A stretch of 64,000 bases of DNA from Polyangium spumosum (GCF_009649845.1 NZ_WJIE01000009.1:224685-288684); one strand, 5' to 3'. Shown: positions 1 to 64,000, numbered from the stretch's first letter. The notes: generated by a model from the sequence alone, not told the origin. A program made the numbers and translations.

Positions 1-198
1 TTCGGGCTTGATCGTGCCGCGGAGCTCATCCACGCATTCGCGGAGGCGCTCCGCGGTGGATTCAGGGATGCGCGGGCGGTCGTCGGGCACGGTAGGCCGG
101 TAAATCGTGGCCGAGGAGCAGCCGAGCGGGAGGAGCGAGAGCGTCAGGCAACCAAGAAGGGCCAGGGAGAGGAGGGGGCGCCAGCGCGGACGTCTCAT
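1..198 (-). CDS. lipoprotein precursor, partial (N-terminal 66 aa; 3' end outside window)
   Basis: Reverse complement from ATG at 198..196 reads MRRPRWRPLLSLALLGCLTLSLLPLGCSSATIYRPTVPDDRPRIPE... This has a basic n-region, a hydrophobic core and a lipobox LPLGC. The ORF runs off the window edge, so it is absent from the ORF track. Confidence 0.5.
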   Translation of the reverse strand, partial: MRRPRWRPLLSLALLGCLTLSLLPLGCSSATIYRPTVPDDRPRIPESTAERLRECVDELRGTIKPE

Positions 199-452
199 TG
201 CTGGATGGAAGCAGAAACACCGAGCGCCTGTCAACGCAGCGTGTGTCGGCCGCCTTCGACGAGGCCCCGCCGCGCCATCGATGACCCCTCATCCGCGAGG
301 AGCGGCGACGCCGCAGACCCGAGTCTTGCTGGACGAGCGCTCGCCATGGTAGACAACGCCTCGACGTGACGCGTTTCTCGGGGGCCGGAGGAAATCGACA
401 CGCGGCGGTCGATTTCCGCGAACCAAATCCTGCGCTCGGCCATGAGGCGCGC

Positions 453-1352
453 ATGGAGCGTGCTGCCAATCTTCCCAAGCTGCTGGACGAACTACTTGCC
501 GTTTGCCCTGAACTCGCTCGTTTCGTAGGCCGGCGGCGACGAGGCCCGAAAGCAGAAGACCGATTCCAGGAGGTCATGGCGCGGGCGTTTGCCCGCCTCC
601 CCTCCTACGTGCCCCATGAGGACGGCATTCGTCCTTGGACGTTCGGCATCGCGAAAAACGTCGAGCGCGAGGCGCTTCGCGCAGAGCGGCACGAGCGGCG
701 CCTGTTCTCCGCGGACACGAACGACGCCGAGCCGGCGGCGGGCCGCGGGCGGACGCCCGAGGAAGACGCCTTTCTCGCCGAAGCCCGAACCAAGCTCACG
801 GAGGCGATGTCCAGCATGCCGGAGCGATACCTCGTGGTGTTCGTGCTCGTCGACCTCATGGACGTGCCGTACGAGGAGGCCGCGAAGCGGCTGCGGATCC
901 CGATCGGCACCGTGAAGTCGAGGCGTTCGGCCGCCATCGACCACCTTCGTTACCACCTCGGGGAACGCGAGGACTGGATTGGCGCGCTGTTCCTGCGGCT
1001 CCGCCGTGCACGAGCAATACGCGGCGCGTACGAGTGGGCGTATCAGGCCGTGCACGTGTGCGGCCCGATCATCTTTGCGATTGCCAGCATGCATGGCCCG
1101 GAGCCGGAGCAGGCTGCCGCGCGGGCCCACTTCGCGGGCGCTGTGCGCGCGCTGGCAGGGCTCGTGACGGACGTGGCGCCCGTCGTGCCCGACGAGGTCA
1201 CACCCGCGTCCGCGCCGTCGCACGAAGAGCCGCGGAGCGCATCACCTCCCCCCGCTCGCCCGCGCACGCGGCACGCACCGGACGCCGCGGACGAAGGCGA
1301 GAGCAAGCCCTCGGAGCGATCGACGACGCGGGGGGGAGGTTGGTCCCTGTAG
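453..1352 (+). CDS. ECF-family RNA polymerase sigma-70 factor with a ~120-aa C-terminal extension
   Basis: Sigma-70 region 2 is present (FQEVMARAFARLPSY...GIRPWTFGIAKN). Region 4 helix-turn-helix is present (YLVVFVLVDLMDVPYEEAAKRLRIPIGTVKSRRSAAIDHLR). ATG at 453 is preferred over the TTG at 366. The C-terminal tail is Pro/Ala-rich. Confidence 0.8.
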   Translation: MERAANLPKLLDELLAVCPELARFVGRRRRGPKAEDRFQEVMARAFARLPSYVPHEDGIRPWTFGIAKNVEREALRAERHERRLFSADTNDAEPAAGRGRTPEEDAFLAEARTKLTEAMSSMPERYLVVFVLVDLMDVPYEEAAKRLRIPIGTVKSRRSAAIDHLRYHLGEREDWIGALFLRLRRARAIRGAYEWAYQAVHVCGPIIFAIASMHGPEPEQAAARAHFAGAVRALAGLVTDVAPVVPDEVTPASAPSHEEPRSASPPPARPRTRHAPDAADEGESKPSERSTTRGGGWSL

Positions 1353-1386
1353 AACCGCTCGCAGGGATGCGCTAGGATCCAGGCGT

Positions 1387-2610
1387 ATGCGTCGCTTTGT
1401 CGCTGTGTTTTTGATGGTCGTCGGCCTCGCTGCACCCGCAATGGCACAGGCCGACGAAGAGGCCGACGAGACGGAGGAGAATGACGAGGAGCAGCGGTTC
1501 CAGGCGTTCGCAGCGCTGGGAGACCGCGAGGCCGCCGCGGGCCGGCGTCGCGCGGCGGTCGCGGCCTACCGGCGAGCCTTGAGCGTCCGCCCGGATCCGC
1601 TCATCGCCGGGCGGCTCGGGGTGCTCCTCGTGAAGCTCGGCAAGCCCGAGCAAGCGGCCGATCATCTGCTCGACGCGATCCAGCTCGCGGTGAAAGCATC
1701 ACCCGCCGAGCGCCAGCGGTTCTTCGACGCGCACGAGGTCGCGCGGAACGCGGGCGCCTGGATCGAGGTACTCCTCTCGCACACGGGCGTACGCGTGACC
1801 CTCGACGGGAAGCCGTCGAACCTCGCCGGCCGCTCCTCTTACTTCACCTTCATGCGCGCCGGGGAGCATGAGCTGCGCGCGAAGCTCGACGGGTACGAGG
1901 AGGCGATCGTCACGTTCACGGTCGAGAAGAGGCAGGACAAGCAGCTCCCGATCACGTTGAAGCCGCTGCCCGTGCCGGACGTGCCCGCGCCCGCGGTGTA
2001 CGAACCGGAGAAGGACCCGCCGAAGGTGGAGCGGGCCGTGGCCGTAGGCGACACGAAGCTCCCGAAGCAGGAGGACCCGTGGGGGTACGAGGAGCCGCGG
2101 CCCGCGGAGAAGTCCGAGGAAAAACGCTGGTCGATTGGAGGTGGGCCGGTCGTCGTGTTTGGCGTGGCGTCGTGGATGCCGGCCGTGGGGTTGGGCGTGG
2201 GCGCGAGTCTGCGGCCGAGCGAGTACGTCTCGCTCGGTCTCGAAGGACGGGCGGCGTGGCTGACCTCGGGCGTGGGCGGCGAGCCGATCAGCGCGATGAC
2301 GGCGGGCGGGATCGTGAGCGCGTGTGGACACTATCGCTGGGCTTTCGGGTGCGCGATCGGGCATTTCGGGGTGATCTCCGTCTCGTTTTCCGGAGATACG
2401 TTCACACCTCGAACCGAGCACTTTGTCAAACCCGGCGTAGGCGGGCGCCTCGGAGCGAGGTTTGTCCTCACGCGTTCCTTCGCTGTACAGGGGGCCGTGG
2501 ACTTGTTAGGTTTGTCTAGCGGCGTGCTGGTCGGCGTCGGGAAGCGTGTTGTCTCGGAGACGCCTCCCCTGATGGTTGCCAGCTCGATCGTCGGATCATG
2601 GGAGTTCTGA
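1387..2610 (+). CDS. secreted PEGA-domain protein
   Basis: Signal peptide MRRFVAVFLMVVGLAAPAMAQA, followed by a TPR-like helical segment. A PEGA-like beta-sandwich motif is present (GYEEAIVTFTVEKRQDKQLPITLKPL). The C-terminus is Gly-rich and hydrophobic. The gene lies immediately downstream of the ECF sigma factor. Confidence 0.55.
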   Translation: MRRFVAVFLMVVGLAAPAMAQADEEADETEENDEEQRFQAFAALGDREAAAGRRRAAVAAYRRALSVRPDPLIAGRLGVLLVKLGKPEQAADHLLDAIQLAVKASPAERQRFFDAHEVARNAGAWIEVLLSHTGVRVTLDGKPSNLAGRSSYFTFMRAGEHELRAKLDGYEEAIVTFTVEKRQDKQLPITLKPLPVPDVPAPAVYEPEKDPPKVERAVAVGDTKLPKQEDPWGYEEPRPAEKSEEKRWSIGGGPVVVFGVASWMPAVGLGVGASLRPSEYVSLGLEGRAAWLTSGVGGEPISAMTAGGIVSACGHYRWAFGCAIGHFGVISVSFSGDTFTPRTEHFVKPGVGGRLGARFVLTRSFAVQGAVDLLGLSSGVLVGVGKRVVSETPPLMVASSIVGSWEF

Positions 2611-2612
2611 TC

Positions 2613-3809
2613 ATGCGAAGTTCGTTTCATCTGTTGTCCATGTTCGTCGTTGGGTTGGCATCCGCATGCAGCGTGCCGCCCGAATCAACGTGGAGCGATT
2701 GTGCTCCGGATGCTCGTCGGCCGTCGAAAGAGTGCCTCGCCGAGCTGGACGCGGGCACCGACGCGAGCGAGACGAGCAGCGACGCGAGCGACGACGCGGC
2801 GGATGGAGAGACGCAAGCCGCCACCTGCCCGGGCCGTTGCGTGCCCGAGCCGAGCAGCGAGTCGGCCGGGGATTGGCCGCGCACGCCGATGCTCCTCTGG
2901 TATGGGCCGCGGGAGCTCGCTCCCGCGAACTGCGACGAGGCGCGCAAGCTGGGCGGTTATGGCGAGGACGTGGAGTTCTTCGAGAAGTACCGCCGCTTCG
3001 CCTTCCTCGACGCGCCACCTGCGGCGTGTGAGTGCACCTGCCCAGACTCCGAAGGCACGTGCACCGGGCTGCCCGAGACGATCGAGGTCCGCGCCGGCAC
3101 GTGCGCGGAGAACGGAGCCCCCGCGCTCCCTTTTGGCGGACCCGTCGGCTGGGACGGCTCGTGCACGAGCACGAACGCCCTGCCGGCGGGGGCTGATTGT
3201 GGCGGTGAGCCTTGCGCGCAGTCCGTCTTCACCTCGCCGCTCCCTGGGCCGACGAGCGAGGCGTGCCCGACGATAACGAAGCCGGCCGCGCTCACCAAGT
3301 CAACGGATTGGCTCTGGATGGGCCTCGCCTGCGAGGCGAAGGAGCGCGAAGGGAGATGCGAGACGGCCACGCGCCGATGTATGTACGACCTGCCGTACCC
3401 GTTTCTCCAGTGCGTCGCGCTCAGGGGGATACACGCCACGTGCCCCGGCAACTACGACCGGTATGACCCCATTTACCTCTACGGCGAGGTGCCGAACGAC
3501 ACGCGCGGCTGCGCGGCGTGCGAGTGCGGCGGTAACCCGGTCGGGAGCGCCTGCGCCGCAAAGATGCGGCTCTACAGCGATGGGGCGTGTGCGTTGGAGG
3601 CCGACAAGAACGGGTTGTCGTCGCTCGTTGATCAGTGCATCAACGTGGCCCCACCCGGGCAAGCGCTCGGGAGCAAGGCCATCACGGACCTCGCCTACGT
3701 GCCCGGCCTCTGCCTCGCGACGGGCGGGGAGCCCACGGGCGCGGCCTCGGAAGACCCCGCCGACGCCGTGACGTTCTGCTGCCTCTCGCCGCTCGAGTTC
3801 GCCGAGTAG
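2613..3809 (+). CDS. cysteine-rich lipoprotein (about 29 Cys)
   Basis: Signal peptide with lipobox GLASAC. Many CxC/CxxC spacings (ACECTCPDSEGTCTG, GCAACECGG) suggest a disulfide-rich extracytoplasmic protein. The start is adjacent to the stop of the PEGA gene. Confidence 0.6.
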   Translation: MRSSFHLLSMFVVGLASACSVPPESTWSDCAPDARRPSKECLAELDAGTDASETSSDASDDAADGETQAATCPGRCVPEPSSESAGDWPRTPMLLWYGPRELAPANCDEARKLGGYGEDVEFFEKYRRFAFLDAPPAACECTCPDSEGTCTGLPETIEVRAGTCAENGAPALPFGGPVGWDGSCTSTNALPAGADCGGEPCAQSVFTSPLPGPTSEACPTITKPAALTKSTDWLWMGLACEAKEREGRCETATRRCMYDLPYPFLQCVALRGIHATCPGNYDRYDPIYLYGEVPNDTRGCAACECGGNPVGSACAAKMRLYSDGACALEADKNGLSSLVDQCINVAPPGQALGSKAITDLAYVPGLCLATGGEPTGAASEDPADAVTFCCLSPLEFAE

Positions 3810-3909
3810 GCGAAGCTCCCATCTTTTTCGGAAAATCAGCGAACAAAATGCAAGCTCCCGACAAGGGCGTGGGCGAGGGGTGCGGCTCGCTGTTGCCCCT
3901 CCTGCCCGA

Positions 3910-3959
3910 GCCGAACGCGGTTCTCCTGGCCTCGTGAACGAAACCGCGCCGCGTTCGGC
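3910..3959. promoter_or_regulatory. 11-bp perfect inverted repeat (gccgaacgcgg ... ccgcgttcggc) with 28-nt spacer in intergenic region
   Basis: Read directly at 3910-3920 and 3949-3959, downstream of the Cys-rich lipoprotein gene. There is no T-tract, so it is not a canonical terminator. Confidence 0.4.
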
Positions 3960-4081
3960 TTCGGGCGGACTCTTCGCTCGACGACCCGTAGAAGAGGGCG
4001 ATGGGGGCGGCGCACGTCTGGGCAAGCACCTCTCGCCTCCATCGTCCTCTTCTGCGGGCCGGTGACTTTCTGGAGGTACGC

Positions 4082-4714
4082 ATGAGCGCCGCACCGAACA
4101 TGGACGACGATGACGTGACGACGACCGTGATGGATCGCGCGGCGTTGCCCCCGGCGAGCGGAACGCGCGTCTCCGTGGCGCATTCCGAGCCGCCCCGGGA
4201 TACGTTCGTGGATCCACCCTCGCCGTGGACCCGTGTCCGAACCGCCGTTGGCGCCGCGTTTCGGCGTGTCCGTGAGGGATTCCGTAGGTCACGCCTCTCC
4301 GATCGTCTGCCGCCACTCCCTCCCCCACGCTCCATCACGGCGACCCGTGTATCCCCGGGAGGCGTCGGCCACGACGAGCGCGGCGAGCAGCTCCTCCTCG
4401 ACATCGTGCGCGCAGCGCGGCCCTATCAGGAGGCCGCGCTCTACGTCGTCAACTACGCCGTCGCTCTCAGGAACCTGGGGGACGACGCGCACGCCGAGGG
4501 GCTCGTGCACTTCGCGCTGGCTCGCATGCGCGCGGATGCCGGGGGGTTCGTAGCCATTGCGCGCCTGCGAGACAGGCTTCCGGAGCTGTCGTCCGCGGGG
4601 GCGCTCGTGCCCGCGCTAGGCCGTCTAGAGGCGGCCGGCATCGTCACACTCACGGCGACGACGGAGAGCGGATCGCCCCGGATCGAGCGCGTACAGCTCC
4701 GGGTCCCCCTTTGA
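4082..4714 (+). CDS. hypothetical protein
   Basis: The ORF has a plausible non-Arg-biased C-terminal half (LLLDIVRAARPYQEAALYVVNYAVALRNLGDDAHAEGLVHFALARMRA), possibly winged-helix-like. The start is uncertain (ATG 4082, or upstream at 4001). Confidence 0.35.
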   Translation: MSAAPNMDDDDVTTTVMDRAALPPASGTRVSVAHSEPPRDTFVDPPSPWTRVRTAVGAAFRRVREGFRRSRLSDRLPPLPPPRSITATRVSPGGVGHDERGEQLLLDIVRAARPYQEAALYVVNYAVALRNLGDDAHAEGLVHFALARMRADAGGFVAIARLRDRLPELSSAGALVPALGRLEAAGIVTLTATTESGSPRIERVQLRVPL

Positions 4715-5694
4715 TCCACCTGCGGCCCGTCGCCGTCCATTCCAGCCAGACGGAAACGACGAAAAAGCAGCCGAATCGTCTTTTTCTGCCGCGCCACGGC
4801 ACCCCATTTGCTGGGGAGCGGGCCGAGGAGGTCTCCGTGTCACCCCACCGCACCCTCACCGCTGCCTGTCTTGCAATCGCGCCGCTCTTTGCAGGTTGTC
4901 TCGGCTCTGACGCCTCCACCGAGGCCCTGGAGATCACCGCGGAGCACGAGGTCGATCTCTCCTTCTCCACCTATTACACCGCCAGGCGCGACGTACGCCG
5001 CTGCGCCTATCCCCAATGTGGCGGCTTCTTCATCTCCGCCGTCAATCAGGAGAAGACGACGTGCGCCGACGGCACCACCGCCGAGGAGTGTTACGTCGCC
5101 GATCTCCAGTTCTCCAGCCTCCTCCGCCTCGCGGGCGTCGAGGGGGTCGTCCGCGAATCCATCGGATTGCAGCGAGAAACGACGCGCGCCGTCCTCTACG
5201 GCGACCTCTTCCCGGGCACGAGCGGCCTCGGCACGCTCTCGTTGCGGTTTGCCTGGGTCGCCCTCGAGACGGCCGAGCTCAAAGGGTCGTTTTATCGCGT
5301 ATTGCACAACGGCGTCGTCTGCGTCGCCGCGCCCTGCCCGAGCTTCGACCAGGAATACCTCAATTCGGGCACCGCGCGGACGTTCCACGAGGTGCACCTC
5401 CGCGAGATCCCCGGCGCCGGTCGGGACGAATTCGACTCCGGCACCGCCCTCTTCTCGTCCCTCGGCATGATCCTGACCGGACAAAACGTCGTGATCGAGG
5501 ACTACGGACCGGCCGGGGACGCCGTCGTCTTCCGGGCGAACCAGGGATTCCTCCCGGTCATCATGCCCTCCATCCGCGGCCTCCGCGCCCCCGCCGAGCC
5601 GCCGGTCTTCGACCGCGGCTTCCGCAGCGGAATCGAGGGCGGCGAGGGCGGCGAGGGCGGGAGCGGGGGCATCCGGAACACGAGCACGCAGTGA
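4711..5694 (+). CDS. hypothetical lipoprotein
   Basis: The internal sequence VSPHRTLTAACLAIAPLFAGC has a lipobox LFAGC, so the likely true start is GTG 4837. The TTG at 4711 overlaps the upstream stop as TTGA. The mature part is Cys-containing (CAYPQCGGFF, CVAAPCPSF) with a Gly/Glu-rich tail. Confidence 0.5.
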   Translation: MIHLRPVAVHSSQTETTKKQPNRLFLPRHGTPFAGERAEEVSVSPHRTLTAACLAIAPLFAGCLGSDASTEALEITAEHEVDLSFSTYYTARRDVRRCAYPQCGGFFISAVNQEKTTCADGTTAEECYVADLQFSSLLRLAGVEGVVRESIGLQRETTRAVLYGDLFPGTSGLGTLSLRFAWVALETAELKGSFYRVLHNGVVCVAAPCPSFDQEYLNSGTARTFHEVHLREIPGAGRDEFDSGTALFSSLGMILTGQNVVIEDYGPAGDAVVFRANQGFLPVIMPSIRGLRAPAEPPVFDRGFRSGIEGGEGGEGGSGGIRNTSTQ

Positions 5695-5755
5695 CGTCCA
5701 CGATGGCCATTGCCCCGCGGCCCACGACGGGGCACCATCCCCGCGGGACGAGGAG

Positions 5756-5977
5756 GTGGCCATGGACATCGAATGGCGGACGGACGTGGACCCCGCCACG
5801 CGGCGCGAGATCGAGGCGCTCGTCGCCTCCCAGCACACGCTCGAAGACGTGGTCCGCTGGGGCCTCTCGCTCGCGCCCCCGCGCCTGATCGCGGACGTGG
5901 TCGTTCAGGACGAATACAACCACGACGTCGTCCTCGAACATCCGGCCGGCGTCTTTCTCGTCTACGACACCACCTGA
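5756..5977 (+). CDS. small hypothetical protein (73 aa)
   Basis: The ORF has balanced, non-Arg-rich composition (MAMDIEWRTDVDPATRREIEALVASQHTLEDVVRWGL...). No motif was recognised. Confidence 0.3.
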   Translation: MAMDIEWRTDVDPATRREIEALVASQHTLEDVVRWGLSLAPPRLIADVVVQDEYNHDVVLEHPAGVFLVYDTT

Positions 5978-6134
5978 CTGGGCGGATTGACGGCGGTCGC
6001 CGTCTGGGACCACAAACCCTCCGCAGCAGAGATGCTCGAAGCGCGCCTCGCGCGTGGCTGGACCCCCACGCCCACCGCCACGCGGGACGGCCCCGTCATC
6101 CTCGGGTATGCCGCGTGCGCCGCGCCTCGTCGCT

Positions 6135-9100
6135 CTACGCCGCCCCGAGCAACGTGAGCACGGCCGTCTCGCCGAACTGCTCCCGCGCCAGCCGGGCGGC
6201 CTCCGCGTTCGACGGCACCTCGCGCAAGAGGCGCGTTTGTCCCTCCGGATCACGCACGTCCGCGCACTGCTCGCCGAGCAGCCCGAGCGCCGCGCGGAGC
6301 TCGTCCTCGAACGCGCCGACCTCGCCCGCGGCCCGCAGCGCCTCCGCCGCCGCGAGGCGCAGGTCCACCTCGATCGCGCCCACGCCGCCCGCCGCGCGCA
6401 CCTCCACGAGCGCCGCGCGCGCGAGCGAGAGCGACTCCGCCCCCCGCCCGAGCCGCGTGAGGGCGCGGATCCGCGTCGCCGTCAGCGACAGGCGCCGGAG
6501 CCGCATCGGATCGACGAGCGCGAGCCCCCTGTCGACCTCCACGAGCGCCCGCGCCGCGTCGCCCTCCACGAGCGCCACCCGCGCCGCGATCCCCCACGCG
6601 AGCGCCACGTCGAACGGGTTGAGCCCCGCCTCCGCCACGAGCGCCTCCGCGAGCGCGCGCGCCTCCTTTTGCGCCTCCGGCGTCGACTGCTCGGCCAGGA
6701 ACAAAGCACGCGAGAGCCGCACCGCGGCCTTCGTGCGCCTGTCATCGAGCTCGATCGCGAGCGCCTCCGCCTCCACGAGCCGCGCGAGGGCCGCCTCGTG
6801 CTCCCCGAGCGCCACGAGCGCCTCGCCCGCGCGCGCCGCGCAGACCACCTGCATCCGCGCGTCCCCCGCGGCCTCGAACGCGCGCATCGCGTCCTCGATC
6901 CGCTCGAGCTGCGCGAGCGGATCGTGCTTCGCGCTCCGACCGTACTCGTACGCCGCGAGCCGCGCCCAGCCGTGCGCGCTCGGATCCACCGCGCCCGTCT
7001 GCTCCAGCGTCTCACGCATCCGCGCGAGCACCCGGCTCGACGCGCCCCGATCGAGCCGCACCGCGAGCAGGCAAAGCAGCCGCCCGAGGCACTCGGCGTA
7101 GGCCCCCAGCGCCTCGAGATCCGGCGAGAGCGCGAGCAGCTCGTCGAGGTGACCCGCGAAGGCCTCCACGCCCGCCCCGAGCCCCGCGAGGGTACAGACG
7201 AGCCCGAGCACCCGGCAAAACCACGTCGAGCCCTCCGGCAGGAGCGGCAGCGCCTCCGTCCCCCTCCGGCGCGCCTCGTCCCAGGCCCCGTTCCAGTACA
7301 GGACGGAGCACGCCATGCCACGCACGAGCCCGAGCTCGGCCCCCTCCGCGCCGAGCTCCTCGGCCTTCGCCGCGTGCAGGCGTGTCCCTTCGAGGTCGTT
7401 CCTTTCGAACGCCTCGCGCGCCGCTCGCACGTGCAGCACCCGCGCGCGCGCCGCGTCGCCGCCGCGTCGCCAGTGGTCGGCGAGGCTCTGCGCGTCGCTC
7501 TCGCCCGCGGCCTCCAGGAACAGCGCCGCGCGCGCGTGCCCCAGCGCGAGCTCCTCCTCGCCGAGCAGCCCGTACGCCGCCTCCCGCACGAGCACGTGCC
7601 GGAAGACGTACTCCACGTCCCCCGCGAGCCTGCTCGTCCGTTGCTTCTCCAGAAGCTCCGCCCGCGTCAGCGCCGCGAGCGCCTGATCCACCGACGCCTC
7701 GTGCCCCTGCCGATCCATCAGCGCCACGACGCCGCCGCGCCAGAAGCGCGCGCCGAAGAGGCTCGCCGCCACGAGCGCCCGGCGCGCCTCCGGCCCGAGC
7801 CTGCCGAGCCGCGCTTGCAGCATCACCAGGAGCGTCGCCGGCGGCGCGCCCTCCTCGCCGCCCGTCGCCCGCGCCGCCCGCGCGAGCTCCTCCAGGAACA
7901 GCGGGTTTCCCGCGGCGCGCTCCACGATCCGCTCCACCACCACGTCGCTCGCGCCCTGCCCGAGCGCCGCCCGCGCGAGCTCCTCGGCGTCGCGGCGCAC
8001 GAGCGGCGACAGCACCATCCGCTCCGCCCGATCGCCCCAGAGCCGCGGGTAGACGTCCTCGAGGTCCGGCCGCGCCAGCGCGAGCACGAAGAGCGGCTGG
8101 TCCGACAGCTCCACGAGCGCGCGCTCCACGAGCCGCACGCTCGGCGCGTCGCCGTGGTGCACGTCCTCCAGCGCCAGCACCACCGGCCGCTCCGCGCATA
8201 CGCCGCGCAGGTCGTCGAGCAACACGCGCTCGAGCTGCGCGCGTGTCGCCGCGCGCCCCTCGCTCGTCGTGAGCTCGGCGAGCCCGCGCCCCCGGAGCGC
8301 GTCCGCCAGCATCGTGTAGGCCGGCGCTCCCAGCGGATCGCTGTGACCCACGAGGAAAAGCACGCCGTCCTCGCGCGCCTCGAGCCTCGCGCGGAGCTCC
8401 TGCAAGAGCCGCGACTTGCCCATGCCCGGCGGCGCCACCACCACGACCGCCCGCGCGAGGGGCTCCTCCCGCGTCGCCTCGAACGCGCGCAGCAAGAGGT
8501 CGAGCTCGCGCTTTCGCCCGACGAACGGCAGGGTTTCTCCGGGCCGGACTGCCCGCGTGAGCTCCTCGCCGGCGAGCAGGATCCGCCCGCCCTCGCGCGC
8601 CGTCGGGAACCGCCCTCCGACGAGCCCCGCCGTCACGGCGTCGACGATCACCACCCCACGCGGCGTGTCCTCCGCCGCGAGGGCCTCCGCCGCTTGATCC
8701 ACGGCGCGCCCGATCGGCTGCTCCCCCGAGACGAACGCGGGCCCCGTCGCGAGCGCGATCGTCGCCCCTGGGGCGGCGGCCCGGATCACGAGCGCCGCGC
8801 GCGTGGCCGCCGTCGCTTGGTCCGTCGCGTCCCCGCCGAAACGCGCGAACGCCGCGACGAGGGTCCCGTCGGGCCTCTGGCCGCGCGAAAACGCCCCGTT
8901 TCGCGCGAGGATCGCCCCGATCTCCTCGGCGCCCGCGCCCTCCGGGAGCGAGAGCACGAGCACGCTCGAGAGCTCCTGCACGTCCCGCGCGAGGGTCGGG
9001 TAAAACGCCCCCTTGTGCGCCTCCAGATCGAGGTGCTCGGCGAGCCCTTCGAGGAGCGAGGCCGCGCTCGCCGGCCGCTCGGCCGGGTCTTTCCGCAGCA

Positions 9101-9869
9101 AGCTCTGCACGAGCGCCGCGACGGGCGGCGGCACCCCCGGGCGCGACGACAGGAGGCTCGGCGCCTCCGCGCTCAGGATCTTCGACATCACCAGCACCGG
9201 GTCCGTCGCGACGAACGGCGTCCGACCCGCGAGGCACTCGAACAGGATGCAGCCGAGCGAGAACATGTCCGAGGCCGGACCGACGGGCTCTTCGCTGCCC
9301 ACCTGCTCGGGCGACATGTACTCGGGCGTCCCGATCGGCCGACCCGCCGCGGTGATACCCGTCGACGAGCCCATCGGCCGCGCGATGCCGAGGTCCACGA
9401 TCGTCGCCTGGTCGATGTCTCCGCCGCGGAGGAGCACGTTCGAGGGTTTGAGGTCCCTGTGGACGATGCTCCTCGCGTGCAACGCGGCGAGCCCTTCGGT
9501 GATGCGCCGGAGCAGCAGCAAGGCCTCGCCCGTCGAGAGTGGCCCGCGCGCGAGCCGCTTTGCGAGGTCCTCGCCCTCCAGCCATTGCATCGCCAAAAAG
9601 TGCCGACCGTCCTCGTTCTGTCCGTGCGCCACGTACGAGACGACACGCGGATGCCGGATCAGGGACAGAATTCGTGCTTCCCGCGCGAAGCGCTCGGCGT
9701 CGACGGACGTCGCGTCCGTATGCAGGAGCTTCAGCGCGACCTCTTCGCCGGTCTCCTGATCACGCGCCCGGTAGACCTCGCCCATGCCGCCGCGGCCGGC
9801 GAGCGAGCGGACCACGAACCGCCGCGCGATCAGCGTTCCGGCGGGCAGGGGCTTGCTCCTCGGGGCCAT
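6135..9869 (-). CDS. PknK-like Ser/Thr protein kinase: kinase domain + nucleotide-cyclase-like region + AAA/STAND NTPase + TPR-like C-terminus (1244 aa)
   Basis: N-terminal Hanks kinase motifs: GRGGMGEVYRA, VALKLL, HRDLKPSNVLL, DLGIAR, GTPEYMSPE. A P-loop VAPPGMGKSRLL sits near residue 480. The remainder is a long Ala/Leu-rich helical repeat region. Confidence 0.9.
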   Translation of the reverse strand: MAPRSKPLPAGTLIARRFVVRSLAGRGGMGEVYRARDQETGEEVALKLLHTDATSVDAERFAREARILSLIRHPRVVSYVAHGQNEDGRHFLAMQWLEGEDLAKRLARGPLSTGEALLLLRRITEGLAALHARSIVHRDLKPSNVLLRGGDIDQATIVDLGIARPMGSSTGITAAGRPIGTPEYMSPEQVGSEEPVGPASDMFSLGCILFECLAGRTPFVATDPVLVMSKILSAEAPSLLSSRPGVPPPVAALVQSLLRKDPAERPASAASLLEGLAEHLDLEAHKGAFYPTLARDVQELSSVLVLSLPEGAGAEEIGAILARNGAFSRGQRPDGTLVAAFARFGGDATDQATAATRAALVIRAAAPGATIALATGPAFVSGEQPIGRAVDQAAEALAAEDTPRGVVIVDAVTAGLVGGRFPTAREGGRILLAGEELTRAVRPGETLPFVGRKRELDLLLRAFEATREEPLARAVVVVAPPGMGKSRLLQELRARLEAREDGVLFLVGHSDPLGAPAYTMLADALRGRGLAELTTSEGRAATRAQLERVLLDDLRGVCAERPVVLALEDVHHGDAPSVRLVERALVELSDQPLFVLALARPDLEDVYPRLWGDRAERMVLSPLVRRDAEELARAALGQGASDVVVERIVERAAGNPLFLEELARAARATGGEEGAPPATLLVMLQARLGRLGPEARRALVAASLFGARFWRGGVVALMDRQGHEASVDQALAALTRAELLEKQRTSRLAGDVEYVFRHVLVREAAYGLLGEEELALGHARAALFLEAAGESDAQSLADHWRRGGDAARARVLHVRAAREAFERNDLEGTRLHAAKAEELGAEGAELGLVRGMACSVLYWNGAWDEARRRGTEALPLLPEGSTWFCRVLGLVCTLAGLGAGVEAFAGHLDELLALSPDLEALGAYAECLGRLLCLLAVRLDRGASSRVLARMRETLEQTGAVDPSAHGWARLAAYEYGRSAKHDPLAQLERIEDAMRAFEAAGDARMQVVCAARAGEALVALGEHEAALARLVEAEALAIELDDRRTKAAVRLSRALFLAEQSTPEAQKEARALAEALVAEAGLNPFDVALAWGIAARVALVEGDAARALVEVDRGLALVDPMRLRRLSLTATRIRALTRLGRGAESLSLARAALVEVRAAGGVGAIEVDLRLAAAEALRAAGEVGAFEDELRAALGLLGEQCADVRDPEGQTRLLREVPSNAEAARLAREQFGETAVLTLLGAA

Positions 9870-9978
9870 GCGCGACCATTGGTTTCATACCCGGGCGCGC
9901 CTGCTGTCAAGCGCTTCGCCGCAGCGCGTCGGCCTTTGGCGCTTGCGAGAGCGTCGAAGCTTTGAGAAATTCATCGGC

Positions 9979-10527
9979 GTGTCGTGCCCCAAGCTCATCA
10001 CCGAGCGCCTCGAGCTGGTCCCCATGTCGGTGGAGGTCGTCGAGGCCGTGCTCGATGGGCGCCGCAGCGATACCGAGGCGCTCCTCGGCGCGAAGATGCC
10101 AAACGCGTGGCCGGGCCGCGCGCTCGTCGAGCGGGCGTTCCTGGCGCGGCTCGACGCGGTCCGCGCCGATCCCGAGCATCGGCTCTGGGGTGATCGTGTG
10201 GCCCTGTCGCGCGAGGCTGCCCGGCGGGTCATCGGCAGCGTGGTATTTCACGGGGGGCCGGACGAGACCGGCCTCGTCGAGGTGGCCTACGGCATCGAGG
10301 AGGAATCGCAGCAGCAGGGCTTCGGCTTCGAGGCCGTGAGCGCGTCGGTGGCCTGGGCGCTCGCCGAGCCGCGCGTGCGCGCCGTGCGGGCCTCCACGTT
10401 CACCTGGCACCTCGCGTCTCGCCGCATCCTCGAGAAGCTCGGCTTCCGCGTGGTCGCCACGGAGGACGATCTGCTCGGCGAAATGCTCAAGTACGAGGTC
10501 GCCCCGAGCGCGTTCCGTCTTCGCTGA
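9979..10527 (+). CDS. GNAT family N-acetyltransferase (RimJ/RimL-like)
   Basis: TERLELVPMSVEVVEAVLDG is a typical RimL-type N-terminus. The acetyl-CoA binding region is present (VEVAYGIEEESQQQGFGFEAVSASVAWAL). The upstream part of ORF 9784.. is Arg-rich, so the start is moved to GTG 9979. Confidence 0.75.
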   Translation: MSCPKLITERLELVPMSVEVVEAVLDGRRSDTEALLGAKMPNAWPGRALVERAFLARLDAVRADPEHRLWGDRVALSREAARRVIGSVVFHGGPDETGLVEVAYGIEEESQQQGFGFEAVSASVAWALAEPRVRAVRASTFTWHLASRRILEKLGFRVVATEDDLLGEMLKYEVAPSAFRLR

Positions 10528-10587
10528 CGCCTCCACGCTGGTTTTCCTGGGGAACCTTCCTGTAAGCTCCCCCGGAGCGGAGCGTTC

Positions 10588-12171
10588 ATGCCGGACGACA
10601 TGCTGATCTCGTATCCGAGGCGCGGGTGGCTCGTGGCTCTCCTCGTCGCGCTGGGCTCTTTTGCGGCGGGCGCGGGCCCCGCGTCGGCCCAGGAAGCCGC
10701 GGCCGCGCCGCCGATCGAGCCTGCCCCGATCCCGCCGCCGCCCGTCGAGGTCGCGACGGAGGAGCCACCGCCGCCGCCTCCTCCGCCTCCGCCGTACGTG
10801 CCGCCGCCTCCGCCGTACAGGCCGCCGCCTCTGCCGCCCAAGCCGAACCGCTGGTATTTCCTCCAGCCGGGCGTCTTTCCCGAGGCGGACCTCTTCGCGG
10901 GCATCGGGCAGCTCGGGCTCGTCACGCCCTCGGCGAAGCAATTTTACGGCGGCGTACAGGTGGGCCTCTTCGGCGCGACGGCCGAGCACTTCACGGGCCT
11001 CGCGCAGGTCGGCCTCGTGCACACCAACGCCGAGCGTGTCTTCCGGGGCGGCGTCGAGCTCACGCTCGGCAGGAACCTCGCGAAGGAGTTCTACGGCGGC
11101 GCGCAGGTCGCGCTCTACCGCAACGTCGTCAGCGATCTCTTCGTGGGCCTCGCGCAGGTCGCGGTCCTGCGCAACGACACGCGCCGCTTCGCCGGCCTCT
11201 TGCAGATGGGCGGGCGCAACGGGGCCGAGGCGTTCATCGGCGGCTTGCAGCTCGGCGCCTACAACGTCATCGGCGCCGGCCTCGACTGGGACGACGAATA
11301 CGGATACGGCGGCCGCCGCGGCGGCGGCGGGTTCGTCGGGGCATTGCAGATCGGCGCATACAACAAGATCGACCACGGGAATTTCTCGGGCCTCCTCCAG
11401 ATCGGCGGCGCCAATGCGGTGGAGGACGGCGCCTTCCGCGGCGTGGCCCAGGTCGGCCTCCTGAGCTACGTCGACGGCTCGTTTTACGGCGTCGGCCAGG
11501 TCGGCCTCCTGAACGGCGTCGACGAGTCGTTTCATGGGATCGGCCAGCTCGGCGCGGTGAACATCGCCGTCGACGATTTTTACGGCGTCTTCCAGGCCGG
11601 CGGCGCCAACGTGATCATCGAGGACGACTTCCACGGCGTCGGGCAATTCGGCCTCGCTTCGTACGTCGCCGAAGACTTTCGTGGCGTCCTGCAGACGAGC
11701 GCGATCTTCAACTACGTCGGCGAGGGCTTCGGCGGCGTCCTGCAGCTCGGCGGCATCTTCAACTACGTCGCCGACGATTTCCAGGGCGTCTTCCAGATCG
11801 GCGCCTTCAACGGCGTGCGCGAGGAGTTTTACGGCGTCTCGCAGATCGGCGTCGTGAACATGACCCGCGACGACCACGTCGGCGCGCAGCTCGGCGTGGT
11901 CAACATCGTCAAGGACCAGATCCACGGCCTCCAGGCCGGGTTCTTCTCGGGCGCCGACGAGGTCACGGGCGTGCAGCTCGGCGTGGCCAACGTGAGCAGT
12001 CGCCTCACGGGCACCTCGATGGGCCTCTACAACCGTACGAAACACGTCCGCGGGCTCCAGATAGGCCTCATCAACCAGACCGATCGCCTGCGTGGCGCGC
12101 AGATTGGCCTCATCAACCTCTCCAAGCAGGGCGGCCTCCGCTTCTTCCCCGTGCTGAACATCGGCCTCTGA
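10588..12171 (+). CDS. secreted repeat protein: signal peptide, poly-Pro stalk, ~25 tandem 16-20-aa repeats (F-x-G-[VL]-x-Q-[VIL]-G-x-x-N)
   Basis: Signal peptide RRGWLVALLVALGSFAAGAGPASAQE. A P10-containing linker follows (EEPPPPPPPPPPYVPPPPPYRPPPLPPKP). The repeats include FYGGVQVGLFGATAEH, FTGLAQVGLVHTNAER, FYGVGQVGLLNGVDES, RGLQIGLINQTDRL and RGAQIGLINLSKQ. The C-terminus is RFFPVLNIGL. Confidence 0.8.
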   Translation: MPDDMLISYPRRGWLVALLVALGSFAAGAGPASAQEAAAAPPIEPAPIPPPPVEVATEEPPPPPPPPPPYVPPPPPYRPPPLPPKPNRWYFLQPGVFPEADLFAGIGQLGLVTPSAKQFYGGVQVGLFGATAEHFTGLAQVGLVHTNAERVFRGGVELTLGRNLAKEFYGGAQVALYRNVVSDLFVGLAQVAVLRNDTRRFAGLLQMGGRNGAEAFIGGLQLGAYNVIGAGLDWDDEYGYGGRRGGGGFVGALQIGAYNKIDHGNFSGLLQIGGANAVEDGAFRGVAQVGLLSYVDGSFYGVGQVGLLNGVDESFHGIGQLGAVNIAVDDFYGVFQAGGANVIIEDDFHGVGQFGLASYVAEDFRGVLQTSAIFNYVGEGFGGVLQLGGIFNYVADDFQGVFQIGAFNGVREEFYGVSQIGVVNMTRDDHVGAQLGVVNIVKDQIHGLQAGFFSGADEVTGVQLGVANVSSRLTGTSMGLYNRTKHVRGLQIGLINQTDRLRGAQIGLINLSKQGGLRFFPVLNIGL

Positions 12172-12359
12172 GCCCGAGGGTGAGGACCAAAGGCCTCACC
12201 CGGCGCGGCGTCGAGGCATCGATGTAGGGGGGGCGCGCGACGCTCGCGGGCCCGCTCCTCGGCCATCTCGGGCCATTTGCGCATGGCATCTTCCTTGCTG
12301 TCGTGCCATGAACCGGGCGCTCCGCGACGAACGTCCGACTCGAATACCTCCGAGGAACC

Positions 12360-13478
12360 ATGGCTCGACGTACACTTCTTTCGGCCTCGATGCTGGCCGC
12401 GATCCTCTCCGTGCCCGCCGCGTCTCACGCGCAGAACGTTGCCACCAAGCAATACGTGGACGTCGCCATTGCCGAGCCGCCAAAGCAGGACGGGCTCGAG
12501 ATCACCATGAAAAACGGCGCCACCTTCTCGCTCGTGGATACCCGCGACGTGGTCGGCGTCACCCCCAATGGCTCGACCTTCACCGTGGGCCTCAAGTTCG
12601 ACGGCGTGGCGACGTACCGGAGAGGCGGCCACGAGTGGCGCACGATGCTCGGCATCAACGAGGCGCTCACGAAGACGCCGGCCCTCGAAGACATCGTCAA
12701 GAGCGCCGACAATTTCAACGTGGAGAGCACCTATCTCTATTTCGTGCGCCCCTGGTTCGGCCCGTTCGCGCGCGTCACGCTGGGCACGCCGCTCTTCCGT
12801 GGCTTCGACGTCCGGCCCAACGACACGACGTACACGATCGCCCGCCTCTCCGGCGCGACCGAGACCGTCACCGCGCGGCGCCTCACGCTCACCGACCCCT
12901 TCCGTCCCCTCACGCTGAAGCAGACCATCGGCCCGTTCGCGCGCCCCGTCTCCGGCGATCGATTCAACCTGGAGACGCGCGTCGGCCTCGGCGGGTTGCA
13001 GACCTTCGCCGACGGGCAGCTCATCCTGAAGGACGACGCGGCCACGGCCGATCGCGTCGAGGTGCAGGAGCTCCGGGACGTGCTTCAGCTCGGCGTCGAG
13101 GGCTCGCTCGAGGTGTGGGGCGCGCTGAACGACAAGAAGATCGCCTACAAGCTCGGCGTCGGCGCGCTCATCCCGGCCTGGAACAACGACATGCCCGCGG
13201 CCGGAGAGGCCAAGAAGAGCGCGCTCTCGCTCACCAACCTGGACATCGGCGCGGCCATTTCGTTCAAGGTGGTCGAGTGGGCGACGCTCGATTACGAGCT
13301 CAAGCTCGTCCGCCAGCCCCAGCTCACCGAGCAATGGCAGATACGTAACGGAATGATGCTCACCCTCGGCCTCGGTTATTCCAGGAAGCCGCCTGCGCCG
13401 CCCGAGCCCGCGAAGCCCGCGGCCCCCGCCGCCGCGCCCGCCGCGCCCACGCCCGCTCCAGCGCCGGCCGCGAAATAG
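12360..13478 (+). CDS. secreted/outer-membrane-like hypothetical protein
   Basis: Signal peptide MARRTLLSASMLAAILSVPAASHAQ. Alternating amphipathic beta-strand patterns suggest a beta-barrel. The C-terminal tail is Pro/Ala-rich. Confidence 0.6.
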   Translation: MARRTLLSASMLAAILSVPAASHAQNVATKQYVDVAIAEPPKQDGLEITMKNGATFSLVDTRDVVGVTPNGSTFTVGLKFDGVATYRRGGHEWRTMLGINEALTKTPALEDIVKSADNFNVESTYLYFVRPWFGPFARVTLGTPLFRGFDVRPNDTTYTIARLSGATETVTARRLTLTDPFRPLTLKQTIGPFARPVSGDRFNLETRVGLGGLQTFADGQLILKDDAATADRVEVQELRDVLQLGVEGSLEVWGALNDKKIAYKLGVGALIPAWNNDMPAAGEAKKSALSLTNLDIGAAISFKVVEWATLDYELKLVRQPQLTEQWQIRNGMMLTLGLGYSRKPPAPPEPAKPAAPAAAPAAPTPAPAPAAK

Positions 13479-13525
13479 GCGTCATCGTTCGTGGCGGACG
13501 CCGGCCGGACCGCCGGGCACGTCGC

Positions 13526-14854
13526 GTGCAAACCCCCACCCGTCCGGGCACATCTGCGAAGCAGTGGGCCATGATCGACGGGGGGGAAACATTGAACTCC
13601 AACAAATACATCGTCCTCATCGCGGCGCTGCTCGCGCCAGCGTGCGCGCCTGACGAGCCTTCCACGCAGCCGGCGGAAAAGTCTCTCCTCGACGCGCCTG
13701 TCGGGGGTTCGGGCATTCAATACCGCATGACCTCCACGATCGCCCCGGGGGTCGAATCCTATGGTTGTCGCCTCTTCCAGGTGCCTCCCGAGGGGCTCGT
13801 GATCCGGGGCCAAGACGTCGCGTTCGGCCCGGGCGGACACCACGTCCTCCTGTACCGGACCCCATATCGACAGGTTCCGTCCCACGATGAAGAGGGCGTC
13901 GCTGTCGACGCGCTCACGGAGCACGATTGCTCCGAGGGCGCGACCGCGCGCTGGAAGGTCGACGCCGTGCTGGGCGGCTCCGAGAGCTTCGGCAGCGTGG
14001 GGCTGCTCCATCGATTGCCCGATGGCGTGGGCCTCGTCGTGGAGCCGAACGTGGTGCTCGTGATGAGCACCCATTACCTCAACACCACGAGCGCCCCGCT
14101 CGAGGTCGACGCCCGCATCAACGTCTACACCATGCCTCCCGAGGATCTCCGGATCGAGGCCGGCCTCCTTTACATGGACAACCAGGCCCTGCGCGTCGCC
14201 CCCAACAGCGAGGCCACGGCGCGCATGCGTTGCCCCGTGCCCGACGACGTGCACGTGGTGAGCCTGCAATCGCACATGCACGCGCGGGGCGCCTCGTTCG
14301 AGGCCACGCTGCTGCCGCCCGCCGGCGCGGCCACGTCCATTTATTCGACGACGTCCTGGCAGGAGCCGCCCGTACGCGAGCTCGACCCGCCGCTGCTCCT
14401 GCCCCGGGGGAGCACCCTCGAGATCCGCTGCGATTTCCGGAGCGGCGAGAGCCGGCCCATCACGTGGGGCCTCTCCTCGAACGACGAGATGTGCCAGCTC
14501 ATCGGGCCGTACTTCCCGAAGAACCCCCATTTCGAGCGATGCGAGGACGAGAGCGGCGCGCCCGCCGCGACGTGGGTGGGCCACGGGAAGGCCGACGGCA
14601 CGGAGACGGCCGCTTGCCTGAAGCAGGCGGTGTCGACCGAGGAGGGGGAGGGGTACGCGTACAACGATTGCGTGCTCGGCGCCTGCCCGGCCATCGCGGC
14701 CGAGGTCTCGGCGCTCGTGCGTTGCCAGAAGGCGAGTCGGGCCGGGGCTTGCGCGAATACGTGCCAGGGCGAGAGCCCCGGCGATTGCGCGTCTTGCCTC
14801 GCGGGGGCCTGCGCCGCGGAGGAGCAGGCCATGTGCGGCGCGAATTGCCCGTGA
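13526..14854 (+). CDS. copper type II ascorbate-dependent monooxygenase-like (PHM/DBH fold) secreted lipoprotein with Cys-rich C-terminal tail
   Basis: Candidate CuH ligands: HH105/106 (GGHHVLLY) and H162 or H183. Candidate CuM ligands: H250-x-H252 (QSHMHARG) and M322 in an EMC motif (NDEMCQL). The spacings between ligands are 57-77, 67 and 70 residues, matching the PHM H107/H108, H172, H242/H244, M314 pattern. N-terminal signal with LLAPAC. The C-terminus has 11 Cys. Confidence 0.65.
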   Translation: MQTPTRPGTSAKQWAMIDGGETLNSNKYIVLIAALLAPACAPDEPSTQPAEKSLLDAPVGGSGIQYRMTSTIAPGVESYGCRLFQVPPEGLVIRGQDVAFGPGGHHVLLYRTPYRQVPSHDEEGVAVDALTEHDCSEGATARWKVDAVLGGSESFGSVGLLHRLPDGVGLVVEPNVVLVMSTHYLNTTSAPLEVDARINVYTMPPEDLRIEAGLLYMDNQALRVAPNSEATARMRCPVPDDVHVVSLQSHMHARGASFEATLLPPAGAATSIYSTTSWQEPPVRELDPPLLLPRGSTLEIRCDFRSGESRPITWGLSSNDEMCQLIGPYFPKNPHFERCEDESGAPAATWVGHGKADGTETAACLKQAVSTEEGEGYAYNDCVLGACPAIAAEVSALVRCQKASRAGACANTCQGESPGDCASCLAGACAAEEQAMCGANCP

Positions 14855-14863
14855 CGTCTCGAG

Positions 14864-16333
14864 CTAGCGTTTCTTGACGCGCCCGACCGAGCCGTCGTAG
14901 TGGCCTTCCCTCCGGACGTAATACACGAAATAGAGCCACTGCTCGCCTTCCGCCGTACGGGCCAGGCTCGGCTCTCCGATGCCCACGATGTCGCCCGGCC
15001 CGTCGGGGGGCGCGTCGAGCCCGAGCGCGACCACGGGATCCCCGAACGAGGCCGGGAGCGCCGGATCGCCACCCGAATACGCGCTCGCCGCGATGTCGCG
15101 GAAGCCGCGCGAGAAATAGAGGAGCGAACTGGCCTCGTCCACGAAGGGCTGGAACTCCTCGACGTCGGGCTCGCTGATCGCCGCGACGACCGTCTCGGAG
15201 AACGAAGCCCCCGGGAAGGCGCCCGAGGGCCTGGCCACGAAGATGTCCTTTTCCACCGGCCCCTCGGTGTCGAACCAGACGTGGCCGTGACCAAACGCGG
15301 GATTCGATTGAAAGGGCTCCATCGGCGTGAGCGGGAGCTGCGTCGCGGGGAAGGGATCGGCGATCAGGAAGTTGTTCACGAACGAATACTTCCCGAGGCT
15401 CACGGGCGCGCCGAGCGTGATGTCCGCGTGATAAAGATCGGGCGCCGTGTCCGGGCCGTGCAGCGGGTCGAACGCGAAGAGCACGGGCGCCGCGCCGCCC
15501 TCCGGCGCGCCGAGGAAGGTGAACCCGAACGGCGAATACGTGAAGCCATTCATGTCGATGGCGATCACGAAAGGCTCGGCGAACGACCCGTCCGGCTGCT
15601 TGCGGAATCCATACGCGGCCACGGGCGGCAAGGCGAAGAGCGCCTGCGCGACGCCGAGCTCGGGGATGGTGTGGTCGATCTCGGTCGGCGAGAGGATCCG
15701 TCCGGCGCCGGGCATGTCGGGCCGCTCGGGAGCGGCGTACGGGCCGCGCGTCGTATTACATTCGGTCGCGGCCGGACTCGCGGCCTCGCCCGTGCAGCCG
15801 GGCAGATCTTTCCCGCCGATGCAGCAGAGCAGGTCGGCTGGCGAATACGTGCTCACGATCAGCCATTGCCCGTCCGGGCTCACCTCCGCCGAGTCCTCCG
15901 TGCCCGCGGTATTGACGAGCCCGGGGACCCGCTCCGGCTGGCCCCACGCCGCGCCCACGAAGGGCAAGACGACCGCCGTCCTCTCGGCCGAGAGATCCGC
16001 GACCTTCGCGCGCACCACCACTTCCCCCGCGTCCCCCGCGGCGATCGAGGGTTTCACGGTGGCCCGGTACGTGCCATCCCCGACGTCTTCGGCCGCGTCC
16101 GCCGTACCCCCCTCGGCCGTGATTTCCACCGCGAGCCCGGGCACGGGTTTGCCGTCGCTCGACGTCACGCGCACGGTGACCTCGATGGGATGCGGCGCGG
16201 GCCCGTCCTGCCGCGCGAGCTCGAGGGCGAGCGACGCGGGCGAAAGGGCCGCGGGGTTCGAGGGATCCGCCTCCGAACCGCAGGCGGCGAGGGCGAAAGG
16301 GACGAGGAGCGCGAGAGTCCGTCGGTATCGCAT
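14864..16333 (-). CDS. hypothetical lipoprotein
   Basis: MRYRRTLALLVPFALAACGSEAD has a lipobox LAACG. An Ig-like N-terminal region is present (IEVTVRVTSSDGKPVPGLAVEITAEGG). A WLIVSTYSPADLLCCIGG segment suggests a beta-propeller-like fold. Confidence 0.6.
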   Translation of the reverse strand: MRYRRTLALLVPFALAACGSEADPSNPAALSPASLALELARQDGPAPHPIEVTVRVTSSDGKPVPGLAVEITAEGGTADAAEDVGDGTYRATVKPSIAAGDAGEVVVRAKVADLSAERTAVVLPFVGAAWGQPERVPGLVNTAGTEDSAEVSPDGQWLIVSTYSPADLLCCIGGKDLPGCTGEAASPAATECNTTRGPYAAPERPDMPGAGRILSPTEIDHTIPELGVAQALFALPPVAAYGFRKQPDGSFAEPFVIAIDMNGFTYSPFGFTFLGAPEGGAAPVLFAFDPLHGPDTAPDLYHADITLGAPVSLGKYSFVNNFLIADPFPATQLPLTPMEPFQSNPAFGHGHVWFDTEGPVEKDIFVARPSGAFPGASFSETVVAAISEPDVEEFQPFVDEASSLLYFSRGFRDIAASAYSGGDPALPASFGDPVVALGLDAPPDGPGDIVGIGEPSLARTAEGEQWLYFVYYVRREGHYDGSVGRVKKR

Positions 16334-16398
16334 CGAGCCATTCTAGACGAGCTCGCCCCGTTTTGTCTTCGCCCGCGCCGCGGTGTAGAGTGCGCGCC

Positions 16399-17313
16399 AT
16401 GAGGTTCGTCCGAATCGATGGTCTTCTCCGCTCTGCCCGCGTGTTTTTCGCGGGCCTCACCGTGTTCGCCGCGGGTTGCGGCGGCGCGCCTGCGCCCGAG
16501 CCCGGCGCGCCCACGCCGGCGAACACCACGCCCGCGACGGTCCAGACGTCCCCGTCCGAGGGCATGCAGGGCACGCTCTCCGAGGAGGCCTTCAAGGCGC
16601 TGCACCAGCTCAGCGCCGAGAAGGCCCCGCCGCCGCGCGGCGAGCGCGTCGCGATCGACGGCACGAGCGGCTACCTCAGCCTGCCCAGGGGGAAAACCGC
16701 GCCGCTGCCGGGCATCCTCGTGATCCACGAATGGTGGGGCCTGAACGAGCACATCCAGCACTGGACCGACCGCCTCGCGGAGGACGGGTATGCCGCGCTC
16801 GCCGTGGATCTTTATGGCGGGAAGGTCGCGAAGACGCCCGACGAGGCGATGGCCACGATGAAGAGCGTCGACAACAAAAAGGCGCTCGCCACGCTCGTCG
16901 CCGCGCACGATTTCCTGGAGAAGGATCCGCGCGTCCAGGCGACGCGCACCGGCGTGATCGGCTGGTGCTTCGGCGGCGCCTGGTCGCTCCAGTTCGCCAT
17001 GCACGAGCCCGACCTCGACGCGGCCGTGATTTATTATGGCCACCTCGTCACGGATCCGAACGAGCTGAAGCCGATCAAGGCCGAGATCCTCGGCATTTTC
17101 GGGAACAAGGACAAGGCGATCCCACCCGAGGACGTGAACGCCTTCGACGCGGCGCTCGGGCAGGCCGGCGTCACGCGCACCGTCCACCGCTACGACGCCG
17201 ACCACGCCTTCGCGAACCCCTCGCAACAATCACGGTACGACGAGAAGAGCGCGGCCGACGCCTGGGAGAAGGTGCGCGTGTTCTTGCGGCGGAAGCTCGC
17301 CGAGCAGAAATGA
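16399..17313 (+). CDS. dienelactone hydrolase family protein (secreted)
   Basis: The DLH fold is indicated by ILVIHEWWGLNEHIQHWTDRLAEDGYAALAVDLYGG plus a nucleophile-elbow-like GWCFGG and the C-terminal DADHAFANP. The N-terminus has a signal peptide (LTVFAAGCGG). Confidence 0.8.
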   Translation: MRFVRIDGLLRSARVFFAGLTVFAAGCGGAPAPEPGAPTPANTTPATVQTSPSEGMQGTLSEEAFKALHQLSAEKAPPPRGERVAIDGTSGYLSLPRGKTAPLPGILVIHEWWGLNEHIQHWTDRLAEDGYAALAVDLYGGKVAKTPDEAMATMKSVDNKKALATLVAAHDFLEKDPRVQATRTGVIGWCFGGAWSLQFAMHEPDLDAAVIYYGHLVTDPNELKPIKAEILGIFGNKDKAIPPEDVNAFDAALGQAGVTRTVHRYDADHAFANPSQQSRYDEKSAADAWEKVRVFLRRKLAEQK

Positions 17314-17323
17314 CGCGGGACGC

Positions 17324-19420
17324 TCAGGGCGTGCTGCTGCGATAAAGGCCGTGCGCCCCGAGCGCGAATGTCGTCTCGCCGTCCGGGAGCCGCGCAATCT
17401 TGCGGAGCTCGTCGCCGCCGGGAAACTCGCGCGGCGACCACGATTGCCCACCGTCGTTTGTCATGACGAGGGAACGTGAGCCGCCTGGGGCCTCGACGAC
17501 GGCGCTCGCGCGGGACGGCGTCGCGGCCGCGACCTCGACGATGGCGCCGCTCGACCCTCCCTCGAGCGATGACGCGGCCCAGGTCTCTCCCCCGTCCTCG
17601 GTGCGAAGCAAGAGCGGCTGCCCCGCGCTCGTGACGCCGCCGGCCCAGCCCACGCGGCTTTGGGGCGCGAAATCGACCGTGAGGAGCTTCTCCTCGTCCG
17701 GCCTCCCCCCGCGGCGGCTCGTGAACGATTGCCCCGCGTCGTCGCTCGTCAGAATGAGGCCGTTCTCGCCGACGGCGACGACGCGTTGCAAATCGAGGAC
17801 ACGCAGGTCGCGCACGAACGTCCCGGCCGGCAATGTCACCGCGTCGAACGTCGCGCCGCCGTCCGTCGACCGGTAGAGCGCGCGTGTATTCACCGCCCCG
17901 CGCGTGGTCGCGACGAACCCGAGGCCGCCCGGCCCGAGCGCGACCGCCGCGACCGGCTGCCCTTGTCCGGGAAAACCATCGGGCAGGAAGGTCCGGCCGC
18001 CGTCCTCGCTGCGCAGGAACGTCCGCTTCACGAATTCGCTCGGCAGCGCGAGCCACAGCCGATCTCCGTGCGCCGCCATGACGGGCGTCGGGATCCCTTC
18101 GTCCGTGAACGCGTCGAGATCACGCCCCTCGTCGAAATGAAGCCCGTCGTCCGTGCGGTGGAGCCGATATCGGAAGACCGCGGTCGTGTTCTGCATGGCG
18201 ATCACGTACCCGCGCGCCTTCGTGGGGAAGAGCAAGGCCTTGTTTTCGTTCAGGCCGCCGGGCCAATCGGCCGCGAGGGCGTTTTCTTCGATCGGCTCCG
18301 AGCTCCGCGCGCCGTCGGTCGAGCGGAGCAGCCTGTGCGTGAGCAAGAGGCCGTGGTTCGGGGTCCCGAAGCTCATGCGGTTCGCGCCGCGCCATGAGCT
18401 CTCGAACTCGGCGCCCCAGGTGCCGCGCGTGAACGTCTCGCCGCCGTCGCGCGACGTCCAGACCTCGAAGGTGGTCGGCATGTCGACGGTGTTGCAATGC
18501 GTCATCACGTGAAAGGAGCCGGATCCACCCTCGATCTGCGGCCCCCGCGCGCATTCCGGCGCGATCGAGCCTCGCGCCTCGAACGCGCTCCCCCGCGACG
18601 TCGAGCAATGAATAACCATCCCGCCGACGTCCGTGTCCTCGGCCATCACGCAGGCGAGGAGCTCGCGGCGCGACACCCACAAGGAATCCACGTAGCCGGG
18701 GTAGCCGCCCGGCAAGACCGTATCTCCGTGAAAGGCGTCGAGGTCGGGGGCTTCCGTCGCGCGGATTCGCGTCGTCGATCCAGTCTCGGTCGCGACGACG
18801 AGATACCCGGGGCCGGCTTGCACGATCGTGCGCCCCGGATCGAGCGGCGCGTGTTCGAACGCCGCGGCGCCGAGCTCGAAATGGTACAGGCCGCCTTGCG
18901 CCGAGCCGCAGACCACGCGGCCGGAGAAGCGGAGGCAACGCGTGAGCTCGGCCGGCGCCTCGGGCGAAGGCTCGAACGTCCTCCCTTTGTCGAGAGAAAC
19001 CCACGCGCGCCGCGCGGACGTCACGACGATCGCCGCCTCGTCCGCCCACACGAACGCGAGGTCCTCGCGGGTGCCGAGATCGACGCGCTCGAAGCGCTCG
19101 CCGCCGTCATCGCTGTGCAATACGAGCCCGCCTCGGCCCACGATCCACGCCTCGCGCCCGTCCACGTCCGCGACGTCGCTCATGCGCCGCGCGCTCGCGG
19201 GCAGCGGCGCGATCTCCGCCCAGAGAGGCGCTTCGCAGGCGTCGCCGCGCCGCACGAGCCCCGGGCCGCAGAGGGCCTTCGTGGGCTCGAGCGACAGGAC
19301 GTCCTCGGATTCCCGGGGCTCGGGCCGGCAGGACGAGAGCGCGATCGTCGAAAGGACGATCCCGATAAACGCGCATTTTCCGGCGAGCATCGACGCCTCT
19401 CCTCGCCGGCGGGCGAGCAA
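17324..19420 (-). CDS. BNR/Asp-box repeat lipoprotein (sialidase/Ycf48-like beta-propeller)
   Basis: Seven S-x-D-x-G-x-[TS]-[FW] Asp-boxes: SDDGGERF, SRDGGETF, SEDGGRTF, STDGGATF, SDDAGQSF, TEDGGETW, TNDGGQSW. N-terminal IVLSTIALSSC lipobox. Confidence 0.8.
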   Translation of the reverse strand: MLARRRGEASMLAGKCAFIGIVLSTIALSSCRPEPRESEDVLSLEPTKALCGPGLVRRGDACEAPLWAEIAPLPASARRMSDVADVDGREAWIVGRGGLVLHSDDGGERFERVDLGTREDLAFVWADEAAIVVTSARRAWVSLDKGRTFEPSPEAPAELTRCLRFSGRVVCGSAQGGLYHFELGAAAFEHAPLDPGRTIVQAGPGYLVVATETGSTTRIRATEAPDLDAFHGDTVLPGGYPGYVDSLWVSRRELLACVMAEDTDVGGMVIHCSTSRGSAFEARGSIAPECARGPQIEGGSGSFHVMTHCNTVDMPTTFEVWTSRDGGETFTRGTWGAEFESSWRGANRMSFGTPNHGLLLTHRLLRSTDGARSSEPIEENALAADWPGGLNENKALLFPTKARGYVIAMQNTTAVFRYRLHRTDDGLHFDEGRDLDAFTDEGIPTPVMAAHGDRLWLALPSEFVKRTFLRSEDGGRTFLPDGFPGQGQPVAAVALGPGGLGFVATTRGAVNTRALYRSTDGGATFDAVTLPAGTFVRDLRVLDLQRVVAVGENGLILTSDDAGQSFTSRRGGRPDEEKLLTVDFAPQSRVGWAGGVTSAGQPLLLRTEDGGETWAASSLEGGSSGAIVEVAAATPSRASAVVEAPGGSRSLVMTNDGGQSWSPREFPGGDELRKIARLPDGETTFALGAHGLYRSSTP

Positions 19421-19455
19421 GGCGCATGCCCTTGCCTTGCGCTTCGAGCCCGGCG

Positions 19456-20049
19456 ATGATGCCGAGCATGAAGATCATGCTCAAGCTCGAAAACCTGAAG
19501 ACAGGCGAGACGTCTTTCCAGGAGTTCCCGGACGAGGAGGCGACGACGGCGTGGCTCCGCGAGCGGCCGCGCTTCACGGACGTGCTCGGCGTGGTCTTCG
19601 AGGGCCTCTCGCGCGAGCAGAACGATCGCCTCAAGGGCGCGATGCGCCCGCTCGACGAGGAGGAGCGCGCGGCGGAGAAGGCCCTCGCCGAGGTGCGCGA
19701 GAAGGCCGCCGAGGCCGCGGCGCTCGCGCGCGAGAAGGAGAACGTGGCCGCGCGCGCGGCGCACCGCGAGGCGCAGAAGAACCTCGACCCGAACCGCCCG
19801 ATGGAGGTCCGGTTCCGCTACGATACGGGCCTGCAGCTCGCCGATCCGGACGACCCGCGGGGCATCTCGGACGAGGTCCGCGCCGCATGCACCGCGTGGA
19901 TCGAGGAGCGCAACGAGTGGGTCGCCTCGCGCGGGCAAATCGTGGGCGAAGCGAAGATCACCGTGCTCCCCGGCGCGCTGCCGAAGCCCGGCGCCGACCG
20001 CGTGCAACACGGCTCGTTCGTCCCGGTGACCGGCCCGAAGAAGGCCTGA
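19456..20049 (+). CDS. hypothetical cytoplasmic protein
   Basis: MMPSMKIMLKLENLKTGETSFQEFPDEEATTAWLRERPRF... has balanced composition with a charged coiled-coil-like middle. There is no signal peptide. Confidence 0.5.
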   Translation: MMPSMKIMLKLENLKTGETSFQEFPDEEATTAWLRERPRFTDVLGVVFEGLSREQNDRLKGAMRPLDEEERAAEKALAEVREKAAEAAALAREKENVAARAAHREAQKNLDPNRPMEVRFRYDTGLQLADPDDPRGISDEVRAACTAWIEERNEWVASRGQIVGEAKITVLPGALPKPGADRVQHGSFVPVTGPKKA

Positions 20050-20175
20050 GCGAGCGCCGTCCGCGGGAGGCGCGGGCCGTCCTCCCTGCAAGCGCGAATC
20101 CTCAGGCGACGCCGGATTCGACATTCAGGCTTTCGTCAGCTCGCGGTCGATTGCGTCGTCTGACAACATCCGTCG

Positions 20176-22335
20176 TTGCCTTCACCCAGGAAATCGCGCC
20201 GTCACGGCAAACGATGGAATCCGGGGGAGGACGCGGTCCTCGGGGCCTTCGTGTACGCGCTGCACGCCTGCAGGCGGCCGCGGGAGGTGGCGGCGGCGGT
20301 GGCCCGCGAGGGCGCGCGGGCCCTCGGGGCGACGTCGGGCGTGCTCGCGGTCCTCGTCGCCGACGAGCTCTCCGTCCCTGGTACGAATGATCCGGCCCCG
20401 CGCGGGCTCTCCGAGGCCCTCCGGGCGCCGGGGCCGACGCGGGTGCGTATGGCGGGGCGCGACGGGTGGGCCGCGCGGCTCGCCGTCGGGGACAGAGTCC
20501 TCGGCGTGATCGCATTCGAGGGGCTCTGCCCGCACGGGGCCACGAAGGCGCGTTTGTCCCGGCTGGCCAAGCATTGCGCTCCGGCCCTCTCGCGGGTGCT
20601 CGCGGAGGAGGCGGAGCTCTCGGCGTTGCGGCTCTCGCGGCAGCTCTTGCGCGCCGTCACCGAGGGGACGCACGACTGCGTCTTCGTCAAGGACCTGAAC
20701 CTCCGGTACGTGATGATCAACTCGGCCGGCGCGCGTGTCTTCGGGCTCGAGCCGGAGGACGTCGTGGGCAAGGACGACAAGACGCTCTTCGCCCGGGAGG
20801 ACGCCGACGAGATCGCGCAGCGGGACCGGGAGGTCATCACCCGCCGGCAGACGACGATCTACGAATGCTCGTCGACCACGAGCGGGGGGACCACGCGGTT
20901 CTGGCAATCGATGAAGGGGCCCTGGTACGACGAGGAGGGGCGGGTGATCGGCCTCGTGGGCATTTCGCGCGACGTCACGGCGCGCCGGCGCGCCGAGGAG
21001 GGGCAGCGGCTGCTCGCCGAGGTGAGCGGCGTCCTCGGCGCGTCGCTGGAATACGAGAGCACGCTCGCGGCCATGGCGCGGCTGCTCGTGCCGACGTTCG
21101 CCGAAGGGTGCACGATTCACGTGCAGGAGGCGGGCGAACGTTATTGCCTCGCGGCGCTCGGGCGAGGGGCCGCCTATGCCGAGCCATTGCTCGGCGTCGC
21201 GCCGCCAGGGCGTGCCTTCGGCTTGTCGGACCTCGACCTCGCCACGCGCGTGGAGCTCGAGGAGCGCGGCATTCATTCGCTGCTCATCGTGCCCATCGTG
21301 ATGCAGGGGCACGCGTTTGGCCACATGACGCTGCTCGCCGGGACGCCGGGACGATACGTGACGGAGCCCGAGCGCGCGCTCGTGGACGAGCTCTCGCGGC
21401 GCGCGGCCATGGCGATCGATCGCGCTCGGCTCTATCGCGCGGTCCAGGAGGCGAGCCGGCTGAAAGACGAGTTCCTGGGGGTCATCTCGCACGAGCTCCG
21501 CACGCCGCTCACGGCGATCCTCGGATGGACCAGCATTCTGCGGCGCGACTCGGTGCCGGAGGCGAGCCGCGGCAAGGCCCTCGAGACGATCGAGCGGAAC
21601 GCGCAGGCGCAGGCGCGGCTGATCGAGGATCTGATGGACACGACGAGCATGATCGCGGGCACGTTGCAGCTCGATTATGAGGACGTCGACCTCGTCGAGC
21701 CCCTCGGGCACGCCGTCCGGGTGATGCGCCCGCTCGCGGAGGTGAAGGGGATCGTGCTGAAGACCGCGTTCGAGGGGGGCGGCCCGCTGCCGGTCCTCGG
21801 CGACGACCTCCGGCTGCGGCAGATCTTCGAGAACCTCCTCGGCAATGCGCTCAAATTCACGCCGGCCGGCGGCACGGTGGAGATCGGCGGCCGTCGCGGC
21901 GACAAGGTGATCGTCTGGGTGAAGGACGACGGCGTGGGGATCCCGCCCCAGACCTTGCCGCACGTGTTCGAGCGTTTCCGGCAGGGCGACAGCTCGTCGA
22001 CCCGCAGCCACGGGGGCCTCGGCCTGGGGCTCTCGATCGTGCGCTATCTCGTGGAGGCGCACGGCGGCGCGGTCGTCGCCGAGAGCCCGGGCAAGGGGCT
22101 CGGGGCGACGTTCACCGTCGAATTGCCATTACGCGTGGACACGAGCTTGGAGGTCTCCGCCGCGGAGGAGGCGCGCGCGCCGCGCCGCGAGGGCGTGCAC
22201 GTGCGCGTCGTCGACGAGGCGCCGCAGCACCGCGAGCTCGTCACGGGGATCTTTCCGAGCGCGCGCCGCGGGGCGCCCGGGCCCGCCAACGACGAGCCCC
22301 GCGCGAGCAAGACCCGAGGAACCGTGGGGACATGA
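20176..22335 (+). CDS. GAF/PAS sensor histidine kinase
   Basis: PAS region: THDCVFVKDLNLRYVMINSAGARVFG. GAF-like regions flank it. HisKA H-box: LGVISHELRTPLTAILGW. HATPase_c G-box: GGLGLGLSIVRYLVEAHGG. The true start is likely an internal GTG near 20251. There is no receiver domain. Confidence 0.85.
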   Translation: MPSPRKSRRHGKRWNPGEDAVLGAFVYALHACRRPREVAAAVAREGARALGATSGVLAVLVADELSVPGTNDPAPRGLSEALRAPGPTRVRMAGRDGWAARLAVGDRVLGVIAFEGLCPHGATKARLSRLAKHCAPALSRVLAEEAELSALRLSRQLLRAVTEGTHDCVFVKDLNLRYVMINSAGARVFGLEPEDVVGKDDKTLFAREDADEIAQRDREVITRRQTTIYECSSTTSGGTTRFWQSMKGPWYDEEGRVIGLVGISRDVTARRRAEEGQRLLAEVSGVLGASLEYESTLAAMARLLVPTFAEGCTIHVQEAGERYCLAALGRGAAYAEPLLGVAPPGRAFGLSDLDLATRVELEERGIHSLLIVPIVMQGHAFGHMTLLAGTPGRYVTEPERALVDELSRRAAMAIDRARLYRAVQEASRLKDEFLGVISHELRTPLTAILGWTSILRRDSVPEASRGKALETIERNAQAQARLIEDLMDTTSMIAGTLQLDYEDVDLVEPLGHAVRVMRPLAEVKGIVLKTAFEGGGPLPVLGDDLRLRQIFENLLGNALKFTPAGGTVEIGGRRGDKVIVWVKDDGVGIPPQTLPHVFERFRQGDSSSTRSHGGLGLGLSIVRYLVEAHGGAVVAESPGKGLGATFTVELPLRVDTSLEVSAAEEARAPRREGVHVRVVDEAPQHRELVTGIFPSARRGAPGPANDEPRASKTRGTVGT

Positions 22336-22348
22336 ATCTCGATTCGTA

Positions 22349-22813
22349 TCAAACCTCTTCGTCCGTGGGCGCCGCCTTCAGATAGGCCTGCCAGGCTTCG
22401 ACGTCGTAGAGGCCGAGGTGCGCGATGGCCTCGCCGTATTTTCGGATGTCGTCCTCGAGCGAGGGGGCCGCGTCGTCGTCCTCCTCCTCCTCGTCCATTA
22501 CGATCTGCATCCCGACCCAATCGACCCATTCGGTCTGGATGGGCGCGAATTCGCGGAAGTATGCCGTCTTCTCCTCGGCCGAGCGTCCTTCGGCCCAGTG
22601 CCACCAGATCGTCATGTAATCCTCGCCGTAGCCCATGCGCCAGCCGATGGAGTAGCGCGGGATCTCCGGATGGCGGATCCACGGGGGGAGGGGCGAGGTG
22701 CGCCCCTGTTCGCGGAGCACCCTCTCGAGGGATTCTTGACGGAACGCTTGCGGATCGAAGGAGTCATTGCGCGTCACGAGGACCTCCACCACGGCCGTTC
22801 GGGAGGGCGGCAT
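22349..22813 (-). CDS. hypothetical protein (acidic C-terminus)
   Basis: A Trp-rich core (YSIGWRMGYGEDYMTIWWHWAEG) and an EEEEDDD stretch, in a non-biased frame. No motif was recognised. Confidence 0.5.
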   Translation of the reverse strand: MPPSRTAVVEVLVTRNDSFDPQAFRQESLERVLREQGRTSPLPPWIRHPEIPRYSIGWRMGYGEDYMTIWWHWAEGRSAEEKTAYFREFAPIQTEWVDWVGMQIVMDEEEEDDDAAPSLEDDIRKYGEAIAHLGLYDVEAWQAYLKAAPTDEEV

Positions 22814-23023
22814 TGTCGTCGCAGGGTCGTACGGCTGTCAAGCGGCGAGGCCCCGGCTCTCCAGGCTCCAGCGAACCCCGAAGACGCGGGTGAGGCAACC
22901 TTTCAAGGCAGGCGGACGCGCACGGGTTTCTCAGCGGATCGGGGTGGTCCTTGCTTTGCAGTGCCTGGAGGCGGTTGCCGTCATGGGCAGCCGGGAAAAT
23001 CATAAGGACGGAGGGATTGGCCC

Positions 23024-23818
23024 ATGCGTTCATTCACGATCGCGCGCGCCGCGGTTCTGCCTTTCCTCGGCCTCGCGCTCGCCGCTTGTGTGAGCGGTCC
23101 GGCGGAGGAATACGTGCTCGGAAAGGAGAGCGTGCCGAGCGTCGAGGAGGGCAAGGGGGCCCCGGAGGGCTCGCAGAGCGGCGCAGAAGAAGGCCTGCCG
23201 AGCGACGAGGCCGACGGGACGCAAAACGAGGCCGACGCGGGTCCGTCGACGGGCGAGCCGCTGGACGAGGGCAAGGAGATCGAAGCGCCTCTGCCGGGCG
23301 AGATCACGAAGGGGGAGATCTCGAAAGGAGAGATCTCGAAGGGCGAGGAGACGCCCGAGATCCCGGCAAAGGAGGGGCCGGAGGAGGGCGCGCCGGCCGA
23401 GCCCGCCGACGTCACGAAGGCGCCCGAGCCGACGGCCGAGCTCCCGTCGAAGGGCGAATTCGCGCCGGTCTCCCCGACCGCGCCGAAGGGCGAATTCGCG
23501 CCGATCCTGCCGAAGGGTGATTCCGGGGCCCTCACGCCGAAGGGGCTCGTGAGGCCCCGGATCGATCTCGGGGCGCGTCTCCCGCCGAGGCTCGATTACA
23601 GGCCGAGCGGCGATTCGCCGCCGAAGGGGGATCTCGCGCGCGGCGGTCGCGGCTGCCCGAATGCGCTGGCCCGGACGCCGGAGGTCGTCGGGGCGTGCGT
23701 GCAGGCAATCACGTACGCGAGAAACCCGGCGACGGGCGAATGCTGCGTGTACGCCACGCCTTGCGAGGTGCCGCACCGCTGGAACGCATCGTTCTCCCGG
23801 GACGACGTTTGCCGGTGA
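23024..23818 (+). CDS. lipoprotein with acidic low-complexity KGEIS repeats and C-terminal Cys domain
   Basis: Lipobox LALAAC. The repeats KGEISKGEISKGEE are encoded by 15-bp tandem DNA repeats. C-terminal region: CPNALARTPEVVGACVQAITYARNPATGECCVYATPCEVPHRW. Confidence 0.6.
   Translation: MRSFTIARAAVLPFLGLALAACVSGPAEEYVLGKESVPSVEEGKGAPEGSQSGAEEGLPSDEADGTQNEADAGPSTGEPLDEGKEIEAPLPGEITKGEISKGEISKGEETPEIPAKEGPEEGAPAEPADVTKAPEPTAELPSKGEFAPVSPTAPKGEFAPILPKGDSGALTPKGLVRPRIDLGARLPPRLDYRPSGDSPPKGDLARGGRGCPNALARTPEVVGACVQAITYARNPATGECCVYATPCEVPHRWNASFSRDDVCR
23297..23350. repeat. 15-bp tandem repeat (ggagagatctcgaaa, ~3.5 copies), each unit carrying the palindrome gagatctc
   Basis: gggcgagatcacgaagggggagatctcgaaaggagagatctcgaagggcgaggag encodes the KGEISKGEISKGE stretch of the lipoprotein. 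Confidence 0.75.
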
Positions 23819-23874
23819 CCTCCGGGCGCCGTCACGGTTGACGGAAGCGCGCATCCGCGCTTTCCTGGGCCGCG

Positions 23875-24243
23875 ATGGAGCTCGTGAGCGTCGACGTGGG
23901 TGAGGAGAAGGTCGTGGAAGGCCAGCCGGGCCAGGCGTTCCTGGCGAGCGCTCGGGATGTCGATCGCGTGATCGAGGCCTCGTTTTCGAGCGGCGCGGGC
24001 TCTGCCCTCCTTTACGCGGCGAACCTGCCGGCGGCCTTCTTCGACCTGAGCTCGGGCGAGGCCGGAGAGATCCTGCACAAATTGAGGCTGTATCGAATCC
24101 GCCTCGCCGTCGTCTGCCCGCCGGGGAGCGTCAGCTATAGCAGCCGCTTCGGGGAGATGATGGCCGAGGAGCGGCGCGGCGCGTGGTTCGGGGCGTTCGA
24201 GACACGCGACGCGGCCCTCGAATGGATCGGCTCGCCTCCCTGA
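23875..24243 (+). CDS. DUF4180-like small protein
   Basis: The 122-aa product contains FFDLSSGEAGEILHKLRLYRIRLAVV, which matches my recollection of the DUF4180 family. Confidence 0.5.
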   Translation: MELVSVDVGEEKVVEGQPGQAFLASARDVDRVIEASFSSGAGSALLYAANLPAAFFDLSSGEAGEILHKLRLYRIRLAVVCPPGSVSYSSRFGEMMAEERRGAWFGAFETRDAALEWIGSPP

Positions 24244-24249
24244 AGGCGC

Positions 24250-27200
24250 TCATTTCGACCCCACCCGAACGAACGACCCCCCCGTCCGCCCGAACGTCTC
24301 CGGCGCGTACATCTCCTCGATCCGCGTCGGCGGCGCCACGAATCGACCCACGTGGGCCGCGCGGGCGAGGTACCGATATCTCGAAATGCCCGCCGGCAAG
24401 GCGTCGATGAAATAAACGACGCGGTCGTCGCGCATTTCACGCCGCTCGGCCGGCGTCGCTTCGAGCTTCGCGAGCCAGGGGCCGCCCACGTCGCGGGCGA
24501 GGCGCAGCGGCTCGAGTCCGCCGGGGACCGGGTCTTCGAGGACGACGAAGCGGCGCGGCGCGGGCGTGACGACCTCGATCTCGCAGAGCACGACCTGCCC
24601 GGGATCAAACGCGGGCTCGCCGGAGAGAGGCGCGAGGACGGGGCCGCCGAGATCCGCGACGGGGCGGAAGGATTTTGTCACGTAAAACCCGGCGTCGAGC
24701 GGCTCGCGTGGCATGTCCTCGCGAGCGTAGCGGAGGACGGCCTCGTAATGGAGGTGGCCCCGAGACGTGGCCTCGAAGGTGAGCGGCGCGCCGCGGCTGC
24801 GGAGGAGATCGGACATCGAGACGAAGGCCGTCCGGCGGAGTTTTCCGGATTCGCCGCCGAGGCGCGCGTCCGCGAGCAGGGTATCTCCGAGGAAGACCCG
24901 CGCCTGCACGGGATCGGCGGGGGCGGGGTTTTTCTTGCGGAACGCGTCGAGCGCGAGCAGCGCCCAGCCGGCCTCGTGGGTCGTGCGGTAGGCGCCGCCG
25001 GCCCGCGCGTCCACGATGCCACGCGCGAGGCGGGCGGCGAGCGGGTGCGCGGGGTTCGTCGCGACGATCGCGAGCAGCCCCGCGGCATCGGTGCGCACGC
25101 CGGAGTCGAAATCACGAAATGGGGAGGGCCTCTCGGACGCGGCCACGAGGTGCGCCGCGGGGCCGTCGATCCGCATATTGGTTTCGAGGTCGCGGAGGAG
25201 CTCGCGGGCGGCGTCCTCGCCGCCGTGGCCCGAGACGGCGAACGCGTGGAGCAGGAGGGCGCGGGCGAACGGAGACATCCGGGCGCGCTCGTCGAAGAGG
25301 GCGCGCATGCGGGGTTCGTCGGGCCGGCGGGCCATGGCGAGGACGTCGAGCGCGAACGCGGATCGTTCGAGCGAGGAAGGGTTTGCCGCGGCGAACGGGG
25401 CCGCGAGGGCATTCGCGAGGGAACGAGCGGCGCGGTCGAGGGTCGCCTCGGGGACGGGTAGGCCGCGGCGGCGCGCCTCGTCGAGGCCCCAGAGCGCATA
25501 CGCGGTGATGTAGGGGTCTCCCTCGGCCGAGCCGGGCCAGAGGCCGAAGCTGCCGTCCTTTTGTTGATGCGTGAGCAACCTGTCCACCGCGCCCCGGAGC
25601 GCGGCGTCGACCTCGCTGCCTTTTTGCGGTCCAGGTTGTCCGGGCACGAGAGGCACGCCGAGGGAATCGGCGAGGTCGCGCAGCGCGAGGAGCGGGACCA
25701 TGCGGCTCACGGTCTGCTCGGTGCAACCATGAGGGTATTCGACGAGCTGCTCGATGCCGCCGGCGAGGCCCGAGAGCGGGGTCGAGGCGAGCGAGATCGA
25801 GAGCCCACCCGTATCCGCGCGGATCCCGGCGAGGTCCCCGAGGCGCTCGGCGACGGCCGCGGACGTCTCGCCGGTGAGGGCCGCGGTTTCGAGCGTCGTG
25901 GGCACGGAAATGTCCCTTTTGAGGTCGACGCCGTCGGTCTCCGGGCGGCCGCTCTCCTTCAATCGCGCCTCGAACGAGAGGTGGGCCTCTCCGGCGCGCT
26001 CGGCGCGGAAGGGAAAACGCAGGACGGCGGGTTCTTCGGGGTCGACCGTGGCCTCGCGGCGCATCGGGCCCGCAGGCGTGAGGCCGACTGCATTCGCGGT
26101 CACCACGGCCGAGCCGCGAGGGAGGTCGAGGGCGGAGAGGACGACGGAGGCCTCGAATCGATCTCCGGCGCGCAAAACCGCGGGGACGCTCGGGCGCGCC
26201 ATGAGGGGCTTCGAGGTGACGACCGTCTCGTCATCGGAGCCCGTGCGGTCGTCCTCGGTGACCGCGACGGCCATGAATCGATAAGCCGTGAGGCCGTCGG
26301 GCAAGGTGACGCGGCGCTTGACGCGGCCCGCGGCGTCCGTGACGAGGTCTGGCAAGAAAAACACCGTTTGTCGAAAATCGCCGCGGTGGGGGGCGACGCT
26401 GGTCGCGCCCATGCGGACCTGGGGCGGCTTCGCGCGGTGGCCCCCCGAGAAGGTGCGGAGGAGGTCGTGGCGCGCGTCTTTCGTCCAGACGCTCGGATAA
26501 CGTGTCGAATAGAGCGCAGCATGAGGCTCGGGCGTTCGGTACCACGTGAGCAAGAGCGAGCCCTCGTCCGCGGCCCACAACGTGATTTCGGCCCGCACGG
26601 GTTTGCCCGCGGCGTCTTTCGCGACGACCTCGACGTCGAGCGTCTCGCCGGGCGCCGCGTGGAGCTTGCTCGGGCGCACCTCGACGTCGAGCATGCGGGA
26701 CCGAGCGCTGACCTCGATGGACGCGCGCTGTGACTCGGATCGAGGGCCCGAGAGCGTGGTGACCGTCACGTCGGCGTTTGGCATCATGGAGAACGTGATC
26801 GGCACCTCGACGGTCGTCTTTTTGCCGTGTGGTTCGAGGGTCACGACACGCTGGTAGAGCAGGCCCTCGCGCTCCATCGTGAAGAGGGCCGGGCTCGGCT
26901 TCGAATGCGGAGATTCGACGACGAAGCGGGCGGTTTGTCCGACCCGATAGTCGCTTCGTTCGAGGCGCAGGACGAGCTCCGGCGGAAGGGGCTCGGGGGG
27001 CGGCGGCGGGGGCGGCGGAGGCGGTGGCGGAGGAGGCGGCGCCGAGGGGGCGGGCGTGGTCGTGGGCTCGAGACGAATTGAATAGGAGGCCGCGGCGCGG
27101 CGGCCTTTGCCGTCCCGGGTGGTGGCGCGGACGATGAGCTCCACCTCGTCGTCGGCCCCGACGCCGAGCGTCGGGACCTGGAACTCACAGGAGACCGGCG

Positions 27201-29835
27201 TGGGGCCGGTCGTGACGTCGCAGGCGCTGATCGGGTGGTCCTCGACGACGTTGTTCTCGCGGCGGATGCGGCGCGAGAATTCGACGTGGACCGGGAGCGC
27301 GCGTCGCTCTCCTTTCGGCGTCACCACGAGGACCCGGGGCGCGAGTTTGTCCCCCGGCTTCAGCCAGTATCGCTCCTCCTCGGCGAGCGCGACGAGCACG
27401 TCGGCGGGGTAGACCGTGGCGCTCGCCTCGGCATATCGGCTCTCCCGGTTGAGGTCCATGATCTCGACCTTGCAGGCGACCGACTCGACCGTCGTTTGGC
27501 CGGGCAATACGGCGGGGACCCCGAGCGAGAAGGCGCCCTTCCCGTCGAGCTTGCCCGTGCCCTGCGCGATCTGCGCCTCGGACACCCGCAGGTCGTGCTC
27601 GCTGAACACGTGATCGTCGAGGCCGGGGACCTGGGCCTCGGCCGAGCGGCGGGTCACGACGAAGGAGGCGCGGCCGCCGGCCATCGGGGCGCCGTAGAGC
27701 ATCTCGCCCCGCGCGGTGCAGGTCATCCGTTCACCAGGCTCGTAGACCGGTTTGTCGAGGCGCACGTCGGCCTTGCTCTCGACGGGGCGGTAATGGTCCA
27801 CCGAGAAGCCCCAGTAGATCTTCTCGCCGTCGAGCTCGACCTCGACTCGATAACGCCCGAGCGGGGCCTCCTCGGCGAGGGGCACGAGCGTGGAGAACGT
27901 GCCGAAGCGCGAGAGCACGTGCCGCGAGGTGGTGATAGGGCGGCGCTCGGGATCGAGGACCCGGAGCGTGATCTCGCGGCCGCTCGGCGTCATGAGGCCC
28001 GCCGTGACGGGGACGCGGAGGATCCCTTTGAGCTCCACGCGTTCGCCGGGCCGATAGATTCCGCGGGCGGAGAAGACGCGGCCGACGGGCTCGGGCGCGG
28101 GCGGGGCTTCGAGGGTCTGGTACATCCAATCGTCGCCGCTCCGCGCGACGAGGGCGAGCGTGCCCGAGGGTCGCCCCGCCGCTCGAGGGGGCAGGCGCAA
28201 GGGAATGGCCGCCAGGCCTTTTTCGTCCACCTCGGCCGCGCCGAGGAGCGCGGGCGCGCCGCCGCGAGGCACGTGGTGGATCTCGACCCGCGCGCCTCTC
28301 GAGGGCGACGCATTCGAGAGGCGCGTGAGCCAGACGAGCGCCTCGTCCGGGGCGATCTTCGTCAGCGGTCCGAGGTCTGTCAATTGCATTTCCCGCGTGA
28401 TCGTCCGGGGCGCCGCGCCGGGCGCGTCGCGATACGTGGCGCGGGCGAGCACGGGGCCGCTCTTCACGCCCGGGGGCAAGAGGTCCTCGACGACGAGGCG
28501 CGACCAATGGTCTTCGTTGCGTTTGCCCGCGGGGACCACGAAGCTCAGGGGAGCCGAGGGCGGCGGGAGCGGGATTTCATTGCCGGCGAGCCGCGCGAGG
28601 ACCCCGCTCGGGTCGAGGGGGACCATCGAGATCGACGTATCGATCGCGTTCGTCACGCCGATCGGCAAGACGCGTTTTTCGGGGATCCAGTACGTGCCCG
28701 TGGCGCCGAAGACGACCTCGGCGGGCAGATCGCCGAAACGGACCTCGCGCCGCTCGTCGCGGAGGGGCTGGCCGTGGATGTCCTGGGAGGCGCGGCCGGA
28801 GGCGCGGGCGCGGAGCTCGACACGATAGGTTTGTCCGGGATCGAAGTCGGCGTGCACCTGAAAGCTGCGGCTCGCGTCGCCGTCCTCGTAGGAGCCGTGG
28901 ACGGAGAGCGAGTCGGGGCGGGGATCGATGACGAGGGCGCGCTCGAGGACCTCGTCGGGCATGGGCGTCGCGAACGTGAGGGTGAGCGCGCGTTCGGTCG
29001 GATCGCAGCGGCCTTTTTCGACGGGGTGGGGGGGACAAACCAAAGAGGCGAGGCCGGCGGGGCCCAGGGTGCGGAATCGAATCTCCTCGGCCTTGCCCGC
29101 GGAGAGCTCACCCTCGGCGCCGCGGAGCGAGGCGTCGACGCGGACGCGGACGTCGGCGTCGCGCGGGAGCGGGGCGCGCGGGGAGAGGACGGCGCGATGG
29201 TCCTTCATCTCGGCGATCGAATACGCGACGGGGCGGCCTTTCGCCTCGATCGTGACGGCGCGCGAGAGCTCCGCGGCGCTGACGGGCTGCGTGAAAAACA
29301 GGGTGATCGTGGCGTCCGGGCGGATGCCGGTCGCGCCCTCGGCGGGCTCGCTGCCGGAGAGGGAGGGCCTCGGGGTCGAAAAAGAAAAGGCAAAGGGCTC
29401 GTCGAGGAGGCTGCCGTCGAGCGCGCGGGTGCCCGCGGGGACCTCGACACGAAAGGGCGTGGCGTGAGGCAATGGTTTTGCCGGGACGAACCGAAGCGCG
29501 GTCGAGCCGATCCAGGAGAAGGCCCCGGGGATCGCGGGGGTGAGGCGGACGGGGGCCTCGGGGGCGCGAGGATCCGATCCGAGCGCGCGTAGGGGTTTGT
29601 TGAAGACGATCGTGATCTCGGGGCGCTCGCCGGCCTCGCCGTTCGGGCCGGCGAAGACGACGCGCAGCGGGCCGGCCTCGGGCGCGCGCGGGGCGAGGGC
29701 CGGGCGAGGGGCGAGCTCGCCGCGGACGGGCGCCGAGGGCGGCCTGGGGGGGCGCGCGCCGGGCAAACAGGCCGCCGAGGCAGCGGCGAGGGCGACGAGC
29801 ACGGCGGCGGCAGGCGAGGGGCGACGCAGACGCAT
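24250..29835 (-). CDS. bacterial alpha-2-macroglobulin family lipoprotein (1861 aa, thioester-containing)
   Basis: Lipobox LAAASAACLPG. The thioester motif EYPHGCTEQTVSRMVPLLAL (CxEQ) lies in the TED region. The size and layout of the MG domains match the YfhM/ECAM class. An internal poly-Pro linker is present (APPPPPPPPPPPPPPPEP). Confidence 0.9.
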   Translation of the reverse strand: MRLRRPSPAAAVLVALAAASAACLPGARPPRPPSAPVRGELAPRPALAPRAPEAGPLRVVFAGPNGEAGERPEITIVFNKPLRALGSDPRAPEAPVRLTPAIPGAFSWIGSTALRFVPAKPLPHATPFRVEVPAGTRALDGSLLDEPFAFSFSTPRPSLSGSEPAEGATGIRPDATITLFFTQPVSAAELSRAVTIEAKGRPVAYSIAEMKDHRAVLSPRAPLPRDADVRVRVDASLRGAEGELSAGKAEEIRFRTLGPAGLASLVCPPHPVEKGRCDPTERALTLTFATPMPDEVLERALVIDPRPDSLSVHGSYEDGDASRSFQVHADFDPGQTYRVELRARASGRASQDIHGQPLRDERREVRFGDLPAEVVFGATGTYWIPEKRVLPIGVTNAIDTSISMVPLDPSGVLARLAGNEIPLPPPSAPLSFVVPAGKRNEDHWSRLVVEDLLPPGVKSGPVLARATYRDAPGAAPRTITREMQLTDLGPLTKIAPDEALVWLTRLSNASPSRGARVEIHHVPRGGAPALLGAAEVDEKGLAAIPLRLPPRAAGRPSGTLALVARSGDDWMYQTLEAPPAPEPVGRVFSARGIYRPGERVELKGILRVPVTAGLMTPSGREITLRVLDPERRPITTSRHVLSRFGTFSTLVPLAEEAPLGRYRVEVELDGEKIYWGFSVDHYRPVESKADVRLDKPVYEPGERMTCTARGEMLYGAPMAGGRASFVVTRRSAEAQVPGLDDHVFSEHDLRVSEAQIAQGTGKLDGKGAFSLGVPAVLPGQTTVESVACKVEIMDLNRESRYAEASATVYPADVLVALAEEERYWLKPGDKLAPRVLVVTPKGERRALPVHVEFSRRIRRENNVVEDHPISACDVTTGPTPVSCEFQVPTLGVGADDEVELIVRATTRDGKGRRAAASYSIRLEPTTTPAPSAPPPPPPPPPPPPPPPEPLPPELVLRLERSDYRVGQTARFVVESPHSKPSPALFTMEREGLLYQRVVTLEPHGKKTTVEVPITFSMMPNADVTVTTLSGPRSESQRASIEVSARSRMLDVEVRPSKLHAAPGETLDVEVVAKDAAGKPVRAEITLWAADEGSLLLTWYRTPEPHAALYSTRYPSVWTKDARHDLLRTFSGGHRAKPPQVRMGATSVAPHRGDFRQTVFFLPDLVTDAAGRVKRRVTLPDGLTAYRFMAVAVTEDDRTGSDDETVVTSKPLMARPSVPAVLRAGDRFEASVVLSALDLPRGSAVVTANAVGLTPAGPMRREATVDPEEPAVLRFPFRAERAGEAHLSFEARLKESGRPETDGVDLKRDISVPTTLETAALTGETSAAVAERLGDLAGIRADTGGLSISLASTPLSGLAGGIEQLVEYPHGCTEQTVSRMVPLLALRDLADSLGVPLVPGQPGPQKGSEVDAALRGAVDRLLTHQQKDGSFGLWPGSAEGDPYITAYALWGLDEARRRGLPVPEATLDRAARSLANALAAPFAAANPSSLERSAFALDVLAMARRPDEPRMRALFDERARMSPFARALLLHAFAVSGHGGEDAARELLRDLETNMRIDGPAAHLVAASERPSPFRDFDSGVRTDAAGLLAIVATNPAHPLAARLARGIVDARAGGAYRTTHEAGWALLALDAFRKKNPAPADPVQARVFLGDTLLADARLGGESGKLRRTAFVSMSDLLRSRGAPLTFEATSRGHLHYEAVLRYAREDMPREPLDAGFYVTKSFRPVADLGGPVLAPLSGEPAFDPGQVVLCEIEVVTPAPRRFVVLEDPVPGGLEPLRLARDVGGPWLAKLEATPAERREMRDDRVVYFIDALPAGISRYRYLARAAHVGRFVAPPTRIEEMYAPETFGRTGGSFVRVGSK

Positions 29836-29927
29836 GAGGAGGCCGGGATCGACAGGCGGGAATGTCGAAGGTTCCCCGGCTCATTCGTCTCTGGCAGGGC
29901 GGTAAAGCGCCACGCCCGACGCAGAGG

Positions 29928-30431
29928 TCATTCGTCGTCCTCTTCGTCCTCCGGCACGACCTTCCCCTCGTAGAGCGCAAAGGCGACCTCGAATCCATCG
30001 TCCTCGAACGACGTGACGACGTCGTCGAACGAGGCGTTCTCGTGATACCCGAAGCCGATCTGATCGGTCGGGCCGAGCACGGCCTGGAGCGCCTCGCTTT
30101 CGGCCGCGGCGAACGAGCGGAGGACGCCGAGCAGGGCCTCGGTGCTCGCGCGCGGCGCGGGCTTCTCGGGATGCCGCACGAAGAGCTCCATGAGGTCCGC
30201 GTCGTCCTCGATCAGGAACCAGACGGGCTTCTCGGCGTGCTTCTTGACGAGCGTGGCGTCGGCGAAGCCACGCAGATCACCGAATCGACCGAGGACGACC
30301 GTCGGGCCGAGCTCGTCGTCGTCCTCCTCTTCGTCCTCCTCGCCTTCGGCGAGCTCCTCTTCCTCGAGCGGCAGGGGCTCTGCTTGCTCGGGCGCTTGGC
30401 CTTTCGCCTTTGGGTCCCGTCGTTTGTCCAT
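29928..30431 (-). CDS. acidic hypothetical protein upstream of the A2M gene
   Basis: EEEELAEGEEDEEEDDDE, followed by a folded-looking C-terminus (VWFLIEDDADLMELFVRHPEK). It is on the same strand as A2M, 92 bp upstream of it. Confidence 0.5.
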   Translation of the reverse strand: MDKRRDPKAKGQAPEQAEPLPLEEEELAEGEEDEEEDDDELGPTVVLGRFGDLRGFADATLVKKHAEKPVWFLIEDDADLMELFVRHPEKPAPRASTEALLGVLRSFAAAESEALQAVLGPTDQIGFGYHENASFDDVVTSFEDDGFEVAFALYEGKVVPEDEEDDE

Positions 30432-30622
30432 CGTGCTCTCCGGGGGCCTCTCTCTGCGTCGACGCTCGTGACGCGTGGGTCTCCCCGATGGCAGTGTCCA
30501 TCGACACCCACGCGTGGCGTCGCTTTTTACCCCACCCCGCTCGCGTCCGCGACTAGAATGGTTCTTTGCCTCGCGCCGTCTCCTCGCTCCGCCGCGGAGG
30601 GCGTTCGCCGCGGGAGCCGCCC

Positions 30623-32011
30623 ATGCGTTTCTCGCCTCTCGCCGATCCCCGCCTCGAGATCCTGGATTTGCTCGGTCACGCCGTGTGGATCACGGTCCCG
30701 GAGGAGGTCCGCATCGCGTGGGCGAACCACGCGGCCGTGGCCCTGTGGCGCGCCGCGGATCTCGACGAGCTCATCAACCGGGACCTGACGCCGTCGCCGA
30801 CGATGCGCGCGACCGTGCAGCAGCTACGGGACCGCGTGGCGCAAGGCGAGCGCTTCGGGGCGGAGCGGACGATCTATCCGAAGGGAGAGGTCGTCCGTGT
30901 CTACATGAGTTACGCGCCATTCCCGCTGCCGGACGGCCGCGTATGGCTCCTCGTCGAGGCGACCGAGCTCCGGGACGCGCTGGACCCCGAGGTGGTGCGC
31001 GCCGCGGAGGCCGTGCGGTATGCGCCGCTCGTGGTGACGACGCACGCGCTCGATGGCTCGCTCTTGCAGGCGAATACGCGGGCGCGTGAGACGTTCGGCA
31101 ATTCGTTTTCGTTCCAGGGGATCTTCGCCGAGCCCGGAGAGGGGGCGCGCGTGCTCGCAGAGGTCGCGGGAGGCGAGCCGTTCTTCGAGGACGTGGAGGT
31201 CGTGACGACCCAGGGGCGGCGGTGGTTCTCGGTGTCGGCGCGTCCCATCCCGGATCCGGTGACGGGCAACCCCGCCATTCTGGTGAGCGCGCACGATATG
31301 ACGGCGCGTATCGAGGCGGAGCGCGCGAAGGACGAGCTCGTGAGCGTGGTGAGCCACGAGCTGCGCACGCCGCTGACGGCGATCCGGGGCGCGATCGGGC
31401 TCGTCGTGGGGGGCGTCGCGGAGGCGGAGCCGGAGCTGCGCGTCGAGCTCTTGCAGATGGCGTCGGAGAACGTGCAGCGCCTCGGGCGGCTCGTGGACGA
31501 TCTGCTCGACGTACGAAAGCTCGCGGCGGGGGGCATTTCGTTGACGATGGCGGACACGGACCTCGCGGACGTGGTGCGGGGCGCCGTGGAGGCGCACGCG
31601 CCGGTGGCCCGCGCGAAGGACATCGCCGTGGAGACGGACGTGGCCGGGCCAATGCCGGTGTTCGTCGATCCGCAACGAATTCAGCAGGTGGTGCTCAATT
31701 TCCTGTCGAACGCGATCAAGCACTCGCCGGCCGGGGAGGTCGTGCACGTCCGCGCGCGCGTGATCCCGGAGGGGTTTCGCGTGGAGGTGGCGGATCGGGG
31801 GCCCGGGGTGCCGGCGGCATTTCGCGAGAAAATATTCCGGCGGTTCTCCCAGGCGGACGCGTCGAGCACGCGGAGCGTCGGCGGGACGGGGCTCGGGCTC
31901 TACATCGCGAAGACGATCGTGGTGATGCACGGCGGCCGCCTGGGATACGAGAACCAGGAGGCGGGGGGCGCGGTGTTCTTCTTCGAATTGCCCGCGAAGG
32001 CAGGCGATTAA
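30623..32011 (+). CDS. PAS sensor histidine kinase
   Basis: Two PAS-like regions, a HisKA H-box (LVSVVSHELRTPLTAIRGAIGLV), and an HATPase_c domain (GGTGLGLYIAKTIVVMHGGRLGYENQEAGGAVFFFELP). ATG at 30623 is preferred over the TTG at 30566. Confidence 0.85.
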   Translation: MRFSPLADPRLEILDLLGHAVWITVPEEVRIAWANHAAVALWRAADLDELINRDLTPSPTMRATVQQLRDRVAQGERFGAERTIYPKGEVVRVYMSYAPFPLPDGRVWLLVEATELRDALDPEVVRAAEAVRYAPLVVTTHALDGSLLQANTRARETFGNSFSFQGIFAEPGEGARVLAEVAGGEPFFEDVEVVTTQGRRWFSVSARPIPDPVTGNPAILVSAHDMTARIEAERAKDELVSVVSHELRTPLTAIRGAIGLVVGGVAEAEPELRVELLQMASENVQRLGRLVDDLLDVRKLAAGGISLTMADTDLADVVRGAVEAHAPVARAKDIAVETDVAGPMPVFVDPQRIQQVVLNFLSNAIKHSPAGEVVHVRARVIPEGFRVEVADRGPGVPAAFREKIFRRFSQADASSTRSVGGTGLGLYIAKTIVVMHGGRLGYENQEAGGAVFFFELPAKAGD

Positions 32012-33894
32012 CGCGGGGACACGACGAGCTTCTCGGCCGGCGTTTTGTCGAGGAGCGCCTCGCGCAGGAAGGTGAGGAGGGCGCGTTTGTCGCCTTTGGA
32101 CAAACCGAGCGGGCGCACGTCGGGGTCCTGGTTCGGGACGGCGATCCCGAGGGCCTTGCCGCCGCCCTTGTCGTAGAAATCGACGACCTCCTCGAGGGTG
32201 CGGAAGGCGCCGTGGTGGAAGTAGGGGGCGGTGCGGGCGAGGTTGCGGGTCGTCGGGGTCTTGAACGCGCCCTCGTCCAGGGCGCGCCCGGTGACCGCGC
32301 CGCGGCCGCGGTCGGGGTCGAGTTTGGCGCCGCCGGGTTTGTCGGGGACGCCGAGGACGGCGAAGACGGGGACGGCGAAATCGTGAGGACGGGAGCCGCC
32401 GAAGAAAGGCGGGATGTGGCAGCGAGCGCAGCGGCCCTTGCCAGCGAAGACGTCGAGGCCGCGGCGGCTCTCGGACGAGAGCGCGGCCTCGTCGCCGCGG
32501 GCGAACCGATCGATGGGGGCGTCGCCGGGGACGAGCGCCTCGGATTGAAAAGCGGCGAGGGCGCGGCCGACGTTGTCGGCGCTCACGCCGGGGGTGGGGA
32601 GCGCCTGGAAGAGGGCGCGTAGATCGGCGGCCGATTCGATCGCAAGGGCGAGCTCGCCGGGCTCGAGCCCCATTTCGGCGCGGGCATGAATGACCCCGAG
32701 GGCCTGGCGCTCGGGCGTGAGCGCGCGGCCGTCCCAGAGCTGCGCGGCGTGCAGGGGGGCATAAAGCAAGGTGGGGGTGTGGCGGAGCGTGACGGCCGGG
32801 TCGAGCGAGGGCGGGCGGGGGAGGCCGTCCGCATAACCCCGTTCGGGGACGTGGCAGGTGGCGCAGGAACGGACGTTGTTTTTCGACAAACGTTTGTCGA
32901 AGAAGAGCTTCTTGCCCAGCGCGGCATATTCGGCCTGGCTCGCGCCGTCCTTGCGGGGGCGGCTGCGCGGGGCGGGGAGGGTGAGGGCCGAGATGGGCTC
33001 GTCCGAGCCCCCGTTCGCGGCGGGGATCCGGGCATGATAAGGCACGCGGACGGGGAGGGCGGCGGCCGAGGCGAGGCGGCGAAGGGCGACGCCGAGGCGG
33101 CCGGCGCCGAGGACGAAGCTCGCGCGGTCGTCGAGGTCGTCGGCGGTCCTGGCGGCGTCGAGGCGGGCGCGGAGGGGCCGGGCGGCTTCCTGGACGGACG
33201 CGAGGGCGGCCGCGGCCCGGGCATTTCCCGTCGTCAGGAGGGCCTCGGCGGCATTCTCGATGAAATCGAGGGTGCCGCGGAGGTCGGCGAGCACGGCGGC
33301 GGAGCTCTCGGGGACGCCCTGGATCGATTCGAGCGCGAGGGCGCCGAGGTCGTACGCGGCGAGCGAGAGGGCATGCGCGACGGCCGGAGGGGCAGGCGGG
33401 AGGCGGCGGGCCTCGCCGAGGAAGAGGCGCAAGGCGCGCTCGAGGGCGACCCTTTCGGGGCGCGCGGCGGCGGCGTCGCCGCGGACGAGGGCGGCGTCGA
33501 GGCGGAGGAGCGCGCCGCCGCCCTCGTCGATCGAGCGCGGAGGGCCGAAGACGACGTCGCCGCCGAGGCTCTCGGGCCTGCGCCAGAGCGGCGCGCCCGC
33601 GGCCAGGGCGCGGCGGAGGTCGAGGTAATGGGGATCGGAGTCGCCGCGGCCCTCGGGCATCGCGGCGGCGAGGGCTTCGAGGGCGGCGATGCCGCGGCGC
33701 GCGGGTTCTTCGACGATATGCGTGAGCGGAGAAGAGGGAGGCTCGGGCGGGAGGGCCGCGGACGCGTCGCCTTTGGCGCTCACGTCCGCGGGGCCGGGGG
33801 CCAGCGGCTCGTCCGGGCAGCCGGCGAGGAGCAGGGCTGCGAGGAGGACGAGCGCGGAGAGGTTGTCAGGGCTCGAAGATCGCCTGGCAGGCAT
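32008..33894 (-). CDS. di-haem cytochrome c peroxidase (CCP/MauG family) lipoprotein with ~300-aa N-terminal extension
   Basis: Two CxxCH haem motifs: SCATCHVPERGYADG and GRCARCHIPPFFGG. Also FKTPTTRNL, PYFHHG and FYDKGGG. Lipobox LLLAGC. Confidence 0.85.
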   Translation of the reverse strand: MPARRSSSPDNLSALVLLAALLLAGCPDEPLAPGPADVSAKGDASAALPPEPPSSPLTHIVEEPARRGIAALEALAAAMPEGRGDSDPHYLDLRRALAAGAPLWRRPESLGGDVVFGPPRSIDEGGGALLRLDAALVRGDAAAARPERVALERALRLFLGEARRLPPAPPAVAHALSLAAYDLGALALESIQGVPESSAAVLADLRGTLDFIENAAEALLTTGNARAAAALASVQEAARPLRARLDAARTADDLDDRASFVLGAGRLGVALRRLASAAALPVRVPYHARIPAANGGSDEPISALTLPAPRSRPRKDGASQAEYAALGKKLFFDKRLSKNNVRSCATCHVPERGYADGLPRPPSLDPAVTLRHTPTLLYAPLHAAQLWDGRALTPERQALGVIHARAEMGLEPGELALAIESAADLRALFQALPTPGVSADNVGRALAAFQSEALVPGDAPIDRFARGDEAALSSESRRGLDVFAGKGRCARCHIPPFFGGSRPHDFAVPVFAVLGVPDKPGGAKLDPDRGRGAVTGRALDEGAFKTPTTRNLARTAPYFHHGAFRTLEEVVDFYDKGGGKALGIAVPNQDPDVRPLGLSKGDKRALLTFLREALLDKTPAEKLVVSPR

Positions 33895-35311
33895 CGAGTT
33901 TGTCTTGGGCGACCGTGGGAATGGTGACCGCCGGCGGATCGACGTGCGGGGGATTCTCGAAATCGAACATCTCCCAGGGCGCCTCGGCGTTCGCGTCGCG
34001 GTTCGTCAGGGCCGGCATCTGGAAGCGGGCCTCGATGAAGCGGACGATCGAGGTGTGATCGTAGGTGCGGTGATCGACGAAATGTTTCTTCGCGTAGGGC
34101 GAGACGACGATGAGCGGGACGCGGACGCCGAGCGTGTCGAACCCCGCGGCGGTGTCGCCCTCCTTCAGATCCGGGGCGATGTCGTCGGGCGGGCAGGCCT
34201 TCGGGGGGACGACGTGGTCGTAGAGGCCGCCGTGCTCGTCGTACGTGATGAAGAGGGCGGAGCGCGGCCAGGCCGAGCTCTTCGCGAGGGCGTCGACGAC
34301 GGTGGCGGTGAATTGCTCGCCGAGCATGGCGATCGCGGGCGGGTGCTCGTCGTTCTGCGCGTAACCCTCCCGCGCGATGCCCGGATCGACGAACACGACC
34401 TGGGGCAGGTTGCCCGTCTCGAGGTCGTGGAAGTAATTGTCGATCGGGACGTAATGCTCGTGCTCGTCCTTGCTGTATTCGAGGTATTTCTCGACGAAGA
34501 CCGCGGCGCCGGGGGTGGTGGAGACGTAGACGCGCCAGGAGACCTGCCGCTGCTCGAGGTAATCGAAGAGGACCTTGTCGGGCGTCACGAACTGGTTGTG
34601 GACGGCGCCGAAGGAGCTCGCGGCGTAGAGGAACATGCGGTTCGGCCAGGTGGGGCCGGCGATCGAGGAGAAGTAGCGGTCCGCGATGGCGAACTCGTTC
34701 GCGAGCCAGTAATAAAACGGCAGGTCCTCCTGGGTGTAGTAGCCGAGGGCGCGGCTGCCGCTCAGCATCTCCAGGGTGCCGCCGGCCGGCTGCTCGTGGA
34801 AGCCGTGGCTTGTCTTGTAAAACCCGTCCATCTGGCCGCCGTTGATCTGCTCGTGCGTGCCGGTCCACTCGTGGTTCGTGTCCACGAAGCAGAGCTGGGT
34901 GTCGCGGAACGGGGCGACGGGGTTCCCATTCTCGTCGGGGTTCGTGTAGTTCTCGGGCGCGACGTCGACGTCGGACTGGCCAGCCTCGGGCAGCTTCTGG
35001 AAGTAATGGTCGAAGGAGCGATTCTCCAACATGAGGACCACGATGTGGTCGACGGGGATGTCAGCGCCGTAGGGGCGGGACTTCCCTTGCGTCTCGGCCG
35101 GGAGCATGCCGGCCTTGTACTCGCAGGTATCGCGCTTCGCCGCGGCCTCGTCGTCGCTCGGGGGGACGACGTCGCGGTTCCATTCGGCGGGGCCGGGGAG
35201 CGGGGGCGGCTCGGGCGGGCCTCCGTCGTCGGTCGTGCAGCCGACGAGGGCGAGGGTCGGGAGCAAAGCGAGGAGCAGAGAGCTTTCGCGGCGCATCAGC
35301 TCCATCATCAC
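33866..35311 (-). CDS. phospholipase C / acid phosphatase (phosphoesterase family) lipoprotein
   Basis: VVLMLENRSFDHYFQ, GPTWPNRMF and ITYDEHGGLYDHV are characteristic of the PlcN/AcpA phosphoesterase family. Lipobox LALVGC. Confidence 0.8.
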   Translation of the reverse strand: MMMELMRRESSLLLALLPTLALVGCTTDDGGPPEPPPLPGPAEWNRDVVPPSDDEAAAKRDTCEYKAGMLPAETQGKSRPYGADIPVDHIVVLMLENRSFDHYFQKLPEAGQSDVDVAPENYTNPDENGNPVAPFRDTQLCFVDTNHEWTGTHEQINGGQMDGFYKTSHGFHEQPAGGTLEMLSGSRALGYYTQEDLPFYYWLANEFAIADRYFSSIAGPTWPNRMFLYAASSFGAVHNQFVTPDKVLFDYLEQRQVSWRVYVSTTPGAAVFVEKYLEYSKDEHEHYVPIDNYFHDLETGNLPQVVFVDPGIAREGYAQNDEHPPAIAMLGEQFTATVVDALAKSSAWPRSALFITYDEHGGLYDHVVPPKACPPDDIAPDLKEGDTAAGFDTLGVRVPLIVVSPYAKKHFVDHRTYDHTSIVRFIEARFQMPALTNRDANAEAPWEMFDFENPPHVDPPAVTIPTVAQDKLDACQAIFEP

Positions 35312-35340
35312 CCGCAGCGCCCTCGATGGCTACGAGAAAA

Positions 35341-37605
35341 TCAGGGCGCAGGGGGCGGGAGCTCGGCCGGGGGAGGCTCCTTCGGCGCCTTCGGTGGCGC
35401 GGACTCCTTCGGCTTGGACGGCGCCGCCGCGGCGGCGGGCTTGCTCTCGTTCCGGAACGTCGCGGGTTTCGTCGGCCCGTTGTCGTCGGGCTTGGGCTCG
35501 TCGAGGTCCTCGCTCGGGGCGGGTTTGTCCTCGACGGGCGGCGCGACGGCGACGGCCTCGGCCTTGTCGTCCGGGGTCTCCTTCGGGGGCGGCGGCGCGG
35601 CCTTGGGGGCGGCGGGCTGCGCGACGTAGACGACGACTTTGTCACCCGGGGCGAGGGCGCTCGTGCGCGAGCGGTGGTTGATGCGCTCGAGCATGCCGAG
35701 GCTGAGATTGTATCGCTTCGACAAACCCCGCCAGGTGTCGCCCTCGGCGGCGGCGATCTCCAGGCGCTTTCGGCCCTTCAAGTTCTCGAAATGCGTGAAG
35801 AACTCGGTGGAGCCGACGGGCAGGACGCGGGCCTCGGCCTCCTCCAGGACGAGGACATGGGCGAGGGCACGCTCACGCGGGACGAAGACCTGCAAGGTCA
35901 TGCCGTCATGAAGGGAGGCCGAGGGGTCGATGGCATTCCAGCGAGCGAGCTCGGCGGGGGAGACGGAGAGCGCGGCGGCGACCTCGCGGACGGTGTCGCC
36001 GGCGACGACGCGATAAAAGACGCGCCGACGATCGGGGTAGGAGAAGGCCTCGGCAGGGACGACGATGACGGGCTTCTGGCCAGGGGCGCCGGAGACGACG
36101 CTGGCGAGCGTGGGTTTGTCGGAGACGGCCTCGGGGACAAAAAGGACGGTGCCAGGGCGGACGTGCTCGCCCGAGCGGAGGCCATTCAAGGAGAGCAAGG
36201 TGCTCTTCGTGGTGCCGCGGAGGGCGGCGATGTCCTCGATCGATTCGCCCCAGCGGACGAGGTGGCGCTCGAGTTTGTCCTCGCGCTCGAGGAGCCTGGC
36301 CACGGTCTTGGCGGCGCGGGCGCCGGTGCCGGGCGGGACACGGACGACGAAGGAGGCGGCCTCCTTGGCGTCAGGGCCGAGCGGAGGCGTGCGGCCGACG
36401 GGGAGCTGGGGGTTCAAGGCGAGGACGGCGTCGAGGTCGGCGCCGGCAGCAGCCGCGACGGTGCGGAGCGCGACGCCGGAGCCGACGGCGACCTTGTCGA
36501 AGGTGACGGCGGGCTCGAGCTCGAGGCCGTCGCAGCCGAAGACGGCGCAGTTCTTGGCGACGATCGCGAGGGAGACGATCTTGGGGACGTAGAGCGCCGT
36601 CTCGAGGGGGAGGCCGGCTTCGAGGCGGCTGAGCTCCCAGAAGTCGTTGGTGTTGTACTTGCGAATGGAGGCGAGCAGGCCACCATAACCCATGTTGTAG
36701 GCGGCGAAGGCGAGCTCCCAGCCCCCGAAGCGGCGGTGGAGGTCGGCGAGGTAACGGGCGGCGGCGAGGGTGGATCGCTCGGGATCGAGGCGCTCGTCGA
36801 TCCAGCGATCGACGGTGAGGCCATAGATACGAGCGCCCTCGGGCATGAACTGCCAGAGGCCGGCGGCGCCGACGGGCGAATGAATGGTGGGATTGAAGCC
36901 GCTCTCGACGAGCGCGAGCCAGACGATGTCCTCGGGCAAACCCTGCTCGCGGAGGACACGACGAATGGCAGCGGCGTACTTGCCGCTCTTTTTCATCCAG
37001 ATGGCGACCATGGAGCGGCCGCGGGGGTTGTTCTTGTAAAACTCGAGGTAACGGATGACGCGCGCATCCCAGCGGACGGGGATGTCGGGGAGGTCGAGCT
37101 TCTTGAGGAAGGAGAGGTCGCTCGTCGGTGGGGGCGGCGAGAGCGGCGCAGGCAGCGGCGGCGAGGGGGGAACACCCGTGGCGAGGAGGACGGGGCCGCC
37201 GCGATCGAGCGAGGGCAAATCGTCCGAGGGCCAGGGGGCGCCCGCATGAGGCGCCGGAGAGAAGAGGGCGAGGTCGAGCTCGCGGAGGGCGCGGAGCTCG
37301 GCGGACTCGTCCACGGAGGGATGAGGGTTCGGAGGCACGCCCGCGATGGCGCGGCGGACGTTTTCGTCGGGCTGGCCAGGCTCACCGGGCTTACGCGTGA
37401 GGGGCTTCTTGGCGGCCGGCTTCCTGGCCGCGGGCTTCTTGGCCGCGGGCTTCTTGGCCGTGGGCTTCTTGGCCGTGGGCTTGGGCTTGGGCTTGGCAGC
37501 GGCGGGCGGGGGCTTGGCCTCGACGAGGCTCGCATGGGAGACGAGCGCGCCGGCGAGGAGCCAGCCGACCGTGACGAACACGCGTGCGGCCTTTCGAAAG
37601 CGCAT
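35341..37605 (-). CDS. mltD: membrane-bound lytic murein transglycosylase D-like (SLT domain + 2-3 LysM domains)
   Basis: SLT catalytic region: WLALVESGFNPTIHSPVGAAGLWQFMPEGARIYGL. LysM modules: YRVVAGDTVREVAAALSVSPAELARWNAI, GDTWRGLSKRYNLSLGMLERINH. N-terminal KKPAA repeats. Confidence 0.85.
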   Translation of the reverse strand: MRFRKAARVFVTVGWLLAGALVSHASLVEAKPPPAAAKPKPKPTAKKPTAKKPAAKKPAARKPAAKKPLTRKPGEPGQPDENVRRAIAGVPPNPHPSVDESAELRALRELDLALFSPAPHAGAPWPSDDLPSLDRGGPVLLATGVPPSPPLPAPLSPPPPTSDLSFLKKLDLPDIPVRWDARVIRYLEFYKNNPRGRSMVAIWMKKSGKYAAAIRRVLREQGLPEDIVWLALVESGFNPTIHSPVGAAGLWQFMPEGARIYGLTVDRWIDERLDPERSTLAAARYLADLHRRFGGWELAFAAYNMGYGGLLASIRKYNTNDFWELSRLEAGLPLETALYVPKIVSLAIVAKNCAVFGCDGLELEPAVTFDKVAVGSGVALRTVAAAAGADLDAVLALNPQLPVGRTPPLGPDAKEAASFVVRVPPGTGARAAKTVARLLEREDKLERHLVRWGESIEDIAALRGTTKSTLLSLNGLRSGEHVRPGTVLFVPEAVSDKPTLASVVSGAPGQKPVIVVPAEAFSYPDRRRVFYRVVAGDTVREVAAALSVSPAELARWNAIDPSASLHDGMTLQVFVPRERALAHVLVLEEAEARVLPVGSTEFFTHFENLKGRKRLEIAAAEGDTWRGLSKRYNLSLGMLERINHRSRTSALAPGDKVVVYVAQPAAPKAAPPPPKETPDDKAEAVAVAPPVEDKPAPSEDLDEPKPDDNGPTKPATFRNESKPAAAAAPSKPKESAPPKAPKEPPPAELPPPAP
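37402..37497. repeat. 15-bp tandem repeat (gggcttcttggccgc-like, about 6 copies) encoding (AAKKP)n in mltD N-terminus
   Basis: Direct reading shows cttcttggccgcgggcttcttggccgcgggcttcttggccgtgggcttcttggccgtgggcttgggcttgggcttggc. Confidence 0.8.
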
Positions 37606-37727
37606 GACCCGAAGGCGGGTGTCTCATGGTGGGGACGCGGGGTCAACTTTCCGCGGGAGGCGCGGATGGTTGCACACGAAAAGTCATGCGCGCCTCACGA
37701 CGCGCTCCGACCGGAGCCCCGCACCGT

Positions 37728-38840
37728 TCACGACAATGCAGCGACCCAGTCCACGATCTGCGGCAGCCCCATCACCTCGTTCACCACGCCCGCCTTCACC
37801 GCCGCGCGCGGCATGCCGTACACGACCGCGGTCTCCTCGCTCTCGGCGATGATCGTCCCGCCGCCGGCCCGGATCGCGCGGGCGCCGGCGACGCCGTCGT
37901 CGCCCATGCCCGTGAGGATGACGCCGTAGGCCCGCGAGCCGACGGGCGCGAGGCTACGCAGGAGGCGGTCGGCGCTCGGGATGTAACGGTCGTGCTGCGA
38001 GGGAGGTCCGACACGCAGGCGGATCTCGTTCCAGCCCATGCCACTCGGGTTCTGCGAGACGACCGCCTCCATGCACATCTTGCCCGGGCAGATGAAGGCC
38101 CGGCGCGCCGTGACGAGGTCGCCGTCGACGGCCTCGGTCACGCGGATCGCGCTCTTCCTGTCGAGGCGCTCGGCGAAGGTGCGCGTGAACTTCTCCGGCA
38201 TGTGCTGGGCGATGAGGATCGCCCCGCCGAACTTCTCGGGGACGCGGCTCAGGATCTCGAGCAGCGCCGTGGGGCCGCCCGTCGAGGAGCCGATGCCCAC
38301 GATGAAGCGCGCCGCGATGTTGGCCACGGAGCGCGCGCTCGGCTGCTCGGGTTGCGGCGTCGAGAGGACCGGCGGGGTGGCCGTGGAGCGCGGGAGCGGC
38401 GGGATGGCGCTGTTTCGTTGGCTCATGGCGGCGAGCGGGCGCAGGTACCGGACGAGGAGGACCTTCTGCAAAATCTCGCGGCGCAAGGAGGTGTCGGGCG
38501 CGAGCCTTTGCGTGGGTTTGGCGACGAAGTCGACGGCGCCGAGCTCGAGCGCCTTGAAGACGTTCTCCTTGTGGCTGTAGCTCGACACCACGATCACCGG
38601 CGTCGGCTGCCGGACCATGAGGATGCGGAGGAAGGTGAAGCCGTCCATCCGCGGCATCTCGAGGTCGAGCGTGATGACGTCCGGCTTGAGGCTCAAGGCG
38701 AGGCGCAGCGCCTCCTCCCCGTCGCCCGCCTTGCCGACGACCTCGACCTCGTCGCTGCCGGCGAGGATGTCCGCGATGTTCCTGCGGTTGTAGGCGGAGT
38801 CGTCGACGACGAGCACCCGCAGCGGACCGGTCTTCACCAC
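37728..38840 (-). CDS. cheB: chemotaxis response regulator protein-glutamate methylesterase CheB
   Basis: N-terminal receiver domain (LRVLVVDDSAYNRRNI...DVITLDLEMPRMDG). C-terminal methylesterase (GSSTGGPTALLEIL, AQHMP, GMGDDG). Confidence 0.9.
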   Translation of the reverse strand: MVKTGPLRVLVVDDSAYNRRNIADILAGSDEVEVVGKAGDGEEALRLALSLKPDVITLDLEMPRMDGFTFLRILMVRQPTPVIVVSSYSHKENVFKALELGAVDFVAKPTQRLAPDTSLRREILQKVLLVRYLRPLAAMSQRNSAIPPLPRSTATPPVLSTPQPEQPSARSVANIAARFIVGIGSSTGGPTALLEILSRVPEKFGGAILIAQHMPEKFTRTFAERLDRKSAIRVTEAVDGDLVTARRAFICPGKMCMEAVVSQNPSGMGWNEIRLRVGPPSQHDRYIPSADRLLRSLAPVGSRAYGVILTGMGDDGVAGARAIRAGGGTIIAESEETAVVYGMPRAAVKAGVVNEVMGLPQIVDWVAALS

Positions 38841-38874
38841 CGTTTCACCTCTGCTGACTCCCTTGCCGAAGTGC

Positions 38875-39777
38875 TCATGGTTTCCCCGATCCGAGCGTCC
38901 CGCCGTCCAGACCCCCCGGGGCGAACCGCGAGGCCGTGATGGGCTTCCGATAGACGAGATCGTCGCGCAAATGGACGAGCTCGAACGCGGTCGACACGTT
39001 GAGGAGCGACTCCGAGTGGCCGAGGAGCAAGAAGCCGCCCGGGAGGAGCCGGTCGTAAAACATGTCGATCACGCGGCGCCGCGAGACGTCGTCGAAGTAG
39101 ATGAGGACGTTGCGGCAGAAGATGATGTCGACGCGGCCGACGACCGAGGCACGGACGGGATCGAGCAGGTTCAGGTGGCCGAAATGGCACCAGGCCCGGA
39201 GGTCGTCCTGCACGTGCATGCCGTCGGGCTTCTCGACGAAGTACTTGCGCTTCAAGTCGGCAGGGATCGCGCGGAACGACGAGGTGCCGTAGACGCCGCG
39301 GCGCGCGTGGGCCACGCAGCGCCGGGAGATGTCGCTGCCGAAGATGCGGAGGTCGCGGCGCCCGGACAAACCGGCCTCCCTCGCCGTGATGGCGATGGAG
39401 TAGACCTCCTCGCCCGTCGAGCAGCCAGCGCTCCAGATGGAGAGGCTCTCGCGGGAGAGCGGCGGGCGGCGGAGCATGGGGAAGAGCTCGTTGCGGAGCG
39501 CCGTGAGCTGATAGTCCTCGCGATAAAAGTAGGTCTCGTTGATCGTGACGAGATCGAGCGCCTCGTCGAGCTCGGCCCGGCCCCGGTCCGGCGAGCGGAG
39601 GAGCTGGTAATACTCGCCGAACGAGTGCAAGCCATGCACGCTGAGGCGCTCGCGCAAGCGCCGCTCGATGACGGGGCGCTGCTCGGGGCTCAGCGCGATG
39701 CCGCAATGCTGGTTGATGAGATCCCGCAAGAGGCGGAACTCGTCCGGCGCGAGGCGGATCTCATCCGGGAAGCGCAT
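38875..39777 (-). CDS. cheR: chemotaxis protein methyltransferase CheR
   Basis: ETYFYREDYQLTAL, IWSAGCSTGEEVYSIAI and FCRNVLIYF are CheR SAM-methyltransferase motifs. The start ATG at 39777..39775 shares one base with the stop of the upstream HEAT gene (TGATG). Confidence 0.9.
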   Translation of the reverse strand: MRFPDEIRLAPDEFRLLRDLINQHCGIALSPEQRPVIERRLRERLSVHGLHSFGEYYQLLRSPDRGRAELDEALDLVTINETYFYREDYQLTALRNELFPMLRRPPLSRESLSIWSAGCSTGEEVYSIAITAREAGLSGRRDLRIFGSDISRRCVAHARRGVYGTSSFRAIPADLKRKYFVEKPDGMHVQDDLRAWCHFGHLNLLDPVRASVVGRVDIIFCRNVLIYFDDVSRRRVIDMFYDRLLPGGFLLLGHSESLLNVSTAFELVHLRDDLVYRKPITASRFAPGGLDGGTLGSGKP

Positions 39778-41999
39778 CACGACCCGAAGAAGCCCCTTTC
39801 CCCGCGCCAGCGGATCGACGAGAGCGCACCCTCGAGGGTGTCGCGCACGTCCCGATCGAGCTCGTGCGAAGCGCGCTGCGCGAGGCGCTCGCGCAAGGTC
39901 GTGTTGTCGCTCGCCGCGATCGTCTCGGCCGCGAGGAGCCGGACGTCGGGCGAAGGATGGTCGAGGCAACGAAGCAGCGCCTCCCCCTCGGGGCCACTCG
40001 TCTCGAGCTTGAGCATCGCCGCCTTGACGACCGCGGCGTCGGGGTGATCGAGCGCCGCGACGAGCGCCGCTTGCCTGCCTGCCGCGCCCCAGGGCAGGCG
40101 CCCGATGGACTCGGCAGCCGCGATCGCCACGACGGCCTCGGCCTCGCGGGCGAGGGGCGCGAGGGCCTCGATGAGCGCGTCCGCGGCGCGCTCCGCGGCC
40201 TCGGGCGGGATCGTGGAGAGGGCCTCGCCGAGCGCGCGGATCGCGGTGGCCACGAGCTCGGCGTCCATCGAGCGGCCCGCGATGTCGAGGATGGTGCGCA
40301 GGCTCGGCGTCGCGTTCGTCTCGGCCGAGGCCTCGCGCCGCCGCGCCGCCGCGCCGAGGTAGCCGAGCGCGCGCGCCGCGGCGAGCTGGACCTCGCGCTC
40401 CTCGTCGGCGAGCGCGAGCGAAAGGACGTCGAGCGCCGAGTCGCCGCCGATCTCGGCGACGGCGCCGATCGCCGCACGACGCGTGCGCACGTCCTCGGCC
40501 GCAGCCGCGCGCGCGAGGAAGCCGAGGTCGAAGGGAGACGGCGGCGGGCTCGAGGGGCTACGCGTGGCCGCGAGGGCGCCGAGGATGATCGCGGCGGCGA
40601 AGGCCTCGTCGCCGGGCTCGCTGCCGGCGCGGGTGACGAGGGCGTCGCCGAGCGCGCGCGCGGCCTTCTCGTGGCGGGTCGCGAGCGAGGCGAGCGCGCC
40701 CTCGGCGGCGTGGGCGACGGGGCGGAGCGGCGAGGCGACGAGGCGCGCGGCGAGCGCGAGGTCCTCCTCGGTGCCGAGCTTCGAGAGGGCGAAGAGGGCG
40801 CTCGTGGCGACGCGGCGCTCTTCGTCGAGCACGGCCGCGCGCAGGGCCTCGAGCAGCGCCGTGGGCCGCTCGGGCGCGCCGGGCGCGAGGGCGATCGCCG
40901 CGGCGACCTCGATGAGCGCGGCGCGCACGTCGGCCGCGAGCGGCGTCACGCCTTTCTCGGGGGCGATACGCGCGACGAGGCCGGGCAGCGCGGCAGGCCC
41001 GAGGAGGAAGAGCGCACGTTCGGCCTGTTCGGTGAAGGTCTCCTCGGCGAGCGCGAGGGCGGCCGCGTCGACGACGCCGGGCGCGCGCGCGACCGCGGCG
41101 AGCAGGAGCGCCATGGCGCGGTGGTGCGGGGGGTCGGTGCCCTCGGCCATGGCGACGCGCACGAGGCGCTCGCCGAGCTCGGGGCCTTCGGCCGCGAGGG
41201 CGCCCGTGACGGCGGGCAGGAGCGGTCCGTCGGCGAGGCGCGCGAGCGCGCTGATGGCCTGCATGAAGGTGCCGCCGCGCGCCTTGTGGAGCATGCGGGC
41301 GAGCGCCGGGGCGGCCGCGGGGCTCTCGGAGGTGGCGGCGGCCGAGAGGGCCGCGCCGCGCAGGGAGGGGTGCTCGAGCAGCGGCGCGAGGCGCTCCCAG
41401 GGGATCACGGCGCCGAGGGCGTTGAGGCCTTCGAGGGCGGCGAGCTTGGCGAAGGGATCGGCGCTGTCGAGGCAGCGGAAGAGGAGGCGCTGGACCTCGA
41501 CGGGGGCGATCGGCCCGAGCTGCGCGATGGCCTCGACGGCGCCCTGGCGGACGTTCTCGTCGGCGTCGCGCAGGGCGCGCTCGAGGACGGCGAGGGCGTG
41601 GGGATCTCGCGTGAAGCCGAGGGCCTGGACGGCGAGCTTGCGGCCGTCGGCGTCGAGGCGCGCGAGCGACGCTTCGAGGGGCGCGGTGGCGGCGCTGCCG
41701 CAGCTCGCGAGGACCTCGATCGCGGCGTTGCGCAGGCCGACGTTGTCGCAGGGCTCGAAGGTCTTGACCATCGCCGCGATGAGGCTCGGCGCGGGGATGA
41801 ACGCGCGCGCCGCGTAGGTGGCCTCCTTGCGCACGCGCCAGTCGGTGTCGCCGAGCGCGCGGACGAGGAGCGGCAGCGCGTCGTAGAGCGGTAGCTCGGC
41901 GGCGAGGGCGGTGGCCTGGCGGCGCTCCTCGGCGTCCGCGGCGTCGAGGGCGGCTTCGATCAGCGCAGGCGAGACGGTGCGGGTCGAAGGGGGGTTCAC
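39777..41999 (-). CDS. HEAT-repeat (PBS-lyase-like) protein embedded in che operon (Cpc7-like)
   Basis: About 740 aa of repeated helix pairs with DxxVRxxAxxALG-type HEAT signatures (DWRVRKEATYAA, NVRQGAVEAIAQLG, DVRTRRAAIGAVAEIG, EVQLAAARALGYLG, DVRLLAAETIAAS). Start reassigned to GTG 41999, 10 nt after the cheW stop. The first 118 codons of the track ORF overlap cheW and are Ser/Arg-rich. Confidence 0.75.
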   Translation of the reverse strand: MNPPSTRTVSPALIEAALDAADAEERRQATALAAELPLYDALPLLVRALGDTDWRVRKEATYAARAFIPAPSLIAAMVKTFEPCDNVGLRNAAIEVLASCGSAATAPLEASLARLDADGRKLAVQALGFTRDPHALAVLERALRDADENVRQGAVEAIAQLGPIAPVEVQRLLFRCLDSADPFAKLAALEGLNALGAVIPWERLAPLLEHPSLRGAALSAAATSESPAAAPALARMLHKARGGTFMQAISALARLADGPLLPAVTGALAAEGPELGERLVRVAMAEGTDPPHHRAMALLLAAVARAPGVVDAAALALAEETFTEQAERALFLLGPAALPGLVARIAPEKGVTPLAADVRAALIEVAAAIALAPGAPERPTALLEALRAAVLDEERRVATSALFALSKLGTEEDLALAARLVASPLRPVAHAAEGALASLATRHEKAARALGDALVTRAGSEPGDEAFAAAIILGALAATRSPSSPPPSPFDLGFLARAAAAEDVRTRRAAIGAVAEIGGDSALDVLSLALADEEREVQLAAARALGYLGAAARRREASAETNATPSLRTILDIAGRSMDAELVATAIRALGEALSTIPPEAAERAADALIEALAPLAREAEAVVAIAAAESIGRLPWGAAGRQAALVAALDHPDAAVVKAAMLKLETSGPEGEALLRCLDHPSPDVRLLAAETIAASDNTTLRERLAQRASHELDRDVRDTLEGALSSIRWRGERGFFGS

Positions 42000-42009
42000 G
42001 GCGCGCTCC

Positions 42010-42516
42010 TCACAGGTCGTCGATCGGCGGAAGGACGTCGGCGATGTCGTCGACGAGCTCGGTGAACCGCTTCGTGTCGAGCACGAAGACGAGCAGGCCG
42101 TTGTGGTTCGTGACGCCCGAGATGCCGCGCAGATCGCGGCCGCCGCCGACGGGGGGCGTCGGCCGGATCTCGTCGGCGCCCGTGCCGAAGACCTCGGAGA
42201 CGGCGTCGACGACGAGGCCCACCATGCGCGCGCCGGCGTCGACGAGGATCCACTTCGTCGAGCGCGTCGGCGACGTCGGCGGCAGGCCGAAGCGGATGCG
42301 CAGATCGATGACGGGCACCACGTCGCCGCGGTGATCGGCCACGCCCGAGACATCGGGGGGCGTGTGCGGGAGCGGCGTGACTGGCAAGGGGTTCACGATC
42401 TCGCGCACCTGGCCGATCCCGATCGCGTAGTGGACGTCGCCGACGACGAAGCCGACGAGGCTCTTCTGGGGATCGGCGCGGTGTCTCTGGCCATAGTCGG
42501 GCATCGCTTTCGTCAT
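42010..42516 (-). CDS. cheW: chemotaxis coupling protein CheW
   Basis: The 168-aa product has the CheW fold: VGFVVGDVHYAIGIGQVREI, VPVIDLRIRFGL, GLVVDAVSEV, GLLVFVLD. Confidence 0.85.
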   Translation of the reverse strand: MTKAMPDYGQRHRADPQKSLVGFVVGDVHYAIGIGQVREIVNPLPVTPLPHTPPDVSGVADHRGDVVPVIDLRIRFGLPPTSPTRSTKWILVDAGARMVGLVVDAVSEVFGTGADEIRPTPPVGGGRDLRGISGVTNHNGLLVFVLDTKRFTELVDDIADVLPPIDDL

Positions 42517-42537
42517 CTCCGAACGGCGACCTCGGGG

Positions 42538-43107
42538 TCAGGACGCGAGCACCACCTTCAAGTCGAGGAGGATGATCACGGACGCGTCGTGGCGCAGGCC
42601 GCTGGCGTTCCTCGCCTGGGCCTTCGCGTCCGCCTGGTTCTGCGCCTGCGCGGGGCGCGCGATGCCGGCGATGTAACCGGCGACCTCGCCTCCGAGCGCG
42701 GACGCGGTCTGCTCGATGTCGCTGTCGGCGAGGCGGTAGACCTGGAGGACCTCGTCGACGAAGAGCCCGAGCGTCTCGACGCCCATCGGATCGACGAGCA
42801 GGATGCGCGCCTTGCTCGTGACGGGCCCCTCGGAGAGGCGGAGGCGGCGCCTGAGATCGAGCACCGTGACGAGCTGGCCGCGGACGCTGATGATGCCCAT
42901 GATCGACGAGGGCGCGCGCGGCACCGGGGTGATCGGGCGGAGCGTCAGGATCTCGCGGATGAGCGCGACGGGCGCGGCGTAGACGTTCTCGGCGAGGCGG
43001 AAGGCGAGGTACTTGGTGCCCTGTCCGCGGTCGCGGAGCTGCTTCTTGTGCTTCTGGCCCGCGACGACGACGGCGGAGTCGCTGCGGCGAGCGAGGTTAG
43101 AAGCCAT
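42538..43107 (-). CDS. cheW: chemotaxis coupling protein CheW (second copy)
   Basis: YLAFRLAENVYAAPVALIREI, LVTVLDLRRRL, LGLFVDEVLQV, VIILLDL. The start overlaps the cheA stop. Confidence 0.85.
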   Translation of the reverse strand: MASNLARRSDSAVVVAGQKHKKQLRDRGQGTKYLAFRLAENVYAAPVALIREILTLRPITPVPRAPSSIMGIISVRGQLVTVLDLRRRLRLSEGPVTSKARILLVDPMGVETLGLFVDEVLQVYRLADSDIEQTASALGGEVAGYIAGIARPAQAQNQADAKAQARNASGLRHDASVIILLDLKVVLAS

Positions 43108-45511
43108 GGGTGCCTCCGTGGGTCATCCGAGCGCGCTCGGAGTGGGCGAACATCTCCTCGACGAGCGCGGGCGCGTCGAGCACGAGCGCGATGCGTTGAT
43201 CCGCGAGCTGCGTCGCGCCCGCGAAGCCGGCGATGTTCTTCAGCGAGGGGCCGAAGCCCTTGATCACGACGTCCTGCTGCCCGACGAGGGAGTCGACGAC
43301 GAGGCCGAGCCTCCGGGTGCCGACGGCCGTGACGACCACGAACTTGCGCTTGGACCGCGGCGCGAGCGCGTTCTTCATGGCGTTGCTCACCGTCGACGTC
43401 TGCGCGGGCCGGTAGGGGAAGGCCGGCGAGTAGCCCTGCTGCCGCAGAGGCTCGCCGCGGAGCGACGAGCGCGCCCCCGGCGCGATCTGGCTGAGCTGCG
43501 GGGCGTCGAGGCCGAAGCCGTCGGTGCCGCTCACCTCGCTCGTGTCGGCGAGCCCGAAGAGCCGCGCGAGGTAGCAGAGCTGGAGCGTGTTGCCGCGCAG
43601 CGTGACGGCGTCGCGCCCGTCGATCACGCGCACCGCGGAGAGGTCGAGCCACACGGCCTCCTGCACGTTGGCGAGCGGGATCGCGAACTGCTGATCGCTG
43701 ACCTTCACGATGAGCGCCTTCAGGATCGCGAGCGTGATCGGCAGCGTCACCGTGAACTTGGTGCCGATGCTGATCTCGCTCTGCACGTCGATGACGCCGC
43801 CGAGCTTCGAGATGTTCGTCTTCACGACGTCCATGCCGACGCCGCGCCCGCTGATCTCGCTCACCGACGTCTTCGTGGACAGGCCGGGCACGAAGATGAG
43901 GTTCAACACCTCGCGGCGGCTCATCGTCCGCGCGTCCTCCGGCCCCACGAGGCCCATCCGGATCGCCTTCTCGAGCAGGCGCTCCATCTCGATGCCCTTG
44001 CCGTCGTCCTCGATCTCGATGACGACGTGGTTGCCCTTCTGGAAGGCGTTCAGCGCGATCGTCCCGATCGCGGGCTTGCCCATGGCCTCGCGCGCGTCGC
44101 GATCCTCGATGCCGTGATCGATCGCGTTGCGCATCATGTGCATGAGCGGATCGCTGAGCTCCTCGACGATGAGCTTGTCGACGTTGGTCTCCGCGCCCGT
44201 GATGACGAGGTTCACCTGCTTGCCCGCCTGGCGGCTGATCTGGCGCGCGACGCGGGCGAGCTTGTCGAAGACCTGCCCGAGCGGCACCATGCGCACCTCG
44301 AGGATGCCGTCGCGCAGGCGCTTGACGTTGTGCCCGAAGTCGCGCTGGAGCCTCCGGAGGTTGTTCTTCACCTCGTGGTTCGCCTGCGCGTCGCGCATCT
44401 TCTCGAGCAGCCGATCGAGCTCCGTCCGCACGATCGACAGCTCGCCGACGTAGTTCATCAGGACGTCGAGCTTCTGGATGTCGACGCGCACCGTCTGCGC
44501 GACGCTCTTGATCGTGCCGAGCTCCTGCGCCTTCGGCGGGATGCTCGCGCTCGTGTCGAGGTGCGGCGCGGGGAAGGGGTGCGGCGCCGTCATGTCGAGC
44601 GGCGCGCTGCCCATCGGCGGCATCGGGCTCGGGGGCTCGCTCGGCGCGACCGGCGGCGGCGAGGGCGTGGGCGTGGGGATGTTCGTGTGCGAGAACGTCG
44701 ACGCCGACGAGGCCGAGGCCGTCGACGAGGTGGGCGGGGGCGGGGGCATGGCCGCATGCGAGGGCCCTCCGCCCTGCCGCGGCAGCTCCTCGACCTCCAC
44801 GCCGAGGTGGTTGAGCGCGTTTCGCAGCGTCGTCGAAGGCGCGCGCGAGCCCATCAGGATCTCGAGCGTGATCGAGTCGATGTCGTCGGTGTCGCTCGCG
44901 GGCAGGTACGTGATGATGTCGCCGTGCGGCTTCGCGGTCGCCTTGAGCTCGTCGAGCCCTTGATCGATCGTCGCGAGCTGGAACCGCACGCGCAGCCGGT
45001 AGAGCGTGTTGCCCTGCGCGATGTTCGTCTTGAGCTTGTGCTCCTCGAACTCCGTGAGCACCGCGAGCAGGTTCGGGTCGATGATGGGCCCGCCGCCGCC
45101 GCCGCCCGCGCCTGCGCCCGCGCCTCGATCGAGCTGCGCGAGCAGCTTGTCGAGCTCGGGGATCGGCTGATCGCGGCTCTCCTTCTCGGCCTGGAGCAGC
45201 TTGCCGTAGAGCTGCACCGAGGCGAAGAGCAGGTCGAGCACGGGGGCCGTGACGTCGACCTTGCCGAGGCGCAGATCGTCGAGCAGCTCCTCGAGCTTGT
45301 GCGAGAGGCTCGACATCCGCGTCGCGCCGAAGAGGCCCGCCAGGCCCTTCAGCGTGTGCACCGCGCGGAAGACGTCGTTGATGAGGTCCGGGTCGACGTG
45401 GCCGGATTTCTGGGCCTCGTCGAGCGCGAGCAGATCTCGCCCGAGCCCCTCGACGATCTCCTGCGCCTCGGAGAAGAACTCCTCGCGCGCGCGTTCGCTC
45501 TCGCTCGTCAA
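43097..45511 (-). CDS. cheA: chemotaxis histidine kinase CheA
   Basis: HPt: FRAVHTLKGLAGLFG. Ala/Pro/Ser-rich linker. Dimerisation and HATPase regions (DHGIEDRD, GRGVGMDVV). C-terminal CheW-like domain. The ATG overlaps the cheY stop (ATGA). Confidence 0.9.
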   Translation of the reverse strand: MTSESERAREEFFSEAQEIVEGLGRDLLALDEAQKSGHVDPDLINDVFRAVHTLKGLAGLFGATRMSSLSHKLEELLDDLRLGKVDVTAPVLDLLFASVQLYGKLLQAEKESRDQPIPELDKLLAQLDRGAGAGAGGGGGGPIIDPNLLAVLTEFEEHKLKTNIAQGNTLYRLRVRFQLATIDQGLDELKATAKPHGDIITYLPASDTDDIDSITLEILMGSRAPSTTLRNALNHLGVEVEELPRQGGGPSHAAMPPPPPTSSTASASSASTFSHTNIPTPTPSPPPVAPSEPPSPMPPMGSAPLDMTAPHPFPAPHLDTSASIPPKAQELGTIKSVAQTVRVDIQKLDVLMNYVGELSIVRTELDRLLEKMRDAQANHEVKNNLRRLQRDFGHNVKRLRDGILEVRMVPLGQVFDKLARVARQISRQAGKQVNLVITGAETNVDKLIVEELSDPLMHMMRNAIDHGIEDRDAREAMGKPAIGTIALNAFQKGNHVVIEIEDDGKGIEMERLLEKAIRMGLVGPEDARTMSRREVLNLIFVPGLSTKTSVSEISGRGVGMDVVKTNISKLGGVIDVQSEISIGTKFTVTLPITLAILKALIVKVSDQQFAIPLANVQEAVWLDLSAVRVIDGRDAVTLRGNTLQLCYLARLFGLADTSEVSGTDGFGLDAPQLSQIAPGARSSLRGEPLRQQGYSPAFPYRPAQTSTVSNAMKNALAPRSKRKFVVVTAVGTRRLGLVVDSLVGQQDVVIKGFGPSLKNIAGFAGATQLADQRIALVLDAPALVEEMFAHSERARMTHGGTHGF

Positions 45512-45954
45512 CGCGACCCCTCGCTGGTCTCGGCCGGGGGAAGGGAGCTGCGCGCTTGCAGGATCGTCGTGATGGCGCGCTGCAGCGCCTCCACCGTGAA
45601 GGGCTTCGCGAGGAACGCGTCGGCGCCGAGCGCGAGGCCGCGCGCCCGATCCTTCTCGGAGGACTGCGTCGAGATGATGATCGTGGCGACCTTGCGGTGA
45701 CGCTCGCTGTCGCGCATGAACCGCAGGAGCTCGAGCCCGTTGATGTCCGGCATGTTGATGTCGGTGATCACGAGGTCGTAGTGCCCGCGCGGCAGGAGGC
45801 GCAACGCGTCGAACCCGCTGGCAGCCTCGACGACCTCCACCTCGCCTTGCGCGTCGTCCGGGCTCGTCGCGAAGAGCCCCGGCGTTTCCTCGAGCGCCGC
45901 GCGGATGAACGCCCGGAACGCAGAGGAGTCCTCGACGACCAGGATACGAGCCAT
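45508..45954 (-). CDS. cheY: CheY-like single-domain response regulator
   Basis: MARILVVEDSSAFRAFI...DLVITDINMPDINGLELL...LAKPF contains the receiver D-D-D-T-K residues. It is the first gene of the che operon. Confidence 0.85.
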   Translation of the reverse strand: MARILVVEDSSAFRAFIRAALEETPGLFATSPDDAQGEVEVVEAASGFDALRLLPRGHYDLVITDINMPDINGLELLRFMRDSERHRKVATIIISTQSSEKDRARGLALGADAFLAKPFTVEALQRAITTILQARSSLPPAETSEGSR

Positions 45955-46281
45955 GTCGGGAGGTTAGCGGAAACGCCTCTCGATCAGGAGGTTTTTGGGC
46001 GACCTCCCCGGCCCCGGGGGGCCGCTGCCGTGTCGTGAAGGGGCAGGCGCCGATTTCTTGCCCGTATTTGCGCCTTCGCCGGGGGGCCGCGCGGGGGAAA
46101 CAGGCCTTTCACGCGCCCCGTGGGCCGGTGTGGCGCTCGTGGTCACGGCGACGCCCATGCGGCCGCGAATTGACAGGCCCGCCGTGGTCCTGCCCTAATG
46201 CGTTCCGTGAACGACAGAAACAAGGCCGCGCTCGGCGCGGGTATCTCTTCCCATGCCCGGCCCAAGTGTGGGCTCCGCCTG

Positions 46282-47301
46282 ATGCTCTTCTCGCTGCTCG
46301 CGCTCATGCTCGTCGCGTGCGGGGGCGGCTTGAACGTCCGGCTGATCAACTCCGCGCAGAAGAAGCCCAACAACGTCTGGGTCTTCTTCACGGTCGACGC
46401 GGGCAAGGACAAGCCCGTCGGCGGCCTCGTCGCCGAGGACTTCAAGATCTACGAGGACGGCGAGCTCGTCTCGGCCTTCGAGAGCAAGCAGACCATCCAG
46501 AACCCGGAGGTCGCGGCCGTCATGTACACGATGTTGCTCGTGGACATGAGCGGCTCGGTCACCGAGTCCGGGCAGGCGGACGCGCTCGTCGACGCGGCCA
46601 AGGCCTTCGCGGATCGTGTCGGCAAGACGCAGAAGGTCGGCGTGTACGGCTTCGACGGCTCCGAGAAGATCTTCTCGGTCGTGCCCTTCACCGAGGCGGC
46701 AGGATCGGTCGAGGGGGGCCTCGAGGGGCTGCGCAGCTACAAGCCGAAGGACCCGTCGACGAACCTGCACGGCGCCGTCGTCGAGGGCCTCGCGACGCTC
46801 AAGAAGGAGCTCGACAAGGACAAGCGCCCGCTCAAGTTCGGCTCCCTCGTCGTCTTCTCGGACGGCACGGATCGCGCCGCGCGCGTGACCCGCGACGAGA
46901 TGAAGGACGCGATGGACAAGGAGGAGTACGAGAACTACGAGATCTACGCGATCGGCGTCGGCGCCGAGATCGGCAAGGCGAAGCTCGACGAGATCGGGCG
47001 CGACGGGACCGAGCTCGCGACGGATCAGGCGAAGGTCAAGGAGGCCTTCGACAGGATGGCCGCGCGCATCGAGTCGCACATGAAGCGCTTTTATCTGCTC
47101 TCGTACTGCACGCCGGCCCGCAAGGGTGAGCACGAGGTCACCATCGAGGCCATCAGCAAGAAGGACCCCGAGGGCTCGGGCTCCGTCGAGTACAAGTTCA
47201 ACGCCGACGGCTTCGGGCCTCCGCCGGACTGCAACCCCAACGCGCCGCCGGCCTTCGAGCTGAAGGAGCCGGCGCCGAAGCCCGCCGAGGCCGCCAAGTA
47301 A
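46282..47301 (+). CDS. von Willebrand factor type A (VWA) domain lipoprotein
   Basis: Lipobox LMLVACGG. MIDAS motif LLVDMSGSV. VWA fold elements (VGVYGFDGSE, VVFSDGTD). ATG at 46282 is preferred over 46198. Confidence 0.75.
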   Translation: MLFSLLALMLVACGGGLNVRLINSAQKKPNNVWVFFTVDAGKDKPVGGLVAEDFKIYEDGELVSAFESKQTIQNPEVAAVMYTMLLVDMSGSVTESGQADALVDAAKAFADRVGKTQKVGVYGFDGSEKIFSVVPFTEAAGSVEGGLEGLRSYKPKDPSTNLHGAVVEGLATLKKELDKDKRPLKFGSLVVFSDGTDRAARVTRDEMKDAMDKEEYENYEIYAIGVGAEIGKAKLDEIGRDGTELATDQAKVKEAFDRMAARIESHMKRFYLLSYCTPARKGEHEVTIEAISKKDPEGSGSVEYKFNADGFGPPPDCNPNAPPAFELKEPAPKPAEAAK

Positions 47302-47327
47302 CACGCAAACGGTTCGTCGACACGAAA

Positions 47328-47368
47328 GGCCCGCGCGCATCCTGTATGCTCGCGGGCCTCGGCTTTTT
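47328..47368 (+). terminator. rho-independent terminator after VWA lipoprotein gene
   Basis: Perfect 8-bp GC stem: GGCCCGCG 47328-47335 pairs with CGCGGGCC 47351-47358, with a 15-nt loop. It is followed by TCGGCTTTTTCG. Confidence 0.7.
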
Positions 47369-47383
47369 CGAGGGGAACCACGC

Positions 47384-47776
47384 ATGGCGGTTTCGAAGGT
47401 GCTGCTGGTGGACGACGAGCCGCATATCCGGCGGATCGGAGAGCTCAGCCTGAAGGGCGTCGGCAAGTGGAAGGTCGTGCTCGCGTCCTCGGGGCACGAA
47501 GCGCTCGAGGCCGCGGCGCGCGAAGCGCCGGACGTGATCCTGCTCGACGTGATGATGCCGGGCATGGACGGGCAGGAGACACTCGTCGAGCTCCGCACGC
47601 GCGAGGAAACAGCCGCGATCCCGGTCATCTTCATGACCGCGAAGGTGCAGAAGCACGAGGTCGACAGGTACCGCGAGCTCGGCGCCGCGGGCGTCATCCC
47701 GAAGCCCTTCGACCCGATGTCGCTGCCCGGACAGGTCCTCGACATCCTCGCCTCGTACGTGGGCGCACGCTCTTGA
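47384..47776 (+). CDS. single-domain response regulator (receiver only)
   Basis: VLLVDDEPHIRRI...DVILLDVMMPGMDGQETL...IFMTAK...IPKPF. No output domain. Confidence 0.85.
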   Translation: MAVSKVLLVDDEPHIRRIGELSLKGVGKWKVVLASSGHEALEAAAREAPDVILLDVMMPGMDGQETLVELRTREETAAIPVIFMTAKVQKHEVDRYRELGAAGVIPKPFDPMSLPGQVLDILASYVGARS

Positions 47777-47813
47777 TCGTGGCTCGCCACGTGCAAGGGA
47801 GAGGGGCGGAGAT

Positions 47814-49124
47814 TTGATGAAAGCAGCCCCTCCCCCGAGCGACGAGATCGAGCGCCTCGTGGCGCTCAGCGAAGCGGCGATCCTCGACACGCCCCCCGAG
47901 CCTGCCTTCGATGATCTCACGCGCCTCGCGGCCGCGATCTGCCGCACGCCGATCGCGCTGGTCTCGCTCGTCGATCGCGAGCGCCAGTGGTTCAAGTCGA
48001 AGGTCGGGCTCGACGCGAGCGAGACGCCGCGCGAGGTGGCCTTCTGCGCGCACGCGATCCTCGGCGAGCAGCTCTTCCTCGTCCCCGACGCGCACGAGGA
48101 CGCGAGATTTGCAGACAACCCGCTCGTGACCGGCGGGCCTCACGTGCGCTTCTACGCGGGCGCGCCGCTCGCGACCGCGGACGGTCACAACGTCGGCACC
48201 CTCTGCGTCATCGACCACGGGCCGCGGCAGCTCGACGACGCGCAGCGGGCCGCGCTCACGGCCCTCGCGCGCCAGGTGGCCGCGCAGATCGACCTCCGCC
48301 GCGCGAACGGGCGGCTCGCGAAGCTCAACGGCGAGCTCGTGGCGCGGGCGCGCGAGGCGCAGGCGCTGGCCGAGGAGCGCAAGGCCGTCGAGCGGGTCAA
48401 GGACGAGTTCGTCTCGACCGTCTCGCACGAGCTCCGGACGCCGCTCACCTCGATCCGCGGCGCGCTCGGCCTGCTCGAAGGCGGCGTGCTCGGCCCCCTG
48501 CCCGACGGGGCGATGGAGCTCGTCCAGATCGCCCGCACGAACACCGACCGGCTCGTGCGGCTCGTGAACGACATCCTCGATCTCGAGAAGATCGTGGCGG
48601 GCAAGCTCGAGCTTCACCCGAAGCGCGTCGACGTGCGGCGGCTCGTCTCGGGCCTCGTCGACAGCCTCGGCCCCGTGGCCTCGGAGGCCAGGGTCGAGCT
48701 CTTCGTGGACGTGCGGGGCGAGATCGAGGTCGTGGTGGATGAGGACCGCATCGCTCAGGTGCTCACGAACCTGATGTCGAATGCCCTCAAGTTCTCGCCC
48801 CCCGAGGCGCGGGTCGAGCTCGGCGTGGAGGCGAAGGCCGACGGGCGCGTGTGCTTCGCGGTCCGGGACCGCGGCCCCGGGATCGCGGAGGCGGACCTCG
48901 GGCGGCTCTTCAAAAGGTTCGAACAGCTCGAGGGCGAGGGCCGGCGCGAGCAGCGCGGCACGGGCCTCGGGCTCGCGATCTCGAAGGCGATCGTGGAGCA
49001 ACACGGCGGGGCGATCGGCGTCGCCTCGAAGCTCGGGCAAGGCAGCACGTTCTGGTTCGAGTTGCCCTCGCCAAATGGAGAGGCGCGTCGAAATCCCGGG
49101 GCCCCTGCCGTCGGTTTCGCTTAA
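47814..49124 (+). CDS. GAF sensor histidine kinase
   Basis: N-terminal GAF (ICRTPIALVSLVDRERQWFKSKVGLD...FYAGAPL). HisKA: FVSTVSHELRTPLTSIRGALGLL. HATPase: GTGLGLAISKAIVEQHGGAIGV. Confidence 0.85.
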   Translation: MMKAAPPPSDEIERLVALSEAAILDTPPEPAFDDLTRLAAAICRTPIALVSLVDRERQWFKSKVGLDASETPREVAFCAHAILGEQLFLVPDAHEDARFADNPLVTGGPHVRFYAGAPLATADGHNVGTLCVIDHGPRQLDDAQRAALTALARQVAAQIDLRRANGRLAKLNGELVARAREAQALAEERKAVERVKDEFVSTVSHELRTPLTSIRGALGLLEGGVLGPLPDGAMELVQIARTNTDRLVRLVNDILDLEKIVAGKLELHPKRVDVRRLVSGLVDSLGPVASEARVELFVDVRGEIEVVVDEDRIAQVLTNLMSNALKFSPPEARVELGVEAKADGRVCFAVRDRGPGIAEADLGRLFKRFEQLEGEGRREQRGTGLGLAISKAIVEQHGGAIGVASKLGQGSTFWFELPSPNGEARRNPGAPAVGFA

Positions 49125-49139
49125 AATCGAGAGGTTTCA

Positions 49140-49492
49140 TGGCGCAGACGAAGGACGACGAGATCCGAGCGGCGCTCCTGGAGTTACGCAAGGAGTACCT
49201 CGCGGAGCTGCCGGAGCTCTTGCGAGAGCTCGCCGAGATCGTGGCCGCAGCAAAAGAGGGGTCCAGGCAGGACGCGATGCGCGCCGCCGTGTCGAGGGCG
49301 CACGCGCTGCGCGGGACCGCGGGTTCGTACCGCTTCCAGGAGATCAGCGACGCCGCGGGCCTCGTCGAGGACGGGCTGCTCGGCATCCAGGGCGGCTGGC
49401 TCTCGGCGGAGCAAGCGTGGCCCGAGATCGAGCGCGCGCTCGCGGCGGCGCGGGCGGCGTGTGATCGAGCGGTCGTCGATCTTCTCTCGTGA
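49140..49492 (+). CDS. histidine phosphotransfer (HPt) domain protein
   Basis: The 117-aa helical protein has RAHALRGTAGSYRF, matching the HPt HxxKG consensus around the phospho-His. ATG at 49140 lies 16 nt after the HK stop. Confidence 0.65.
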
Positions 49493-49495
49493 CGC

Positions 49496-50893
49496 TCAAG
49501 CCCAGCCGGCGCGCTCGACGATGCCCTCGATCGTGTCGACGAGGCGCCGCAGATCGATCGGCTTGGCCACGAACTCGCGCACGCCGAGGACGGCGAACTT
49601 CCAGCGCTCCTGCGGGCCGACGCGGCCGCTGAGGACGACGACGCGGGCGTGATCGCCGCGCGGCAGGGCGCGCAGGTGCGAGAGCGTGTCCACGCCGTCG
49701 AGGTCGGGCATGTCGAGGTCGAGCAGGACGAGATCGGGGGGCTCTTCGCGCGCGGCCTCGAGCGCGGCCTGGCCCGAGCGCGCGACGCGGATCCGCATCG
49801 ATCGGCCCTTCATGGCGAGCTCGGCGGCCTTGGCGGCGAACTTGCCGAACGCGGGGTCGTCGTCGACCGTGAGCACGCGGATCGATCGCGTGGCGCTCTC
49901 GGCGGGTTGCCTGACGCTCGCGGGCGGCGGCGCGCTCGGCGACGCCTGGGCCTTGGGTGAGCCGGCGAGGACGAGGTCCCGCGCGAAGGCGCCGCAGCTC
50001 GTGTATCGATCGGCGGGGTTTTTCGCGAGGGCGCGCGAGAGCACGGCGTCGAAGGGCGCGAGCTCGGGGCGCACCGACGAGGCGAGGGGCACGGGCGCGC
50101 TGAAGTGCGCGTGCAGCAGCCGCACGAGGTCACGCTGGAGGTACGGCGTGCGCCCGGTGAGCAGCTCGAACGCGACACATCCGAGCGCGTAGACGTCGCT
50201 CCACGGGCCCACGGGTATCCCCTCGCCGGCGAGCCCTGCTTGCTCCGGCGCCATGTAGACCGGCGTGCCCTCGATCGTCTCGGGCCTCGACGCGGAGTGC
50301 TGCTGCGCGAGGCCGAAGTCGATGAGCACGGGCCTGCCGGTGTCCTCCTCGATGACGATGTTGCCCGGCTTGACGTCGCGATGGACGATGCCCCGGCCGT
50401 GCGCGGCGTCGAGGCCGTCGGCGATGCGCCCGAGGATGGTGATCGCGCGGTGCTGGGGCAAGGCGCTCTGGCGCTGCCGGTACTCGTCGAGGATCGCCTC
50501 GAGCGAGCGGCCCTCGACGTACTCCATGGCGAAGAAGTACGAGGAGCCGTGTCGGCCGAACGCGTAGACCTGCACGACGTGTTGATCACGCAGCGTCGCG
50601 AGCGCCTTCGCTTCCTGCTGGAGCCGCTGCTCGGCGAGCGCGTCGTCCCACGTCGGGGCGATGAGCTTCAGGGCGACCGTGCGATCGAGCCAGGTGTCGC
50701 GCGCGCGGTAGACGACCCCCATGCCGCCGCGCCCGAGCTCCTTTTCGACGCGATAGGTCCCGGCCACGATCATGCCCGGCTCGGGCGTGATCGAGGGGCG
50801 CGCGGGGGGATCGATCACGTTGCCGGATTCGTCGATCGACGAGGTGTCGCTCAAGGCTTCGCCGGATCTGTCAGGCGACGAAGGTGTGCTCAT
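49496..50893 (-). CDS. Ser/Thr protein kinase fused to C-terminal receiver (REC) domain
   Basis: Kinase motifs: GRGGMGVVYRA, VALKLI, HRDVKPGNIVI, DFGLAQ, GTPVYMAPE. C-terminal REC: IRVLTVDDDP...DLVLLDLDMPDLDGVDTL...FVAKP. ATG at 50893 is preferred over the ORF-track start at 51010. The 3' end is 3 nt from the HPt stop (convergent). Confidence 0.85.
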   Translation of the reverse strand: MSTPSSPDRSGEALSDTSSIDESGNVIDPPARPSITPEPGMIVAGTYRVEKELGRGGMGVVYRARDTWLDRTVALKLIAPTWDDALAEQRLQQEAKALATLRDQHVVQVYAFGRHGSSYFFAMEYVEGRSLEAILDEYRQRQSALPQHRAITILGRIADGLDAAHGRGIVHRDVKPGNIVIEEDTGRPVLIDFGLAQQHSASRPETIEGTPVYMAPEQAGLAGEGIPVGPWSDVYALGCVAFELLTGRTPYLQRDLVRLLHAHFSAPVPLASSVRPELAPFDAVLSRALAKNPADRYTSCGAFARDLVLAGSPKAQASPSAPPPASVRQPAESATRSIRVLTVDDDPAFGKFAAKAAELAMKGRSMRIRVARSGQAALEAAREEPPDLVLLDLDMPDLDGVDTLSHLRALPRGDHARVVVLSGRVGPQERWKFAVLGVREFVAKPIDLRRLVDTIEGIVERAGWA

Positions 50894-50939
50894 GATCGCT
50901 TGCCTGCGGAGGCCGAGAAGTGCCGGTCCATTTTCATTT

Positions 50940-52199
50940 TTAGGTCGGTAGCTTCGGCGTCGCGAGGGAAAACGTTCGTTCGGCGCGTCGCGCGCCTGCG
51001 AGCTGACCACAGGCGCCGCCGACGTCGCGGCCGCGGGGCCTGCGGACGAGCGTCGTCACGCCGTGCGACGAGAGCCGCGCGACGAAGGCGTCGAGCCGCT
51101 CCTGCGTGGGCGGGCGCAGCGAGGGATCGGGCCCGGGGTTGCACGGGATCACGTTCACGCGGCAGCGGATCGGGCGGACGTAGGCCGCGAGCAGGTCGGC
51201 GTCCTCGGGCGCGTCGTTCCAGCGGTCGAAGAGCACGTACTCGAAGAGCACACGGCGGCCGGGCGGGAGCGCGCCTACGATCGCGTCGCGCAGCGCCGCG
51301 AGCGGGAAACGCGTGTTGATGGGCATGATCGTTCGGCGCCGCTCGTCGTCCGGCGCGTTGAGGCTCACGGCGAGCTCGGCGCGCGTGCCGGCGAAAAACG
51401 CGGGCAGCTTGTCGGCGACGCCCACGGTGCTCACGGTGACGCGTGAGGGCGCGAAGCCGAAGGCGCGATCGTCGGTGAGCAGGCGGAGCGCGCGCAGCAC
51501 CTCGGGCAGGTTGTCGAAGGGCTCGCCCATGCCCATGAAGACGAGGTTCGAGAGGGGCGGCGCGCCGCCGGCCTCGTGAAAGATCGCGCGGGCGAGGCGG
51601 ACCTGGTCGATGATCTCGCCCGCGGCGAGCTGGCGCTCGAGCCCGAGCCGGCCCGTCTCGCAGAACGCGCAGGCGCGCGCGCAGCCGACCTGGCTCGAGA
51701 TGCAGAGCGTGGTGCGGCCGGGGCCGGGGATGAGGACGGACTCGACGAGGGCGCCGTCGGCCCGCGCGCGAAATAGCAGCCGGATCGTGCCGTCCTCCGC
51801 GGGCGCGCGCTCGTGCAGCGTGAGGGCCGGCGCGGGATCGAGGGCGTCGAGCGCCTCGTGGGCCCAGGCGCCGATGCCGAGGTCGGCGAAGGTCGAGCGG
51901 CCCCAGGGGATCTCTGCGGCGTCGTCGCGGGAGAAGGCGTGCCGCACGATCCGGGCGGCGGCCGAGCGAGCGGCCGAAGGTGATCCGCCGCGCGCGACCA
52001 GGCGCTCGGTGAGTGAACCTGCGTCGTGCGAGGCGAGCAGCGTGTCGCCGCGGGCGGCGCGCGAGACGAGCGGGATCCCCCCGCGCTTGTCGAGAACGTC
52101 CACGGCCGTTCTGTTACTACGGCGAGGGCCGGCGCGGCAGCCCGCGTGTCCCAGCCGGATCGACCAGGCTGCCCGAGCCTCCCTCCGCAGCTTATCCAC
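50940..52199 (-). CDS. rlmN: 23S rRNA/tRNA adenine C2-methyltransferase RlmN (radical SAM)
   Basis: CISSQVGCARACAFCETG (CxxxCxxC radical-SAM cluster), GMGEP, NVIPCNP and the C-terminal ACGQLAG are RlmN/Cfr signatures. The real start is probably internal (N-terminus Arg-rich). Confidence 0.85.
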   Translation of the reverse strand: MDKLRREARAAWSIRLGHAGCRAGPRRSNRTAVDVLDKRGGIPLVSRAARGDTLLASHDAGSLTERLVARGGSPSAARSAAARIVRHAFSRDDAAEIPWGRSTFADLGIGAWAHEALDALDPAPALTLHERAPAEDGTIRLLFRARADGALVESVLIPGPGRTTLCISSQVGCARACAFCETGRLGLERQLAAGEIIDQVRLARAIFHEAGGAPPLSNLVFMGMGEPFDNLPEVLRALRLLTDDRAFGFAPSRVTVSTVGVADKLPAFFAGTRAELAVSLNAPDDERRRTIMPINTRFPLAALRDAIVGALPPGRRVLFEYVLFDRWNDAPEDADLLAAYVRPIRCRVNVIPCNPGPDPSLRPPTQERLDAFVARLSSHGVTTLVRRPRGRDVGGACGQLAGARRAERTFSLATPKLPT

Positions 52200-52277
52200 A
52201 GGCCTGTGGAGAACCTGTGGCGCGGCGGCGGACCGAGTTCTTCCGGCCGCGCGTGTCGTTAAGGTAGAGTTCGCCCG

Positions 52278-53927
52278 ATGCTTCCCTCGGGCTTCGGTTT
52301 TCGCGCGGTGTTTTCGCTCGTCGCGTTCGGCTCACCGCTCCTCTGGGCTCTGCCTGCACGCGCGGCGGCGCCGAAGGACGCGCAGACCGAGAAGGCCATC
52401 ACGCAAGCGATGGATGTGGACTACCTGGAGACGAAGTTCGACCAGGCTGAAAAGCGCTTGCGTACGGCGATCGACGCGTGTGGCGCGGACAAATGCACGC
52501 CGAGCGTGAAGGCGCGGGCGCTCGTGGCGCTGGGCGTGGTGCTCGCGGGCGGCAAGAAGCAGCTCGAGGACGCGCGCGAGGCCTTCGTCGAGGCGCTGAC
52601 CCTCGACAGGGACACGAAGCCCGACGAGGACATGAGCTCGGCCGAGGTGAAGTACGCCTACGAGAACGCGCGCAAGCAGCTCAAGCTCGACGGCGCGGCC
52701 GCAGCGGGGGGGGCACCTGCGCCTTCGGGGCAAGGCATGACGCACGCGCCGCCGGCCGAGCAGCGCATCAACACGCCGGTGCCGCTCTACGTGCGGCTCG
52801 CGCCGGAGCTCCTGGAGGACGCGAAGAAGGTCACGGTCACGTACCTGGCCCCGGGCGCGGGCGACTGGAAGACGCTCGTGATGAAGAAGGTCGGCGAGTT
52901 CGGCTTCGGCATCAACGTGCCGTGCACCGACGTCACGAAGGAAGGCAAGCTCGACTATTTCATCACGATCACCGACGCGGACGGCGCGATCGTGACGGGC
53001 GCGGGCTCGCGCGCGCAGCCCTTGAGCACGGCGATCAAGCCGCGCATCGAGGGTGATCCGCCGAGCTGGCCAGGCTTCGCGCCGCCCGAGCTCTGCGTGA
53101 AGGTCGAGGCGGGGCCGAAGCAGTGCCTCGACGACAACCAGTGCAACGCGGGTTATTCGTGCGTGGGCGGCGAGTGCACGCAGAAGCCCTCGATCGTCGA
53201 CGAGCCGAAGGACACGGGGCCGAAGAAGAACTGGGTGTCGATCTCCATCGCGCCGGACATCTCGATCTTCTCGGGCAAGGACGTCTGCGCGGTCGACGTG
53301 CAGGACCGTGATCACTTCGTTTGCGTGCGTAACGACGGCAGCCGCTACCTCGGCGCGCCCACGCCCGGCATCGGGAACAACGTCTCCGCGGGCCTCGCGC
53401 TCTCCACGATCCGCATCATCGCCGGCTACGACCGGCTCTTCATGGACAACATCCTCGCGGGCGTCCGCCTCGGCTTCGCGTTCCGGACCTCGAGCGACGA
53501 CGACGCGAGCTTCCTGCCGGTGCACGCCGAGCTGCGTGGCACCTACGTGATCGGCAAGAACCCGTTCGGCAGCCTCGGCGCGCGCCCGTTCGTCTTCGCG
53601 GCGGCCGGGCTCGCGCAGATCGACACGCCCGTCGACGTGGAGGTGCTCGAGGACGGCGTGCGGTGCGGCGCGGCGAACCCGGCCGATCAGAGCAGCCCTT
53701 GCACGCAGCCGGGCAACCCCGAGTTCGAGGGCAGCCGCGTCGAGCCTCGGATCCAGTCCTTGAAGGCGTACAAGCAAGCCGGGCAGGGCTTCCTCTCGCT
53801 CGGCGGCGGCCTGCAGTATGCGCCGCTCGAGCGGGTCGCGATCAGCGTGGGCCTGCGGGCGAACATCACGCTGCCCGTCGTTACGTTCGTGCTCACGCCC
53901 GAACTCGGCGCCACGATCGGGTTCTAG
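52278..53927 (+). CDS. secreted hypothetical protein with Cys-rich middle segment and beta-barrel-like C-terminal domain
   Basis: Signal peptide AVFSLVAFGSPLLWALPARAAAP. CLDDNQCNAGYSCVGGECTQKP is EGF-like. The C-terminal ~250 aa has alternating hydrophobic strands ending in IGF. Confidence 0.55.
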   Translation: MLPSGFGFRAVFSLVAFGSPLLWALPARAAAPKDAQTEKAITQAMDVDYLETKFDQAEKRLRTAIDACGADKCTPSVKARALVALGVVLAGGKKQLEDAREAFVEALTLDRDTKPDEDMSSAEVKYAYENARKQLKLDGAAAAGGAPAPSGQGMTHAPPAEQRINTPVPLYVRLAPELLEDAKKVTVTYLAPGAGDWKTLVMKKVGEFGFGINVPCTDVTKEGKLDYFITITDADGAIVTGAGSRAQPLSTAIKPRIEGDPPSWPGFAPPELCVKVEAGPKQCLDDNQCNAGYSCVGGECTQKPSIVDEPKDTGPKKNWVSISIAPDISIFSGKDVCAVDVQDRDHFVCVRNDGSRYLGAPTPGIGNNVSAGLALSTIRIIAGYDRLFMDNILAGVRLGFAFRTSSDDDASFLPVHAELRGTYVIGKNPFGSLGARPFVFAAAGLAQIDTPVDVEVLEDGVRCGAANPADQSSPCTQPGNPEFEGSRVEPRIQSLKAYKQAGQGFLSLGGGLQYAPLERVAISVGLRANITLPVVTFVLTPELGATIGF

Positions 53928-53938
53928 GTTCCAGGCCG

Positions 53939-54772
53939 ATGACAGAACAACCCAGCAAGCTCGACGCGGCCCTCGATGGGGTCCTCGCGGGTGGCCCCCT
54001 GCGCGGGCTGCTCGACGTGCTCGATCGCCACTCGAACCTGCCCGGCACGCGTCCGAACCTCGACTTCGCGCGTACCGTCGGCATCCTGATCGCCGCGCGC
54101 CGAGGCAAGGCCGACGCGCTCGTCCGCGCCCTGCTCGCCTCGCCCGGCGAGTATCCCGTGATCGTCGCGGCGCACGCGCTCGCGCAGCGGGCCCTCGCCG
54201 GTTTCGACGCGCGGGCGGCCATGACCACGCTGCACGACCTCGCGGACGAGCCGCGCCACCTCGTCCGCATGGGCATCGTCTCTGCGCTGCGCGAGGTGCT
54301 CCTCGTGCGGGGCGAGGAGGCGCTGCGTGAGCTCGTGACGTGGACCGACGGGTATTTCCACGCGCACGTCGTGCTCGCGGCGCTCGCGGATCGGGAGGTC
54401 CTCGATCGGCTGCGGGGCCCCGAGGAGGTGCTCGCGCGGCTCGAGGAGGCGTTCGTGCTGGCCGACGTGTCGCCTCGCGCGGCGGAGCGCTCCCAGGGCC
54501 TGCGCACCTTGCGTGAGGGGATGCCGGCCGAGGTCGCGGTGCTCGCGGCGCGTTTCCCCGAGGTCGTCGCGTGGCTCGAGGGCAAGACGTCGGCGAAGCG
54601 CCCGGAGACACGCGAGGTCGTCTCGCAGGCCATCGCGGCGCTGCGCCGGGGAGGCCTGAAGAACGCGGAGGCCGCGCGGATCGCGGGCCTCTTGGAGGCG
54701 AGCAAAAAGCCCCCGCGTGACGCGGCTCGGATCGTGCAGGGAACACGAAAGCGGAGCAAAGGGCGGCGTTGA
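53939..54772 (+). CDS. hypothetical helical-repeat protein (possibly DNA-alkylation-repair/HEAT-like)
   Basis: ATG 53939 lies directly after the upstream stop. The product is Leu/Ala-rich with helical repeats. The 5' part of track ORF 53663.. overlaps the upstream gene and is rejected. Confidence 0.4.
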   Translation: MTEQPSKLDAALDGVLAGGPLRGLLDVLDRHSNLPGTRPNLDFARTVGILIAARRGKADALVRALLASPGEYPVIVAAHALAQRALAGFDARAAMTTLHDLADEPRHLVRMGIVSALREVLLVRGEEALRELVTWTDGYFHAHVVLAALADREVLDRLRGPEEVLARLEEAFVLADVSPRAAERSQGLRTLREGMPAEVAVLAARFPEVVAWLEGKTSAKRPETREVVSQAIAALRRGGLKNAEAARIAGLLEASKKPPRDAARIVQGTRKRSKGRR

Positions 54773-54838
54773 CGGCGCGCGCCCCTCGGGCGACGAAATC
54801 CGTCGCGGAGGGTGCCTGCGTGCAGTATGGAACCCGCC

Positions 54839-55687
54839 ATGCGGCTCGAGAACAGGGTTGTCTTCATCACGGGCGCCTCCCGGGGCATTGGTCGCGCGGT
54901 CGCGCTCGCTTGTGCGCGGGAGGGCGCCGACGTCGTCGTCGCGGCCAAGTCGGAGGTCGAGCAGAACCCCCGGCTCCCGGGGACGATCCACAGCGTGGCG
55001 AAGGAGGTCGAGGCGCTCGGCCGTCGCGCCTTGCCGATCAAGCTCGACGTGCGTGACGCCGACGCGTGCGAGGCGGCGGTCGCGCAGGCGGCGGCGCACT
55101 TCGGCCGGCTCGACGTGCTCGTGAACAACGCGGGCGCGCTCTGGTGGGCGGACGTGCTCGGGACGCCGATGAAGAAGTTCGACCTCGTGATGGGCATCAA
55201 CGTGCGTGCGTCGTTCGCGCTCGCGCGCGCGGCCTTGCCGCACATGATCGAGCGCAAGTGGGGGCACATCGTGATGATGTCGCCGCCGGTCGACGCGAAT
55301 GCGGTCGCGCACCATGGGGCGTACGCGGTCTCCAAGTTCGGCATGACGATGATCGCGCTGGCGATCGCGGAGGAGGCGAAGGCGCACAACGTGACGGCGA
55401 ACGCGCTCTGGCCGGCGACGGCGATCGAGAGCTACGCGACCATCAACTTCGGCCTCGGGGGCCCGGAGTTCTGGCGCAAGGCGGACATCCTCGCGGACGC
55501 GACGCTCGCTTTGATCACCAAGGAGCCTTCGGCGCGGCCGGGCAAGGCCTGGATCGACGAGGCGCTCTTGCGCAGCGAGGGCGTGACCGATTTCTCGAAG
55601 TACCAGTGCGCGCCTGGCCATGAGCCGCCGCATTTCCCGTTCTCGGCGCTCCCGACGACGACCGAGACCGTCGACAAGAAGAAGTGA
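54839..55687 (+). CDS. SDR family oxidoreductase (HSDL2-like)
   Basis: Rossmann motif VVFITGASRGIGRAVA. NNAG. Catalytic Y-x-x-x-K in HHGAYAVSKFG. Confidence 0.85.
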   Translation: MRLENRVVFITGASRGIGRAVALACAREGADVVVAAKSEVEQNPRLPGTIHSVAKEVEALGRRALPIKLDVRDADACEAAVAQAAAHFGRLDVLVNNAGALWWADVLGTPMKKFDLVMGINVRASFALARAALPHMIERKWGHIVMMSPPVDANAVAHHGAYAVSKFGMTMIALAIAEEAKAHNVTANALWPATAIESYATINFGLGGPEFWRKADILADATLALITKEPSARPGKAWIDEALLRSEGVTDFSKYQCAPGHEPPHFPFSALPTTTETVDKKK

Positions 55688-55690
55688 ACC

Positions 55691-56008
55691 ATGGCCTCGA
55701 GCGACGATGACGACCGGACGATCGGATCGGGATCTACGTTCTCCGTGGATCCCACCCGGGAGATCTCGAGCGTGTTCGACGACCTCGAGGATCTTTTGAA
55801 GAACGGCGACGTGATCGAGGCGCTCTCGCAGAGGGGCGTGAACGCGAGCATCGCGCTCACGGCGATCGAGGGGCTAAGGGCCTACCTCGATGGGAAGAAG
55901 GCCGAGGCGGCCGAGGACTTCGCCATGGTGGCGGAGGAGATCCGGGGTCGCCTCGAGCTCGCCCGCGCTGCGGAGGGACCCAAGAACGGGCAAGGGGGAC
56001 ACTCGTGA
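55691..56008 (+). CDS. small acidic hypothetical protein (105 aa)
   Basis: Non-biased composition. Its stop overlaps the mtnA GTG start (GTGA). Confidence 0.4.
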
Positions 56009-57099
56009 CCACGGTGGCGCCACCGCCCTGGTATCCATCCCCGGCGCTCTCGGGCGCGGGATACTCGGCGGCCGAGCTCGCGGAGAGCTGCGACCGCGTG
56101 TTTCTCCTGGATCAACGGGATCTCCCGGCGCGCGAGGTCTACGCGACGTTGCGCTCGGTCGAGGAGGTCGCGGAGGCGATCCGCGCGATGGTGGTGCGGG
56201 GCGCGCCTGCGATCGGGATCGCGGCGGCGTACGGCATGGTGCTGGCTGCGCGGGCGCTACGTCCGGCGGAGGCCTCGCGGTACGTGGCGGGCCTTCGCGC
56301 GGCGGCGAGCATGCTGGTGGCGGCGCGGCCGACGGCGGTGAACCTCTCGTGGGCGGTCTCGCGGATGCTCGCGTCGGCGGAGGCGCACGCGCACGAGCCG
56401 GCCGAGGAGCGCGTGGCGGATCTCGCGGCGCTCGCGCGACGTATCCACGTGGAGGACCTCGAGGCCTGCCGGCGGATGGGCCGGGTGGGCGCGGCGCGGA
56501 TCCCGCATGGCGCGACGATCCTGACGCATTGCAACGCCGGCGCGCTGGCGACGGGCGGATATGGCACGGCGCTCGGGGTGGTCCGTGCGGCGGCGGAGGC
56601 GGGCAAGCAGGTGCGGGTCCTGGCGGACGAGACGAGGCCGTACCTGCAGGGCGCGCGGCTGACGGCGTGGGAGCTGTCGCAGGACGGGATCCCGGTCGAG
56701 GTGATCACGGACTCGATGGCGGGGCATTTCCTGCGTCGACGCGAGGTGACGGCGATCGTGGTGGGCGCGGATCGGATCGCGCGGAACGGGGACATCGCGA
56801 ACAAGATCGGCACGTACGGGCTCGCGTGCCTGGCGAAGCACCACGGGGTGCCGTTTTACGTGGCCGCGCCGTGGAGCACGGTGGATCTGGCGACGCTCGA
56901 CGGCGACCACATCCCGCTGGAGGAGCGGAGCCGGGACGAGGTTGTGCGGGTGGGAGGGTCGGTGCTGGTGCCGGAAGGTGTACCGGCGCGGCACCCGGCG
57001 TTCGACGTGACGCCGGCGGAGCTGATCACGGCGATCTTCACGGAGCGGGGCGAGTATGCCGCGGGGGAGATTGCGCGGGCGGGGGAGGCGGGGGCGTAG
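56005..57099 (+). CDS. mtnA: S-methyl-5-thioribose-1-phosphate isomerase (eIF-2B alpha/beta/delta family)
   Basis: [56 protein letters not shown] and [19 protein letters not shown] are MtnA family motifs. Confidence 0.85.
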
Positions 57100-57102
57100 G
57101 TC

Positions 57103-57876
57103 TCAGGCGGGCGCTGCGGGCTGCGTCGCGGCGACGTCTTCGGCGAGCTCGCTCGACGACGTGCGCCGCGTGGTCTCCTTCTCGGCTGCGCGCAGCGGTC
57201 CGAGGATGGCGCTGACGATCACTTCGCTCGCGCCTTCGAGCTCGAGGGTCGTCTCGACGTGTCGCGCGACCTTGATCCAGAAGTTGCGCGCCTTGAGGGC
57301 GTCCATCTTCGACGGGCTCGTGGCGCCGGCGGCGGCCGTGCGTTTTTCCTTCTCATCTTCGAGCTGCCCGAGCTCGCGACCTGCTTCGAACCAGTCCTCG
57401 ACGACGTTCCACGCCTTGCCGCCGGGCACGGGCAGCTTCTTCAGGAGCGCGCGTGTCTTCTCGGAGATCCGCGCCTCGGTGAGCTCCACGGCGCCGGCCT
57501 CGTCGTGATAACTCTCCTTCGTCGCGCTGAGCCCGTTCGGGAGGAGCTCGTCCCGCGCCGCGAGGATGGCCTCGGCGTCCTCTGGATCGTCGGCGGCCTC
57601 GGCGAAGCCGGTGAGCACGAACCAGGAAGCGCGGATCTTGCGGTCGTGACGTTTGTCGGCGGCGGCTTGTTTCTCGGAGAGGGCGGAGAGCTCTTTCGAG
57701 GCGGAGAGGTCTCTCTTCTGGGTGGAGAGCAGGCCTGCGTGGGCCGTTTCGACCTTGCCGAGGAGGGTGGAGCCCGAGGGGAGCGCTTCGATCGTGGGGC
57801 GATCACGCGCGGGGTCGAGCCATGCCTCGGTGATACGAACCATCCGGGCGGTGGAGATGTCCTTGAGGTTTCCCAT
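57103..57876 (-). CDS. hypothetical protein
   Basis: The 257-aa product is hydrophilic with balanced composition. No motif was recognised. Confidence 0.45.
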   Translation of the reverse strand: MGNLKDISTARMVRITEAWLDPARDRPTIEALPSGSTLLGKVETAHAGLLSTQKRDLSASKELSALSEKQAAADKRHDRKIRASWFVLTGFAEAADDPEDAEAILAARDELLPNGLSATKESYHDEAGAVELTEARISEKTRALLKKLPVPGGKAWNVVEDWFEAGRELGQLEDEKEKRTAAAGATSPSKMDALKARNFWIKVARHVETTLELEGASEVIVSAILGPLRAAEKETTRRTSSSELAEDVAATQPAAPA

Positions 57877-57975
57877 CGACGTGCCTCCTTGAAGTAGGGG
57901 TGCGAGAGAAACGCTGCCGGACGGGAAAGATTCACGGTGGGCGTCCGTGGGAGCAGGGTTCGGACGGGAGGTGGA

Positions 57976-58095
57976 TACGGAGGGGGACCGTGGCGGGGGC
58001 GTCGCGGGGTGGGGGAGCTACGGAGGAGGAGCGTGGAGGGGGCGTGGCGGGGAAGGGGGGCGACGGAGGGGGAGCGTGGCGTGGTCGTCGTGATG
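57976..58095. repeat. G-rich imperfect tandem repeat (~43-bp unit, ~2.5 copies) with G4-G6 runs
   Basis: cggagggggaccgtggcgggggcgtcgcggggtgggggagcta / cggaggaggagcgtggagggggcgtggcggggaaggggggcga / cggagggggagcgtggcgtgg. Intergenic, between the hypothetical gene and xisI. Confidence 0.7.
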
Positions 58096-58227
58096 GCCGC
58101 CTCGACCTTCAGTGCCATCGAGCGGGAACGGCGCGACGGCGTCCGCGAACCCTACCCGATGCTGCGGTGGAATCCGGTCGAGATATTCATTCGGGTTCTT
58201 TCCGAGCCTACGCACGATTTCAATCTC

Positions 58228-58566
58228 TCACGCCGCCGAAAGCTCCGAATACCTCTTCGCCCCGTACACATGGAACGCGAGCACGATCCTCTCCGCCGCG
58301 ATCCCACCCTGCACGAGCTCCGGCGCGATCCCATGCTCGATGCCATCCCGCTGGATGACCACGTCCTCCCCCACGACATCCACATGCACGAGGCACCCGT
58401 GCACCCGCTTCCTCCCCTCGCGTCCCACGATCATCAAGAGGTAGTGCCCGCGCTCCCGGTCGAACACCGTCTGCGTCTGCACGTCTCCGTGTGCGTACGG
58501 GATCGCGGCGTACTCCGACAGCACGCGCTCGATCACCTCTCGGTCGACTGCTCGGGTGTCCATCAT
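58228..58566 (-). CDS. xisI: XisI-like protein (fdxN element excision controlling factor XisI family), orphan
   Basis: The 112-aa product MMDTRAVDREVIERVLSEYAAIP...TQTVFDRERGHYLLMIVGREGRKRVHGCLVHVDVVGEDVVIQRDGIEHGIAPELVQGGIAAERIVLAFH matches the XisI signature (TQ.IFD.ERDHY...G.....RV.G...H.DI....IWIQ.DGTE.GIA.ELV..G.....IVLAFH). The ORF-track 5' extension overlaps rpn and is rejected. Confidence 0.8.
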   Translation of the reverse strand: MMDTRAVDREVIERVLSEYAAIPYAHGDVQTQTVFDRERGHYLLMIVGREGRKRVHGCLVHVDVVGEDVVIQRDGIEHGIAPELVQGGIAAERIVLAFHVYGAKRYSELSAA

Positions 58567-58684
58567 CGGATGCTCTCCGGCTCCCTCCATCCGGAAGACC
58601 GATCGTAGTAGCCACGCGCTTCCCTCGGACAGCCGTCGCGTAAAACTTGTTTTCCCCGGGCTCCCTGGGCAAACGTCCCCGGTC

Positions 58685-59785
58685 ATGCCCAAGCCACGCC
58701 GTCGGGGCCGTCTGCCCCAGCCGCACGACGCGCTCTTCAAGTGGGCGTTTTCCCAGCGCGAGCACGCCATCGGCCTGCTCCGGGCGGCGCTGCCAGCGGC
58801 GCTCTCCGCCTGGATCGACTGGAGAAGCTTGCGGCTCGAGCAGGGCAGCTTCGTCGACCGCGCGTTACGCCATCGCCACGGTGACCTCGTGTTCTCCGCG
58901 CGCATCCGCGGGAAAAGCGTGTACTTCCACGCCCTCGTCGAGCAGCAGCGCGACGTCGAGCCGCTCATGGTCTTTCGCATGGGCGTCTACATGATGCGGC
59001 TCTGGGAGCAGCTCGTCCGCGACGACCCGGCCTTGAAAGAGCTGCCGCCGATCATCCCCATCGTCGTGCATCACAGCGAGGCGGGCTGGACGGCGGCCAC
59101 GGCGTTCCAGGACCTCGTGCCGATGGACGAGATCGTTCGGCCTGCCGTCCTCCCGTTCGTCCCGCAGTTCGAGGTCCGGCTGATCGACCTCGGCGGCGGG
59201 CGGGCGGGGGATCTCGTGGAGCAGGCGCTCACCTCGCTCGGACAGGTCGTGCTCTGGTGTCTGTCCGTGGCGGGCGACGATCTTCGGTTCGAGCGAGAGA
59301 TCGATCGGATCGGGAAGGCGCTCGACGAGGTGCTCCTGGCCAAGGACGGCCTTGCTGCACTCGGCGTGTTGCTGCGGTATCTTGCAGCCACGCACGAGCG
59401 TATCGGCGCGGCGATGGTCGGAGAGATCCTGGAGAGCGCGACGAGCTCGAAGGTGGGAGACGCGATCATGACCTGGATAGACGAGATCGAAGAGCGGGGC
59501 GTCGAGCGGGGCCGCGTCGAAGGCCGCGTCGAAGGCCGCGTCGAAGGCCGCGTCGAAGGCCGCATGGAGGGGCAAGCGCGACTCCTGCGCAAGCTCCTCA
59601 CCGCGCGCTTCGGCGCTCTGCCGGCCTCTGCCCGCGCCCGGATCGCCGACGCCGACGAGGCCACGCTCAGCCGCTGGGGCGTCCGGCTGCTCACGGCGGA
59701 GACCCTCGACGACGTGTTCGGCGAGGCGCGCCGCGCCCCGCTCGCCTCGAAGCCTCGTGGTCGCGTTCGGCGCAGCCCCGCATGA
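58685..59785 (+). CDS. Rpn-family recombination-promoting nuclease / putative transposase (YhgA-like PD-(D/E)XK)
   Basis: N-terminal PHDALFKWAF, then DLVFSARI, VEQQRDVEPLMVFRMGVYMMRLW and PIIPIVVHHSEAGW match the RpnA-E family. The C-terminal LLxxRFGxLP...WGVRLLTAETLDDVF is the conserved Rpn tail. Contains a (VEGR)4 tandem repeat. Confidence 0.8.
   Translation: MPKPRRRGRLPQPHDALFKWAFSQREHAIGLLRAALPAALSAWIDWRSLRLEQGSFVDRALRHRHGDLVFSARIRGKSVYFHALVEQQRDVEPLMVFRMGVYMMRLWEQLVRDDPALKELPPIIPIVVHHSEAGWTAATAFQDLVPMDEIVRPAVLPFVPQFEVRLIDLGGGRAGDLVEQALTSLGQVVLWCLSVAGDDLRFEREIDRIGKALDEVLLAKDGLAALGVLLRYLAATHERIGAAMVGEILESATSSKVGDAIMTWIDEIEERGVERGRVEGRVEGRVEGRVEGRMEGQARLLRKLLTARFGALPASARARIADADEATLSRWGVRLLTAETLDDVFGEARRAPLASKPRGRVRRSPA
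59501..59575. repeat. 12-bp tandem repeat gtcgaaggccgc x4 (+ degenerate copies) encoding (VEGR)n inside the rpn-family gene
   Basis: Direct reading: gtcgagcggggccgc gtcgaaggccgc gtcgaaggccgc gtcgaaggccgc gtcgaaggccgc atggaggggcaa. Confidence 0.85.
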
Positions 59786-59849
59786 CTGCACGCTCGTGGA
59801 TCACGCGAGTCCCTTGCTCCCGCCTCGCCGTGGCCTAAGAACGGAATCC

Positions 59850-60926
59850 ATGACCGCCGCTTCCCGCTTCGCCCCCAAGCCCCCCTGGCTCAAAGTCCGC
59901 GCGCCCGGCGGCGACACCTACCATCACCTCAAGCAGACCTTCCGCGAGCTCGATCTCCACACCGTCTGCGAGGAGGCGCGTTGCCCCAACGTGGGCGAGT
60001 GCTGGCGCGAGGGCACGGCCACCGTGATGCTGCTCGGTGACGTCTGCACCCGTGGCTGCCGCTTCTGCGCCGTCACCACCGGCAACCCGCGCGGCGCCGT
60101 CGACACCCGCGAGCCCGAGCACGTCGCGCGCGCCATCGCGCGGCTCGATCTCCAGTACGTCGTCATGACCATGGTCAACCGCGACGACCTGCTCGACGGC
60201 GGCGCCGAGCACGTGGCGCGCACCGTCCAGCGCTTGAAGGACCTCCGCCCCGACATCCTCGTCGAGACCCTCGTCGGCGACTTCTCGGGCCACCTCTCCG
60301 CCGTCGACACCGTCGTCGAGGCCAGGCCCGACGTCTTCGCGCACAACGTCGAGACCATCCGCCGCCTCACGCGCACCGTGCGCGACGTGCGATCGAGCTA
60401 CGACCAGTCCCTCGCCGTGCTCGAGCGCGCGAAGACCCGCGCGAAGGCCGCGGGGATCGAGGGACAGTTGACGAAGAGCTCCATCATGGTCGGCGTCGGC
60501 GAGACCGACGACGAGGTCGTCGAGACCATGCGCGATCTTCGCGCCGTCGGCGTCGACGTCGTCACGATCGGCCAGTACCTCCGGCCCACGCCCAAGCACC
60601 ACGACGTCTTGCGCTTCGTCCCGCCCGAGACTTTCGCGCGGTACGAGGAAGAGGCCCTCGCGTTGGGCTTCCTCTACGCCGCGTCTGGCCCGCTCGTCCG
60701 GTCGAGCTACCGCGCGGCCGAGGTCTTCCTGCGCAGCCTCTTGCGGGAAAAAGGCGGCGAGGGCGGCGACGTGCAGGCCGAGCTCGAAGCGCGGCTCGAC
60801 GTCGCGCGTCGTGAGGCCGCGCGTGTCGCCCTGGAGCTCGGCTCTCCTTCGAGCGTCGAGATCCCGCTCGGCAAGAAGGCCGAGTCGGCGGGCCTCGTCC
60901 CGGCGGCGTCGCTCGTGCGGCGGTGA
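59850..60926 (+). CDS. lipA: lipoyl synthase
   Basis: CEEARCPNVGEC is the auxiliary cluster motif. CTRGCRFCAV is the radical-SAM CxxxCxxC motif. Also VVMTMVNRDDL and SIMVGVGET. ATG at 59850. About 60-aa C-terminal extension. Confidence 0.9.
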   Translation: MTAASRFAPKPPWLKVRAPGGDTYHHLKQTFRELDLHTVCEEARCPNVGECWREGTATVMLLGDVCTRGCRFCAVTTGNPRGAVDTREPEHVARAIARLDLQYVVMTMVNRDDLLDGGAEHVARTVQRLKDLRPDILVETLVGDFSGHLSAVDTVVEARPDVFAHNVETIRRLTRTVRDVRSSYDQSLAVLERAKTRAKAAGIEGQLTKSSIMVGVGETDDEVVETMRDLRAVGVDVVTIGQYLRPTPKHHDVLRFVPPETFARYEEEALALGFLYAASGPLVRSSYRAAEVFLRSLLREKGGEGGDVQAELEARLDVARREAARVALELGSPSSVEIPLGKKAESAGLVPAASLVRR

Positions 60927-60999
60927 AGGCGACGGGCGCCGGGGCTTGGCGTTTCGTCCGGAGTGTGTGAAAAGGGGCGTCGAGGGAAGGTGTCCCGGC

Positions 61000-61572
61000 A
61001 TGAGTGCCCCTGACGAGAAGTTCATCGAGCGCGTCACGCAGTGCATCGCGCAGCCTGGGCCGAACGCCCCGCGTGGCGTGCGGCACTCGATCCTGGCGCA
61101 AGCGGCGCGCCTCGCGCAGAGCCGTCCGGTCGGGGACGAGGCCACGGCTCCTTCCGGCTTCGATCCTGCGGCGGCGGCGCTCTTCGAGGGCACGGTCGAG
61201 AGCGCGTACCTCGTGGCCACCTCCGACGGCCCGATCACCACGACCGAGGACGCCGTTTTGCGGGCCATCGTGGGCATCGGCTGCGACGGCAAGGTCTCGC
61301 CCGAGCAGGTCGAGGCCCTCTTCGGCGAGCTCGCCTCCGCGCAGAAGCGCGAGAGCGAAGACGAGCGCGTCGCGCACATCGCGCAGATGATCACGCAGCG
61401 GGATCACCAGCGTGAGGTGCTGCGGATCGCGGCGATCATGGCGCGCGCCTCCGGCGGCGTCCGGCCTGCGGAGCGCGCCTTGCTCGAGCGGCTCGCGCAG
61501 CGCTTCACGCTCGGCGAGGCGGCGGTCGACGCGGCGATCGCCGAGGCCAGCGAGGCCCTCGGCACCGTCTGA
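61000..61572 (+). CDS. TerB-like (tellurite-resistance TerB / DjlA N-terminal family) domain protein
   Basis: Two helical halves (YLVATSDGPITTTEDAVLRAIVG and VLRIAAIMARASGGVRPAERALLERLAQRF) resemble the TerB motif. ATG at 61000. The upstream part of the track ORF is Arg-rich. Confidence 0.5.
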   Translation: MSAPDEKFIERVTQCIAQPGPNAPRGVRHSILAQAARLAQSRPVGDEATAPSGFDPAAAALFEGTVESAYLVATSDGPITTTEDAVLRAIVGIGCDGKVSPEQVEALFGELASAQKRESEDERVAHIAQMITQRDHQREVLRIAAIMARASGGVRPAERALLERLAQRFTLGEAAVDAAIAEASEALGTV

Positions 61573-61777
61573 GCTTTGGCGCTCGCCCCGCCTCTTTTAT
61601 CTCGTTGCATCTCGTAGCATGCTGCAGGTGCAGCACGAATTCGCGCAATGATTGCCGGCGTGTTCTGTGGGCTTTTCGCAGTCGCAACAATCGCGACGCG
61701 GTGTGTTGTAAAATGCCGGGGAGCTCGCTTGTCCCCTGGCCATTCCGTCGCCCTTTGACTAGGGTCCGGGCGCCATC

Positions 61778-62971
61778 ATGAGCACCGCCACCCAACCCGC
61801 ATCGAGCCTCGCCTCCACTGCCTCGGGAGGCAGCACGGACGGCTCCGTTCACCCGGTCGCGCGGCATCCGCTCGACGCGCATGCGCCCGACGTCGTGCGT
61901 GTTCTCCGCGACGACGGCACCCTCGATCCGGCGAACGATCCTGGTCTTCGCAGCGACGAGGTGCTCACGCTCTACCGCGCCATGGTCCGCGCGCGTTTGC
62001 TCGACGAGCGCCTCGTCCTCCTGCAGCGGCAGGGGCGCATCGGCTTCCACATCGGTTGCCTCGGCGAGGAGGCCTCGATCCTCGGCAGCGCCTTCGCGAT
62101 GCGGGAGAACGACTGGATCTTCCCGTGTTACCGCGAGTTCGCCGCGGCGCTCTGGCGCGGCATGCCCCTCCAGCGGTACGTCGACAACATGTTCGGCAAC
62201 ACGAACGACCCGGTGAAGGGTCGGCAGATGCCGGACCACTACACCTGGAAGCGCGGCAAGTTCGGCTCGGTCAGCTCGCCGATCGGGACGCAGATCACGC
62301 AGGCCGTCGGGTTCGCCTGGGCCGCGAAGATCCGCAAGGAGGACCTCACGGCGCTCGTGTACTTCGGCGACGGCGCCACGAGCTCGAACGAGTTCCACAA
62401 CGGCATGAACTTCGCCGGCGTGTTCAAGACCCCGGTGGTGTTCTTCTGCCGCAACAACGGCTGGGCGATCAGCGTGCCGACCGAGCGCCAGACCGCGAGC
62501 GAGACCTTCGCGCAGAAGGGCGTCGCGTACGGCGTGCCCGGCGTGCGTTGCGACGGCAACGACCTCTTCGCGGTCATCAAGGTGACGCGTGACGCGGTCG
62601 CCCGCGCGGCGCGGGGCGAGGGCCCGACGATCATCGAGGCGCTCACCTACCGCCTCTCGGGCCACTCGACGAGCGACGATCCCAAGGCCTACCGGCCCGA
62701 GGCGGGCGTGGATCCCTGGAAGAAGCTCGATCCGATCCCGCGCCTTCGCCGCTACATCGAGCGCACGATCGGCTGGACCGACGCGCAGGACAAGGAGCTC
62801 GAGGCCGAGCTCGACGCCGAGCTCAAGGCCGCGATCGCGGTCTCCGAGAAGACGGCGCTGCCCTCGCTCGAGTCGATGTTCGAGGACGTCTTCGGCGAGC
62901 TGCCCTGGCACCTGCAAGAGCAGCGCGACGAGCTCTTGCGTGGCCCCCGCGCCAAGGGGCACGGCCACTGA
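61778..62971 (+). CDS. bkdA1: 2-oxoisovalerate (branched-chain alpha-keto acid) dehydrogenase E1 alpha subunit, TPP-dependent
   Basis: GRIGFHIGCLGEEA, the TPP-binding YFGDGATSSNEFHNGMNFAGV...PVVFFCRNNGWAIS, and YRLSGHSTSDD (phosphorylation-loop region). Confidence 0.9.
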   Translation: MSTATQPASSLASTASGGSTDGSVHPVARHPLDAHAPDVVRVLRDDGTLDPANDPGLRSDEVLTLYRAMVRARLLDERLVLLQRQGRIGFHIGCLGEEASILGSAFAMRENDWIFPCYREFAAALWRGMPLQRYVDNMFGNTNDPVKGRQMPDHYTWKRGKFGSVSSPIGTQITQAVGFAWAAKIRKEDLTALVYFGDGATSSNEFHNGMNFAGVFKTPVVFFCRNNGWAISVPTERQTASETFAQKGVAYGVPGVRCDGNDLFAVIKVTRDAVARAARGEGPTIIEALTYRLSGHSTSDDPKAYRPEAGVDPWKKLDPIPRLRRYIERTIGWTDAQDKELEAELDAELKAAIAVSEKTALPSLESMFEDVFGELPWHLQEQRDELLRGPRAKGHGH

Positions 62972-63022
62972 TCGGGGGATGCCCCCGCCCTCCTTTCGAG
63001 AAGGTCACGGAGAGATAGCACG

Positions 63023-63997
63023 ATGCCTCAGATGAACATGGTCCAGGCCATCAACGACGCCCTCCGCCACGAGATGCGGCGTGATCAGCGCGTCGTCGTC
63101 CTCGGCGAGGACGTCGGGAAGGTCGGCGGCGTCTTCCGCGTCACGCAGGGCCTCTTCGACGAGTTCGGCGACGACCGCGTGATCGACACCCCGCTTTCCG
63201 AGGGTGGCATCATCGGCACGGCGATCGGCATGGCCCTCTACGGCCTGGTCCCGGTCCCGGAGATCCAGTTCTCCGACTTCATCTTCCCCGCGTACGACCA
63301 GATCGTCTCCGAGCTCGCGAAGTATCGGTATCGCTCGGGCGGCGAGTATCCGGCGAAGCTCGTCATTCGCACGCCGACGGGCGGCGGCATCCGCGGCGGC
63401 CATTACCACTCGCAGTCCCCGGAGGCGCAGTTCATCCACGTCGCCGGCCTCAAGGTGGTTTGTCCCTCGAACCCGGCGGACGCGAAGGGCCTCCTGCTCG
63501 CCTCGATCCGCGACCCGGATCCGGTCCTCTTCTTCGAGCCGAAGCGCATCTACCGCGCGGCGAAGGGCGAGGTCCCCGAGGGTGATTTCACGGTGCCGCT
63601 CGGCAAGGCGAGCGTCGTGCGCAAGGGCCAGAACGTCACGATCGTCGTCTGGGGCGCGATGCTCTACGAGGCGCTCGAGGCGGCGAACCAGGCGGCGGCG
63701 CAGGGCATCGACTGCGAGGTCATCGACCTGCGCACGCTCTGGCCGCTCGACATCGAGACGATCATCACGTCCGTGAAGAAGACGGGCCGCGTGGTCGTGG
63801 TGCACGAGGCGCCGAAGAGCTGCGGGCTCGGCGGCGAGATCGTCGCGCTCATCAACGAGAAGGCCTTCCTCCACCTCGAGGCGCCGCCGAAGCGCGTGAC
63901 CGGCTTCGACACGCCCTTCCCGTACACGCTCGAGATGGAGTACCTGCCGCTCTCCCACCGCATCCTGCCGGCGATCATCGAGACCGCGAGGTACTGA
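63023..63997 (+). CDS. bkdA2: 2-oxoisovalerate dehydrogenase E1 beta subunit
   Basis: VVVLGEDVGKVGGVFRVTQGL, IDTPLSEGGIIGTAIGMA, the transketolase-like C-terminal domain, and TGRVVVVHEAPKSCGLGGEI. Stop TGA at 63995. Confidence 0.9.
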   Translation: MPQMNMVQAINDALRHEMRRDQRVVVLGEDVGKVGGVFRVTQGLFDEFGDDRVIDTPLSEGGIIGTAIGMALYGLVPVPEIQFSDFIFPAYDQIVSELAKYRYRSGGEYPAKLVIRTPTGGGIRGGHYHSQSPEAQFIHVAGLKVVCPSNPADAKGLLLASIRDPDPVLFFEPKRIYRAAKGEVPEGDFTVPLGKASVVRKGQNVTIVVWGAMLYEALEAANQAAAQGIDCEVIDLRTLWPLDIETIITSVKKTGRVVVVHEAPKSCGLGGEIVALINEKAFLHLEAPPKRVTGFDTPFPYTLEMEYLPLSHRILPAIIETARY

Positions 63998-64000
63998 GAT

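What the first reader, a model, noticed from the sequence alone, without database searches (positions are those of the whole stretch)
47384..51010. Compact His-Asp phosphorelay (REC - GAF-HK - HPt) converging on a Ser/Thr kinase carrying a C-terminal receiver
Three co-directional genes encode a receiver-only response regulator, a GAF sensor histidine kinase and a stand-alone HPt protein, spaced 38 and 16 nt apart. The HPt stop is only 3 nt from the stop of a convergent gene encoding a Hanks-type Ser/Thr kinase with a complete C-terminal REC domain (DD...D...K). The parts list matches a four-step relay (HK to REC to HPt to REC) whose terminal receiver is fused to a eukaryote-like kinase. This would be a direct wiring of two-component signalling into Ser/Thr phosphorylation. 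The near-zero convergent spacing also suggests transcriptional interference or antisense overlap between the two units.
Basis: partly seen in the sequence, partly recalled or inferred. Interest (0 to 1): 0.65.

Follow-up and report, generated by a model that had tools for sequence, protein, structure and literature searches.

The report
Phosphorelay ending in receiver-fused Ser/Thr kinase
Four neighbouring genes of the soil bacterium Polyangium spumosum encode a sensor histidine kinase, a small receiver protein, a phosphate-shuttle (HPt) protein and a eukaryote-like Ser/Thr kinase with its own receiver domain; about half of 79 related kinases sit beside an HPt domain, so this is probably a real but untested relay that switches a Ser/Thr kinase.

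Summary
The genes are REC (47384-47776, +), GAF-HisKA-HATPase kinase (47817-49124, +), HPt (49139-49492, +) and a convergent Hanks kinase with a C-terminal REC (49496-50893, -; 465 aa, not the 504-aa ORF). Every domain passes Pfam's gathering score, and all catalytic and phospho-acceptor residues are present. The window is Polyangium spumosum, where the genes carry only generic annotation.

The gene order is kept in 12 other Polyangium genomes. I examined 79 loci of the kinase-REC family from Polyangiales and Sandaracinaceae. An HPt domain lies within 3 kb of the kinase-REC gene in 40 of them. It occurs as a free protein, as REC-HPt, as HK-HPt, or as the tail of an HK-REC-REC-HPt kinase. This recurring, shuffled linkage is good genomic evidence that HPt donates phosphate to the kinase's receiver.

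The four-step order HK→REC→HPt→REC-kinase is inferred, not shown. The effect on kinase activity and the substrates are unknown. The idea of transcriptional interference has no support beyond geometry: tail-to-tail spacing ranges from -52 to +346 nt among relatives.

This is a new variant of a known kind. The closest analogues are Sln1-Ypd1-Ssk1→Ssk2, fungal Rim15 and HptB→HsbR. Interest is moderate.

The parts
47328..47369 (+). Terminator-like hairpin (GGCCCGCGCGCAUC...GUAUGCUCGCGGGCC) plus T tract. It lies between the VWA lipoprotein gene (stop at 47301) and the REC start codon, and marks the upstream edge of the relay unit.
   Evidence: Fold energy -36.3 kcal/mol, z = -2.1. The stem is conserved and the loop is variable in five other Polyangium species. 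Its role is not settled: it may be a leaky terminator or a 5' leader.
47384..47776 (+). Stand-alone receiver protein (130 aa). Key residues: D10/D11, phospho-acceptor D55, T85, K107.
   Evidence: Pfam Response_reg 92.4 bits. Residues located. Identical to NCBI WP_153822730 'response regulator' of P. spumosum. Orthologues are fused to HPt in L024 and L025.
47817..49124 (+). Cytoplasmic GAF sensor histidine kinase (435 aa). Key residues: H-box His204 (SHELRTP), N box at 318, G1 at 351, G2 at 381. It has no receiver, no PAS domain and no membrane segment.
   Evidence: Pfam GAF, HisKA and HATPase_c. Motifs and hydropathy. It aligns with the hybrid orthologue of L027 in two blocks of 68% and 65% identity, with the PAS domain and both receivers missing.
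49139..49492 (+). Stand-alone HPt protein (117 aa). The phospho-acceptor is His55 in AHALRGTAGSY.
   Evidence: Pfam Hpt 36.5 bits against a cut-off of 24.6. His55, G59, T60, G62 and S63 are invariant in 30 homologues. The AlphaFold model is a four-helix bundle with pLDDT 90.7; its best solved match is CheA P1, with TM 0.69/0.76. A PDB profile search aligns the His with that of CheA P1.
49496..50893 (-). Hanks-type Ser/Thr kinase with a C-terminal receiver (465 aa). Kinase residues: G54-G59 loop, K76, E94, H171-R172-D173, N178, D192-F193-G194, T210, E217, D233, R296. Receiver residues: D344-D346, phospho-acceptor D392, S422, F441, K444.
   Evidence: Pfam Pkinase 158 bits and Response_reg 71.8 bits. 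Residues. The catalytic residues are kept in 81 of 81 aligned family members, D392 in 81 of 82, S/T422 in 76 of 82 and K444 in 78 of 82 (positions there are numbered +1).

Best explanation
This is a multi-step His-Asp phosphorelay whose terminal response regulator has a Hanks-type Ser/Thr kinase as its output domain.

Proposed path (inferred):
1. The soluble GAF kinase senses an unknown cytoplasmic ligand and autophosphorylates on His204.
2. It passes the phosphoryl group to Asp55 of the stand-alone receiver.
3. The receiver passes it to His55 of the HPt protein.
4. HPt passes it to Asp392 of the receiver fused to the kinase.

Phosphorylation of that receiver then changes kinase activity. The most likely mechanism is receiver-driven dimerisation that allows trans-autophosphorylation of the activation loop of this RD kinase, or relief of an inhibitory contact. 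A His-Asp signal is thereby converted into Ser/Thr phosphorylation of substrates that remain unknown.

What is shown: the four parts are present, every catalytic and acceptor residue is intact, and the kinase-REC gene is linked to HPt genes across genera.

What is inferred: the direction and order of transfer, the sign of the effect on the kinase, and the substrates.
For: (1) All domains exceed Pfam's gathering scores, and the His/Asp acceptor and catalytic residues are present.

(2) The block REC, GAF-HK, HPt, then convergent kinase-REC, recurs in 12 other Polyangium genomes. The core 'kinase-REC tail-to-tail with HPt then REC' is also found in Byssovorax (L012, L018), and kinase-REC tail-to-tail with HPt in Chondromyces apiculatus (L019).

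(3) Family-wide, 40 of 79 kinase-REC loci have an HPt domain within 3 kb: 30 by my profile (29 of them within 500 bp) and 10 more as tails of adjacent hybrid kinases. All 29 stand-alone or REC-fused HPt ORFs so flagged were confirmed by Pfam, and the three kinase-fused ones. The density is about 65-fold higher than in the distal flanks.

(4) Domain fusions tie the parts together:
- REC-HPt in L024, L025 and L063.
- GAF-HK-HPt with a separate REC in L057 and L072.
- REC-HK-HPt in L032.
- PAS-HK-REC-REC-HPt directly upstream of kinase-REC in L046, L049, L050, L052, L055, L074 and L078.

(5) Ten loci hold only HPt next to kinase-REC, with no histidine kinase nearby: L019, L020, L023, L029, L031, L033, L037, L040, L041 and L062. 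This points to HPt as the immediate partner of the kinase's receiver.

(6) HPt linkage is scattered over most clades of a neighbour-joining tree of the family, so it is old or recurrent.

(7) In this window the HK has no receiver of its own. The stand-alone REC is therefore the only locally encoded way to get phosphate from HisKA to HPt.
Against: No biochemical or expression data exist, and no tool here tests phosphotransfer.

- In the sister Polyangium lineages (L007, L008, L021, L027) the orthologous HK carries two fused receivers yet keeps the stand-alone REC. That REC may therefore have another role, such as a sink, a branch or an output.
- 23 of 79 family loci have no two-component gene within 3 kb. 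Some loci pair kinase-REC with REC alone (L013, L061).
- Myxobacterial genomes encode many orphan kinases (two more in this window) that could feed HPt instead.
- The neighbourhood survey covers one protein family picked by two peptide patterns, so it says nothing about kinase-REC fusions elsewhere.
Confidence: 0.6

Rival explanations
1. There are two circuits that merely share a locus. The GAF-HK and the stand-alone REC form an ordinary two-component pair whose single-domain regulator acts by protein-protein contact. HPt and kinase-REC form a separate module fed by hybrid kinases encoded elsewhere.
For: Ten loci have HPt plus kinase-REC with no kinase nearby, so upstream donors can be remote. 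In sister lineages the HK is a hybrid that would not need the stand-alone REC. REC directly followed by HK is the classic paired arrangement.
Against: The window's HPt has no other locally encoded phosphodonor, since the HK lacks a receiver. The REC orthologue is fused to HPt in L024 and L025, and sits between kinase-REC and a GAF-HK-HPt fusion in L057 and L072. These fusions tie REC, HK and HPt into one pathway. The 14-nt HK-HPt spacing suggests one transcript.
Confidence: 0.2
2. The coupling runs the other way or is phosphorylation-independent. The Hanks kinase phosphorylates relay components (REC, HK or HPt) on Ser/Thr to gate the relay, or its receiver serves only as a phosphate sink or a dimerisation module.
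For: From general knowledge, Hanks kinases phosphorylate response regulators in several bacteria (PrkC-WalR, Stk1-CovR, PknH-DosR). Receivers acting as sinks are also known. Loci with kinase-REC plus REC only (L013, L061) fit a kinase-substrate pair.
Against: The acceptor Asp, the Ser/Thr, the Lys and the aromatic switch residue of the fused receiver are kept almost without exception in 82 family members. This argues for real phosphorylation-dependent switching. The consistent partner is HPt, not REC. A pure sink does not explain why the kinase catalytic residues are conserved in the same polypeptide.
Confidence: 0.12
3. The tight convergent junction is itself regulatory. Overlapping 3' ends of the two transcripts give antisense or collision-based mutual repression of the relay operon and the kinase gene.
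For: The stops are 3 nt apart here. The genes overlap by 11 nt in four Polyangium species, by 6 nt in Byssovorax L012 and by 52 nt in Chondromyces L019. No terminator-like hairpin lies between them, so the transcripts must overlap in these cases.
Against: Spacing is +16, +40, +124/125 and +343/346 nt in other convergent relatives. The two genes are co-directional in many clades. The junction is therefore not a conserved feature of the system. There are no transcript data.
Confidence: 0.1
4. The adjacency is fortuitous, arising in a genome dense with signalling genes, and there is no functional link.
For: The window holds many other signalling genes: a Che cluster, two orphan HKs and another Ser/Thr kinase.
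Against: The linkage is conserved across genera, in several gene orders and as domain fusions. HPt is about 65-fold enriched next to kinase-REC genes.
Confidence: 0.03

Closest known systems
Yeast Sln1-Ypd1-Ssk1 relay controlling the MAPKKK Ssk2/Ssk22 (HOG pathway)
   Same: A His-Asp-His-Asp relay through a free HPt protein, whose last receiver governs a Ser/Thr kinase (general knowledge; the Ssk1/Ypd1 description is in the abstract of PMC6863705, listed, and in PMC8510515).
   Different: In yeast the receiver (Ssk1) and the kinase (Ssk2) are separate proteins, and the first receiver is fused to the histidine kinase. Here the receiver is fused to the kinase, the first receiver is free, and the system is bacterial.
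Fungal Rim15 (Greatwall-family kinase with a C-terminal receiver, counted as a response regulator)
   Same: The same order of domains: a Ser/Thr kinase followed by a C-terminal receiver. In Basidiomycota and Mucoromycota the receiver keeps the acceptor Asp, in a cell that has an HPt (Ypd1) (PMC8510515).
   Different: It is an AGC/Greatwall kinase of eukaryotes. [quoted passage not shown] There is no gene linkage to HPt. Common descent with the Polyangia family was not tested.
Pseudomonas aeruginosa HptB to HsbR (PA3346) to HsbA (PA3347)
   Same: A bacterial free HPt receives phosphate from hybrid kinases and passes it to a response regulator whose output changes Ser/Thr phosphorylation of a target protein (PMC7467158).
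   Different: The output is a PP2C phosphatase (plus, from general knowledge, an anti-sigma-type Ser kinase of the HATPase fold), not a Hanks-type kinase. The target is an anti-sigma antagonist.
Bacillus subtilis sporulation phosphorelay (KinA to Spo0F to Spo0B to Spo0A)
   Same: A non-hybrid kinase, a stand-alone single-domain receiver, a separate phosphotransferase and a terminal response regulator: four separate proteins, as here (general knowledge).
   Different: Spo0B is not a four-helix HPt of PF01627. The output is a DNA-binding domain. The genes are scattered.
Rice CHARK and cyanobacterial HstK-type dual kinases
   Same: These are other natural fusions of Hanks-type kinase domains with two-component modules. 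CHARK is CHASE, Ser/Thr kinase, then receiver, and acts in a His-Asp relay (PMC7814049). HstK is Ser/Thr kinase, GAF, then histidine kinase (PMC2176072).
   Different: CHARK is a membrane receptor at the top of the pathway. HstK has a transmitter, not a receiver. Neither is a terminal acceptor beside its own HPt gene.

Membership tests
HPt (histidine phosphotransfer) domain, PF01627 | Profile match above the curated threshold | tested here: met
   36.5 bits against a cut-off of 24.6, E 6e-9. All 30 listed homologues carry PF01627.
HPt (histidine phosphotransfer) domain, PF01627 | Solvent-exposed phospho-acceptor His in the motif H-x-(L/I)-(K/R)-G on helix 2 of a four-helix bundle | tested here: met
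   His55 in AHALRGTAGSY is invariant in 30 homologues and in 29 HPt ORFs next to kinase-REC genes. It aligns with the CheA P1 His. The model is a helical bundle with pLDDT 90.7. The best fold matches are CheA P1 and other HPt proteins, but Foldseek E-values are weak (0.09 and above), as is usual for small bundles.
HPt (histidine phosphotransfer) domain, PF01627 | Reversible phosphotransfer between receiver Asp residues | not testable with these tools
   This needs purified proteins.
Receiver (REC) domains, PF00072 (both copies) | Profile match plus the acidic pair, the acceptor Asp, a Thr/Ser and a Lys | tested here: met
   92.4 and 71.8 bits. Stand-alone REC: D10/D11, D55, T85, K107. Fused REC: D344-346, D392, S422, F441, K444. 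The fused set is conserved in 76-81 of 82 family members.
HisKA-type sensor histidine kinase | H box, N box, G1 box and G2 box | tested here: met
   HisKA 71 bits and HATPase_c 107 bits. SHELRTP (His204), NLMSNALKF, DRGPGI and GTGLGL. Autokinase activity was not testable.
Hanks-type (eukaryote-like) Ser/Thr protein kinase | Gly-rich loop, VAIK Lys, alpha-C Glu, HRD, catalytic Asn, DFG, APE, and the subdomain IX Asp and XI Arg | tested here: met
   Pkinase 158 bits. GRGGMG, K76, E94, HRD 171-173, N178, DFG 192-194, APE 215-217, D233 and R296. These are invariant in 81 of 81 aligned relatives. Activity and Ser/Thr versus Tyr preference were not testable.
Multi-step (His-Asp-His-Asp) phosphorelay | All four transfer sites encoded, and genetic linkage conserved | tested here: met
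   All four genes lie within 3.5 kb. The linkage is conserved in 12 Polyangium genomes and, in shuffled or fused form, across Polyangiales and Sandaracinaceae.
Multi-step (His-Asp-His-Asp) phosphorelay | Demonstrated sequential phosphotransfer in the stated order | not testable with these tools
   Inferred only. The hybrid HK in sister lineages shows that the route can differ.
Response regulator with enzymatic output | Output activity depends on the phosphorylation state of the receiver | not testable with these tools
   The only evidence is indirect: joint conservation of the receiver switch residues and the kinase catalytic residues.

The most novel reading that the evidence does not exclude
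Kinase-REC proteins with a dedicated HPt partner form a family-wide output module of Polyangia. They would be a class of 'kinase-output response regulators' through which His-Asp relays directly switch Hanks-type Ser/Thr kinases. Such relays may start from free GAF kinases or from unorthodox HK-REC-REC-HPt kinases. This would be the bacterial, single-polypeptide counterpart of Ypd1-Ssk1-Ssk2 and of the unstudied Rim15 receiver. It would also be a main junction between the two largest signalling systems of myxobacteria.
Probability: 0.5. Interest if true: 0.6.

Novelty: new variant of a known kind. Interest (0 to 1): 0.5.

Why it matters
Myxobacteria of the Polyangia combine very large sets of two-component proteins and Hanks-type kinases. 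How the two networks talk to each other is mostly known from scattered cases of kinases phosphorylating response regulators.

A compact four-gene system in which a His-Asp relay ends on the receiver of a Ser/Thr kinase would give a clean, biochemically tractable example of the opposite direction of coupling. The proteins are soluble, with no membrane segments. The partner sets recur across genera, which gives natural variants for specificity studies: free, REC-fused and HK-fused HPt.

It would also offer a bacterial model for how a C-terminal receiver controls a eukaryote-type kinase. That question is still open for fungal Rim15 (PMC8510515).

The individual parts and the relay logic are textbook, the genes are already generically annotated, and nothing here is experimentally shown.

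Tried and rejected
(1) My first DNA reference for HPt (49140-49492) was one base out of frame. Searches used the correct protein.

(2) My first start for the kinase (50896) added one residue. Positions printed are numbered +1 relative to the 465-aa protein. The exact-sequence look-up of that protein failed for this reason.

(3) An exact look-up of the HPt protein in the contig index found nothing. The source was identified instead through the 100% identical P. spumosum protein.

(4) My family-specific HPt profile missed the HPt tails of unorthodox kinases. These were recovered only by Pfam scans of the kinase C-termini.

(5) An attempt at an unbiased 'nearest neighbour' gene call by GC3 picked wrong-strand ORFs in these 70% G+C genomes and was dropped.

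(6) Orphan kinase-REC paralogues (L013-L017, L019, L022) showed no recurrent non-two-component neighbour that could hint at a substrate.

(7) Eight literature searches found no characterised bacterial Hanks kinase-REC relay. The Galperin response-regulator censuses and the Perez et al. 2008 myxobacterial kinome paper are not held. I cannot exclude that the architecture is listed there; from memory, rare REC-kinase fusions are.

(8) A link to the adjacent Che cluster was rejected. The Che, VWA and RlmN-like neighbours are conserved only within Polyangium, not in Byssovorax or Chondromyces loci.

(9) The promoter and terminator scan found nothing useful inside the unit.
Full report
**What is in the window**

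The region is 70% G+C coding DNA. Four genes are present.

- A 130-aa receiver at 47384-47776 (+).
- A 435-aa soluble kinase at 47817-49124 (+) with GAF, HisKA and HATPase_c domains. The ATG at 47817 is the start used by NCBI; TTG 47814 is the alternative.
- A 117-aa HPt protein at 49139-49492 (+).
- On the other strand, a 465-aa protein at 49496-50893 with a Hanks-type kinase domain followed by a receiver.

All domains pass Pfam's gathering scores. The weakest is HPt, at 36.5 bits against a cut-off of 24.6. Homologues of 465-472 aa and the alignment show that the gene begins at ATG 50893.

The gaps are 40, 14 and 3 nt. The 3-nt gap lies between the two convergent stop codons.

The functional residues are all there.

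- Receiver: D10/D11, D55, T85, K107.
- Kinase H box: His204 in SHELRTP, with N, G1 and G2 boxes.
- HPt: His55 in AHALRGTAGSY.
- Hanks kinase: Gly loop, K76, E94, HRD 171-173, N178, DFG 192-194, APE, D233, R296.
- Fused receiver: D344-346, D392, S422, F441, K444.

None of the four proteins has a membrane-like segment.

The HPt assignment was checked at three further levels.

- His55 and the following G-T-x-G-S are invariant in 30 homologues.
- A PDB profile search aligns that His with the phospho-His of CheA P1 domains.
- An AlphaFold model (pLDDT 90.7) is a helical bundle. Its best solved matches are CheA P1 (TM 0.69/0.76) and other HPt proteins, though with weak E-values, as expected for a small bundle.

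**Source and state of annotation**

The HPt, receiver and kinase proteins are identical to consecutive GenBank proteins MRG95921-MRG95923 of Polyangium spumosum. They are annotated only as 'response regulator', 'GAF domain-containing sensor histidine kinase' and 'Hpt domain-containing protein'. The nearest named relatives of the kinase-REC protein are 'protein kinase domain-containing protein' entries of other Polyangium species. The parts are therefore in the databases, but the system is not described there.

**Conservation in the genus**

The following order is found in P. fumosum, P. jinanense, Polyangium sp. 15x6, 6x1 and y55x31, and several Polyangium MAGs:

- RlmN-like gene, then kinase-REC;
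- facing them on the other strand, VWA lipoprotein, REC, HK and HPt, so that HPt and kinase-REC meet tail to tail;
- beyond the VWA gene, a divergent CheY-CheA cluster.

In a more distant Polyangium group the orthologous kinase is about 920 aa with the architecture GAF-PAS-HisKA-HATPase-REC-REC. This group is L007, L008, L021 and L027, whose kinase-REC proteins are 68-72% identical to the window's. The window kinase aligns to the L027 protein in two blocks of 68% and 65% identity, with the PAS domain and both receivers missing. The stand-alone receiver is kept in both groups. Which state is ancestral is not resolved, because both forms occur in outgroups.

**The family view, which carries most of the weight**

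All 120 listed best database hits of the kinase-REC protein have the same Pkinase plus Response_reg architecture. A pattern scan of one genome per species returned 80 loci, 79 of them with a complete kinase-REC gene. They come from Polyangium, Byssovorax, Chondromyces, Minicystis, other Polyangiaceae and Sandaracinaceae, often with several paralogues per genome.

- An HPt domain lies within 3 kb of the kinase-REC gene in 40 of 79 loci. My profile found 30, of which 29 are within 500 bp.
- Ten more are C-terminal HPt domains of adjacent hybrid kinases that my profile had missed: L044, L046, L049, L050, L052, L055, L064, L070, L074 and L078. L071 is borderline.
- All 29 flagged stand-alone or REC-fused HPt ORFs match PF01627, and the three kinase-fused ones matched it.
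- A histidine kinase lies within 3 kb in 39 loci, and some two-component part in 56. Twenty-three loci have none.
- Within these loci, HPt domains are about 65 times denser within 1 kb of kinase-REC genes than beyond 3 kb: 28 in 155 kb against 1 in 539 kb.

The arrangements differ, which is what makes the linkage informative.

- Free HPt convergent with kinase-REC (Polyangium; Byssovorax L012 and L018; Chondromyces L019).
- Free HPt directly upstream on the same strand (L029, L031, L033, L037, L040, L041, L062).
- REC-HPt fusion (L024, L025, L063).
- Kinase-REC, then REC, then a GAF-HK-HPt fusion (L057, L072).
- REC-HK-HPt (L032).
- Unorthodox PAS-HK-REC-REC-HPt immediately upstream (seven loci).

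In a neighbour-joining tree of the family, these HPt-linked members are spread over most clades.

The receiver and kinase residues are jointly conserved. The catalytic residues are kept in 81 of 81 aligned members, the acceptor Asp in 81 of 82, Ser/Thr in 76 of 82 and Lys in 78 of 82.

**How it most likely works**

HPt domains do one thing: they shuttle phosphoryl groups between receiver aspartates. A protein family that keeps an intact receiver, and that is found next to HPt in half of its loci in every possible gene and domain order, is therefore best read as the acceptor of HPt~P.

In this window the kinase lacks its own receiver. The only locally encoded path to HPt is through the stand-alone receiver. 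That gives the route HK His204 → REC Asp55 → HPt His55 → kinase-REC Asp392.

Two kinds of fusion support these four parts acting in one pathway. The REC orthologue is fused to HPt in L024 and L025. In L057 and L072 the GAF kinase is fused to HPt, with a free REC next to it.

The output step is inference from general knowledge. Receiver phosphorylation commonly drives dimerisation through the alpha4-beta5-alpha5 face. RD-type Hanks kinases such as PknB are activated by dimerisation and activation-loop phosphorylation. This kinase is an RD kinase with a conserved Thr/Ser (T210) before APE. Activation by receiver-driven dimerisation is therefore my preferred guess, but inhibition relieved by phosphorylation is equally possible.

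The ligand of the GAF domain and the substrates are unknown. Orphan paralogues gave no hint of a recurrent substrate gene.

I put 0.6 on the full four-step route and somewhat more on the HPt to kinase-REC step alone.

**Rivals**

- Two circuits sharing a locus, with HK-REC as a plain pair and HPt plus kinase-REC fed from elsewhere. This is favoured by the ten HPt-plus-kinase-REC loci without any kinase, and by the hybrid HK of sister lineages. It is disfavoured by the REC-HPt and HK-HPt fusions and by the 14-nt HK-HPt spacing. Confidence 0.2.
- Reverse or phosphorylation-independent coupling, in which the kinase phosphorylates relay parts or the receiver is a sink or dimeriser. This is possible as an added layer, but it does not explain the near-perfect conservation of the receiver switch residues. 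Confidence 0.12.
- Regulation through the convergent junction. The genes are 3 nt apart here. They overlap by 11 nt in four Polyangium species, by 6 nt in L012 and by 52 nt in L019, and no terminator-like site is present. However, spacing is +16 to +346 nt in other convergent relatives, and the genes are co-directional elsewhere. The junction is therefore not a conserved part of the system. Confidence 0.1, as an add-on only.
- Chance adjacency is practically excluded.

**Comparison with what is known**

The logic is that of a classical multi-step phosphorelay. With four separate proteins it resembles the Bacillus Spo0 relay.

In ending on a regulator of Ser/Thr phosphorylation it resembles two systems. 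One is yeast Sln1-Ypd1-Ssk1→Ssk2, where receiver and kinase are separate proteins. The other is P. aeruginosa HptB→HsbR, where the output is a PP2C phosphatase and partner switch (PMC7467158).

The domain order, kinase then C-terminal receiver, is that of fungal Rim15. Rim15 is counted among fungal response regulators, and the role of its receiver is reported as unstudied (PMC8510515). Rice CHARK (PMC7814049) and cyanobacterial HstK kinases (PMC2176072) are other fusions of Hanks kinases with two-component modules, but at other positions in the pathway.

I found no paper describing a bacterial Hanks kinase-REC as the end point of an HPt relay. The searchable library lacks the main response-regulator censuses and the myxobacterial kinome paper, so prior listing of the architecture cannot be excluded.

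**Verdict**

It is a new variant of a known kind, not a new principle, and everything beyond the parts list is inference. Interest is 0.5. It is a well-defined, soluble, four-protein system. It would let the junction between His-Asp and Ser/Thr signalling in myxobacteria be tested directly. A specialist would not find it very surprising.

Noticed in passing
window 37728-45954 (- strand): A chemosensory cluster sits next to the relay: CheY (45508-45954), CheA (43097-45511), two CheW genes (42538-43107 and 42010-42516), a large HEAT-repeat protein (about 39777-42000), CheR (38875-39969) and CheB (37728-38840). No MCP gene lies inside it. From memory, the HEAT-repeat partner recalls the M. xanthus Che7 system. 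The block is syntenic with the relay only within Polyangium.
   Followed up: partly
window 47328-47369: A strong hairpin plus T tract lies between the VWA gene and the REC start codon. Its stem is conserved and its loop variable in five other Polyangium species. Only 14 nt separate the T tract from the ATG, so there is no room for a promoter downstream of it. It may be a leaky terminator or a 5' leader of the relay operon.
   Followed up: partly
L007, L008, L021, L027 versus window 47817-49124: The orthologous kinase in a sister Polyangium group is GAF-PAS-HK-REC-REC (about 920 aa). The window's version lacks the PAS domain and both receivers, with clean domain-level boundaries.
   Followed up: yes
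window 49490-49498 and loci L002-L012, L018, L019, L021, L027: The tail-to-tail distance between HPt and kinase-REC varies from a 52-nt overlap (Chondromyces apiculatus) through -11, -6, 0, +3, +6, +16, +40 and +124/125 to +343/346 nt.
   Followed up: partly
window 50940-52199 (- strand): An RlmN/Cfr-like radical SAM gene ends 46 nt upstream of the kinase-REC start on the same strand. It scores 259 bits, below the RlmN equivalog cut-off of 290, and its longest ORF has an N-terminal extension of about 120 aa. The adjacency is kept within Polyangium only.
   Followed up: no
window 46198-47301 (+ strand): A VWA-domain protein (its N-terminus looks lipoprotein-like, not tested) lies directly upstream of the relay genes. 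It is conserved there in all Polyangium loci but not beyond. Its relation to the relay is unknown.
   Followed up: no
homologues P0034, P0038, P0062, P0105, P0120 (alignment A1): Several kinase-REC paralogues carry an N-terminal CxxC...CxxC motif that looks like a zinc ribbon. It is absent from the window protein, whose N-terminus is a Ser/Thr/Pro-rich, probably disordered stretch.
   Followed up: no
L059 9282-11987 and L071 11186-12034: Two hybrid kinases next to kinase-REC genes in Sandaracinaceae end in a SpoIIAA-like (STAS) domain. STAS is the usual substrate type of partner-switching Ser kinases.
   Followed up: no
window 6135-9869 (-), 20176-22335 (+), 30566-32011 (+), 24250-29835 (-): Other genes in the window: a 1244-aa Ser/Thr kinase with an AAA_16 (STAND-like) ATPase domain, two orphan PAS-type histidine kinases that could feed any relay (one also has a GAF domain), and a 1861-aa bacterial alpha-2-macroglobulin.
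   Followed up: no
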